64,000 nucleotides of DNA, from positions 211,939 to 275,938 of the forward strand of contig MNCI01002197.1 of NCBI GenBank assembly GCA_015680685.1, read 5' to 3'. Below are positions 1 through 64,000 of the stretch, piece after piece. Each line of letters starts with the position of its first letter. Within the stretch, counting starts at the first letter, position 1. This DNA is from Gnetum montanum. Taxonomy: Eukaryota; Plantae; Gnetophyta. The notes beneath the pieces are model-generated. The model ran no database searches and was not told where the DNA came from. It saw only the letters and a program-made list of their open reading frames with translations. A program made the position numbers and the translations under genes.

Positions 1-329
1 AAGGTTTATCCACAAAGCTCATCTTTATTGTCGTACACAACTTGCGTTCAGGTACAATGTTGCTCGAATAAAGATCCGTTCACTTGGGGACTCCTACTAC
101 GGGCACATGGAAAATATTCTATCTCTGGAGTGATCAATCTGCCAGAGTCTCCCTACTTCTAGCCTAGGATGGGAAATAAGGGGAGTGCCACCTCTTATTT
201 ATAGATTTGGTGGTGAACCACGATATCACGTACGCGACATCGCAGGGGACGACGCGAAATCGCGTACGTGATATCGCATGGGATGCGATATCGCGGCGGC
301 CAGCGGCTCATGCAAATTGCGTCTCATCA
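1..329 (-). mobile_element. Athila-type Ty3/gypsy LTR, 5' portion (runs off the left edge)
   Basis: Reverse complement of 1-120 aligns with 62461-62580. On the minus strand it starts TGATGAG at 329, the same terminus as the LTR at 62331. Confidence 0.8.
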
Positions 330-331
330 CA

Positions 332-3300
332 AGTTTCTTTAGTGTTATATCAAAAAGCTCAATCAAACTACTAGCTATAATTTTTCATTTATGGTGACTT
401 TATGCAAGAATAAGACATTGCAGTGATGCTCATCTTTAATTGCATAATCAACAAGTTCTCTTTTCTCTTGAAATCTAGATCCATCTTTCTTTTCAATTCT
501 AAAATAATGGGAGCCCAATCTTGCTTGGCTAAATTGACAACATAGGTGAGAGGATATAAGAGCAAATAAATAAGCTATTTTTTTGTTGATGCTTCCTCTA
601 ATGTTGTTTAGGAAGAATTTTTTCTTTCCTATTGGGTTACTCTAGACGTGCAAAAATGTCTTATTTTTTATACTCTTACGAAGCTACCCTATATTGTAAT
701 GTAGAATATCCATCTCAAAATTCTATTTTTTGAGCCAAATCATTCCCTCATAGAACCATCCTTTCTATTATGTAGCAACCAAGACTTTTAATGTCTTGTG
801 CTATAGGAAAGACTGAACACATGCTACCAGTTAACAAAGAGATTCTATCTCTAAAGGCATAATGTTTGCTTCAAGAAGTTGCAAATCATATTGTACCTAT
901 CTTTTAATCTGAAATTCCTCTACCAAAAAATTCTTACGTACATCTTCTATTTTCTTTTAATATTTGCTAGCAAGCAAGTCTAGGACCCCACATTGCACAC
1001 CCATACAAAAGAGTTGTATGTGTAATGAACAACATTATTGATTTTTTTTTTTATTTCCTAAGTTAAGATAGTTTGCTTTTGACATTTTCTTTTTAAATCA
1101 AATAAGGTTCTCAATCGACTTGCAATCCTTTGTTTAATGCACATCTCCCAATTATAATTGTGAGAGATATCTAGACTAGGGTAGCTATAATTTGGTGTCA
1201 TGTTTACTTGGTCCTTTTCAATAGTGAAAATTATTCATTATTCCTAGTGCCACACACCATTATATTGGTTTTCTGCGCATTAACTTTCATTTCTAAACAT
1301 TGGCAAAAATCATCCAAAATAGTAAGCATTTGTTGTAGCCCTTCCTTAGAGTTGGAGATGAGAGCTAGATCATCAACATACAACAAAAGGTTAACAAAGT
1401 GATCATTAATTTTAATAGAGTATTTATTTGAAATTTTATGCATTAGCTCCTTGAAGTGCATTAATAAAAAGAGTAGGTGAAAGAGAATAAACTTGTTTCA
1501 CCCCAATATCACTATGTAATAAAATACTTTTATAGAAGTTGTGATTTGTGATTTGTATATATACCTTTTGGTAAAGACTTTGAATAGTAACTAACAAAGG
1601 TGGAGGAGTACCTATGTCTTGGAATCGCTTCTACAACTTGTTTTGAATAACTAAATCATATACTTAGACATCTGCAAAACAAACAAAAATTCTTTTATTT
1701 TTCCCTTTTGCACAATCAATAAGATATTTCAATGTAATAAAGTGATCGATAGTGGAATGGTGATGTCTGAACCTAGTTTGTGAAATTGCTCGCAAATTGT
1801 TTTATTCTGTCTATTTCCCAATCTTCATCTCAAGAATATTTTCCAAAAACCTAGCAAAAATATTACTAATCAAAATCAACCTAGAGTTATTTAAATCAAA
1901 TCTATCTTCTTTTTTGAAGAGTAAAATAGCTTTGTTAGGGTACCATTCTTTATCTAAACCAATTTGGAAAGCATGGTTCAGATTTTTCCAAACTATCTAC
2001 CATAGCAAAGATCCTCCTTATGTTAGCATTTCTCCATAAAGTCCTGCTGCATCAATTGCTTTACTGGAGGCTAATTTTTTGATGCCTTGCATAGTATCCT
2101 CAAAGAAGATGAAAAAGTTGTCATTGTTTTGCCGTTATCTTACTAGCTCACCCTTACCTTAAAATTTTTTGATAAAATTGCAGAATCTAAGAAAAGGGAA
2201 ATTTCAATTTCAAACTTTTTCTTTGATAAAGCAACTTCTAGAAATTTCTTGGTTCTTTCTTGATCATATAGAGAAGAGTAATTTATCTTTTTTTAATGAC
2301 TTGTCTCTTTTCATTCCTAAATAAATTCTTATAAAGCCTAATAGCTATTGAAGATTTTTGTGTTTTTAATTTAAGTCTAGGTGCTATACATTGAGAATTA
2401 AACTAAGGTTGGGACTATGTTGATGCTTTTCTAAAAACATGTTGTATTACTAACACTAAAATTTCTTCAAGTTTTACATTAGGATTCCAATGCTTTTGAA
2501 CTTACTCTTGAAAATCTAACTTAACTTTCTTTGTTATCCTATAAGACATTGGCTTTCTCTGCACTGTAACATGTTGTAAATTTATCAAAAGGCTAAAATA
2601 CAGTGGCTAATGGTTAGACTCAATAACCTAATTACATACTTCAAAATGTTTAATACAAACTAGACTCTTTATATTGGTGATCAAAAAATCAATACATGGA
2701 CAACCTTGTGATCCTATGAATTAATATTAACCACAATTGGAAAAATTGGGTAATCCATTAAGAATTTCCAAATTTAAACCTTGATTCCAATCTAACAAAT
2801 GTTTGCATCTATGATTAACTTGCATATCTTGAAAGAATCTTTTCCACTCTACATTAATCTCATAGTTTACATATTCTTGTTGATTACAAAAGCTTACTGG
2901 GATTTGTTCAAGCCCAACCCTAGCATCAAAATCCTCACAAATGCACCTTTTTCCCTTCTAAGAAAAATCCCAAGGCTTTGTAAGGGGAAATCCCTTGACA
3001 TGTTTTCTTTGGCATAAAAAGTAGCTTCTTGAGGAGCAAAATAACAAAAAGTTAAGAAAAAAATGACCTTCTCATGAGCTACTATTATATATTGTTGTAT
3101 GATACTATGAGTTAGCACAGCTAGGCTACTAGAAGGTCTTTCATGTTCACTTTTTTCTAGTAAGAAAAGGAAAAGGTTTGAAAACCTAGATATACAAGAT
3201 CATTGGAGCCATCCCCATGCCATATTTCAATAATCCCAAAAAATATCAAATTTATTGAAGAACAAAATACTATGCAAACTAATAAGTTTATCTGCCATAG

Positions 3301-3480
3301 AGCCATCAATATTCAAAAGACCACAGTGCAGGAATTTTAATCCCTATTTACAATCTTTGATAACTGCAACATAGTTCATACTAATATAAGAAAATTTTCT
3401 TTCATCTCTTAATTCTTTTACTTTCTTCCATTCTTCAATTTTTTAGCACATTCTTTACATAGAAGGTCTTCATTTAGCCA
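332..3480 (-). mobile_element. Degenerate non-LTR retrotransposon (RTEX/L2-like), endonuclease plus RT; boundaries approximate
   Basis: Minus-strand RT motifs QTRFRHHHSTIDH, RIFVCFAD, IGVKQVYSLSPTL and LLLYVDDLALIS...LQQML (1231-1461). Endonuclease-like YFAP, LNLEILNG and CIDFL around 2680-3050. Many stops. Confidence 0.75.
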
Positions 3481-4229
3481 CAAATTTTCACCTTTTAGAT
3501 TGCATCAATTATCCTAAATTTTTGCCCTTGCCTTAGCATCTTGAAATTTAATAATAAAATGACAACTTCTTTCTCTTGACCTATTTTTATAGCCTCCAAA
3601 ATATGGGGTTATTTTGTCAATTTATTATGCATTTCTATTTTAGCCTATAGAAATAATGAAGTGTTAGCCTAGTGATAAGACTCTTGACTTGGAAGCTCCA
3701 AGTTATGTGTTTGATTCTTGTAACTAATGCTAAGTTATAAAATTCTAATTTGACTATATGTCTTAAGGTGTCCCTATATTTCAAGTATTTTGGGTTCCAA
3801 CATCACCACCAAATAATGTCAAATTGAAACTAAAATTTTTTACTTACACCTTTGATTTATTAGACTTGTTTTAGAATTTTTTAATGATTTTTTATATAAA
3901 ATTTGTAACTTACTATTATAATACATTTATTTTTGAGTCCAATAGCCTTAGGACATTTGTACTCTTTGTTTAACATTACATTTTTCTTATTTCTTTAAGA
4001 TTCAAGATAGAAGATACCTATTTTACTACTATTAGAAAAAATTACGCTATTGTACTAAAATAATAGAAAATTGCAGATAAATCCTTAATTTGAAGTGATG
4101 CCAAAGAGATGTAGCTATCAAGTTTGGCACCCTTGGTGCTAAGTAACACTTAATTTGCAACCTAGAGGCATGTTGCTGAGTAGCCCCTACTCTATAGCCT
4201 AGAGCACATTCTAAGTAGGTGCTGTTGTC

Positions 4230-4870
4230 ACTTTGCAATTGATGGAAAAAGAGGAAACATAGCCTATGCACAACCCCTACCCACAAAGGAGGAAACGTAG
4301 TCTATAACCACCTATGCACCGCTCTTCTCTCTCTTTTTTAACTCTTGTTCTCAAGAAATATAGGCTACAACCCTCCTTTTTTGTTTCTAACTCTTATTCT
4401 TAGGAAATGTAACCTACAACCTTGACCCACACAACACAAGAAATGTCAGAGGAAACATAGCATACAACCTGCCCTTTTTTTCCAACTCTTGTTCACAGGA
4501 AATGTAGCCCATAACCCACTTTTTTGTTTTTCTGGAAATGTAGGTAGCTCATGCATATGTAAAGGCATGAATTGAACCCACAACCTCCCAACACAAATAT
4601 GGACATCCTAATTGCTAACCCATACCCAGAGGTACAATTGATTCTTAAAAAACACCAAAAACAAAGATTTTCTAAAATATCTTGGAAGTGAAAATTTTTG
4701 TGGGATGACAATGTATTAGCAAATTGAACCTACAGCCTCTCAATGCAAATATGGGTGTCTTGACAACTAAGCCATACCCTCGAGTACAATTGAGTCTTAA
4801 AAAACACCAAAAACAAAGATTTCCTCAAGTTTCTTGGGAGTGAGAATCTGTGCGTGATGACAATGTATAA
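4230..4870. repeat. Degenerate GGAAATGTAGCCTACAACC-like subrepeats and a ~152-bp direct duplication upstream of the gene
   Basis: The motif recurs across 4250-4560. The block GTACAATTGA..CTTAAAAAACACCAAAAACAAAGATTT occurs at 4632 and 4784. Confidence 0.6.
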
Positions 4871-5228
4871 TGAGGTTAAAACGGTAGTTATGGTATTTGG
4901 TCACTCAAATGCTTCAAACTTCCTCGCAGCCTGGAAGTAAGCCTTGTGACTCTATTAGGAAATCCTGACTTACAAATTTCCAATTAGACCAGGTATCCCG
5001 AGCCGTTGTACAACTGACGGCGCGTGCTAGGCAGGCCAGAAATGCATGCATGATCGAGAGTCTAAAATAAGAGCCAAAACAAAAACAGACGAAAGCAGAG
5101 ACGCCATAAAATGCGCTCCGGCGCTGTGCAGCCCGGCCTTGCTGTGCCTTGTTAATTCAGATTTGATATCGATCTTGGGCATTAGCTTTGTGCAAAACAG
5201 AAGTTCAAGCTCAAGCATACGCATTGGC

Positions 5229-5410
5229 ATGGAAGATCCTGCCAACGACGCTCAGATTGAGAATGATTGGTCTTTGCATAGGGATAGAATCAAACACTTA
5301 AGCAATCATAAAAATGATACGAGTGCTGCCATGGCAGCGAGGCTTCTGGAAGGCTGGGCTATGCTAGCTGAATATTGCCCTCAGTGTTTTACTCCTCTCT
5401 TGCGTAACAG
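5229..5410 (+). CDS. ZNRD2: ZNRD2/SSSCA1-like zinc-ribbon protein (Auto_anti-p27 family), coding exon 1
   Basis: MEDP...SAAMAARLLEGWAMLAEYCPQCFTPLLRNR matches the family motif M..LL.G..ML...C..C..PLL. Donor AG|GTCAGT at 5411, phase 2. The ATG at 5229 is inferred. Confidence 0.88.
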
Positions 5411-6369
5411 GTCAGTTAACTGTTTTATGTGTTTGTTTGTGTCTCTTCATATGAATTCTGTTAGGGGAGATATTGAATTTTAGCGCCTGCGTAGGTAATG
5501 TATAGAATATGCACAGGGAATACGATTCCAAAAGAAAAATAATTGTCGTGGAGAAACGGCAATAGCATGATCTTGGCTGCCTTGCTGGACCAATCGATAT
5601 CTTTGTGAAACCATTGGCAAAATCAGAAGGCTCGATTAGTTTTGAAATAGTACCCAAAATGAGCCGCTCAATTCTATGTGTACGCAGAGAAGGACATGTT
5701 CTTTTAAGTTTTCCGCTGTGAAAATACATATAATGTGAAGAGTTCTGGGAAAATACATATCAACATGTGAAGAGCAATTGCTAATGTAGCAGTAGGAGAA
5801 ATATCAATATCATGATGTTGGTTGCCTCACTGTACCAAATATTGGTTAGGTCTATTCTGGGTACTTTGATGGTTATTGTATTGAACGAACTGGTAGGTTA
5901 ATTGGTAATTTATTGATTTATCAATAGCTTTGATAACTCAAGTGGTTAGGGCACCTTTTTAGTAAGCATAAGTCCATGAATTCAACTGTTATTTAGGCAG
6001 TGTCATACCCTAGTGGTTAAAGCAATCTGAATTTTATACGGAGGCGGAGAAGGTCATGCTTCCACAAAGATCCAACTTTCTCTAGTCAGTCCAAGCTATA
6101 TCGTGATTGTCCAATAGTCAGAATGGTTATGTTTGAGACGCTATGGTATTTCGTCGCAAATGGAGGGTTGCCACACAACAGTAAAGGTAGGCTTGTTTGC
6201 TCTTTACTTGCATGCATTATTATTTAGTTTGGAGTAATGTCAGGCCCGATCAACTTTCTAACAAGGGATAGGCTTACATTGAAGCCTTCATCCATGTCAT
6301 TTGATGTGTCCTTATTGTTCATGATGTCCTTGAAACTTTGTTTGTTTGGCTGTTTTATTTTATTTTTTT

Positions 6370-6900
6370 AAATTTCATTTTGGCCAGGCCAATTACTAGC
6401 TTTGTCCAAGACTTGGTCATGGTAAAATAACTTTATCATTGTAATGGTGAGGAGGAGCTCTCTTGGTCATGGTCTTTTTCTCTAGTCTAGTCATAATGGT
6501 GAGGGGAATCTCTTGGTCATGGTCTTTTTCTCTTGTCTATAGGTATACTAGACTTTCACGGCAAATAAATAATTATCTTCATAATGGTGGGCTAAGAAGT
6601 GAATTTTTTTTGGGAATTATTATTTTGGCTAAGAGTTTTGTGGAGAGGCCAACTACTCTATTACTTGGACTTTGTTCCTAGAAATAAATAATTATTGTCA
6701 TAAAGCTAGATGAAGAGATGAGCCTTTCATGAGAACTATCATTGAAGAACATACACTGGTTTTGATTTTTGTTTTCAATGTGAAAATCAATTTTCTGTTA
6801 ATCAATTTGAGATTTTATTAATTTAAAAGATATAAAAGATTCTCTTGGCCAAATAATAGATAGATATCATAAGTATGTAGCTAAACTAGTATTATGTTTT
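6370..6900 (+). repeat. Non-coding dispersed repeat with internal subrepeats, copy 1
   Basis: Shares GGCCAATTACT...TTGGACTTT...AATAATTAT subrepeats and TCTTGGCCAAATAATAGATA with 53320-53990. Confidence 0.55.
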
Positions 6901-6963
6901 CTATGGTGTTAAGTAGGCATACCTTAATGGGTTAGCTCATGATGATAGAATAAAGATACCAAG

Positions 6964-8010
6964 ATCATCATCATCATCCTAGCCTTATCCTAACTACATG
7001 AATTTTTTTATGCAATTTGGTTATATTAAGAGCCAAATAAGCATTGATACTTAAATCTTGGGTGTCTTTTTTTTTATATAGCAAACTAAGTATGTTTTGG
7101 TCTATAACTTTGTTGGTTCCCTACTTCCCTTCAATTTTAATAAAACAACCTTTTCTAATAAGAGCATTCTCTAGTATTCTTAGCACATGACCAAACCATC
7201 TAAGACAGTTTTTCTTAATCTTTTCATTTATAAGAGCTATGCCTACACTTCTCCTAATAAGCGAGTTGTTGATTCAATCTTTTTTATTCACATGGAACGT
7301 CCACCTTAGTATACACATCTATGCCAGATGCATATATTATATGCTTGATGTTTTTTTGATAGGCTAACATTTTGTACCATAAAGAATCACAATTCTAATA
7401 ATGGTTTTGTAAAACTTACTTTTTAACCTAGCATGGATTCTTCTATCACAAAGCACACCACTAGCCTCCTGCCATTTCCTTCATTTGGCTTCAATTATGT
7501 TTTTCAAATCATTGTTAATTTTAACATCCACTTGAAATAGAGACCTCATTATGTTTTTCACCTCATTGTTAATTTCAACATCCACTTGAACTAGAGACCT
7601 CAAGTATTTGAATTGCTTAGATTGAGGAACTTCTTGGTTTTCAATTCTAATTTGCGTTTCTTCATTACTTGCTATTCCACTAAAGGTGCACTTTATGTAT
7701 TTCATTTTAGTTCTACTAATCCTCAAATTTGTTGACTCTATAGTGTTTCTCAAAGTCTCCATTTTTGCAGCAAGGACTTCCTTAGATTCATCCACCAAAA
7801 CAATATCATTAGCAAAGAGTATACTTCGATGGATATCATCTTAAATATCTTTGGTTAGCTCATCCATAATAATAGCAAACAAATAAGGGCTTAGAGCAGA
7901 TCCTTGGTGTAACATGCCCTTCATAGGGAAGTTTGAAGTCTCTCAATAGACAATGTGAAGTCAAGTTGTTGCTGCATCGTACATGTCTCTATTTGAATAT
8001 ACTTATTACC
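6964..8010 (-). mobile_element. 5'-truncated RTE-clade LINE (RT C-terminus and (GAT)n tail)
   Basis: ORF 7481-7798 reads LRISRTKMKY...FKYL...EI..EV. Downstream SGVLCDRRI..LK.KFYKT is typical of plant RTE. The (ATC)n tail is at 6964-6978, and there is an internal 54-bp tandem duplication at 7494-7601. Confidence 0.85.
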
Positions 8011-9559
8011 TTTTGAAATCCCAAGGATGTCATTCCTTATTCTCTCAATACAATTCCTCATTTTACTCTACCTATCATTCACATTTTAGGTTTAAATCCC
8101 AATGTCCTTCTGCAAGCAAGCATGAGGATGATGTTATGTTAGGTCAAAAGTTTTAGACCTTGTAAAGAGGTTAGAAGCTTTAGTGTCTGAGAATTTAAAT
8201 GTTTTATTATGTAAATGAGGGCCCAATGTGAGACCATGTAGAAACTGAAAAATTATGAAAAATCTCCATGTCTTACATCTATATAAGGTGGAGAGCAAAA
8301 CATTTTTGGCATGTAATGCCAAAATTAGAAAACTATGTCATTGTCAAGATTGAAGTTTCAGCTATTTCTTTTGAACCTTTTAGGAATCTTTTATGATTTT
8401 CTCTATTATCATGATCGTTTCATATAGTACTCTCTTAAATGCTTTAGCTTCATTAATTCTATTGATTGTTTCATGAGCAATTATGCTGTGTTTTAGAATT
8501 AATGATGATATTTAGAAGTGCTATAAATATTTTGATATTAGATCATGTAGAATTTGATTGTACCTAAGTATATCTAAAGTATTTTATCTAAAGTATCTTT
8601 GTTGATCTTTACAGGGTCCAAGAACAATTGAAAGACTTTCATGATAATTGAGCAAGTTAGGGTTTGAATGATATGTAATTTTGATGTTTAGCGTTTTGAT
8701 TTCTTAAAAACCTATGAGATCTAGAGCTCATGATTAGATTTATGTCACCTTTCTTTGGATCTATGCTCCTGTCATTTTAGATCTCTTAGATCCAAAGCTC
8801 AAGATCAGATCTATGTAAGACTATGTGCATCTTTGATCATTTGATATGTCAAAGGTTTGTTTGAGATTAAATCTCAATGGTTTGCTTGATCATTTGTTAT
8901 TTCAAAGGTTGGTTTCAGATCATGTGCATCTTTGGATCTATGCTCCTTTCATCTTAGATCTCTTAGATCTAAAACTCAAGATCAAATCTATGGATGATTG
9001 TGTGTATCTTTGATCGTTTGTTATTTTAAAGTTTTGTTTGAGATTAAATCCTTTGTATATCTCCATTTCTTGGAGCTTTGAAGCATCAGCAGGTTTGAAA
9101 ACATTCTTTCATCCATTTCAAAGTTAAATAGACTTAATTGGCTCACTTTGAAGTAATATGAAATTCAAACTATCTTTCCCATGCCTTTTGCAATCTATCA
9201 TGACTACCATTGTGACCTTTGCATAAATTGCAACTAGAGTCATCACAGAGTGTTGGATTATAACAATATCAATTGCCAAATTTTGAAACTATTATTAACA
9301 AATTTTGTAGTTGCTTTGTAGTTGTGGAGATAAAGGTCCTTAACTAATGTTTGTAATCGCTCCTGGTTTGTAAATGTACCCTTTTATATAGGAGTTGTTG
9401 AACATAATAACTTGAAATGTCAATTTGATAAGATGGTGAGTGAAACATTAATGATAATAGCTATGCAAGGTTGAGTGAGAGATTATAAAATTGCAAGAAC
9501 ATTATTGTCAAAACCAAAAGAAGGAGGGGGGAATCTGGAAGTTGAGAAAAGAAAATTTG

Positions 9560-11340
9560 AATGTAAAGCCATGGCAAAGAAGTAGTAAAAGAAGCCGAGG
9601 TTTGATAAGGCTAGAATAGCGGCTTAGGGAAAAAGGAAGAAGGTCAGGACCTTCACGTGGAAGAAGAGGAAAATGATGGCGGAATCCTAATTTATTTTCG
9701 GCCAGTTGCAAATAAGCAACATTTTGAAGAAATTTGGATTGAAGTGTTGAGGTTAGGGTTCACAGGCTATATATTGGCAACAATTTCTGAAGATAAAAGG
9801 ATTCCACCTGAGAATAGTAAGGAGATCTTGGAGACAGAAAAAGAAGCAAATTTTATGTATAAAGAGGATAATAGAGACTTTGTTTTTACTTTGAGAGGGG
9901 ATACAATATGATCTATTTTCTAGGATGAAGCTATGAAATCTCCTTAGAGCCATATTGAAAGAAATGATGAGATTGAAGAAATTTTTGTGAATCCAGAATC
10001 TTATCCAAAAAAAGAAGAAGAAAAATTGGATAAGAATCAACACTCTGAAAGAGCCATTTGAGAGTATTGTTTTTGCATTCATGGCTTGTATTAGGCTCAC
10101 CAATAGAGATACCCACATTAGCTTTAGTTCCTTGTAAACAATATACCAAGTTTGACACTTTGACAAGAAACATACTTGGGCGAAGGATACTTCTAGGAGA
10201 ATAAGAACATGCCTGGAGTGTGATTGACCTTTAAAACAGGGTTGACCTTTCTTCTCTTATAGCAATTTGATTTCTTTTGTCATTAAAAGGCTGAAGAGCA
10301 ATATGGATGAGGGAAAGCCAAAAGCTCTAGTTATCACTAGAGAACCTTCAACAAAATTATCCAGAAAATAGGAGAAGAAATAATGAAACCAAGGGGAAGA
10401 ACTGCAAAATGAAGAAGAGAAGGACGAAGAGGTTGAAGCAATTACAGAAAGTTCTAACATGAAAAGGTCCAAGTGCATCCAGCGAAGGAGAATGAAGAAG
10501 ACCGAGGTGTCTAAAACACTAGCAACCAAAGTAACCAAAAGGAAAAGGAAGAAGAAAGGACATGCTTCTTGTGCAAAATTAAGAAGCAATGAAGGTTGAA
10601 GAAGCAATTGCAACGGAGGAAAGTTACAGTGAAAAGAGAGAAAATTGCTTGTTGAAATGATGCCCAATGTAGAAGCCAAGTTAATGGTAAAAATGTTTGA
10701 ATTCTTCTTGTTTTCACATGACTTGGAGAAGCTAGAGGTCAATCTACAAGATGAATGGCATAACCATCGGGGAGATTGGGAAGAAACATTGGAAAAATCT
10801 ACAAAGGGTATAAAGATGCCCTAAAATATTGGAAAAGTCGATGTATTGCAAACCCTATGGCGAAGTTGATACTAAGAGATCTGTACATGCAGAAAGTTGT
10901 GGAGAGTGTGTATTACATAGTACACATGAAAAAGAATGCAGAAATGATCTACAGCTTGTGAAGCAATCACCTAGAAGGATGAAGAGATAAATCAGCTGGA
11001 AATAGAAAAGAGTGAATATTGGAAAAGGTATGAGGCATTGTGAGAAGAGAATGGAAAACTAAAAGCTAAAGTAGAGGAGCTTAGATCTAAAATCATTAAA
11101 GACATGGAAGAGCATGTGAAAATTAGTAGGATGGTTGAAGATATCAAACAACTGCACTAATGTGAAGAAGTACAAAAGAAGCTGAGGACCCTAGAAGTCC
11201 CACCAAGTATAAGTTATGATAAATCTAGACTCATAGAAGGTTGTCTACCATCTCAGCAGGGAAACTGTGCTACCCTTGATGTTGCTACAAAGACTTTTTT
11301 GGAGATGCTAGCTGCTCATGCTAGTGGAGGTGAGTTGTAA
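9560..11340 (+). pseudogene. Decayed extra ORF (transposon-protein-like domain, charged linker, coiled coil), probably of an LTR element
   Basis: Residual purine-rich coding signal: EIWIEVLRLGFTGY..., NWIRINTLKEPFESIVFAFMAC..., then E/K-rich segments. It lies upstream of a PPT/LTR junction at 13075-13084. Confidence 0.45.
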
Positions 11341-11507
11341 GTTCAATATGCCTAAAATTCTTAGAGTTTGCCTGGATGGTGGTCTTTTTTTATGTTTGAT
11401 TGAGTGGTCAACTTTTTTTTTGTTAAATTGACCATTAAAGTCTAAAGTGTCCTTGAGGGGTCCCAAGGCAAATTGTCTACTGTTTTGTAAAACTGTTCAT
11501 ATGTTTG

Positions 11508-12405
11508 TGGTGAGGCGGCTTCTTGGAATCCACAATCCAAACCTTACAAGTTGCAAAGATCACAAACAATACTAGGTTGAACAAGAAAAGGAAGTGCACA
11601 CTTTATTTTTGCTCAAAGGAATTGGAATACAATGCACAAAGGAAGCAAACATACTGCCAAGGATACACAATCAATCAATAAAACTGTCACACCCTCTCAC
11701 AATACAAACTTGACAATCAATGGATGATCAATCACTCATAATGCTTTAGAAGATCTCTCACTCTCTCAAGCAAGCTTTTTATCATAATTGACATTCACTT
11801 GTTATTAGAATGACATTAGGCTGGTAATAGGCATCTTCTTTTGAATTGCTTTGGTCTTTTATACCTTTTTGAAATGTCCCTTGGTCTTCTCTTGACTTTT
11901 GGACTTCCTAAAAAATTGTGTTTTTTTTTCAAAAAATCAAATTTAATGATATTGCAAGTGACTGCGGCCTGTAGTTCCCTCACAACAACCATCTTGTGAC
12001 TGAATTGCAACTTGCACCTTGGTGTATTGGTAAAACCTAGATATTTTTTGGCCATTGTTTCTCTACTGAATGCGATCCCATTATGATTAGCAACTTTGAG
12101 ACTGCAACCTCTTGTGACTTGCAGGTCCTTGCAACTCTCCCAAACACTTGGAATTACAAAACAATTGACTGTGGTAGACTGCAATTGCAACTGCTCGCAC
12201 CTGGTAGATTGCAACTCGCAGCAAGCTTGTAGTTGCCTGCCTAGACCATAAAATCTATGCAAATGACTTTAAACAAAGAACGAAACATAAACACATAACT
12301 CCTACTACTCCTAGGATAGATTAAGGATGAGAATCACCTTCCTACTACTCCTAGGATAGATTAAGGATGAGAATCACCTTAAAGAGTGGGTTGATGGCCT
12401 CATCA
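11508..12405 (-). mobile_element. Solo LTR related to the CRM-type element at 35627-42245
   Basis: Termini TGGTGAGG...CCTCATCA; the first ~150 bp align with 35627 onward. Flanks GTTTG/ATTTG form a TSD with one mismatch. Contains a 40-bp tandem duplication at 12301-12380. Confidence 0.8.
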
Positions 12406-12608
12406 ATTTGGTAAAAAATATTCTAATATACATATTTAGTATGGACTTTGTTTTTTGAAATGACATAAGTCTAGTTCCTATGTTTTTGAATCATCGGCCC
12501 GTTACTTTTATGGGATTTACACAGTTGTAGCTCCAAAAGGGTCCAAATTGTAGTTTTACGAGGTGGGGCTTTAGCTGGGGAATGACCCACTTCTGTAATG
12601 GTCAGATG

Positions 12609-12943
12609 ATAGTAAAAAGTTATAGCGAAACCAGTAGCTACTGCTGCTATATCCACAAGTAGTTGGGATGTAAAGAAAATTTTGGTCTTAATGGAAAAAT
12701 GTTACATTGTCCGTGTAAAATAACTTGAAGTATCAAATTGTTTGTGAATGGTTTTAAAAATTCTTTATGAGTGACAATAGTAAAAAGTCATATTGAAACC
12801 AGTAGCTACTGTTGCTATATCCACAAGTAGTTGGGATGTAAAGAAAGTTTTGGTCTTAATGGAAAAATGTTACATTCTCTGTGTAAAATAACTTGAAGTA
12901 TCAAAGCGTTTGTGAATGGTTTTAAAAATTCTTTATGAGTGAA
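12609..12943. repeat. 168-bp tandem duplication
   Basis: ATAGTAAAAAGT...TCTTTATGAGTGA occurs at 12609 and 12777. Confidence 0.9.
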
Positions 12944-13074
12944 GGGAAGATGTGTGATGGTCTAAATTGTTTGTGTTCGGCCAAGTCCATTTGATCATGT
13001 ATCAAATTTGGACATAAAAGGCCACTCACCCAAGAATTTTAAAGACTGATAAAGAATGAACTGATTCTAAGATT

Positions 13075-13600
13075 GAAGGGGAGTGTTGAACAATACCATG
13101 AAATGTCTTAATACCAATCTTAAATTGGTATTCCCACGGAGTTAAGTAAACAATTAGACGTGTTCACACAAACTTAACGATTACAACCATTCAACATCCG
13201 TAAAGAATCAAAACTGTGTTAAGTTGCAAAGAAGAATGGAGAAGGTGAATAACAGAGCATGACCAATATGGAGTAAGGTGCAGCAAGAGTCCATGTGGAA
13301 AAGAACATACAGGACACCATCTATGTGAAGAAAAATTTTAGAATCCAAGTCGCATAGGAGTTAAATGAGCCTGGAAGTGAAAGGTATCTGCAGGCTAAAG
13401 ATGATGATGCAATGTGTTGCAAGGAAGACGTGGAAAAGAGTATTATGCATACATAGAAAGTAACAATCTGTGTAACCTAATCAAGTTCAAGGAGCAGGTA
13501 TAACAGTTCTAGAAGAGTGAGTGTGGATCAAGTCCATTTGCAATAGGAACAAGCCGACGTGGGCTTGCTTTCAATGTATATAAACTAGCTTTCTTTTTCC
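13075..13600 (+). mobile_element. Copia-type PPT and start of a 3' LTR; right boundary uncertain
   Basis: GAAGGGGAG immediately followed by TGTTG at 13084. Confidence 0.5.
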
Positions 13601-15300
13601 CATGTAGAATAGTCAAATTCCCTTGCTAATTTTCCAGTGCCCTCCTCTGCTTGAGAAGGCCAAACCTAGATCATCAAGCTAAGTTACTGAAATCAGCTTC
13701 TTTGTGACTATTGGAACATGGCAGACATTGTTAATTACGACTTTTGGCTTTTTTGGTTGTTACAAAACAACATTATCTATACCAGCATTTTTTAACATTT
13801 TTTTGTTTCTGGCATAAACAAGTCCAGACGAGATAGCATTATATGATAAAAACAATGAACGATCAAGGCATATGTAAAATGAGGCACCTGTATCAATCAA
13901 CCACAAATCCATACCACATCCTTCTATTAGGAAAGTGCAAGGTTTGGATACGAGAAAACTAACACCTTCTTGAGCTTGATTCACTTGAAAAGAGGACTCT
14001 AATTTTCCCTTTTCGGTTTTCTCCTGTTTTGCTTTCCATGCATACAAATCCTTCTATATGTGGCCCCTTTTCTTGCAAAACCACCATTACAGATTCCGAT
14101 ATGAGATGTTCCTTTGCTTTTATTTCTTCCCCTAGTATGATAATGTTTTTGGCTCCTCCTGTTGTTTTTAGCCACAAAAGGCATCTTCAGAAGTTTGTGC
14201 TTCATTCAACCCACTGTCAGGGTCCTGCAGAGCAGAAACAACGTGTTGAAAGGTCATAGGAGTGATACTCATGGACGTAGTGATCGAAGTCACTACCGCA
14301 AACCATGAATTTGGTAGAGAATCAAGAAGAGCACGAGCTTTCACTAGATCTGGAATAGAGATTTTATATTCTTCTAACTTAACCAGATTACCCATTATTT
14401 CATCGAGATGATCTTGCAAGGAAACCTCAGGCAATTTCTTAGCTTTAAAAATCTTCTGAAAAATATGAAAAGTATTTACAACCTGTTTTTCAGATTCTGC
14501 CAAAGATCAGCCACCTCAGGCAATTTCTTAGCTTTAAAAACCTTCTGATAAATATGAAAAGTATTTAAGCTAGAAGCTTTATTGAACCTATTTTTCAGAT
14601 TTTGCCAAAGATCATACAGCTACATGTCGTATTTGATAGATTGCAGGATACTGTTGCTGAGACATGGATGGATGTGTTGTAGAGCTTTGACCATTATCTT
14701 AGTTTAGTCTTCATTCTTCATGGAAGCAGGTGTCTTTAGCTTGAGGGCTTCCAGATAGTTTTTTTTTCTCTTTCCTTTTTTTCTGTGCATGCCAAAACAG
14801 TTTTCATTAGAATATACCAAATGTTCCAATTTCGTCCAATGGGTTTGTCCACAGTCTGTAACCTTTCCATTTTCTGTGTGTTGGTTCAGTTCGTTCTGCT
14901 CGCTCGCCTTTCAACATGCTTTGCTCAACTCATTCTGCTTGTATGACTGGTCATCGTAGTGACCACTAATCAAACTTGCAGAACAACCTAGGCAACCTTG
15001 GCGTGCTTTGATCCCTATTGTTAGATAAAAGTGTAGCAAGCCAAAAACAAAAGTGAACAATTTTGTGCATATCACCACTGCTTCACAGTTTAAAGAAAGA
15101 CTGATTTTAGAATTCCCCTAGGTTGAGTGTGTTAGACTGATTTCATGCTTAGTCTTTTGATCTTCCAGTGTAAATGCCACTGGAAGACTTAACCCAATCT
15201 ATGGTCTTTCCAAGCTGCGAGGGATTTTGTGAAAAGGCTTAGCTCCATTCACAAACTGTGAGCAAACAATTTATTATGGACACATGTCTTCCAACATGCC
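13600..15300 (-). mobile_element. Ty1/copia remnant: gag, decayed zinc knuckle, protease, degenerate PBS and 5' LTR end
   Basis: gag SLQDHLDEI...LLDSLPNSW (14168-14503); knuckle FCKKRGHI; protease WLIDTGASFYIC (13760-14047). GCTTTGATCCC near 15005 resembles the reverse of an iMet PBS and is followed by TGTTA. Confidence 0.75.
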
Positions 15301-16559
15301 AAGGATCAAAAACTAATATATCTAATTATATCGATTTAGTGTTATAGACCCTTCAGATATGCCAAAAATCAATGATTTCATCTAGAGGAGTATGATTTGG
15401 AGAAGAAAGAGATCATAGTTTTGTTGTGATAAACAATGAATTAAATTTACAAGCCATCACTCTAATTTATAGAACGGACACCAACTAGCCAAAATCTTCA
15501 CTCAACAGAAACAAAAAACATTATGTTATAAATCAATACTCAAATAAGTCATAGTTTTGATTGATAATTCTTCTTCTAACTTGACATGTTTATCAAATAG
15601 AAGCATGGCGTGCAGGATTGCTCATGATAGGCATGAGAGATGTTATGGCCATGACACAACATAGGATTGCTCAGCATAGGCATAAGACATGTCATGGCCA
15701 TGACACAACATAGGATTACAGAAGTTGTGTTTATTTAGTTTTCTGTCTCAGCAATGTGCCCTTCCTTCAAGACTTGTAACCAACAAACAGAAGGCTGACA
15801 TGTTGCACCAAACATGTCCTAACATTCAACACTTTCAAGTGGAAGCTTTGAATAACTCAATAATTTCTTGACTTGTGCTCTTAGAACAAAAAACTAAACC
15901 ATAGACATGGAGGCTATTAAAAAGCATATTTTGTCAGTCATATTTTGTTATAGATGAGATTAACAAGCTTCTACTGGAAAATAAATTCAGTTGCATTTTA
16001 CTAGTTAGCCTGCCAGCTCTGCTATATTTTGTAATCCATCATTAAAGGCTGTTCCAAATCACAAGCAAGAAGGAAGACATCTGATTGCTAAAAATCAATT
16101 TTCTATCTGAGGCTTCCATGAAGACTTTAAAAATGTTGCAAATTGACATCCAATTTAGTGGGTCAACAAGGCTATTGAGGATATAAGCATATAATCTGTT
16201 TCAGAACTTTTTGCCTGTTTTTTTTTTTCTTTTTTTTGAGAGAATGTTCAGGATTGTATTACTAAAAATATAGTACAAGGAATTACAAAAAGTGGGTCAA
16301 TAGCGTTGGCCCATGTGGGGTGTGGTTACACCCCAAAATCAACATGCCAAACTGTGCATCAGACCGACCACACATCAGTCTTTTTCCCCAAGATGCTCAA
16401 AGTCGACAAACGACTGGGGGGGGGGAACCCAAACCCTGGGGGGGCAAACAAAGTCATTGGGCACTAGGGGGGGGGGGGGGGGTTGTTGGGCAAAAATTGC
16501 AACCCTGCCATGGGCTCATTGGTAGCCTATGGCAGGCATAGTGTAGCCGCTCCAGCGCA

Positions 16560-16765
16560 TGAAGGATGTCCAGTGTGTTATGGAGCTCTGTGTCCACAAA
16601 ACTGGCGGCTTGCTAGATTCCTTGCATGTCCGATTCTCGTTAGTTCCTATCCGCTGTCGACGTCTGCCCATTTGGGTGGAAACGTGTCGAGGTCTGACGG
16701 ATGTGGCGTTTGAGTTCTCCCCAAGTGCTATCACAGTTGATGCCAAGGATGAGGTATGGATACCG
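16560..16765 (-). pseudogene. DnaJ-type J-domain of copy A (HPN variant)
   Basis: RYPYLILGINCDSTWGELKRHIRQTSTRFHPN...MQGI*QAASFVD; HPN at 16670-16678. Confidence 0.75.
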
Positions 16766-19700
16766 TCCACCCCTTAGCCATTGGCGCGCACTATGCTCAT
16801 GTGCCCGGTCCACCTGGCTCTGCCTCTGTGTTTCCTCCTCTTGTTCTCGCTGGCGCTGGGCTCGTTCAGCCTCCTCGTGCTCCCTTCGGGCGGTTTCCTC
16901 CTGAAGTAACTCGTCTCTCACTTGGGCCCGGATCTCGTCCACTAGCCGGGCCCAGGTTGCATCAGCTAGGAGGGTTTGTTGTCTAACCCTCTCCTGCTCC
17001 CTTTCTCGGAACTGGGTTTCTAGCTTGGCCCGGGCCTGCGCAAGGGCTTCTTGTCACTTTGCCTCCCACTCTCGACGCTCAACCTCACATGCCGCGGCTA
17101 CAGCCTCTTGTACCGCTTGTTGCAGCTCCTCGTCCTTGCTTTTGTTGTGCCCCGAGGTTTCAGGTGGCAACGTCTCCAGCTTCGTTGTGGGGTTTGGGGG
17201 TCTTCGTCCTCGTTGGTTGCATCTTTTCTGCGTGTAGGTCACCATTGGTTGGGTCCAAAGGCTCTCCCGGCTGGCCTAAAGGGGTGAACCAAGCGGGGGG
17301 CCTCCTCGTGGGGGGGCAATCTACGACTTCGATGGGTTTTGCCCCCCGCTGCCCCCCGCTATAGGGCCAGGATGAGCCCTGAGTGACGGCCTCGCCTTTG
17401 CAGTTGTAGGGTTGTCAGAAAAAACTAGGGCAAGTTAACCCTACGTCTTAATTTAAGGCATTGGAGGAAGGCAAAGTGGATGCCCTGAAGTTTGGATTCA
17501 TTGCTAGACTAGACAAAATATCTATCCACGAAATCCACTGCTCGGGCCCAGATTTGGGGCAGGGAAGATTTGGGCACTTGTCTGCTCTGCGTGCGTGGCA
17601 CCGGCCCATCAAAGAACATTTGCGCATCTTGTAGCTTGTGTGCAGAGGGTAAGATGATTTCACCATCGGCTTGGGCCCCTAGACACCTAGCAATCAAAGC
17701 TTCTGTGACAATGACCTCTCTCCCCTGAAAATAGGTACGATCGTTGTGCCAGTTGGTGAAGAAATCGTCATCTAACAGGTCCGAGTCCCCAACTAGCTGT
17801 TGTAGGGCGCTGCTCCAGCCGCAATGTTCCACCAATTGCCAGAGTTCTTCCTCCTGGAACACGGCGTAGTTAGGTTCGTATGTTGGCATGACGCCCATCG
17901 CTGCCTCGATCTCTTTCCACGCACTTTGAGCCTAGGAAACCACCAGTCGGGGGGGGNAGACTGTGCGGTTTCTTGTCTTCCATGCTATCCATAAAAGTAG
18001 CGTGGCCTGAGAGCCACCGGTGAGGCGCATTGGGGGTGCCACCCCTGCAGAGTGCCACGTGGCTCGCATGTAGGCGTAGTTGGATGTGAAGTGTTATACC
18101 GTTTCGGGTGCAGCACCACACAAGGGACGTGTCGTCTATAATGAGGCCCCATCTACGCAAAACCGTGCGAATTGGCAGCACATCATGCCATATCAGCCCC
18201 AGGAACATTTTGATTTTCTCGGGGAGCCGCCCCCTCCAAATTTGTCACCAGCCCGGTGCCTGTGGGTACTTTGTTGTCATCAGGCAGTGCGATGCATGCC
18301 CCAACCACCTCTGTGTTTGCATTTCGTGCACGTGGTGGCAAAGCGTTTGCCAGGGTCTTGAGTCCTACGCCCCCGCCTCCCAACGATGATATTTTGCATT
18401 CATAATGCGGATCCACTGGGCTGGTTCCCTAAGCGGGCATGTAAATTGGAGTAACAGGCGCTGTTGTCCCATCATGAGCTTGTCTTTGAATTTGGATATG
18501 CCTAGCCCTCCCATGTTACGGGGGTGCGCGACCTAGTCCCAATTTACAAGGTGGATTTTGCCGCCCCCTCTGTCCCCCATCCAGACAAATCGCCGGATTT
18601 GCATGTTGAGTGTGTTAACAATGGCATTTGGAGGGTTGGCGACTACCGCAACAAACCGTGTTATCGTCGTAAAAATCCCCAATGCCACCACCAATTGCCC
18701 CTTTCTGGTCAGGAAACGATTGGCTTAGTGTCCCATCCTTCTTTCAACCTTCTCCAACAATGTACCCCAAGAAATGCTCCACCCCCACTCAAAGAGTGGG
18801 ATACCCAGGTAGGTGTCTTTGACTGTTCCGGGCAGAATGTTTAGGACCTGTACGACTTGGTTCTTAATCTAGGTATCCACATTGATAAAATGGGTTGTTG
18901 ACTTAGCCTTGTTAATATCTAGTCCCAGCTCGTCTACTAACTGAGACATGTGACGTTGATGCATTGTGCTTGTGGGACCCCCGCATGACTAAGCAACATT
19001 GTATCATCTGCATAGTGTTCAGCTCGACATTCCACCCCTGCAATGTCAAGGTTGTTAACCCCTGACCTCCTACAATAATGTTGCATCATATCCATAGTGA
19101 TAATGAACTGCAGGGGTGAGAGGGGGTCCCCCTACCATAATCCCCGCCTAGGTGAGGAAAGACCCCACAAGTGCCCCCCCACATCAAAGGAGAAACCTGC
19201 AGATGATTGCATGTGGATGGACAGCTGGACAAAACCCAGGTCAAACCCCTTTCGTTGCATAATGGCGGTCAGGGTTTCCCAGCTGATTGTATCATATGCC
19301 TTGGTGATGTCGAGTTTGAGACAGAGCCCTAGGAAACCCATTATTTGGAGAGAATGAAACACCTCCTGCATGAGAAGAACCTGGTCCTGCAGGGTTCGGC
19401 CTTGCACAAAACTTGTTTGGTTCACTCCCACTAACTTGGGCATTAGCAGCGCAAGCCTACGGACGATCAACTTGGAGAAAACCCGAATCAAAACATTGCA
19501 TACCTCGATAGGGCGAAAGTGTTTTGGACGGTGCACCTCCGTTTGCTTTGGGATGCACACTATTTGAGAACAATTGAGCTCCCTTCGGACCTGCCTCTTG
19601 GCCAGCATGAGGTTGAAAGTGTCCAGAATATTGGGTCCCACAATATCTAGGAAGGTCTTAAAGAATTCCAGGCTCCAACCATCTGGGCCAGATGCCTTCC

Positions 19701-22359
19701 CTCCTGGCATGTCGCTGATGGTTGCGATGAGTTCTTGCCATGTGAACGGGGTCAACAGCTGAGCGTTATCCTCCTCGTTTAGCTCCTATTGAATTTGGAC
19801 CGATATGGGCTTGGTAGGTCGTTTGGCCCAGATCCTCTCCCAGTACTGTGCCAGCTCCCGAGTGACGTTGTGGTTCATCAATTATCCCCCCCTTCATGGT
19901 GTGTAAACAACGTGGCTGGCTCCATCCTTGTGTCTTCGCGACGGCAAAGAAAAAGTTCGTTTGCCTATCCCCTTCTTGGAGCCATCTAATCCATGACCAT
20001 TGTTTCCAGTATGTCTCCTCTTCTAAGTCAAGGCCTTGAAGTTGTCGTAGAATGTTCTGCTCTTCTTCATGTAAGTTCTCCCCAGTCTCCTGTCTGGTCT
20101 AAATTTGAATTAGCCTATCCTGGAGCACCCTGTGGCCCGTTCTGAACAAGAATTTATCCTCCACTGGTAGGGCTCAGATAGCCCATTTCAGGTGAAGCAA
20201 ACCATCTTTGAGGAAGTCCCTGGGGTCTCCCTGGCCTGGCTGGTAGTTTGCCCAAATGTCCTCAACTAATGGCCTCAATCATGGTTTAGCCAACTAGGTT
20301 GCCTCAAATTGAAAAGGTTGCGGGGTCTGGGGCCTTTCAGGTCCGAGTGAACAAACCAGGGATCGATGGTCCAAGGCGACCCGTTCTTGCCCCGTAACCC
20401 GCACAGCCAAGCGGAGGAGGAGGTCGGAATTGATGCAGACTTGGTCAATTCTAGAGAGGATGCGGTCTAGACCTTTCCTCCTATTGCTCCAGGTGAATTG
20501 GCAGTTCTCAATGGGCAGGTCTACCAGTGAGTGGACCACCAGGAAATCCTGAAACTCTTGTGTGCCCAGAGGGGGGGCGTCCCCACTGGACTTCTCCCAC
20601 GGATGCAGTCTTTGATTGAAGTCCCCAACTATTAGCCATGCTAGGCGATCTTTTACTAGCACTGCTACACGTTCCATCTCCTATAGCCTCTGCTCCCATG
20701 TCTGCACCCCATAGAAGTTGGTCAGCCAAACCCCTTGGGATGGGATATGGACTGTCATGGTTGATTGTGAGGAGTCAACCAGCGTCATGTCGTAGTGGGC
20801 TAAGATAGCAAGACCGCTTGGTCGATCCACGCAAGGGTGCACGTGGGATTTTCAGCCATCCCAAAGGAGATGGTGTGATTCTGTCGCCTGTAGCTTGGTT
20901 TCTTGGAGGCATATGATGTCACAATCTTCATCACGGACAATTTGACTCATGGTATTTCTTTTATAGGGTGTACCCTGCCCCCTACAATTCCAACTGAAGA
21001 TCTTCATGTACGCCCAGATGAGCGACATTGGTAGACCTCCCGAAGGGTCTTCTGTAAACCCAAGTCAATGTTTCATTGAGCTTGTCTAGCCTTGGACAAG
21101 CTCTCACTTGGGCATCTGGGGCAGCTCTCCCCCTCCTGTACCACTGGGCTGTAGCCTGAGTCCTTGGATGTAGGCTCTTTCTCTGGGGGCTGATGGGACT
21201 TGGTGCTCCCCCTAACCACATTAACCCATTCGCCCAGGGGGGAGCACTATCCCTGGCATCGTTGGGTCAGCTGATGACAATGGTGGTGAGTTGTGGGGGG
21301 TGTTGGTGTCAGGGTTATGGGCTGGTTGTGGCGGGGTAGGTTAGAGGCGCAGTGGAGAGTGTCGCGGNNNNNNNNNNNGTGGGGAAGGGGTGGGGCGGTT
21401 GGTCTGGAGGGGGGTGCAGTCGGCCCTTACGGCCCACCGTGACCCAGTCCCCGCTCTCAACAAGCTGTCGGGCTTGGTTCCGCGGCCGCATTGGTCTGGC
21501 CCTCCAAACCTAGCAATCCTCCTCTTGGTGCCCGGGTTTCCCACACCATGCATAACCTTCTCCCCAGCCCTCTCGGGTCTTCGGTCTTCGTTCTAGGTCT
21601 GGCTCTGCCTCCAGGTTTTCAAACTCAACTTGGAGTTGTTCCTCCCCTCCTGGGAGTTCTAGCACTATTTCCCGAATCAGGTCCTTGGCCGATAGACTTC
21701 GTCACATGCAGAAATGGGTGAAACCCATGCGCGCCATCGACTGCGTGACTCTATCGAAAGTTATGAACTTCCCAAAGAACCCCGCCATCCGTTCCAGGAA
21801 CTCTAGGTTCCACATCTCCCATGGGATCCTGGACACCCTAATCCACATCGGGGCCCGGGCAAACGGGTCTGTCTCCCGGTGCACCCTGGGGCACCAAGGG
21901 GTTAAAGCTAGCCCTCGAGCATCGTAGAACCACGGTCCCCCCAGTAACACCATGTCCCGAGTTTGCTGGGACGGAAAAATGAATAGCAATAGATCCTCAG
22001 ACAAGCTCCGCACTTCCACTTGGCCCACTTTCCAGTTTTTATGTAGCCACCTATGGATGAGCTCCATCCGTGGGTGAGCACCCCTAGACACAAACCGGCC
22101 AATGAGGCTCCTTTTCATAGTGTGGACTCCCTCCCTCAGGGGGCCATTGACCCGGAGGCACATGGTGTGGTCGGCATGGGAGTGTGCCTCGATCTCCCCA
22201 TCGGGTACTCGCAATGCGTCCCCCCCTTGGTTCTGTTTCTCCTTGTTTCCCTATTGTTCACTGCCGTCTGAGAGTCTCAGGTTAGCGTGTTCCACTTCAG
22301 TGTCAGTTGGTTTACCTTTGGTCACCCCAGCGCTCACCTGAACCGTCGCTCTTGCGCTT

Positions 22360-22469
22360 GTCTCCACTCCTGCGTGCTCCTGTGCCGCCGCTCCTGTGTG
22401 CTCCTGTGTCTCCGCTCCTGTGTGCTCCTGTGTCTCCGCTCCTGTGTGCTCTTGTGTCTCTGCGCCCAT
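22360..22469 (-). repeat. 24-bp coding tandem repeat at the ORF1 N-terminus of copy A
   Basis: CTCCTGTGTGCTCCTGTGTCTCCG units encode (GAETQEHT) about four times. Confidence 0.85.
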
Positions 22470-23028
22470 CTCACCCTATAGTTTAGGCTTGTTTTGGTGA
22501 GTGATGATACATCACATCATGTGTTGCCTGGTTTTTATATATATTGAAATTTGATGCCATTTCATGTATAGCTTATTAGCTTGGATATTATCTATAGTTG
22601 TAGCAGTTCCCTAAAGAAAGAAGTGATGTCATGAGAACTCTTTTGCCCTATACTTTTTTGTTGTTGCCAAGCATACATTTTTCGGGTGCTATGGATAGCC
22701 TATCAAATCTAGGAAAATTTTAGAGGTTTCCTTTTCTGCTCCATTCATTGAAGGGTATTTTCCTTTGCATTTATGTCCTAGCAAACAAAAAACAAGAACT
22801 GCCATAAAAAGAAGGCATATCGTGAGAAAGTGAAATAATTCTATTTAGTGCGTAAATCTACCAAATTTGTGAATTTATAATACATTTGGAAGTAATATAC
22901 AAAACTCTTGAACTGTGGCTTAAATAGTTATTTAACAAATAGTTTATTGATTAAAATATATGTTCTATTACACCTTCATTTGTATTGCTTTTATGTTTTG
23001 AAAACTAATATTTTACAGATTTCTCTCC

Positions 23029-26000
23029 TTTTTTTCGTGAAAAGGTCAAGGATTAAATTAAGAGAAAGTAATTACAAAATTACACCATCTGGTGGGGGGT
23101 GGTGGAACTACAGGGGTTCAAAACCCCTCGAGGTGGGGGAGGAAAACCCTGACATTTGACAAAATGTAGAACATAGCAAACAAAACACTATCTCCCCTGT
23201 GGGATTGAAACAACCAAAAAATGGGGGCACTTGGTCCTAAAAACAAAACTGACCCATCATTCGGCTCTTCGTAGCATTACATTCGAAACCGTACCCTATG
23301 AAACCCAATGCCCTCATTGGGCAACCCCTCTTGGTCCTTGTGAAAAAAGTTATCTGGTAGATCTTGGCAGCTTGGTAGGGGCAAATAGCCTTTTCCTGGG
23401 CATGTATCATGTCCAGAACCACCTGGTAGTGTTTCGATGCAACAAATGCAATAGCCTTCTAAAATTCCTTGTATTTCTCCTCATGTTGTTGTTTGGTTGC
23501 TTCTATGGTGGCCTTATCTGGATGGAACTTAGTGGAAGTTGTCCTGATACATCTCCTTAGCCTAGCCCATGAGATGTTGCGATTTATGCCCATAACCATG
23601 TATGGGTATCTCCCTATGCAAAACCATTGCTGGGCATTGGCCTCATGTGTAGCCTCTTGATTTCTTTTAATTTGTTCCTCCTCTAGAAGGGCCCTAACTC
23701 GGTGTTCTTCCTCTTCCTCTTTTTGAAGCCATTCCTACTCTTCCTAGCGTAGATCCTCTTTGATTTGCTCTTGAAACTGCTCCTACATGGTGCTTCTAAG
23801 CACAACATCTTGCAACTCCTTTTGGCACCACTCCTCCACTGTTGTGTCTTTGAGTTGCCATTCTTTCTCTTGTCGCTTGGCCTTGACCTCCTCTTCATGT
23901 TGCTGCATCTTAGCTTCCTAGTGTGCCTGTTCCTCAGCCTTGACCTTAGTGATGGCCTTATGGAGGTCAGCCTCAAACTTACTTTGCAGCTCCCTACAAA
24001 TATGGTCTTTAGTGGTTTGGATTTGCTCCTGCAAAGATGGCGGCCGACCTGTGGTGGAGACCTACCAATCAAAGTCTTCCCCTAGCCCCACCAGTTCCAC
24101 TCTTTCCTCCAAAAAGGCCCTTGCAAAGGAAGATGACTCTCCCTCCTATGAGGGTTTGCATCTTATATATGTCATAGTGATAAACATGGGCTTTGTCGAT
24201 GGTGGTTTCACAGGCTGCGTTGCTTTCCATAGGCTAGAATTAGATTGGAGTGGCGTTCTCTTCTTCCCCATCGAAGCGATGCCAGGAAGAATTTTGGGAG
24301 GTTAGGTGGCTGGCCCATTTGCATGCAGCGGAGAAAGGCGAAGTGTGCCCCCTGAAGCTTCCACATGTTCTCCAATAGGATGAAAAATCATTCCACAAGC
24401 TCTACAATATCCTGCTAGAGAGGGGGCAAGGCCAACTTGGGGACTTGGATACTCTTGGTCTTTGGGGACCAGTTCGGGGAAGAAACTTTCAGTGTCTTGG
24501 AGCCCTTGCCCCGAGGGCAACGCCTCCTACTGTGCAGTTGAGAGATCGAGATAATCCACAATGTCCATCTTGTTAGCTAGATACAGACACCTCGAAAGGT
24601 AGTGGAATTCCCCCTCTAGTGTGAGAAGAATGAAGCATTAGTGAGATTTGGGTTGCTAGCAAGATGGGGAAGAACGTCTTCCCATCCCATCTGCACCACT
24701 AACCCCCATAGTGGCTGGTTGGCCTTGAAGCTTTAATAATCTAGCTCAAAGGTAGGTGTAACCCCCATGGTAGCTGTGGTCTCTTGTTAGAGTCTGGAAG
24801 CACAAAGAGTAATATTTGCAGGTGATGGTAAGGGCACGACTTGAAAGACGTGTTCGTTCCTAGCCCGCCAAAGCATCAAAGCAAAATCTAGAGGATTGCT
24901 TTGGCAGGAGAATCCCCATGCAACTATTTCATGATCCCCAAGGTTGCCCAAATCGTTTTGGAGAATGGGCAAAGAAACACAAAATGGTGGATGGTTTCAA
25001 TAACATTGTGGTAGACACGTGTTGTTTATAAGGAGGCCATGCTCTTGGAGCAGTTTTTGTATTGGCAGAACCCCTTGGCTGATTAACCATAAGAAGCATT
25101 TAATTTTCTTGGGCAGGCGGCCTTTCCAAATATCCTTCCCTCAAGCCATGGAGTATTTACTCTTCATAATTTCCCACGGTTGAGCTTCCAGCAGTCCCAT
25201 CTAAGCTAGCTATTGGGCAACTGCATAGATACTTTGCCAGAGGCGGGAGTCCTAAGGATTAGCCTACCATGGAGTATATTTTCTTCTAAGGATTGTTGCC
25301 TAGTGTCTCCCTGCCTTGTCACACAGGAAGCGGTTGATGAGGAATTGGTATCCCATGAGAACATCCTGGAACCCCATCACTCCCAGGCCCTCGAAGTGTT
25401 TAGGCCACACCACTTGTTCCTAGTAGACCAGGTGCATTTAGTCTCCTCCCTTTCCTCCAGGTGAAATGAAGTTGTGGACAATCTAGTCAATTTTGGCGGT
25501 GACTCCTTTGGGAGGGGTAGCAACTGAAGCTGTGTACCTTCCTATCACCAATAGGATAGATGAAGCCAGGAGTATTCTCCTCTTCTTGGTTAGGAATCTA
25601 GAGGTCTAGTGTTGCACTTTGGTTTGTATTCTTTGTATTACACTAGTTTAGGTATTCTTGCGATGCCATGCAAACATGGGCACTCCTAGGTATGCATCCT
25701 GCAAGATCCCCAAGGTCCTGCATATCCATCCTGTTACTACTATGTTGGTGTAGAAGAAATGGGCCATGGACTTTCCCCATTTGATAGTGAGCTCAATCTC
25801 TTTGGACATTCTCTGGAGGGCTATGGATATCGCTTCTGCCTATGGAACCACCGCCAGTGTGACAAGAATCATATCATTTGCATAGTGCTTAGTGATACAC
25901 ATGATCCCCTCAATGTTCAGACCTCGGATGCCTTTAGCTCTATAATATGTATACATAGTGTTAATTGCGATGATAAATAGGTATGAAGATAGGGTGTCCC

Positions 26001-27630
26001 CTTGGCCTAAACCTCGGCATGGGGAGGAGAATCCCCATAGTTGTTCGTTAATATCAAGAGTAGGCCCTTGTTGCCTGGATGTTAATGCATAGATCAACAA
26101 ACTTTGGATGGAGCCCTTTTCTCAACAGAATGTCCTTAAGTGAACCCCAATAGACTGTATCATACACCTTAGTGATATCAAGCTTAAAACACATACCTGG
26201 GAAGTTCACTTATTTTTTTTGTATAGAGTGCATTATCTCTTGCAGTAATAAAATTTGATCCTGAATATACCTGCCCCTGATAAATCCGGTTTGTCGGAAG
26301 CCCATTAGAGATGGCATGAGCAGTTGTAGTTTGGCAACAAGTATCTTTGTGAACAACCTAAGTAGCATTTTACAAACCCCTATTGGTCTGAAGTGAGCTG
26401 GTTTAGTGGGGTTGGTAATTTTTGGTTTCAGTACAATTTTGGAACAATTTATTTCATGCCTAGTCCCCATTTGAGCATAAGATTGAAAGCATCAGCAATG
26501 TTGTCGTTGAGGATGTTGAAGAAGTTTCTGAAAAATTCCACTAGCCACCCATCCAGCCTCAAAAAGCTCTTGCTTGGTGATTGGTGTCAGAAGCCTTTCA
26601 TTTTCATGAGGTTGGATAGCCATGTTAATGCAGATGGAACTAGGGGAGGGATCTCCCCTAGACCAAGTGCCAGATCAGTGTTGTTGCATAGCATTGGTGA
26701 TGGCTTGGTTATCATGCACTGTGTTTGCTCCCTGCGTGATGCTATGGATTCTTTTGGCTTCTTTGTTCACCTTAGCTGCAGAAAAAAAGAACTTAGTATT
26801 TCTATCTCCCTCACTATTTCATCTGTGCTCATGCCTTTCAGTACTGCTCTTCTTCCTTCAAGAGTTGCTATAGTTGGAGAAGGATATCATGCTTTTACTC
26901 ATCCAAGGACTATCCTAGCTCTTGATTGGTGTGGATGTCAAGTAATCATTCTTTCAAGCCAGCTCGATATTCTTTAAAAGTGTACTTATCTCCCTTCTGC
27001 TATTTCCGTACCTTCTTTTTTAGGATATTCAGTCCTGCTTTAAGGAAATCCCTAGGGTTTGTCTCTGCTGGGTACCCTTTCCAGATTTCTGAAAGAAGGT
27101 GGGCTAGCCAAGGTTTGTTTAGCCATGACCTTTCTAGTTTGAAAGGTCTTGTACCCAACTTTCCAGGCATATGGATGGAGCAAAGAAGCACCCTATGGGC
27201 AGAGGCCTTTCTTTCAAGCCCACCGACATGGATCTCATGGGTGAGGATTCATGCCGAATTGGACCAAACTCTGTCAATCTTAGACATTACTCGCTCCCCA
27301 CCTTTTCTTCTGTTACTTCAGGTGTACCGGCATCGTTTAACCTCCACATCCACCAATTCAAAAATTTGGAGGTAATGCATAGATTCTTGATTGGTTGGAG
27401 GTGGGGTTGAGTCTCCCCCAGTCTTTTCCCATGGAAAAAGCAGCTGATTGAAATCCCTAATCAGGATCCAAGTCATTCTATTACAGATCTTACCCGCAAT
27501 CCTGTGTAGCTTTGTCAGTCTGGCTTCTGGCCCTTGTAGCCCGTAGAAGTTTGTTAGCCATGGTCTCTGCGAGGGCATGAAGGTAGTGATGCTCCACTGG
27601 GTTGAGTCCAGTAGTTGCATTGGAATCTGT
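23029..27630 (-). mobile_element. L1-clade LINE, J-domain family, copy B (5'-truncated inside the endonuclease; diverged subfamily)
   Basis: Endonuclease WLTNFYG...DFNQ; RT FRPIGVC, QDQILLLQE, KHYAND; zf-RVT near 24950-25130; extension from 24790 to about 23350; short poly(A) as T-run 23029-23035. Confidence 0.9.
23420..23615 (-). pseudogene. DnaJ-type J-domain of copy B
   Basis: RYPYMVMGINRNISWARLRRCIRTTSTKFHPDKATIEATKQQHEEKYKEF*KAIAFV; HPDK at 23513-23524. Confidence 0.85.
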
Positions 27631-27827
27631 TGCTTATAGGCTGGTTGCTTTATTCTTTACAGGGTGTACTTCTAAATGGATTTCTTTTCCCTTATTGGAA
27701 GGTTATTTATGCTCATAGAAAATCTTTTTATCTGTTTTAAAAAAATACTGTAAATCTGTGAATTCATGTATCTTTTTGATAGAGCACAGTTTTTAATGAG
27801 GTACATGATGGTCACTACCTTATGCAG

Positions 27828-28203
27828 GGAAAAAAGGATTTACTGTGTTTCCTGTTCACAGTGGGTTGTTAGTGAGGCAGAGGTTGCTGCTCAAGTTAAA
27901 CTAAACTCTTCTGGTGCACTTCAAGCTCATCCTGAAACAAGTAAAATAAATGGAGCTGACATTGGCACAAATAATCACCAGACAGATATGTCCATTTCAA
28001 ATTCAGTTCAACTTGTTCATGCCCATGAGAAAAAAAGCTGTGAAAGCAATGGCAGACAGTCAAATGGAGTCATGGGCCCTGCCAAAGCAGAGTCATCCAC
28101 TAGTGTCAGATCCATACCTACATCAGTATCCAAAACAATTCCTTGTGCAGAAAGGAATGACGGTGGCAAACTTTCTAGTGAAGACTATGGGTTGTTGACA
28201 TCT
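27828..28203 (+). CDS. ZNRD2: ZNRD2/SSSCA1-like, coding exon 2 (second CxxC and low-complexity linker)
   Basis: Acceptor TATGCAG|G at 27827 completes the AG+G Arg codon, giving RNR-EKRIYCVSCSQW. Donor TCT|GTAAGA at 28204, phase 0. Confidence 0.85.
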
Positions 28204-28313
28204 GTAAGAGTGGTCGGAAGCAAAACTGAAATTAAATGGAAGAAAAAATCTCTTAAAAACTTTATAACGTATAATACATTACATTCTAATTTGTAAGGCT
28301 TTGTTTTTTACAG

Positions 28314-28382
28314 TTAGAAATGCCACCACATCCTGCTTTAGTTCTTTCACAGGCATTTGCCAGTATTATGAAGAAGATTGAG
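28314..28382 (+). CDS. ZNRD2: ZNRD2/SSSCA1-like, coding exon 3
   Basis: TTTTTTACAG| then LEMPPHPALVLSQAFASIMKKIE then |GTAAAT. Phases 0/0; resembles the start of the C-terminal helical region of SSSCA1. Confidence 0.8.
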
Positions 28383-28585
28383 GTAAATTGTGAAATATTC
28401 TTTATTATGAAGAAGGTTATCTTTAGTTGAATATTTCCTTATATTCCATGATGTCTGTAGCGCAAGAGTATTCTGGCATACGGATATCTATATCTGAAAT
28501 CTAGAAGCTAGTTGTATAAAGGTTGGTAATTTATGTGCAAGCAAACATCTTTTCACAAATTCCTAATTTTTTTGTCAATTGACAG

Positions 28586-28636
28586 AATCTTTCTCACCTG
28601 GTCACAGCTACAGATGATCTAGAGTCCATAAATCAG
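28586..28636 (+). CDS. ZNRD2: ZNRD2/SSSCA1-like, coding exon 4
   Basis: ATTGACAG| then NLSHLVTATDDLESINQ then |GTTCTG (weak donor). In frame with exons 3 and 5. Confidence 0.72.
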
Positions 28637-29469
28637 GTTCTGAAATTTTTATGTTAAATGGATATTATGTTAGCATTTGTGTAGGCAATTTTCTGTAGCT
28701 TATTCTCGTAAAATTTCAACACTTCTTCTATAACTGTTAAGTAAGGCTGAAAGATGATGTATTATGTGCTTGCTTTGAAAAATCTTTCCATACTTCTATA
28801 ATAAAATATTGGGATCAAATCCTTTGGTAGTTGAGTGATAAAGGAATCTCCCTGTTTAGAGTCTAGTGAAAGTGTTTCTAACAGTAGAAGCTGACTGTCT
28901 GGTTTTGGAACATTTACTCTATGACAAATATCGCTTTAATTAGCATGATATCCATTATCTTGTCAATTAAGATAATTCATTAGGGTAGACAAGCAGTTTG
29001 ACCTTAATTTTAAAGATTTAGGTATCATTATCAACGTCAACGCAGCTAATTTTTAGTTAAAAGTTCTACCACTATGATAGTTGACATGGTGATTAGTTAC
29101 AGTTAATAATAAACTAATAGACATGATTTGTAACTAAGAGTGGTAACCTTTCCTAAGTTGGTATAAAAAAGGGAACATTTTTCGTATCATTGTATATGTA
29201 AAAATCTCATACAATAGTTTGCAATGTAACTATGAACAATAGTTTTTAAGGGGATCTTCATTTCACATTTTATTGAGTGTTTACATGAACTATTCATTTT
29301 TGTTTTAACAAGGAAAAAAAGATTATATTAATAAAATAAGATTTGAAATACAATGGGATTAGTCTTGTGATCTTAACAAACAACAAAGTTAATAGTATCA
29401 AAATTGTAATGAAAAAGTTGAAAAATAAAATAATCATCTTAAGGCACTATCTAATCCTAAGTAGATTAT

Positions 29470-32400
29470 TTTTTCTCGGTACTTAAAGATCGACTTGCAG
29501 CAGCCGGATGGCGAGTGCAGGAGCGGTGACTTAGGCAAGCCGAGGGGCGAACAAGGGTAAACCAGTCGACACTAGAGTAGGACCTGCAAACCCAGGGCTT
29601 GCTGTGGGACACACGGGCGGCGATGAACAGAAGGAAAGCGGGAAGGACCCGGTTAGGGCCAAACAGGACCACGAGGGGGACGCAGACCAAGCACCAAATG
29701 GGGAGATTGAGGCACACTCTCATATCGACAACACCATGCACCTCTAGGTTAGTGGACCCCCGATGGAGGGAGTTCGGACTATGCAATGGAGCCTCATTGG
29801 CCGTTTCGTGTCCTTGGGCGCTTGCTCGCAGATGGAGTTAATTTGCAGGTGGGTACAAGAAACCTAGAAGATTGGACAAGTGGAGGTCTAGAGCCTATCC
29901 GAGGAGTTGTTATTGTTCATTTTTCCGACCCAGCAGGCTAGGGACATGGTGTTGCTGGGGGGACCATGGTTCTATGGTGCTTGGGGGCTGGCTTTAACCT
30001 GTTGGCGACCGGGGGTGCACCGTGAGATGGACCTGTTTGCTCAGGCCTCAGTGTGGATGAGGGTGTTCGGGATTCCATGGGAGATGTGGAACTTGGAATT
30101 CCTGGAATGGATGGTGGGGTTTTTTGGGGAGTTCATCTCTTTCGATAGGGTCATGCAGTCAATGGCGCATATGGGATTCACCCGTTTCTATGTGTGGCAA
30201 AATCTGTTTGCTAAGGACCTCACCTGGGAAATAGTGTTGGAGCTCCTAGGAGGGGAGGAACACCTTCAGGTTGAGTTTGAAAACCTGGAGGCAGAGCCAG
30301 ACATGGAATGGGGACCGTAGGCTCGAGAGGGCAAGGGAGGAGGTTGTGGGTGCTGTGGGAAACCTGGTCACCATGAGGTTGATTGTCGGTTTCGGAGGGT
30401 TCGGCCAATGCAAGCGCGGGACCAGTCCGACGGTTGGTTGAGGGCAGGGACTGGGTTACGATGGGACGTAAGGGCCGACCGAACCTGCCACCAGATCAAC
30501 TACCCCCCCATAAACCACCACCTCCCTCTCGCCCCCCAACCCCCATGAACACAATCCCCACCCCCACGTCNTCTCCATTGCAACTTTCACCTACGCCCCC
30601 ACAATCGACCTACACCCCTGACACCAACACCCCACACACCTCACCACCATCATCAGCTGACCCAACGACGCTAGGGATAGTGCTCCCCCCAGGGCAAATG
30701 GGTCAATGTGGTTAGGGGGAGCACCACGTCTCGTCAGCTCCCGGGGAAGGAGCCTGCATTTGGAGACTCAGGATGTAGCCTGGTTGTGCGGGAGGGGGGG
30801 AGCTCCAAACACCCATGTGAGAGTCTCTCTAGGGCCAAACGAGCTCAACGGAATATTGATTTGGGATTACAGAAGACCCTCTGGGAGGTCTAACAACACC
30901 GCTCATCCGGGCATACATGAAGATCCTCAGCTGGAATTGTAGGGGACAAGGTACACCCTGTAAAAGAAATACCCTGAGAAGAATTGTTCGTGATGAAGAG
31001 TGCAATATCGTATGCCTCCAAGAGACCAAGTTGTAGGCAATAGAATCACACCATCTCTTCTGGGATGGCTGGAAAGTCCACGTGCACCCTTGTGTGGGTC
31101 GAGCAGGGGGTCTTGCTATCCTAGACCACTACGACATGATGTTGGTTGACTCCTCACAATGGACCATGATAGTCCATATCCCCTCTCGAGGGATTTGGCT
31201 GACCAACTTCTATGGGGCGTAGATATGGGAGCAGAGGTTGCAGGAGATGGAGCACGTGGCAACGCTGGTGTAGGACCGCTTCGTATGGCTAATTGTTGAG
31301 GACTTCAACCAAAGATTACATTCGTGGGAAAAATTAGGTGGGGAGCTTTGCACCCCCCCCCCCCCGGAGCACCCAGGAGTTTTAAGATTTCCTGGCGATC
31401 CACCCGCTAATGGATCTGCCCATTGAGAACTGCCAATTCACTTGGAGCAATAGGTGGAAAGGCCATGATCGCGTCCTTTCTAGAATTTGACCGGATTTGC
31501 ATCAATTTCGACCTCCTCCTTCGGTTGGCCGTGCGGGTTACGGGACAACAACGGGTGGCATCAGATCATCGATCCTTGGTTTGTTTGCTTGGACCTGAAA
31601 GGTACTAGACCCCGCAACTGTTTCATTTTGAGGCAACTTGGTTGTCCAAGCCGTGGTTGAGGCCATTAGTTGAGGACATATGGGCAAACTACAGGCCAGG
31701 CCGGGGAGACCCTAAGAACTTCCTCAAAGATGGCTTGCTTCGTTTGAAATGGGCTATTCGAGCCTTGTTGGTGGAGGACAAGTTCTCGTTCAGGATGGGT
31801 CGCACGGTGCTTCGGGATAAGCTAACTCAGATCTAGACCAGACAAGAGGCTGGGGAGGACCTACATGAAGAGGAGCATAACATTTTGCGGCAACTTAGGG
31901 CCTTGACTTAGAGGAGGAGACATACTGGAAACAAAGATCATAGGTTAGATGGCTTTGGGAGGGGGATAGGCAAATAGACTTTTTCTTCATCATTGCCAAG
32001 ACACAGGGATGGAGCCAACCACATTGTTTGCACACCATGGAGGTGGGGATAACTGATGAGCCACAGAGCGTCGCTAGGGAGCTGACACAATATAGGGGGA
32101 AGATCTGGGCCAAGCGACCCACCAAGCCCATACCGGTCCAAATTACGCAGGTGCTAAATGAAGGGGATAATGCTCGATTGTTGACTCCATTCTCATGGTA
32201 GGAACTCGTAGCAACCATCAGCAACATGTTGGGCGGGAAGGCACCTGGGCCAGATGGTTGGAGCCTTGAATTTTTTAGGGCCTTCCTAGATATTGTGGGA
32301 CCCAACATTCTAGATGCATTCAACCTTATGCTAGCCAAGAGGCAGGTTCGAAGGGAGCTCAGTTGTTCTCGAATAGTTTGCATCCCCAAGCAAGCGGAGG

Positions 32401-33885
32401 TGCACCGCCCAGAACACTTTTGCCCTATCGGGGTTTGCAACGTGTTGATTTGGGTATTCTCCAAGATGATTGTTTGTAGGCTAGTGCCGCTAATGCCCAA
32501 ACTAGTGGGAGTGAACCAAATAGGTTTTGTACAAGGTAGGACCTTGCAGGACCAAGTGCTTCTCATGCACGAGGTGTTTCATTCTCTTCGAATTACGAGT
32601 TTCCTAGGGCTCTGTCTCAAGCTTGATGTCACCAAGGCATATGATACGCTCAGCTGGGAAGCCCTGACCACCATCATGCAATGAAAAGGTTTTGACCTGG
32701 GTTTTATCTAGCTTTGCATCCACATGCAAGCATCTGCAGGTTTCTCCTTTGACGTTGGGGGCGGTGGGGTCTCTCCTCACCTGGGAGGGGGTTGCGGTAG
32801 GGGGACCCCCTATCACCCCTACTCTTCATTATTGTTATGGATCTGATGCAACATTATTGTAGGATGTTGGGGGTTGACGACTTAGAAATTGCGGAGGTGG
32901 AATGTCAGGCTGAACATGATGCGGATGACACAATGTTGCTTAGTCGTGTAGGGGTTCCACAAGCACGGTGCATCAATGTGGCACTTTCACGGTTAGCAGA
33001 CGAGATGGGACTGGAGATTAACAGGGCTAAGTCAACAACTCATTTTATCAATGTGGACACACAGATTAAGAATCGAGTCGTACAAGTCTTGAACATTCCG
33101 CCTGGGACAGTTAGAGATACCTACTTGGATATCCCACTTTTTTAGCGGGGGCGGAGCATGTCTTGGGGAATGCCATTGGAAAAGGTTGAAAGACGGATGG
33201 GACACTGGGTCAATCATTTCCTAACTAGAAAGGGGTGATTGGTGGTGGCGTTGGGGATGCTCATTGTAATAACTTGGTTTGTGGTTGTAGTCGCCACCCC
33301 TCCAAATGCCATTATCAACAAACTCAACATGCAAATTTGACAGTTTGTCTGGTTGGGGGGGCAGGGGGGGGGGGTGGCTGGGCATTTCCAAGTTTGAAGA
33401 TGAGCTGACGATGGGACGACATCGTCTGTTACTCTGGTTCACAAGCTAGCTTGGGGAGCCAGCCCAGTGGATCCGAGTAATGAATGCAAAATATAGACGA
33501 TGGGAGGCGGGGGCGCAAGACTCAAAGCCCTAGCAGATGCTTTGCGGCCACGTGCGCGAAATGCAAGTGCAAGGGTGGTTGGCTCTTGAGCTGCGCCACC
33601 TAATGGCGGCCAGGTACCTGCCGGTACCAGGCTGGCAACAAATCTGGAAGGGGTGGCTGCCCGAGAAAATTAAAGTGTTCCTGTGGTTAATTTGGAATGA
33701 TGCGCTGCCTGTTTGGGCGCTCCTACATAGACGAGGCCTCATTTTAGATGATACTTGTCCTTTGTGTGGTGCCATGCCTGAGACCGTGCAACACTTCATT
33801 TTCGAATGCACCTACATGCGCTCCACGTGGCGTTTTGTAGGGGCAGCCCCCTCGATGCGCCTCAGAGGCCACTAACTTGGGCATG
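29470..33885 (+). mobile_element. L1-clade LINE, same family, copy C (ORF1 and ORF2 up to zf-RVT; 3' part missing)
   Basis: Close to copy A. ORF1 has GGPWFYG and CGCCGKPGHHEVDC. ORF2 starts at ATG 30917 (MKILSWNCRG), RT at 32226-33145, zf-RVT CPLCGAMPETVQHF at 33537-33875. Breaks off near 33885. Confidence 0.9.
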
Positions 33886-35626
33886 TGATGTCATAATGCT
33901 TATAACTTAATGAAAATAATCACCAAAAGCATTACAAATCTTAACCAAAGTGCATGGTAAAATTGAAATACACATTGGAGGACTTTAAGCAGAAATTCAT
34001 AACCATGTAACAAAGCTCATAAATTAGTCTTTAACATGATAAATCCATAATCTCAAATAGAGTTGATAATATCCTTAAGTACATAGGTTGAAATTCATCA
34101 TGCTCATGATAACATAAACAAAAAGCTAATTCTGAAAATAACAAGGAAAGCTCCAAAGATCTAGCTCAATGACCATCAAGCTCCTATCTCTTACCACTTG
34201 GATTTGCATACACACATGCAAGAAGGGCCAGGAACCTTCTAGTAGAGCCAATCACCTTGGTGCATTTGGAACAAGCTGAAGGATGGGGCATGTTGCACAA
34301 GAAACCATCTAAAGATCCATGAAATTAGAAACTAAAAGTCATATTCAAACCATGATACTACCAATAACCATGATATCCATAGAATGTCAAGAAATAGGTA
34401 ACCGAAAATGCACTAGGAATCAACCATCCATAAGGACTTTTAGTCATAGAGATCTCACCTATCTTGGATGTTGTCAACGGCCCTCCTGAAGGACTAGTTA
34501 ACCAACATCACCTGATCTTGGATGAATTGATGCTAAGAATGGACCCATGTGGATTACCTATATCTATTGTTGTGCATTATGAAATCAGCCACATGACAAT
34601 CACAAGAGATGGGAGTAGATACTAATTGGCTAAACAATTCCTCCACAAAGCTTACCCATTGTCACAGTTCGTGTGCAATCATAGGCAATGTGGGTCAAGC
34701 AAGGAAGCCAACCCTACCATCCACATTTTCTACCTATTGTCACATAGATTTGATTGCCCATGGTATAATCATAGGTGATGTGGGTCAAGTTCTAGAGGCT
34801 AATCTGGACTCTCCACAATGCTTACTCATTGATCTTGTTGAATGCATCAGCAAGAGGTTCGATCGTCAGACACACAAGATACAAGACACCAAATGTCAAG
34901 AAATAGTTCAAAGAATACAAAAATGGCATGATATGGACAAGAACCAGCACCCACAAGTTGATCACAATATTGGTGTGTTTTACCTGAGTTGGAGTGTGTT
35001 TGAACATGATTTGACAAGTTTAGGGTTTTTTGGGTTCAAAGGGAGCCTGTTTTAGGGCATAACAAGGTTTCAAACTTTTGTTAAGATGGCATCCCAAACT
35101 TTTCTTGTAGAAATAGACAAGACATCTTTGGAAAGATGTCTCTAGGCTGAGAAAGACATCTCTTCCCCTAGGAAGAAATCTTGCTTGTTAGAAAGACATC
35201 TTTGCTGCAACTTCTAACACTTGGGAAAGGCGTCTCCTTGACCTCCAAGACAACTTGTTTGAGCGGAACATGGGTTGAAATAGGCGAAAGAAACCAGCAA
35301 AAGTGCAACATTTGCCAAGGAATTTGGGAACAAGGAGATCAAAGCCAGTAGTCATGAGATAAAAATTGAAACATTGAAATTGTAACAAGAGAGAGCCTGG
35401 ACCAATTGCTCTACTTTAACAAATTGGAGACCTGCAATACACGGGGTTGGTTTTGCAGAAGCACCAAGATGAGAAATTTCCCACAAGAGAGACGATCAAT
35501 GAGAGTGCACAATGGTAGCATGACAACCCAAGCTCTAATACAAAATCCCCAAGTTTTAAGTTAACATAGAAACATTGATGCACAATGAAATATCTCTCTG
35601 TTTGATTGCATAATAATTAGAGAAGT
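33886..35626 (-). mobile_element. Old non-coding LTR-element-like remnant (host of the nested chromovirus)
   Basis: GCTCTAATACAA at 35532-35543 resembles the reverse of an iMet PBS. GACATCT/AGATGTC subrepeats resemble the neighbouring LTRs. No recognisable ORF. Confidence 0.35.
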
Positions 35627-38600
35627 TGATGAGGAGCTCCCTTGGATTCCACAATCCAAGCTCTCTCAATGACAAAAAACAACAATTTTTGAACAAGAAA
35701 AGAAAATGAAAGCTTTATTCTTGCCCAAATGGGGAATTTACAGCTGAAAGGAAGCACACATTTTCAATGACCAATAAGAGATTCAATCAAATCCTCACAC
35801 ACACGTAATCAAAGAAAACACACTCTCACAAAGATAATATTCAAGACACTTAGCCAAGATTTTATCTCTCCACTCTCTTCTCTCAACTCACCTCTTCATC
35901 TTCCCTCTCAAATTCAAAATTTAAGTCTTTAAAAATCCATAATAAAATTTTTCATGTCCGTATAAGATATCTTTGAGGAGAATTGGACGTCTTGCTTGAA
36001 AGTGGCTGTTTACAGAGAGGACATATTGACTTGGGTTGAGATGTCTTGGTCTCACCTGAGATGTCTTGGTTGAGATGTTGGGAAAACAGTGGAGATGTCT
36101 GGAATATGTCTAAGATGTCTAGAACAAGGCTGATACATTTGATTTGCTAGGGCTCCAAAGAAATAACCTCATCTTGAGATCTTGGACCTCCAACACCTTT
36201 AATAAGTCTCCATTGAGTCTTGGAATAGGCCAAAAGCACCTCCAAACATACCAAGTACCTTACAACCATCATAAACAAAATAACTCCAAAAGATAAACAC
36301 AACAACACACACAAATCTATGTACAAACATAATGAGGATTAGGCATGGGCTGAGTGATGTCCTCATCATCTTTCCCATCCTTAAGAAATTAAACTTGTCC
36401 TCAAGTTGATTGTACACTTGGGATAGCATTAAGCTCCCACAAAACTGAATCGTTCTCATGGATCCAGATGGCATTTTTAGGGCCTTCATCATTCCAATGC
36501 ACTAAGTATTCATGCACTTTTCTTCCTCTTGTACTTCTAGCCTTCCTTGCTTGCAGCACAATTGCTTTCCTTGGTGGCTTGTTTGAGTTTGAGTCTTCAA
36601 ATGCATCCTTGAGGATCTCAAGCTATCCCTCAAGTCTGATGCTATCACATTTTTATGGTATGGGCTCAAATCTGCAACATTAAAAACACAATAAATAGGC
36701 AAGTCATTGGGTAAATCAATCTCATAAGCATTTGGATTGATTTTGGCCCTAATCTGAAATGGACCAATTCTCCTTGACTTGAGCTTGGAGAAGTGCACAT
36801 TCTTTTGTCTTTCCTTGCTCAAGTAAATCCAACCATAATCACTAATCTGGAAATTAATTGTCCTCTTGCCCTCATTGGTCTTGAAAGATATAATCTATCT
36901 TTTTCCTCAAGTGAGATTTAACTTGCTAATGCAATTCTCTCATTTGCTCAACAAAGTTTGAACTCAAAGAGGCACAATCTTCAAATTTCCTCAACTCATC
37001 AACCATTCTTGATAAAAATCCATAGTTTGCCATAAAGGTACTCTTACCAATGTTGGAATGGACAGCATTATTGTATGAGAATTCAGCATGGGCCAACATG
37101 TTTTCCCACCTTTGAGGCTGATCCTCACAGAAACACCTCAATATCTTCAATAGAGATCTATTTACAACTTCAGTTTTCCCATTAGTTTGGGGGTGATAGG
37201 CTGTGGAAAAAGGCAACTTGGTTCCAAGTAATTTTCAAAGTGTATCTCCAAAAATGGCTAGTAAACTTGACATTCCTATCACTTACAATGTTCAAAGGAA
37301 TGCCATGGAGTTTCACAACATGCTGAAAGAATAAATGTGCAACATGGAAAGCATCACTACTTCACTTGCATGGAATAAAATGAACCATCTTGGTAAATCT
37401 ATCTATTACCACAAACAAAGTCCAAAGAAACATTTTTCCATTTGGGATTGGTAAAGGTAGATAATGACCATCTAAACCTTTTCCCCCTTTGAAGTTTTGA
37501 CAAATATAGCATTCTTTTATAAATTTAACCACATCTCTATACATATATAGCCAAAAGTAGTTTTTGCTCACCAATTTCAATGTCTTGGTCTTACCCATAT
37601 GTGCAACCATGTCACTTTGATGTTTCTCTTCAAGGAGTTTGTACCTAAAGTCACACTTTGCAACACAAATTTTTCCATCCTTAAACAAAATCCCATTCTT
37701 CACATGATCAGCTTTCCATTGATTAGTCCTTCATAAGAATGGGTAAGATAACTCTTTCCAAATTGCACCAAAATCATTGTCATTAGCATACATTGAAGCA
37801 AAAGAGTCAAAACCTTGAACCTCTACATTAGAAGAACAACATGAACTATAGACAAAGCATCAGCCACAACATTGGACTTGCAACATCTATATTTCAAAAC
37901 AAAATGAAACTTTTGCAATTGCTCTGCCCATTTCATATGCTTGGCACTCAATTTCTTTTGAGAATTCAAAAATTGAAGTGTCCTATGATTAGTAAATAAA
38001 AGAAACTCTGATCCTAGCAAGTAATGTCTCCAATGTTTAATGGTTTTGAAGTATAGTATATAATTCCTTTTCATACACACTATACTTTTGTCTAGATTTA
38101 TTTAATTTTTCAGAAAAGAATGCAATTGGCTTACCCTCTTGAGAAAGCACACTTCCAATAGTAATCCCACTTTCATCCACTTCCACTTTAACAAGTTTAG
38201 AGAAGTTTGGAATTGCAAAACTGAAGCACTACAAATTCTCTCCTTCAATGCTTGAAAAGATTTCTCTTTCTCATTATCCCACACAAAGGCTGTATTTTTC
38301 TTCAAACAAGAGAGCATAGGCCATGTAGTAGAACTGCAATTTCTAATAAGTCTTCTATAGAAGCCAGCCAAATGAAGAAAAGATCTCACCTCTCCCACAT
38401 CTCAAGGTGAAGGCCATTTCTTGATTGCCTTGATTTTGCTTGGTTCCATCTTGAATTGGTTCTTGGAGACAACATGACGTAGGTACACAATTTCTCTCTT
38501 CATAAAGTGGTATTTCTTAGCATTGATCACCAATTTTGCCTCTTGTTACTTGGAACATACCATCCTCAAATGTTGCACATGGTCCTCTTCTTTAGAACTA

Positions 38601-41600
38601 TCCACAAGAATGTCATCAAAAAAGACAATGCACCATTTACCAATAAGATCCCTTAGAACTTCATGCATGAGACTCATAAATGTGGTTGGAGCATTAGTTA
38701 GCCCAACAGGCATGACTAACCACTCATACAAGCCATCCGGTGTCTTAACGGCTATTTTCCATTCATCTCCTAGTCTAATCCTTATTTGATGATAGCCACT
38801 CTTTAAATCAATCTTGGAAAAAATCTCAGCATTGGCAAGTACATCAGGAATGTCATCCATCCTAGGAATAAGAAGTCTATACTTGATAGTAATCTTATTA
38901 ACAGTCCTAGAATCTATGCATATTTTTAATTCATTGGTATCTTTCTTTGGAACTAATACAGCTGAAACGGCACAAGGAGAGATAGATTTCTTAATAAAAC
39001 CATTGGAAAGTAATGCACTTGCTTGCATAATTCTTCCCTTGATTTGGAGTCATGCCTCTGATTTGGAGTCATGCAGTAGGCTCTTTCATTTAGAATTGTA
39101 GCTCTAGGTATGAAGTCTATTTGATGTTGAATGGATCTCATTGGTGGAAGCCCTTCCAATTTTTTCTTGAAAACATCAGCAAATTCCAATGCTAAAGGTT
39201 GTATCATTGGAGGAAGGTCATGTGGATACTCCTTTTTAATTGTGGCAAGTGTTGACATGATGACAAAACCATGCCCACCCTCTTCATGTGCTTGTAGGTA
39301 CCCTTTGCTCACTAAGCAAGATCAATGTAGCATATGTAGGGACATTTTCCTTGTACTGCTGCCAATTCATAGGGATGAGTTCATGTATCCCATCTTCTCT
39401 TGGTATAGACCAAACATTTCTTGTACCACTAAAAGAAGCCTTGTTGTCAAAGTCCCAGGGTCTTCCCAAAATGACATTAGCATAGTCAATTGGGAGAATG
39501 TCTCAATGTACCTTATCTTTAAAACAACCAATTTTGAAAGACAAAATACACATTTTCACTTCTTGGAAATGATCTTTGGAAAGTCAATGGACTCTCTAGG
39601 GCCTAGGATGTGGAAATGTCTTCAAACCAAGCTTAGAAACAACCTTTGAAGAAATCACATTTCTTAAGCACCACCATCAATTAAAATGTGTATCCATTTA
39701 CCACTATGTAGACACCTAGCTCCGATCCTAAAGAGCATTTTCCTCTTAGGATCTTCATTGGCATTCACATTTCTCATAAAAGTGCAATAATTAATTTCAG
39801 TGACATCTTCAATCATTAGTGCATGAGGATTACCTTCATTGGAGGATTCTCCCTTTTCCAAGGTTTTTAGTTTCTTGCCTTTGGAGGTCTTTGGCTTTTT
39901 ACACTCCCCCTACTTGTGTCCCTTTTCACCACAATTGAAGCATTGAAGTTTGGATGCATAGCCATTCCTTTGACCCTTTCCTTTCTTGGAGTAGTCTTTC
40001 TTGGAATCTTGGCCCTCCTTGGACTTCTCTTGCTTCTTCTTTGTGTCTTCTTTGGCATTTCCTTTGACCTTGGCTTCTTTCTCACCTTTAGAAGCTTTGG
40101 AGTCCTTGCCCTTGGAAGATTTGGGACCTCTATTATAGCCTTGAAGTTTCTTCTCAGCCTTAAGAGCTAATTCAAAAGCCTCATCCAATGTTTAGGGCTC
40201 GTAGAAGGTTAGCTCTTGTTGATACTCCCTTTTGATTCCTCCTTAAAAGATGGATGCTTGGTCATAATTATCCCAATGAACCTTTGTAAGCTCGAAAGCT
40301 TTATTCCATGTAGTAGTCCTTCACACTCTTATGACATTGCCTTAGGTATTTCAATTTTTTGATGGCCTCTTATCTATGATGAATCTTCTCAAATTTTTGC
40401 TTGAGCATGAATTGCATTGACCAATACTTGATAGGAGTGCCATTATCACCTTGCAAGAATGACTTTCGTTCTCCCACCATACAAATGCTATGCCTTCCAA
40501 TTTGATATCAGCATATCACACCTTTTGATGATTTTCCATATTTTCAAGTTCAAATTACTTGTTAATCATTTTTAGCCAAGAGAGGAAAGATTCAGTTCCT
40601 TCCATGCCATTAAAGGATTTGACCTCAACAGGTGGCATCCTTGATGCATGGTTGGAAGCTTTTGCAAGAGTGACCTCAATTCCTTTACCTTGCTTCCTTT
40701 GAGGCTTAGAATAAAGTTCCATTTTTCCTTTCCTAGGAAAACTGAAACCTTAAGACTTATTTTCAGCACTAGGAGCATGAAGAAAGACATCATCTTGATC
40801 TTCATCTTCTCCAAAGTCTTCATTTTCAAAAGAAAGATCATCTTCAAGGGATGGCATTGAGGAATGTCTTGATGAAGAATTGCATGAATTGTACACTTGC
40901 TTGGGTGCTTTTGGTGAAGTAGCATGTCCTTTGTTCTCTTTAAGCTTTTCAAGTTTCTCAACAATGAGCTTAAGAGCATTTCTTATGTCATCCATGTCTC
41001 TTGACAAAGTTTGAACTTCTTTTTTTGAGGCATGATTGAAATTGATCTAAAAGGAAATTTTCACAAAATACTACAAGGAAAGGTGAAATATTCAAGAATG
41101 CTCAAGGAATGAAAGTGGAAATAATCAAATCTTTGGAGAAATGAGTCAAGATCTTCAAATCCTATCTATTACAAGCAAATGGATGTCCAATTCTACAATT
41201 ATCTTCAAATTTTTGAAAGATATGACAAGCTTAAAGATTAAAGGGAATTTTCAAACCCTAGGATGAGTGGAACAAGTAGCAAGAGAGAATTCACCCAAGC
41301 TTGAGAATTTGGAGTGATTCTTTGCAATTGAAAGGAGAATTATCCACTTGAATGCAATTGTTTTCAATTCCAAGCTACTCTGATACCAATTTGATGAGGA
41401 GCTCCCTTGGATTCCACAATCCAAGCTCTCTCAGTGACAACAAACAACACTTTTTTAACAAGAAAAGAAAATGAAAGCTTTATTTTTGCTCAAATGGAGA
41501 ATTTACAGTTGAAAGGAAGCACACATTCACAAGGATAGACAAGAGATTCAATCAAATCCTCACACATACTCAATCAAAGAAAACACTCTCACAAAGATGA

Positions 41601-42245
41601 TAATCAAGGCACTTGGCAAAGATTCTATCTCTCCACTCTTTTCTCTTAACTCACCCTCTTCTCTCCCTAGACTCAGCCAAAATGAAGAGTTAATAGGTCT
41701 ATTTACACCTTTTCTTTTGTCTCTTCATCTTCCTTTTTAAATTCAAAATTTAAATTTTTTAAAATCCATAGAAAAATGTTTCATGTTCGTACGAGATGTC
41801 TTGTAGGAGAATGGGGCGTCTTGCCTGAAAGTGGCTGTTTACTAAGGAGACGTCTTACCTGAAAGAGGCTGTGTACAGAGGAGACATCTTGACTTGGGTT
41901 GAGACATCTTGAGATATTAGGAGATGTCGTGCATGGGATGTCTTGGCTTCTGTTGAGATCTTTTAGCCAAGATGTTAGGAAAACAGTGAAGACATCTTGA
42001 ATAAGGCTGATACATCCCATTTGCTAGGGCTCCAAAGATATAAACTCATATTGAGATCTTGGACCTACAACACCTTCAACAAGTCTCCATTGAGTTTTGG
42101 AACAGGCCAAAAGCACCTCCAAACATACCAAGTACCTTGCACCCATTATAAACAAAACAACACCAAAAGATAAGCACAATAATAGACACAAATCTATGTA
42201 TAAACATATTGAGGATTAGACATACGCTGGGTGATGTTCTCATTA
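35627..42245 (-). mobile_element. Full-length decayed Ty3/gypsy chromovirus (CRM-type RT) with chromodomain
   Basis: LTRs 35627-36368 and 41392-42245; TSD GAAGT on both sides; iMet PBS 41377-41388; PPT from 36369. Coding motifs: CFNCGEKGH, protease ILIDGGA, RT SPCAV...FSKIDLKSGYHQIRI, RNase H, integrase GPFQI...VFNVADL, chromodomain-like RKVHEYLVHW...AIWIHE (about 36450-36560). Confidence 0.95.
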
Positions 42246-42735
42246 GAAGTGCACCAAGTGTATAAGAAGTAATAGAAAAGTCTACCAAGAACACAATATT
42301 TATTTAGAAAAGTCCTAGTTTGTGTATGAAAAGAATGGAATAAAGGTTTGAGAAATTTTATAAAAATATGATATTTTCCAAAATATCCAAGTGCCAATTC
42401 TAGTAAGAAACACTAAGACATTACTAACATACAAGTCAAAAAGCTTAAATAAGACATTAACAAAAAGAGGCTAGTTGTTAGAATATACTCAAAAGAAAAC
42501 TCACAATTAACAAGAAGGCAAGTTTTAATAAAAGGCTATTAACGGTCTCACAATTAATTGAGCACAAATGCTAAGAAGGTCATGAGATCATATCCTTCAA
42601 AATACATAAACCAACTAAAGATTAATAAGAGACAATTAAAAATAGACCAGTGGTTAGGATGATGAGGTATTACAATAATAACACCAAATCATTATAAAAT
42701 GATAAATATAAAGAATGTTAAAGATAAAGTACCAA

Positions 42736-43244
42736 GTGCTTCCTGCTCTTGGCTGAAGCTGCTAGGGCTCGCCTCATTGACGAAATCAAGGCCCAAGTGC
42801 GGGAAGAATTAACCCAAGAGGAGGAGGCCCAGAGACGACGTGAGCAAGAAGAGCAGGCGGAGTAGGAACGGCTTCAGGAGGAGGAGGACCAGCGGCAGAG
42901 ACAACTTGACCGTGCCCACAGGCATAACGCCCAACAATGGCTAAGAGAGGGACGTTGCCCGTACCTCATTCTTGGCATCAGCTGCGAGAGCTCCTGGGCG
43001 GAACTCCACCGATATATCCATCGAACCTCGACGCGCTACCACCCGGATGCAGGAGCTTCGCAGGCGGACAGGAGTAGACGGGAGTCCACCATGCAGGGCA
43101 TCCAGCATGCGGCCAGTTTCGTGGACACAGAGGATCATTGGAACACTCTGGATATCCTCCACGAGCTGGAGCGCCCCAACTATGCTTGCCGTCGGTTGCC
43201 GACGAACCCTTAGTGGTTGGCCCTCTGCTGGGTTGATGCCAACT

Positions 43245-43276
<32 letters not shown>

Positions 43277-43488
43277 CCCTATGCTATCTCTGGGGGGTTG
43301 CCCCCCTCATCCCTAGGTGCACCCCCCTTGTTGTTTTTGCTATGTTGGGTGTAGCCATTGCGTAATTTGGGGATCATCCCCGCTCGGAGGGGCCATTCCT
43401 GATGGCCCACCGCTCGTAATCTCTTGTAACATTTTTTGAGTTTTTCATTAATATAATCCTGACTACTTTCTCAAAAAAAAAAAAAAAA
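42736..43488 (+). mobile_element. L1-clade LINE, J-domain family, copy E (5'-truncated: coiled coil, J-domain, 3' UTR, poly(A))
   Basis: TSD AAAGATAAAGTACCAA at 42720-42735 and 43486-43501; poly(A) 43473-43488. Encodes GRCPYLILGISCESSWAELHRYIHRTSTRYHPD with HPD at 43040-43048; stop at 43211-43213. Confidence 0.93.
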
Positions 43489-43825
43489 GATAAAGTACCA
43501 AAATAATGAAAAATGATAAAAATAATGTATGTTATAGATAAATAAAAGATGCAAGACACTTTACTAAGCATACTATGTCAAGTTTGAATTGCAAAATTGA
43601 CACAAGGGGTAAAAACAAAATCTTACCCTAGGGATTTTACACTTAAACAACTATTTTTAAAGGGTGATCATAAGCACCTACAATTTTATTGGATAAAATC
43701 CATTTGGAACGAATTGTTTTGAACTTTAGAACTATTATTCGCATCTAGAACTCTTATTCAATGTGGTTTATATTCCATCATCATAAATATCTAATGAATG
43801 AGGTCTTAGCAAGGTTAAAACCCTT

Positions 43826-43920
43826 AGTACAGCTTAGTGGTTAAAGCCTTAGTATAGAAACCTTAGGTTATAGGATCCGTTCCAGTGGGCAACACTAAGT
43901 TATAAATTTAAAAAAAGAAA
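43826..43920 (+). repeat. Degenerate tRNA-derived SINE-like element
   Basis: A-box-like CAGCTTAGTGGTTAAAG, weak B-box and A-rich tail. The body CTAAGTTATAAA is shared with a similar element at 3661-3742. Confidence 0.4.
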
Positions 43921-43937
43921 ATAGATCTAAGAAGCTC

Positions 43938-46900
43938 AATCTCAACAATCTCCCACTTGAGGATGGTGAGCATGGGAGTCAGAGTTGGGGTTGGAGNATG
44001 GAGGTATTGAGGCATGCTCCCGCGAGAACGGCGTGATGAGGCTGAGGGTTAGTTGACCTCCTGGCGAGGGGGTTCGGACCATGGAGCGTAGCCTAATCAG
44101 ATGTTTTGTTTCAACTAGGGCTTGGCGTAGGTTGGACCTTATCCGCAAGTGGATGGTGGAGGTTTGGGGGATGGAGGTGCATAGTCTATTGGACGAACTG
44201 TTATTGTTCATCTTTAAGAGTATGGAGGACAGGGATGCGGTCCTTTGGGGTGGGCCATGGTTCTACGGTGCCAGGGGGCTGGCGCTTACACATTGGCAAC
44301 CAAGGGCTCACTAGGAGCCAAAACTGTTCTCTCAAGCGCCACTCTGGATGCACATTTCTAGGATTCCTTGGGAAATGTGGATTTTGGAGTTTCTGTGGAA
44401 GATAGCTAGTTTATTTGGGAAGTTCATCTCCTTTGATAAATTACATTGTCGATGGAGTGCATGGGCTTCGCTCAATTCTATGTTTGGCGGGCCTTGTCAT
44501 CCAAGGACCTGGTCAAGGAGGTGGTGTTTGAATTGTCGGGGGCGACAAATGGCTTTGGGCAGAATTTGAAAACTTGGAGGAGCAGTTGACAGAGATAATC
44601 ACGGTGACCTAGAAGGGTTGCTCCCTGTGTGGGAAAAATGACCATCACAAGGTTGAGTGTCATTTTTAGGGGCCAAGACGGCGGTAGGCCAAGGCTCTTG
44701 CATGTCGCCTGGAGCTGGGTCCTCAAGGCGGAGAATGGACTTTGGTGGGGTGGCAAGGGTAGGTGCTGGCTCTGCCTACTGGCTCTTGTGTGCCCCAAGT
44801 GGCACCATCTTCTGTCATGCCCACTAAACCAAGGGTTGAGCTCCCCCCACTAGGGGAATGGGTTAACGTGGTTTAGGGGAGCTCTAAGCCATGGATGCCG
44901 ATTTTGACTCCTCTGCCTATGGAAGATTCTGGTAGTTTTCTGGCATCATCGAAGGGGGGTAGGTTGGGCCACCCATTTGGTTTGCTATTGCAGGACAAAC
45001 AGACGAGGAGTATCGACTTGGGAATACAATAGACCTTGAAAGAGGTCTACCAGTGACGATCCACCAGTAAAGCATGAAGATCCTTTCATGGAACTATAGG
45101 GGATAGAGTACACCCTATAAAAGAAATACCCTGTAGGAGATTGTGTGAAGTGAGGAATGTGACATTGTTTGCCTGCAGGAAACTAAGATGCAGGCTTCAA
45201 AAACATTCCACCTGCAATGGGTGGGTTGGAATCTCCACCTAAGGCCATGTCAAGGGCATGCAGGGGGTTTGGCCATCTTGGCTCGCCCTAAGGTTTTGAT
45301 GATTGATTCGTCACAATGGAGGATTATCGTCTACGTACCGTCCCAAAGCCTTTGGTTGATGAATTTTTATGGGGCCCAAACTTGGGAGCTTCGGTTGCAC
45401 GAGCTAGAGAGGGTGGCAATGTTGATCCCAAATCAGTAGGCCTAGCTTATTGTGGGTGATTTCAATCAACAACTTTACCCCTGGAAAAAGTTAGGAATGG
45501 ACTATACTAGTCCTCTAGGAACTCAGGAATTTCAGAACTTTTTGGTGTCGCACTCGCTAGTTGACTTGGAGATTGTGAATTGTCAATTTACATGGAGTAA
45601 CAGGCATAGGGGGACCGAATGGGTTCTCTCTAGGATCAATCGGGTTTGGGTCAGTTTGGAGCTTCTATTACAGTTGGAGGTGCGAGTTTCTGGTAAAGAG
45701 CTGCAGGCTTTTTGTCACCAGTCGATCCTTTGCTGCCTAGTGACTTCTTGGAAACGGTTGCCTTGATCCTTTAGGTTTGAAGTTTCATGGCTGCTCAAGC
45801 CATGGCTGCGCCCTTTGGTGGAAGAAATCTAAGCAAATTATTGGGGGGATAGGGGGGATCCCAGGAACTTTTTGCGGGATGGCCTCCTCCACCTAAAGTG
45901 GGCTATCCAATCACAAGCTATGCAGGATAAATTTTTGTTTCGTTTTGGCTATAGGGACCTTTAGTCCCGGCTGAGCTCGATTAGGCTCGGTAAGAATTGG
46001 GAGAGGACTTGCAAGACGAAGAAGCAGGGGTCTTGAAGCAACTACAAGGATTGGACCTAGAAGGGGAAACTTACTGGCGGCAGAGGTTGTGAGTCAGATG
46101 GCTTAGGGAAGGCAATCGGAGGATGAGATTTTTCTTTGCAGCTGCTAAATCTAGAGGATCGAACCAACACCCCCTTAGTATGATGGTTGACGGATCCCTA
46201 GTGGATGATCTTGAAAAGGTGGCTCAGTTGCTGGCTGACTATTGGGGCACAATTTGGGCAAAGCAAACTATGTCATCGATCTCTATGCAGGTCCCACAGG
46301 TCTTGGATTTAGAGGACAATGCTCGGTTGCTAGGTCCATTCACCTTGTAGAAGTTAAAGATGGCCATTGGATCCATGCTAGGCGGTAAAGCGTCGGGGCT
46401 AGATGGTTGGAATGTTAAATTCTTTAAGGAGTTTATTGATATTGTGGGGCCTAATGTTCTCAATGCTTTCAACTTGATGTTGGCTAAACGCTAGGTACAT
46501 TGAGACATTAATTGCTCTAGAATTGTTTGCATCCCCAAGCGGGCCGACCTGTCCTCCCTTACTCATTATAGACCCATTGGGTCTATAATGTTTTGATCAG
46601 AATCTTCTCTAAGATGATCATTGGTCGGTTGGTCCCCATCATGCCAAATGTTGTTGGTGATAACCAAATGGGGTTTGTTCATGGGCGTTTCTTGCAGGAC
46701 CAAGTGATACTTATGCAAGAAATTCTGCAGTCCCTGTGAATCTTGAAATTCCCTGGATTGTGTCTAAAACTGGACATTATGAAGACTTATACTATTGTCA
46801 ATTGGGAGGTGCTCACTAACATTATGCTATAGAAAGGCTTTGATCCTACCTTCGTGCACCTGTGCATCCAAATGCAGGAATCGACTACTTTCTCCTTTGA

Positions 46901-49896
46901 TGTGGGTGGTAAGTTGTGGGGTTTTTCCTCCCCCAGTCGGGGTTTAAGGCAAGGGTACTCCCTTTTGCCGTTGCTTTTTATCATTGCCATGGACTCGTTA
47001 AAATACTATTGCAAGGTTGCGGGGGTGTGGGGGCTGGAAGTCGTAGGGTTGGAGTGCCTGGTTGAGCACTATGCTAATGACACGATGCTTCATAGCTAGG
47101 TTGGGGTGTCCCAGGCGTAGAAAATCAACTAGGCTCTTACGTCTATGGCAGGGGGGGTTGGCCTGGTGATTAATCAGGAGAAGTCCTTGGCCCACTTTCT
47201 TAATGTAGACTCAATGATAAGGAGTCTTCCTAGGATTCNNNNNNNNNNNNNNNNNNNNNNNNNNNNNNNNNNNNNNNNNNNNNNNNNNNNNNNNNNNNNN
47301 NNNNNNNNNNNNNNNNNNNNNNNNNNNNNNNNNNNNNNNNNNNNNNNNNNNNNNNNNNNNNNNNNNNNNNNNNNNNNNNNNNNNNNNNNNNNNNNNNNNN
47401 NNNNNNNNNNNNNNNNNNNNNCATAATCCAGAATATCAACCATTTGATCTGAAACTTTGTATGGTCAGGGGGTAGAGGGAGGAGTAAATTGCCTTTGGTT
47501 GGATGGGACAGGATTGCCTGCCCTTGGGAGGTGGAAGGCCTAGGCATTTTCAAATTTGAAGACGAGTTACTGATGGGACAACGACTACTGTTACGGCTGA
47601 TCCAATAGGGAGATGGGACTAAGTAGTGGATTCACATCATGGGACGTAAATATGACAGGTGGTAGAGGGGGTTGCATGATTCTAGGCCTTGGAAGACACT
47701 TTGCATGCATGCACAATGCATGATGACACGGGGATGGATGGGGGAGATGTCGTGCCAGCTCATCAAATCGATCTATCCATCAATCCTTGGCTAGAAGCAA
47801 GTTTGGCAAGGGAGATTGCCAGAGAAAATCAAAGTGTTCCTTTGGCTCATTGAAAGTAACGACTTGCTCATACAGGCATTATTACAAAGACGCAGCCTCA
47901 ACATCGACGTTAATTGCCCCTTGTGTAATAGTGCGCCCGAGACTGTACTTCACTTTATGTTTCAATGCCCCTACATGCAGGACATGTGGTGGGTGGCGGG
48001 GTGGCATGCCTTGGTGTTGCTGACGGGGGACTCAAAAGCCACGTTGCTTTTATGGGAGGCATGGAAGATACAAAACAATAAAATTTTTTGGACAGTAACG
48101 TGTCCTCAACCTTGTGTAGATAGGCTTGGAGGGAGATTGTTGTGGTCGTGGGGATCACGCCAACGTATGAGCTGGCCTGCATGGTGTTCCGCATTTACAT
48201 GGAACTTGGTGTCTAGTGGAGTGGTGTGGTTGGATAGAGGTATTACCATGTTTAGAGGGTGACCTGACTATACTTGATGATGCTTTCTTTTCCAACTAGC
48301 GGGCCCAACAAGATAGAATTTAGGGGCTTTGAGATTATGCTGATAGAGATGGCGTTGGCTGTTTATTTGGGGACCCTGATGGTTGGAGAAATTATTTTAC
48401 CCTTGGCTAGAGGGCTCCAGGATGCTAAACTATTTTTCCATGGAGTGGTGTCATGTACAAAGAGCGGATAGGTGCCCAAGTTGGGCCTATCATTGATCTA
48501 GAGATTGGCGGCTGAGTTGGCCGATAGATTTTTTCTCCAATCTGGCAATGTCTCCAAGTTGCAAGGCATGCACTTTGCCTTCTTGAAATGCATGTACCTT
48601 GAGCGCAGGGTCAACTTGCCCCAATTCTTCCTTGAAATCTTGCAACAATGGAAGAGGGGATGACATTTTGGGCTCATCTTGGCCCTTTGGCAGGGTGCAG
48701 CTGCTATGTGGCTGACAAAAGATTTTCTTGGACCTTCTCGGCCAAGGAAACCACAAAAGTTGGTGGTGATTCTATGAAGCAGGTTGCATGATGGGGGTCA
48801 CCTGCTTTGGCATTGATGGCTATGTTGGAGGTGGATCTGGCTGAAGTGGGTTCGAGTGGGGCCTTGGCACTTGCCGCGGAGCTTGCTAAAGTCGTTGAGG
48901 AGGTGGCGGCCAAGGCTAGATTCAAAGAACAACACGCTTGGGAGGCTTGTTGGGAGGAGGCATTCCAACAGTTGTAGGCCGACATGGAGTCTTGGTTCCG
49001 CGAATGTGAATAGGAGCTGATCAGGCAATAGGCTTTGCAAGCAAAGAGCTCTTGGGCAAGGATGGTTGATGAGATGCATGACCAAATCCAAGCGGAACTT
49101 AAGGAGGAGATTGATCGAAGGGAAAAGGAGCAAATGGAACACATTCAATGGGGTAGGGAGCAGGCGAAGGAGGTGCAGTGTCAATGCCAACTTGATTGGG
49201 CACACGACTAGAGCTCGTGGCAATGGTTGGAGGAAGGGCGGTGCCCATACGTTACTTTGGAAATAAATTGTGAGACCACATGGGCGACGCTTCGACGACA
49301 CATTCGCTGGACTTCTGGGTGTTTCCATCCAGATAGGTGTGGGTTGACTGAGGAGCGGGTTTGGAGAGAGGCGGCTCTTCAAGATTTCCAACAGGCCATA
49401 GGTTTTGTGGATTCTGAATTGCACAGGAACATGCTTGATATTTTGCATGCCTTGGAAAGGCTGAACTATTAATGTTATACCCTACCTATGCATATGTAAT
49501 GGCTCTTGTGGAGCCCATGTCTCGTTCTGTTGGATTGCTGGGCTGGTTTACTACTTGGTTTGTTTTCTCTGTTTTGTTAAGTCCAATCTAGGATTGCATT
49601 TCAGTGCAATTCTTTTTTTCCTTTTTTTGGGACATGTCTGTCCATGTGGGGGAGGGGAGGGGGTGATGCTTAGACCCCTAAGTTTGTTTTTGTAGAGGGC
49701 TTCTTTGTCGGTGCTTTGTGATGCAGGTTTGGAATGGTTGCACTGTGTTTGCGGGGTTCCTTGTGATGTTGCGGTCAGGGAGTTTTCTTCCCCGGGTGCA
49801 GGATCCATCCTGCCTGTTTTCTGTTGTAAATCATTTGTATAGCTTTCGTTTCAGTAATATCATTTCCCGAACATTATCTCAAAAAAAAAAAAAAAA
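43938..49896 (+). mobile_element. L1-clade LINE, J-domain family, copy D (full length with TSD; assembly gap 47239-47421)
   Basis: TSD AGATCTAAGAAGCTC (43923-43937) and AGATCCAAGAAGCTC (49897-49911). ORF1 DUF4283-like with CSLCGKNDHHKVEC; ORF2 ATG at 45074; RT EHYANDT; zf-RVT from 47816; extension 48130-49472; poly(A) 49881-49897. Confidence 0.94.
49227..49472 (+). pseudogene. DnaJ-type J-domain of copy D
   Basis: GRCPYVTLEINCETTWATLRRHIRWTSGCFHPDRC...LQDFQQAIGFVD; HPD at 49326-49334. Confidence 0.8.
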
Positions 49897-52179
49897 AGAT
49901 CCAAGAAGCTCTCAGTGGATGCAAGCAAAAATTAAGTTTCAGTTTCGTAGTATTTGGAAACATGCTAGAGCTTGATAGTAGTAGAATGTCTTTCAACTTC
50001 CTGTGTCATCAACAACAGAAGGGTTAGATCTTAGGTCCTGTGCATTGGGATCTTCCAGTGCTACAACTGAAAAGGATGCAGGGGAAATCCTCTTACTAAG
50101 AAGGGTAGAGCTTATGCCCGTAAATTGAGGTCACCTTTGGGCTTTTATCACAAAAGCTTTATGTGGAGAAGTAATATGCATGCCTGAATCGTTGCTAAAT
50201 GAAAGAATTTTGGACAAACTTTTACCATTCCTTCCTGTACACCAAACTTCTCAAGCCTAGCATGCTCTTAACACTCTCTTCTCTCCGTTTGGCTTGATGA
50301 TGCACCTCATCTAGTGGTTTGGTAATCCTTGCTGCTACCACTTCTCGCTGAGCACCTGTCACAAGTCTGATGATCCTTCAGCTTTTGAGAATTTTTCATA
50401 ATTGCATCCTCTTAATGGTAGATCCAATATTTCTAGTTTGAGGCACACGTATCTAAATCTTCATCATCTGTATCCATTTTGCAATGGCAATATAAGTACA
50501 ATGGGTTGTTCCTTCATAACACTTCAAGAATTTCTAATGCATTATTCATTTGGAGAGGGTTAAACAAATTTAACCTCGGTTAACAGAGCATTGTGCGCTT
50601 GAATCGACTGGTAGAACTGGGAAGGGGAAAATCATACTATAAAGATAGCCTGTTTCACAACACATCAACATGAGCTCTATATCTCTTAAGAAATAAAGGT
50701 GAGCAGTGATTGCATTGTTGTTCTATATCATTTTGAATGGGTGCCTTAAGGCAGGATTTGAATAAGGGATTTTAGAGGAATGAATTTCATGAACATCTGT
50801 CCTTGCTGCAATTAGGAGAGTGAAAGAAGAAATTATATTTTTCTGCATTTTCAAATCAGAGTAGATTTGGGAGCGAGTCAAATTGGTTTTGGCTTTGTTT
50901 TGTTGTTTTTTGTTTTGGTTTTTCATTCTTTGGAAAAAACTTGGTTTTGCTTGAAACTGTAGTGGATTTAGCCAGCTAATGGGACTAAGATGGTAGTGAT
51001 AAACTTGAAAAGGTTGGCTACAATTTTTGGGGAGAGTCTTAACATGGAAACCGTAGGTTACAGGTTCAATTGTAATAGGCACTGTTGAGTTATAGATAAA
51101 TTCTATGAAAGGAATTCTGAAACTGATAGGGTCTGACAGATTCAAGGTGGTCTTAGTGGACATGCTTAAGTGCATTCAGTTTTAGTTTCATTATTGCAGA
51201 GTATTTTGGACAAAGTATGGAGGGAGCTTAATGGTAGGATTTTTTAGTTGAAAATTGAAACTGCATTATCAGTGTGGCTTGTAATTCTACAATAATGGAA
51301 TGATTCAGTGAAGATCAGAAAAGATTTCAGGTAGATGAATAATGTTGCTTAGTGCATATTCTGCTAGGACTTTTATTTAAATTTTGTGATGTACTGTTAA
51401 ATGTTAACATAGTTGATCACCATAAACATTTGCTTGTGTCAGTAATCTTTTACTGTCATTGTAATAATTAATATCTTGAACTGAAAATTTACATTTGGTT
51501 ATTGCTATCTGGGTATTTAATCATGTAACTTATCTCTGTTTACTATTTTTCTGAGTGTTTTTGCTGGAGCATGTGCGGAGTAGAATGGATTGAAAACTGA
51601 TACGTAGAGCATGCCTGAAAATGCAACCCATGTTTCTCTAGAAATTGTTGTACAAAATGAGGGTATGGAATGCACTGGAAGGACTTCAATTATATAACTA
51701 CAATGTAACCACACATAACTGACTGTAAAACACACGTCCAAAACAGCATTACATCACCCAACAATCATGGTTTTTAGCCAACAAGGATTACACGTCCAAA
51801 AATTTATTTATTAGAAGTTTTTATTTTTCATTTTTCAAAACAAGGATTTCATGGAAAACGTTTTTATTCCTCGAGACATTATCTATTGGACAGAATAAGC
51901 TTTACTAATGTAGTCTCTGTGTTGGTATACACCATTAAGGCTGAAAACAAACTCTACATTGTTGGGTTGATGGTTGGGATTTATCATCATCTTGGTGCCT
52001 TTATATCATCTATGATGGGTAGATCATTGGGTTGATGGTTGAGACTCTCATCATCATCAACTTGGTAGCTTTATGGTCGGGACTTTCGTCATCATCAACA
52101 TCTTGGTGTTCACTGACTGTCTACCGGAGGCCAGAGTTACCGAGCATATATTTTTACAGTGTCCCTTGTCTCAGCATAC

Positions 52180-52240
52180 TCCTTGTCATTGAACCTGGGA
52201 CTTATAAAGCACAAACCATATACTCTAACCAAGTAAGCAA
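52180..52240 (-). repeat. Degenerate tRNA-like SINE head
   Basis: The minus strand has A-box-like GCTTACTTGGTTAGAG and B-box-like GGTTCAATGAC at tRNA-like spacing. Confidence 0.35.
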
Positions 52241-52505
52241 TGCCTTAGCAACAATGGTTAGGACTTTTCACTATGATAAATCTATCACAGAGCTTGTGAC
52301 GAGAGCAAAGTCATTTGTTATCCAAAAAGCAGAGTAACCATTTTTATAACTCAAAAAAATAGCAACGCACTATTTCAAACTTCAAAGTGAATGAAGAGAA
52401 TCGTTACTATTCAGTTTTTTTACCTTGATAAATTTTGTCTTTCTCCATTTACATTGATTGTACCTTTTAAGCTGTTTGATGATTCTGCTTCATTTTTTGT
52501 TCCAG

Positions 52506-52586
52506 CTACTCGGGACTATTGAACATTGCATTCAAGTAGCAGACAAAATAACAGTTTTTTCTTCTAAAGTGGGTGTTAACTCATGA
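52506..52586 (+). CDS. ZNRD2: ZNRD2/SSSCA1-like, terminal coding exon 5
   Basis: Strong acceptor TTTTTTGTTCCAG| then LLGTIEHCIQVADKITVFSSKVGVNS*. Resembles the SSSCA1 C-terminal helix (QL...I..C). The joined CDS is 759 nt, a multiple of 3. Confidence 0.75.
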   Translation, partial: LLGTIEHCIQVADKITVFSSKVGVNS

Positions 52587-53319
52587 TCTTTGCATTCTTC
52601 TTACTTTGAATCTTGTATGAGGCAAGTGATACAAAGGACAAATTATAGGATCTTCAATGGTTAGATTTATTTTGGCAGCTGTGATGTTGAGATAAATTTG
52701 ACACACAACAATAATTGGGCTTTCATGCATATAGCCGTGTAACTTGGCAGTTGTTTCATGTGGGTGTTTTTATTATCAAAACAGTTATAAGCTTTTTCCC
52801 ACTATTCTATTTTAATTTAATCCGTCAAATCACTTTTATTGTTAGATATTTTAATTTAAATATGGTAAGGCATCTAACTTTCTGTTAATGTGTTATTTGT
52901 AAATATGGTCAGAAGTTGCGATTGTAATAAATTATTGCCGAGTATTAATTAAGATATACGCTTACGCTTGGCTTGTGAATCGTGACTATGAAAACCAAGT
53001 TGAAAATGAACTATGGATCTTTATAGCCTGCGATACGTTGCAGATTTGGTTTTTAATATCGTCATTCTATGTAATAGTAGATCTATCTTTTAGGATGTTG
53101 CCGAAAAGATAATTTGTGTTAAAGTTTGTAAGGTACATGGAATTCATAATGTTGGGTGCGTTTAGAGTGCATTTGATGCCTTAATTTTCTTGGGGTTTAA
53201 CTTTCCATTAGGGGTAAAATTGTGTACATAGTTAATATGAAAAATACAAAACGTTGAAATAATCACAACTATATCACTTAATTCTTAACCTTGAGTTATA
53301 GTTTTCAATTTTTTTCTTG

Positions 53320-53990
53320 TTTTGGCCGAGAGGCAAAACTATATCAATTATTTCTTAACCTTAAATAATAGGTTTCAATATTTTCTTGTTTTTGCCAAGA
53401 GGCTAATTACTAGTTGGTTGGACTTTGTAACGGAAACTAAATAATTAGTCATAAATATAGTCATGAGATGAATTTTCTGCAAGAATTATTATTTTGGCTT
53501 AGAGGTCAATTACTGGTTGGTTGAACTTTGGCAATGAAAAAAAATAATTATAGTCATAAACCCAAGGGATTTTCATTTTCGACATAATTATTATGGCTAT
53601 ATAATGGCTTTTATCAACATGAAAGTGAATTCCCTATGAATCAATTATGGATTTGATTAATTTGAAAAAGTAAAATATTTTCTTGGCCAAATAATAGATA
53701 TATCTTCATCATCATCACAAGATATGGATTAACTACATGAGTTCTTTTTCATCATTTGCCTCTATGAAAAACTAGATCTTTGTTTATTTGCAATTTCTTC
53801 AAATCAATAGGCATATCTAAGGAATGCCCTAGCATTTGCAAAATTGGAAAATGGATTTATCAATGAGATTTAGCAAGGTTTTATAGTTGTCTACCAACTT
53901 GATGTTGCCCTCCTTTTGTATAGATATATATCATCAATATATAGCTAAACTAGTTTTAAGTATAATTGGATAGGTTACTCTTCCATGATT
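53320..53990 (+). repeat. Non-coding dispersed repeat, copy 2, interrupted by a short insert with an (ATC)n end (about 53705-53925)
   Basis: Homologous to 6370-6900. TAGATATAT flanks the insert, and the sequence resumes at TAGCTAAACTAGT as in copy 1. Confidence 0.5.
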
Positions 53991-54249
53991 TCTTATTTTT
54001 AGTCTTTGCTAGTTTAAGGACATGGATATGTTAATAAACTATCAAAGAATATAATTTATCAAAAAAATATTATGATTTTGTTGTCAATGAAAATGTAGCT
54101 TTTGAACCAAGAGATATATTAATAGAATCAGACGAATACTTTGATTATGTCATTAGTGGCTCAAAACTAGCTTGAGCACAAGTGAGAACGTCTTGGTTTC
54201 CCTTGTTTTCAGTGATGTTGACAATAAATACATTTACAACGATGCTTAT

Positions 54250-55030
54250 GAGAAGAGGACCTATCCTTTTTGGGTGGTTTGAAGCTATAATTTTCTAGAC
54301 ATATGTCATAGAAAATAGAATGTTCTAATTTTTGTTTTATTTCTTCCATTTTCTTTTACACTTATAAATCTTGATAGATAGTAACATTCAAATGTTCTAG
54401 AAGTTGTTTAATTGCATTGAAGCTCATATCTTCTATTGTCTTGCCTGTTGAATCTAATTCATGTTTGTATTTTTCAGTAAATTCTAGAGGAAAAGATCCT
54501 ACTAGTCTTTCTTTCACAATCCTATCATGTGCTAACTTCCCTCTGTAATACCACTCTTCCATTTGTTTCATGTATGGATCAAAGTTCTTAATGTCCTTTA
54601 ATGTTGCTACAAAGAACTTCTCTCTAAATTCATCATCATAATCCATTTAATACCAATAAATTCTCTAGTTATTAAACTAAGGAATTGTATTAGGGGTCCA
54701 TCTAAAAGTTGATTTCTTATATTGATAGATATTTGATTCCACCATTTGTGTAAATTTCCTACAAAATTGAAGACAATTTTTCATAGCATGTTTTAACATT
54801 TTTCTTTACAAAAATAACTTAATTTATGGTGCCATTGATTCTGTTAATTAATTTTTATCATTCTAAAGGGCTTGTACCATCCATGCAATACGTTAGGTCT
54901 TTTTCGCTCATTAGGTGGAAAGTTACTTGACGATAATCCTCAGGTGGAGCTATTAGTTGTTCTTCCTGTTCTTCCTCATGATCATGATCCATCACTTGTG
55001 AGGATTCTTCATTGGCATTGATCAGTTTAC
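54250..55030 (-). mobile_element. Endogenous caulimovirid coat-protein (gag-like) fragment
   Basis: FNFVGNLHKWWNQI...LITREFIG followed by LKDIKNFDPYMKQMEEWYY...LVGSFP resembles the caulimovirid capsid core (F.G.L..WW...FIG...YY...KLP). Confidence 0.65.
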
Positions 55031-55249
55031 CAAAGGTGATACGTCTTGCTTCCTGAAAGCATACCTTACTCTATTTAATATAAGCTTTTGAAATTCAAAG
55101 ATTGCTTATATGAGCTTCAATGGACAAGCAAAACGATGGAGGCATAAGTCATGCAATGAGGGTTGATGGACAAGCAAAAGTAAGATGTGTTGCTATGCTA
55201 TTTGAGGTGTTTTGAGACGACACTTCTATCACTATCCATGGCTTCATTT

Positions 55250-55900
55250 GACATGCTCCTAGTTACCACTTCCTATATACACAGATTATCACATTATTGT
55301 TCATCTATTGCTTGTTTTATGTTACTCCATTTTCCCAAACATGAAATCTATTTGAACATTCGACTTAGCCTAATACAATGTTTCCTCTCAATGTATTTCA
55401 ATGAATATTATCTTGAGATCTTTGGATTTGGTCTTAGATCTGTCTTACTTTCTTTTTGACACCCAATGGAGGTAGAGGATTGGAAACAAAAAGGTTTTCA
55501 CTATGTTCACATAGCTGAACTAGATATACATCTTCATCCTCATTTCAACAATTGTCTTCAAAATTCCTACTAGGTTACATTAGTCGATAGAAGATTTAAA
55601 AGTTTCAAAGATGTGATTATTACATAGGCAAAAGGTTAGAGTGACATGCCTTAGTAGTAATATTACCTATTTTTACATTATCACTCAAAGATAGAAATTT
55701 ATATAATGTTTTAATGTTAATAGTCCATATTCTTATTGGTATGATGTATGGAAGTATATATGCAATGATCGATACAAGTTATGTTCTAAGTTGTACTCAA
55801 CAACTAGTATCAAAACCTTGCTTCCCTTTGGATAACAATCTATCTCAATAGGATCCACTAACTTAGAATATGGTATGGAGATAAACACTAAGGATCTCCT
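55250..55900 (+). mobile_element. Endogenous caulimovirid 30K-type movement protein fragment
   Basis: Collinear, frameshifted motifs WKQKGFHYVHIA...HPHFK, TLVDRRFKSFKD (conserved D) and PIFTLSLKDRNLYNVL...GS. Confidence 0.8.
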
Positions 55901-56128
55901 GATCCATATAGTCTACCCCTACATCAATGATACTTTAAAGAGTTCTACAACTCTATTTCATCAGGTATACCATTGAGTTCTGGTAAAAAATGCTACAAGA
56001 TTCACTGACAGTGATCCATTTGCAGTAGAAGATATCTCTAAACAAAGTCTCACTAACAATATACTACCCAAACCACCTTTTGCTCTCATCCCAATCCAAA
56101 TAAGTGGATAATTGGTCACCAACCCAAA

Positions 56129-59100
56129 TAATGAGTAGTGGGTACCCCCTATGCCCAACCATGCAAATCACAAGCATTCATGTGCAATTCGGTCAAATTC
56201 CACAGATGGAACTAGTGTGGTATCTAGATAGTTAAGTATTGATCGCAAGTCCCTGTCTTCTCACTAGTGGTAGTTTGGTCATGTATGGTAAATCCAAAGT
56301 GAGACATATGATTATTGATGTTGCATGGTCCTTAAACTAAATGAATGATAATGTAGAAATTAATTAATTAACATAACTAATAATAAGAAGATAAATTCTA
56401 AGGTAGTCTAAAGGTTATGAGTGTTTATTCCCAACTTGCCATACACGTCCTGAACTCACATATCTACTACTAGGATTACCAAGTGTTATGCTGCTAGGCG
56501 AACTAACCAATAACGCTACTAGGATTACCAAGTGAATACATGTTTACGCTTGAAATTGGTCACACTCATTTCACCAATTGATTAATATGCATGAAAATGT
56601 AAATATTAACTAAGTACATCAAAAGTAAATTGCATTAAAAGCAAATCTATTCTAAGTCAAAGTGCTACAATGGACAGGAATCAATCTCGATCTTATTGTC
56701 ATTCATGGAATGTGTCCAAGTACAATGCCACTTGAATAAGATGCCATAAAATTAACTTAAATCGTTATGGGCACTCACTGACTACTTACTAGGATTATGG
56801 AAAAAAATTTGCAAGAGTCTAGCTATAGTAGTCACCAAATGGTGCCAAAAACATGGTAGGTGCTCACATATTTAGAGGAAAATACAAGCATTGCATTGAC
56901 AGGAATGTGTTAATGCATTTAACTATGTTGGCAGGGATGCATTGATGGGAATGTGTTAACACATTTAGCTGCATTGGTGGGGAGGTGTTGACGAGAATGC
57001 ATCGACAGGGTTGCATCAATGCATCTAAGATGTCTTGCCCATTAATGCATCAACTCATTTTCATCCACACATATGCATCAACGGGGATGCATTGATGAGG
57101 ATGCGTTGACAAAGTTGCTCAACATATCATGTCTCATCATACCCCCATGACTAAGTAAAAACTCGTCCTCAAGTTATATGTAAATGAACAAAGTTTCATT
57201 ATAGAAATTGTGGGGTGACCAAGACTAGATTGGCTACCATTACAAAATTTTATTCGAGTGGATGTATTACAAAATGACAAAAAGATTGGATGGACATTAA
57301 AGTTTACAAAATTGTAGAGGTTGTCAAAAAATCTACCAAAGATGAATCTTCTTGTTTTCCCTTGTGGTGGCAATCTTTCCCACCTTGATTGTTATGTTGA
57401 TGCTTCTCTTTTTATACAGAACATTCTTGAAGGATAGACTAAAATTTCTTCTCATGGTCCCATGGATCCAACAAGCATATGATGTTTGAGCTTTAATCCT
57501 TGTATGTTCTACTACTTGTCCATGGGCATATCCTTCTTTGTCCTTCTCTTGGCCTCTTTTCCTTGCCTTGTAAAAGACCTTCAATCTTAGGCTTTCCTTT
57601 AAGCATCACCAAAGGATCAACACTACTTTTGGTAAATTTTCCTTAATAATTAACCCTTTTCAGATCCATTAGCTTAAAATGTGAAAAAATGTTAGCATTT
57701 AAGCACAAGGTAATGGCAAAGTACTATTCCCAAGGCTATGAGGTAACTAAAATCATCAAGTTATTCACATTACTTTAATTATTATTACTATTAGTTACCA
57801 TAATGTTAAAAAATGGAGAGTTAGAAAAATTTCAAAAATTAAATCCTTAAACCCCCCCATGATAAATGAGTTTAACTCTAAAAGTGCACAAGTTTTCGAA
57901 CAATTAAAACTAAAGGTTTGGCTTACAAGATGACCAAGGAATATTGAATTTGAAGGATATTTTAATAGAAAAGTAGTAAAAATTAATCGAGATTGATGAG
58001 AAGTAGTCCCAAAATCATGCATAAATTTAAAGTAACCATCAATGATGTTCTTGAAGATGTGAGGTTTGGTTCAAAGCCATGATCAACAAAAGTTACACAA
58101 GTGGGTTCTTCCCAAAGCAGGCTCCTGCCATAATGCCTTGCATAACCACTTCTGTAAATGTCCGTGGGCACCTTAGAAGTTAAATGTAGATCATGTGCTT
58201 GTTCCAAAAAAACACATAATTGCCTTGTTTAGTATCGTACACTATACTATACAAAATCATTTGGCCCATAATTGCATGTAGTAGTGAGGTGAATAATGGG
58301 ATGAGAAGGGATTGTAGAGATTAGGATGTAAGGTACTTAACCGTGTCTGCAATATGTTCTTGTGTTAATTGTGATTAAAATAACTATCATACGTATCCAT
58401 CCAAGTTTCAAACCAAGTCCATACCATTAATAGTAGCCTCACATTGATGTGTTCCTTCCTACCTACCATCATGAGTCCAAAACAATCATAGAGAGTGAAC
58501 ATCACTCCAAAAAGAGAAGAAAGAAGAAGTAGGAAGGAAGGAAGGAAGGAAAGGCCTTAGCTAGAGGGATGCCTTTAAGCATGTGTAACATGTCTTTCCA
58601 GCCCCATAACTAGTACTTCTAGCCTATTATTATGTCTAAGGGATGTGCTTTGAATTCCCATTATTTTTTTTCTTTTCCTCTCTATTTTTCTCTCTCTTTT
58701 TTCTTTTCTTTTGTTTTCTTTCTCTCTTCTCTTTTTTTTTTTTTTTGGAAACCACACCATGCAAAGACATGCTTCTTGTTTATTGGTCAACGATGAGAGT
58801 GATGATATGTTCCTAGAGGAGTCATGAACCACAAGAAGGAAGTCAAGAAGAGAACCCACAAATCCCCTTATGGTCACACCCTTTTCTATTTCCACTTGGT
58901 CTTTTTCCCTTTCCTCAAGGCACAATGATTAGTAGTTAATTTTTAGTTTTGTGTGAAAAGAACCATATTGCTTTCATGATAAAGACCTCTTATTTATAGA
59001 ACTAGAGGGATGAATGATATGGTCTCATTGCTTTACACAATTGTTTATCTAATCATCTTGATAGCATAAGACAAAAATCCAACACATGATGTTGACTTCT

Positions 59101-59720
59101 GCCTCATGATTGACAACATTGTTATTAACAAAGACATAGTAGATAGTCATAAAACATAAAGGAAATGACTCAATAAATGAGAAAATTATAAAGAAAAGAA
59201 AAATAACAAGAAATGGAAAACATATTAAGAATTGGAAAATTTTTGAGGAAATAGGAAAATGATCCAAAATTGTAAAACAAAAAAAAAAAGCAAAAATGCA
59301 CTTATTAGTTCTTGATTCAAGATGAGGCATCTCCCCCACGACTAAGCTCATGAGTGAGCATTTGAAAAATGGACCACACATTCCCTTGATTATACATCAT
59401 AAGTTTTCCATTTATCATCTTTATTGATTTAAGATTTCACTTGGTAGCACATTTAACATTGATGATAATCACGTTTCGATCATTTACAGACATATCTTTA
59501 GCTAGACTAGAAGGTGTTTTTTTTTTTATGGGATCTAAAAATGTTTCCTTTTTTATTTTCTATTTTAGTTCTTGTGTCTCCTTGTTCAAACACTAATGTA
59601 CTTGAGCACAACAATGTAATGGGAATAAAAACAAACTCTTTCAACAATCCTTGCAACACTAAGAATAGATTGATGTTTTCTTTAATACACTTTACTTTCA
59701 TGCACTTTACTTTAATGCAC
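56129..59720 (-). mobile_element. Athila-type element: 3' LTR (56129-57139) and non-coding 3' internal region
   Basis: Termini TAATGAG...CTCATCA; the left end is the reverse complement of the LTR ends at 60174 and 63088. A PPT-like CCCCCATGACTAAG is adjacent at 57142 and recurs near 59332. Confidence 0.7.
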
Positions 59721-62330
59721 ATTAAGTAATTAATTTTTAGTTGTTAATGAACATAAGCACGACCACTTCAAGCATACGTGTAGCACTTGGTAACCTAGGA
59801 ATGCTTAACGTTTGGTAGCCTAGTAGTGTTATACATGTTCAGGACGTGTCTAGGAAAGTGTTATGGGTACTTGTGTTAGGCTAGCTAGGTAGTGAATGAA
59901 TTCCATCTTAAATTACTCTACCTTTCATTCTTGTTGTAGGCGATTAAACTTATAAAGCATAAAATGATAAAAATCATGTACCTCAATTACACTTAAACAA
60001 TATCTTTGAGCTTCACAAGTGTAGTTGGGAAGAGAATGAATGTTTTCAACACCCATTTGACTTCCTAGAAGAACTAGTGCACTAGAGAACTATAGGTTTA
60101 CGGAATTCGATTGAATTGCATGAACGCCTTAGTGATTCGTATGGTTGGACATAGGGGTACCTCACCACTCATCATTGGCATCGTTGTCGAGGACCTTTTG
60201 GTTGTTTCGTGCACTATCTAGGATTTAGTGGAAATCATTCAAAATTGTTGGAATGAGCCTTAGAGTCATATCATATTTTACAATTACTACAATAAAAATT
60301 TAAAAGCACACTGCGTTTTTATCATCTAATTGAAAATGTCTTCTTCTCACAAGAGTGCTTCTCTATCCAAGTCTAATGAAGCTCATTAGCCGGTGCCTCA
60401 GGAATATTGATTGGAATATGCTCATCTTGATGAGTATGTACCCAATTTCACCTTCATCATACATCAGGATGAATAGTTGTGATGGCATGACATGGAGGGC
60501 AACATTGTGTTACTGCCTGACCGATCTGTTCATGCAATGCTTGAACAAATGCTTATACGATAGGGTCTCCAGGAACTTCATGCTAATTAGGTTGTGCAAG
60601 ATAGTGATGCCAGGGATTATCGTCCCACTGAGGCACAATGTCTACGGGATTGATAGCTAGAACAACGTCATGACTTTGCGAAGGGAAAAGGATTTAATGA
60701 TTCCCCATTCCTACTATACCAAAAGGATAATGGTGAACCCTTCTCTGGGGATTTTCCATTCAGTGAAATTCCTCTCTTTGACTTCAGTGAAGGAGGTTAA
60801 ATTCAGAACCTACAGTCCACAATTCACAATCCTGGTTCTAGTAAGAATGGATCCAATAACAAAGAAGGATCCAATGAGGCAAGCCAAGGCAGGAATGTGG
60901 ACAAGAAACAAGATCATGATTGTGGCCATGATCACCAAAGAGGTAGTAGCAGGCACTGTGATGGTGCTAGTCCTCCTTCTTCTTCACCTTTGTCATCTTC
61001 TTCTTCTTCTTCTTCTTGCTCTAACCATGACTGCAAGAGGCAAGACCGTGATGAAGGTGCCCAAAATGACTAATGGGACCAAAATGATTGAAGGGACCAT
61101 CGGGCAAGGCAGATCAAGGGCACAAACATTCAAGAGAGGCCCATTGCCATGAATGAAGGGGTAGTAGAGGGCATCATAGGCACCATGATCATGGCCTCAA
61201 TGAGCCTTTGCTTGTTACCCAAAGTATGCTTAATATCGTAGAGGTAGTACGAATTCCAACAAGGCATGTCAAGGATAGTTGGATCAAAAGGCTAGACATG
61301 AACAATATTTCTCGATTCGAAGGAGGATATAACTCTGATCCACAAACCCATCTCCAAGCTTTTTAAGATGCATGTGCCTTGCAAAACATAGAGAATGAGT
61401 GGTAAAAACTTAAGTTGATCCCACAGACACTCATTAAAGAAGCAGAAAACTAGTACTGGTTCTTAGAGTCAAAATTTATCAAATGATGGAGTACCATGCT
61501 TGAATTATTCAATGACAAATATCAAACGTACTCCAGAGTGTCCAACTTGAGAAGGTAGATCCAAGGATGAAAACAAGGAATACATGAACCCTTGGATGCC
61601 GCCATTGGTCGACATTTTTTCTTAATGCACAAATGTCCTGACCATGGTTATTCTTAATAGGATCAACTTTGCCACATTGTAGATGGGCTTCAATCAAAAA
61701 TGAGGAGAACTCTTAGCATTTATGCCCAAGGGCGGCTGTCAAAATTAAGTGCTTGTCAAATACAAAGACTAATTGAGCAAGTAGATAAAGAGGAGGGTAA
61801 ATTAAGAAAAAGAGAAAGTGCAGAAAAGTACAATTGTGATCCTTCCATTCGAGAGAGGGAGGTTTAATTTTGTGATAATGAGGAAGAATCCACACCTAAT
61901 GAGGTGGTGAATAGGAAAACCTTGGCACTCCAAAAATTTCAATCTAAAATTATGACCAAGGTTGATCAATTATGGGACTCCATGGATAGCAGATTTCAAG
62001 GTGTCCTTAAAATTGCTGAGGAGTCCAAAGGACAAGGTAGTTATCGTGAGCTCAGGAGGTGCAAGGAAGTTGAATGTGCCCATCAAAGAGGTAAGGGTAG
62101 AATTGTTGCAATAGAAGAAGTTGTAGAATGCAAATTAGATGATGATGGTGGATGTGACATCTGCCAATATGAACATCCTAAGGGATGTTGCCTCATAGTA
62201 TCACACTTACAAGAGTCTAGGATGTATGCTTTGAATCCACGACTAACATAAAGGCAAACATCCAAAAGATTACCTTATCCTCAAGGTCATTCTAGGCAGT
62301 TCTACCAAGAACAACTGTATTATCCAAGTG
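59720..62330 (+). mobile_element. Athila-type element: partial 5' LTR (to 60174), degenerate tRNA-Asp PBS and decayed gag
   Basis: ...ACTCATCA-T-TGGCATCGTTGTCGAGGA at 60167-60193. Athila gag motif KCPDHG...QLCHIVDGL near 61630-61700. Confidence 0.78.
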
Positions 62331-64000
62331 TGATGAGCCGCGATCGTGTATGCGATATCGTGTCCTGCCTCATCTTCTATAATAAGAGGCGACGCCCTTA
62401 GTTTCAGATAGTTAGACTTAGACCCTTAGTCAAACTCTTGCAGTTTTACCATTCCAGAGTTAGAATAATTTCTGTGTGCCTGCAGTAGGAGTCATAGAGT
62501 AAACGGATCTTTATTCGAGCAAAGTGTACTTGAGCACACATTTGTGTACGACAACAAAGACGAAATTTATGATAAACCTAGCAGCATACGGATTAAGCTA
62601 ATTAGTAATTAATTCTTATTGAATGTGTTAATGCTTTTCTAGTTAATTAATATCTCTCTCAACCCTTGACACTCTTAGTTAAGTACACTCAGTACGACCA
62701 CTTCGAGCATGCGTGTAGCACTTGGTAACCCAGTAACGACTAGTGTTTGGTAATCCCAGCAGCGTATGGAAAGTGGGAATGGATACAGGTGTTAGGAACA
62801 ATTAGAACTTAGTTAGTAAATAGTTAATGTAAGTTAGTCACTTAGTTCTCTTTACCTTCCCTTATTAGCATAAGACATTAAAAAGATAAAAGTTATAAAA
62901 ATCACATACCTCAAGCTTACTTAACCATACAACCGTGACAATACAAGTAAGTTTGGAAGGACAACGATCGATTAACCCTGAGTGTTCAATTAAGGCGCAT
63001 AAGCACTTAGTCCTTGGAGTTTGACCGAATCGTGCATGAAACACTCGTATTCGTATGGTTGAGTGTAGGGGTACCTCGCCACTCATCATTGGCGCCGTTG
63101 CCGGGTACTTAGTTGTTTGTGCACTACGTAGAACATAGGAAATCATTCATATTGTTGGGACGCTAGAATGAACCCTCAGGGTTAATCAAGGAAAGATAAG
63201 ACAATGGTAAATCGCACATCGAACAAGACAAAATGTCTTCTTCTTCGCATAAGAGCACTTCACTGCTTAGGACTAACACAAGAGACAGTCGACGACATAA
63301 TACATGTAACCAAGATCCGCCAGTTCCTCAACAATTTCATGTGGTATATACTCATCATGATGAGTATGTACTTGATTTCACCTTTATTCTCCACCAAGAT
63401 GAACAACTATGTTGGAGAGACTTGGAGGGTAACATAGTGTTGCCTCCAGACCAATCAATCCCCAACATGCTCCTTCGTGCTCTCTCACGAATAGACATGC
63501 CACTTTTTTACGTGGAATATGTTGCATGTGATCATGAAACAAGGGACTACCATCCCATAGAAGCACAACATCAAAGGGATTTGCGACAGGAGAGATACCA
63601 TACATCCTTGAAGGGTAAATGACCCCATAACGCTCCACATGTCTTGAGTGAAATTGAGGGTGGTGAACTTGCTTCAACAGGTTCTCCACAAAACAATGTT
63701 CCTCCTCCTAATGATGTTTAGGAGGTGGTGTATCAGGACCTCCACTCCACGATTCATAACCCTGGTTCTAATACCCACGAACATGAAGTGTTCAAAGAAG
63801 AAACACAAACACACGATAAGGGTGGACGTTCTGATCGTGATCACGATCATGACCGAAACCACCGAAGAGAAGGTAGAAAACACCATCATGGCGATGGTTC
63901 TCCTTCTTCTTCACCTTCATCGTCACATTCACCCTCTCCTTTAGTGTCTGGACACAATCATAAGGAAACCAACCGTGAGGATAAAGGAAAACAGAGTGAA
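62331..64000 (+). mobile_element. Younger Athila-type element nested in the previous gag: 5' LTR 62331-63088, PBS and start of the first ORF
   Basis: 758-bp LTR with inverted termini TGATGAG...CTCATCA. PBS TGGCGCCGTTGCCGGG at 63090-63105 is complementary to the 3' end of plant tRNA-Asp. The ORF from 63233 is homologous to the sequence from 60336. Confidence 0.88.

Follow-up and report, generated by a model that had tools for sequence, protein, structure and literature searches.

The window, a 64,000-nt stretch of a Gnetum montanum contig, contains several L1 elements, here called copies A to E. Two long ORFs are the described layout of L1 elements, and the plant add-ons behind the reverse transcriptase (RT) are known mainly as RNase H. 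Copy A (16209..22536, minus strand) is a near full-length, decayed L1, recognized by its Pfam domains and a weak 15-nt target-site duplication with two mismatches (16209/22522). On the same strand, the DUF4283 part of its ORF1 lies at 21705..22250 (PF14111, E 8.7e-25), and the end of ORF1 overlaps the start of ORF2 in a different frame. ORF2 begins with the endonuclease (20700..21007; PF03372, E 2.6e-10). The longest open piece of the RT (19135..19785; PF00078, E 3e-12) shares 27–35% identity with nine matches, of which those with names come from flowering plants. The zf-RVT domain follows together with the terminal W..RN motif (17959..18244; PF13966, E 2.7e-5, and 1.7e-16 in copy D). A 2-nt loss at 18128 is private to copy A, relatives having 2 nt more there. 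The poly(A) tail lies at 16218..16237.

Directly behind zf-RVT, copies A, B and D carry a module of ~490 codons, made up of an unnamed domain followed by a coiled coil and then a J-like domain. Copy B (23040..27700, minus strand) is a distant, 5'-truncated L1. Copy D (43918..49911, plus strand) has ORF1, ORF2, the module, a poly(A) tail and a 20-nt target-site duplication with two mismatches. Copy E (42720..43501, plus strand) is a 5'-truncated 3' fragment with the coiled coil, the J-like domain and poly(A), flanked by an exact 16-nt target-site duplication; none is convincing for copy B. Copy C (29500..33870, plus strand) is 78–80% like copy A and ends before the W..RN motif, so that it lacks the junction. 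Copies C and D have an ORF1 homologous to that of copy A. The order of endonuclease, RT and zf-RVT in ORF2 and the DUF4283 in ORF1 are those of a plant L1-clade LINE (Pfam), as are the poly(A) end, the target-site duplications and the lack of an LTR.

The module is part of the L1 element, because it lies within the target-site duplications and upstream of the poly(A); in this window it is tied to whole L1 elements bearing such duplications. In copy A it measures 493 codons from the TAG to the last stop. The similarity between copies is far above chance (tblastn 3e-37 for A vs D, 9e-31 for A vs B and 3e-50 for A vs E). The module evolved under purifying selection, with dN/dS values of 0.21, 0.16 and 0.07 compared with 0.18, 0.07 and 0.09 for the RT plus zf-RVT controls. 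The preliminary description placed a ~490-aa extension in the RNase H position, and this location stands: it is real coding DNA of the element, in the RNase H slot. RNase H itself (RVT_3) gives no Pfam match at E<=10 behind zf-RVT in the A, B and D pieces.

The first domain of copy A (17359..17898, minus strand) has ~180 aa, starts with MGV at an ATG in strong context and belongs to no named family. Its amino acid identity is 45% between A and D and 35% between A and B, with dN/dS of 0.21 and 0.16. It was previously called a transposon domain, a name that finds no backing in Pfam, where the domain of copy A has no match at E<=10. It may resemble the Transposase_32 (PF20167) family. PF20167, PF03078 (ATHILA ORF1) and PMD give no Pfam match at E<=10 with the read-through first domain of the A, D or B pieces. 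A profile of the domain matches no PDB sequence. A linker and an E/R/Q-rich, helical, coiled-coil-like region follow at 16784..17358, identified by composition and at a net −1 offset to the preceding domain.

The J-like domain and the frame end of copy A lie at 16454..16783. The domain keeps the order of J domains, with a Y-x-x-L-G start, a helix, the HPD motif and a second helix. HPD is present in B (23524), D (49326) and E, and reads HPN in A. In these decayed copies the PF00226 gathering score of 27.8 is not reached: B scores 23.6, E 22.3 and A 16.8 bits, and D has no match. In a PDB profile search, 38 of the 39 matches at E<=1 are of DnaJ, Hsp40, Sec63 or Sis1 type, with a best E of 0.0023. 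Two weak structure models of module parts (both pLDDT 46.6) yield nothing in fold searches. That of the J-like domain fits the helix order; its best match has a Z of 4.2, and there is no J domain among its listed matches. The domain is J-like, a predicted chaperone adaptor.

Protein searches looked for longer, fused relatives. The first domain gives none at E<=0.01 among 170 candidates and a profile of the J region none among 7988 candidates, negatives that the tool itself rates as weak evidence. Phmmer against 1.84 billion representatives returns four matches, all repeat proteins and judged spurious. Viral contigs give 46 and 30 pattern matches and metagenomes 171, none of them confirmed. Among at least 581 further metagenome matches, the one locus retrieved (L001) is an ordinary L1 that lacks the module. 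Two short matches in bacterial genomes are treated as chance.

The junction between ORF2 and the module determines how the module could be expressed. In copy A (minus strand) the W..RN motif at 17982, a single N at 17957, a TAG at 17934–17932, a W at 17919 and the ATG at 17898 all share a frame in the sequence as given. From the ORF2 start (21007) to the TAG there are ~1024 codons. The spacer between TAG and ATG (17899..17931) is 33 nt or 11 codons long, with a conserved W-x-E-[IT]. The N stands for ~19 bases of the relatives, whose loose ends before 17958 agree at 0.97 in five contigs of run X8; copy B is 18 nt longer than A at this place. Because the N hides ~19 bases, copy A alone does not prove the frame, which we infer across this position from the relatives. 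Motif, N and stop are as first described for copy A; the frame assigned across the N is what had to be qualified.

The TAG is common to the A-like relatives and is likely the end of ORF2. No other letter reaches 25% at this codon in two DNA runs, with a summed depth of 294 (X5) and 176 (X8), and 12 of the 16 listed pieces cross it without a gap. Between 17860 and 18050 there are 29 listed differing letters at >=25%, none of them in the TAG or the ATG (17896–17898). From 17924 to 17975 there are no listed differences, which may reflect that the aligner favours A-like pieces. Only ~35% of peak depth (294/847 and 176/483) reaches the TAG; the remainder is clipped, with about two thirds ending before it. 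As a control, three other decay stops of copy A (3 among 40 of 237 rows) are absent from 85–100% of the relatives' depth in all four runs: the stop at 17360 is reversed in 99–100%, that at 17054 in 97–100% and that at 16615 in 85–93%. Among the A-like relatives UAG is thus the prevailing codon, in two DNA runs from differently labelled organisms, and the stop in copy A is not private decay. The preliminary description noted that the stops fall at different places. This is literally true, but the stop of A is shared and so is no sign of decay.

Copies B and D also have in-frame stops just upstream of the start. In copy B (minus strand) W..RN is at 24870, the TAA at 24789–24787 and the ATG at 24768, with no further stop between. 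In copy D (plus strand) a W..RN-like motif at 48062 is followed by one net frameshift (65 nt to W vs 81 in B), a TAG at 48121–48123 and a GTG instead of ATG at 48148. In B the TAA takes the place of the W codon of A and D, a position that in each of the three copies is 24 nt upstream of the G of MGV. These motifs and frames read as originally written, including the stop on the conserved Trp of B, the frameshift of D and the similarity upstream of the Met, which extends eight codons. Around the ATG, A has G-3/G+4 and B has A-3/G+4. An in-frame stop lies 11 (A), 6 (B) and 8 (D) codons before Met/Val in all three copies. With the stop rates of the copies themselves (11/952, 11/523 and 8/479 codons in A, B and D), stops would fall within 12 codons of the start in all three copies with a chance of 0.005, and in just B and D with one of 0.04, for a window chosen post hoc and rates drawn partly from open stretches.

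These stops bear directly on the stop-free, ~1500-aa ORF2p that was proposed earlier, with a J domain tethered to the RT. A conserved stop between zf-RVT and MGV, named at the time as the result that would speak against it, is what the A-like relatives have in two DNA runs; their majority state between W..RN and MGV is TAG (X5, X8), not stop-free. Copies B and D, too, have a stop in frame close to the start. A constitutive fusion could still be argued if the UAG arose in one founder that multiplied and the stops of B and D are decay. Copy B is open from W..RN to MGV except at the W codon, its spacing equals that of A-like copies, W-x-E-[IT] is conserved eight codons upstream of the Met, and D has no ATG. 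TAG may also arise easily from CAG or TGG by methyl-C decay, and C-terminal additions to ORF2 are known, RNase H in Ta11 L1 (PMC5348765) and a viral helicase in R1 LINEs (PMC4686597). The majority UAG in relatives from differently labelled organisms and the low joint chance for B and D (TAA makes up 1 of the 11 other stops in B) render a fusion unlikely. Even under a fusion, the A-like copies multiplied with no such tether.

Programmed read-through would reconcile the common stop with the kept frame and the conserved residues between stop and Met. Most ribosomes would stop at the UAG and few would continue, so that a conserved leaky stop after zf-RVT would give the usual ORF2p and a rare long form bearing its own Hsp70-recruiting J-like arm. 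In SIRE1, the pol and env-like ORFs are divided by one stop codon only (PMC2829016). Here the three copies differ in the stop codon and in its place, and the hexanucleotide following the UAG does not match CARYYA, a read-through signal motif. There is no stable RNA structure behind the UAG of A (z 0.18 and 0.50) or D (1.55), B giving −1.81, all for folded decayed single copies. We regard read-through as quite improbable.

The AG of the junction might also be a splice acceptor, with ORF3 made from a spliced sub-genomic RNA. In both A and D, TAG-GCT precedes the W in phase 0, and in A a short run of pyrimidines lies upstream. Splicing of env-like RNAs has been described in LTR elements of plants. 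No RNA joint is found in 100 reads (X13) and 2 reads (X10), and three reads cross 17930–17956 unspliced, at very low depth. The upstream DNA has ~50% G+C, unlike most plant introns. No RNA data set is listed for the stretch itself, and since all RNA reads are <95% alike and lie on both strands, they say nothing on copy A. Splicing seems very unlikely.

The conserved UAG common to many related copies suggests that the module is a third protein and not a fused tail. A separate ORF3 starting at MGV, the alternative in the preliminary description, fits best, with a rough probability of 0.45 for a restart at the AUG. The common in-frame UAG of A-like copies would end ORF2, and ribosomes would restart at the AUG eleven codons later. 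ORF2p would then end with endonuclease, RT, zf-RVT and W..RN. The restart would resemble the ORF1-to-ORF2 step of mammalian L1 with its 63-nt spacer, and restart across a spacer in L1 has a precedent (PMC5972666). The putative ORF3p would be an accessory protein, not necessarily tied to the RT. Through its J-like end it would bring in Hsp70, either for remodelling of the L1 particle or for action on silencing complexes. An in-frame capture just after the last ORF2 helix is the probable origin of the module and would explain the W-x-E upstream of the Met.

Several observations argue against a restart. The stop of B is exactly on the W codon in an otherwise open frame, D has GTG, a second long ORF upstream would leave very little protein, and the ~35% of peak depth at the stop comes from an aligner favouring A-like pieces. 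The conserved W may itself belong to ORF2. It lies 27 codons after W..RN in B (and would in A-like copies, given a C run like that of A), compared with 29 in the RNase H-bearing L1s P0011 and P0012. Because BLASTP of the copy B ORF2 tail against P0011 is not significant (E 0.13), this homology rests on spacing.

A possible second frame break inside the module is independent of the junction. A conserved −1 offset could set the first domain apart from the coiled coil and J-like region, implying frameshifting or a fourth ORF, which we consider doubtful. From ILA to J the distance is 590 nt in A, 611 nt in B and 545 nt in D, −1 in all three. Contig 5 spans 16976–17386 with a net length equal to A, contig 7 is gap-free over 17151–17357, and no insertion there reaches 40%. 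Contigs 11 and 27 disagree, being +1 vs A over 17190–17470. Net −1 offsets are also common in decay (12, 27 and 36 of 48 overlapping 580-nt ORF2 segments in A, C and D), and the 2-nt loss at 18128, although certain, is visible in no more than 12–56% of depth. The W of ILA(L)W is a place where the shift of B can be set; as first reported, one base shift puts W229 to J in one frame, with seven stops in it. Start-stop overlaps (ATGA) in the linker were dropped as post hoc patterns.

If the restart reading is true, a high-copy plant L1 with a third, selected ORF would be a transposon bringing its own Hsp70 adaptor. Two questions become testable, the expression of a third protein from a LINE RNA and the use of the J-domain/Hsp70 silencing arm by a transposon. 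Searches of the open-access literature brought up no LINE described with a J domain or an ORF3 of this kind, and the word 'DnaJ' does not occur in the main text or two supplements of PMC5203782.

The closest known systems share single features with the element. Ta11-type plant L1s with an archaeal-like RNase H (Pfam RVT_3; P0011, P0012) have the same ORF1 with DUF4283, endonuclease, RT, zf-RVT, poly(A) and target-site duplications, and extra coding DNA right behind the cysteine motif (PMC5348765). Unlike in these, the slot holds the unnamed domain, coiled coil and J-like domain with no RNase H match, and in A-like copies a stop divides it from ORF2. In the Sirevirus SIRE1 an accessory ORF likewise follows the RT gene in frame with one stop between (PMC2829016), but SIRE1 is an LTR element with demonstrated read-through, which here is hypothetical and without a CARYYA-type context. 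Insect R1/TRAS LINEs similarly carry a foreign viral SF1 helicase far behind the RT on a long spacer (PMC4686597), although fused to ORF2, in another clade and with another domain. The Athila aORF with Transposase_32 (PF20167) is of similar size (487 aa in sunflower Athila 14 ORF(+)) and, as proposed for ORF3, accessory (PMC11728184). The module differs from it in being LINE-carried, ending in a J-like domain and giving no Pfam match to PF20167. Compared with J-domain co-chaperones (DnaJ, Hsp40, SILENZIO), the J-like domain is below the Pfam cut-off and transposon-encoded, and its Hsp70 binding is putative. It shares with them the start, the helices, HPD and profile matches to solved J domains, and the plant protein SILENZIO connects the silencing of transposons with a J domain and Hsp70 (PMC8616336).

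Self-comparison and translation place five pieces of one L1-type LINE group in the window, which is plant-like eukaryotic DNA with a G+C content near 35% that includes G+C-rich islands. Copies A (16.2–22.5 kb) and B (23.0–27.7 kb) lie on the minus strand and copies C (29.5–33.9 kb) and D (43.9–49.9 kb) on the plus strand, while copy E is a 3′ end only (42.7–43.5 kb). ORF1 of the group carries DUF4283, and ORF2 shows the order endonuclease, RT and zf-RVT (Pfam). Target-site duplications are clear for D and E, weak for A and not convincing for B. The copies are distant from each other, with whole-element DNA identities of 0.80 (A–C), 0.58 (A–D) and 0.48 (A–B). The RT is 27–35% identical to its nine matches, and those named by organism are flowering plants. 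The end of ORF1 overlaps the start of ORF2 in a different frame in copies A (20980–21010) and C (30890–30930), and the ORF2 start of D (45070–45110) is the same. Near the 5′ end of A (22290–22400) there are 24-nt tandem repeats, read in the ORF1 frame as repeated ETQEHTGA. Copy C breaks off at 33870, just upstream of the W..RN motif that ends ORF2, and lacks both poly(A) and the module described below, probably through a deletion or a later insertion. A decayed LTR element of Ty3/gypsy type also occupies 35623–42243 of the window (minus strand), recognized by its repeats (35623–36366 and 41388–42243, self-comparison) and by domain matches to RT (38549–39049), integrase zinc finger (37365–37730) and SH3 (36505–36894). 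A likely host exon lies at 5031–5480 on the plus strand (Pfam Auto_anti-p27, E = 4.8e-11), and the LINEs may sit inside or near a long-intron gene.

Behind zf-RVT follows a module made of a first domain starting at MGV, a coiled coil and a J-like domain. ORF2 of copy A runs for about 1024 codons until a TAG, and 493 codons separate this TAG from the last stop. The module lies between zf-RVT and poly(A), within the duplications of D, and so moves with the element. In tblastn the first domain of A scores 45% against D and 35% against B; its coiled coil and J-like part score 50% against D, 66% against E and 34% against B. The module is coding DNA that has been under selection in the past. Its dN/dS (Nei–Gojobori) is 0.21 for A–D (118 codons), 0.16 for A–B (70) and 0.07 for A–E (139), compared with 0.18, 0.07 and 0.09 for RT and zf-RVT controls; codon pairing via protein alignment biases these values to low dN, in the controls as well. 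In three other module pairs the synonymous sites are saturated (pS 0.85–0.87, pN 0.30–0.41). The first domain has no match in Pfam, PDB sequence or fold searches; it may resemble Transposase_32 or Athila accessory ORFs. The last domain has an HPD motif in B, D and E and weak DnaJ scores in three of four copies (best 23.6 bits, cut-off 27.8), and J-domain entries make up 38 of the 39 PDB matches to its profile at E ≤ 1 (best 0.0023). A true J domain is fairly probable; the fold model is weak. Behind it, the frame of B continues about 50 codons beyond the D/E stop (23240–23400) and includes several cysteines.

The junction motifs in A, B and D are positioned as the preliminary description reported. 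The W of W..RN and the next conserved W lie 63 nt apart in A (counting an N), 81 nt in B and 65 nt in D; the distance between this second W and the G of MGV is 24 nt in each copy. A TAG stands 11 codons upstream of the ATG in A, a TAA 6 codons upstream of the ATG in B, and a TAG 8 codons upstream of a GTG in D; both ATGs stand in a strong context. Given how often stops occur in each copy, one would fall within 12 codons with a probability of 0.13 (A), 0.23 (B) and 0.18 (D), and the joint chance of three stops near the Met/Val is 0.005 (0.04 for B and D alone), with the 12-codon window picked after the fact and the stop rates slightly low. Fusion of the module to ORF2p, or its translation by stop read-through, is kept alive by the B stop falling on the conserved W codon, a W-x-E-[IT] motif conserved upstream of the Met, the missing ATG of D, and a W at similar distance (29 codons; pairwise score not significant) in RNase H-bearing L1s.

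Part of the stretch is present in nine public sequencing runs. Contigs from four DNA runs, aligned at 80% likeness, give 1336–3024 pieces per run, so the LINE family is high-copy. Among 40 of the 237 majority differences between A and its relatives, three decay stops of A are reversed in all four runs, at 17360 (99–100% of depth), 17054 (97–100%) and 16615 (85–93%); the TAA at 16642 is still a stop, TGA, in the relatives, and the stops at 17511 and 17427 are not among these 40. Most differences over 16400–18300 reflect G-to-A or C-to-T losses on the side of A, a signature of methylated DNA. Unlike the decay stops, the TAG at the junction (17932–17934) is shared by the A-like group. None of the 29 differences reaching at least 25% in a narrow alignment (17860–18050) falls on it or on the ATG, and minor letters, each below 25%, might together add up there; 17924–17975 is entirely free of differences, which aligner retention of A-like pieces may explain. 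Summed depth at the TAG is 294 in DNA run X5 and 176 in X8, about 35% of the peak 20–30 nt downstream (847 and 483), the remainder being clipped with the codon unseen. Twelve of 16 listed pieces cross the TAG gap-free, and 11 of these differ at 9–14 letters, which marks them as paralogues rather than copy A. The runs that show this TAG state carry the labels of two other organisms. The stop-free consensus from zf-RVT into the module, expected for a proposed fused ORF2p of about 1500 aa, does not hold among the A-like relatives of X5 and X8, which keep the TAG.

At the N at 17957 relatives carry about 19 letters, encoding roughly F-Q-Q-H-R-L-H-P (loose ends of five X8 contigs, agreement 0.97; reads of RNA run X13 are similar), a length taken from loose ends as reads do not span the N. 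Provided that the C run matches that of A in length, the W-to-W distance becomes 81 nt as in B, so ORF2 and MGV of A-like copies are probably in one frame across the N; were they out of frame, the module would be separate in any case. Single Ns also occur at 30571 and 43997, and since the one at 17957 hides about 19 bases, a single N in the assembly may stand for a gap of any length. Between ILA and the J-like domain, A, B and D all show a −1 offset. Decay often yields such offsets in these copies, and contigs disagree (two +1 relative to A, one net 0, one gap-free). The one-base repair suggested earlier for B is arithmetically sound, and a conserved break is also possible.

We conclude that the module is a selected accessory ORF of a plant L1 variant, more likely separate than fused; the original observation holds, and its interpretation only in part. 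A-like copies multiplied with the stop present, so whichever reading holds, a constitutive tether to RT was not needed for their spread. As a separate ORF3, the module would be translated from full-length RNA that also yields ORF1p and an ORF2p ending at the stop, in small amount, by reinitiation at the AUG that lies 33 nt downstream of that stop. Restart across 63 nt has been proposed for mammalian L1 (PMC5972666). Through its J-like end, ORF3p would recruit Hsp70 either to silencing complexes or to the L1 particle; SILENZIO is a case in which plant transposon silencing involves a J domain together with Hsp70 (PMC8616336).

We found no report of this L1 layout in the open-access literature (subscription papers and Repbase could differ), and DnaJ is unmentioned in the accessible text of PMC6338049 and of PMC5203782 with two supplements. 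Ta11 L1s carry RNase H in the slot that holds the module here (PMC5348765), and insect R1 LINEs have a viral helicase fused at this place (PMC4686597). SIRE1 has one stop between pol and an extra ORF (PMC2829016), and Athila aORFs are similar in length to the module (PMC11728184; PMC7264820).
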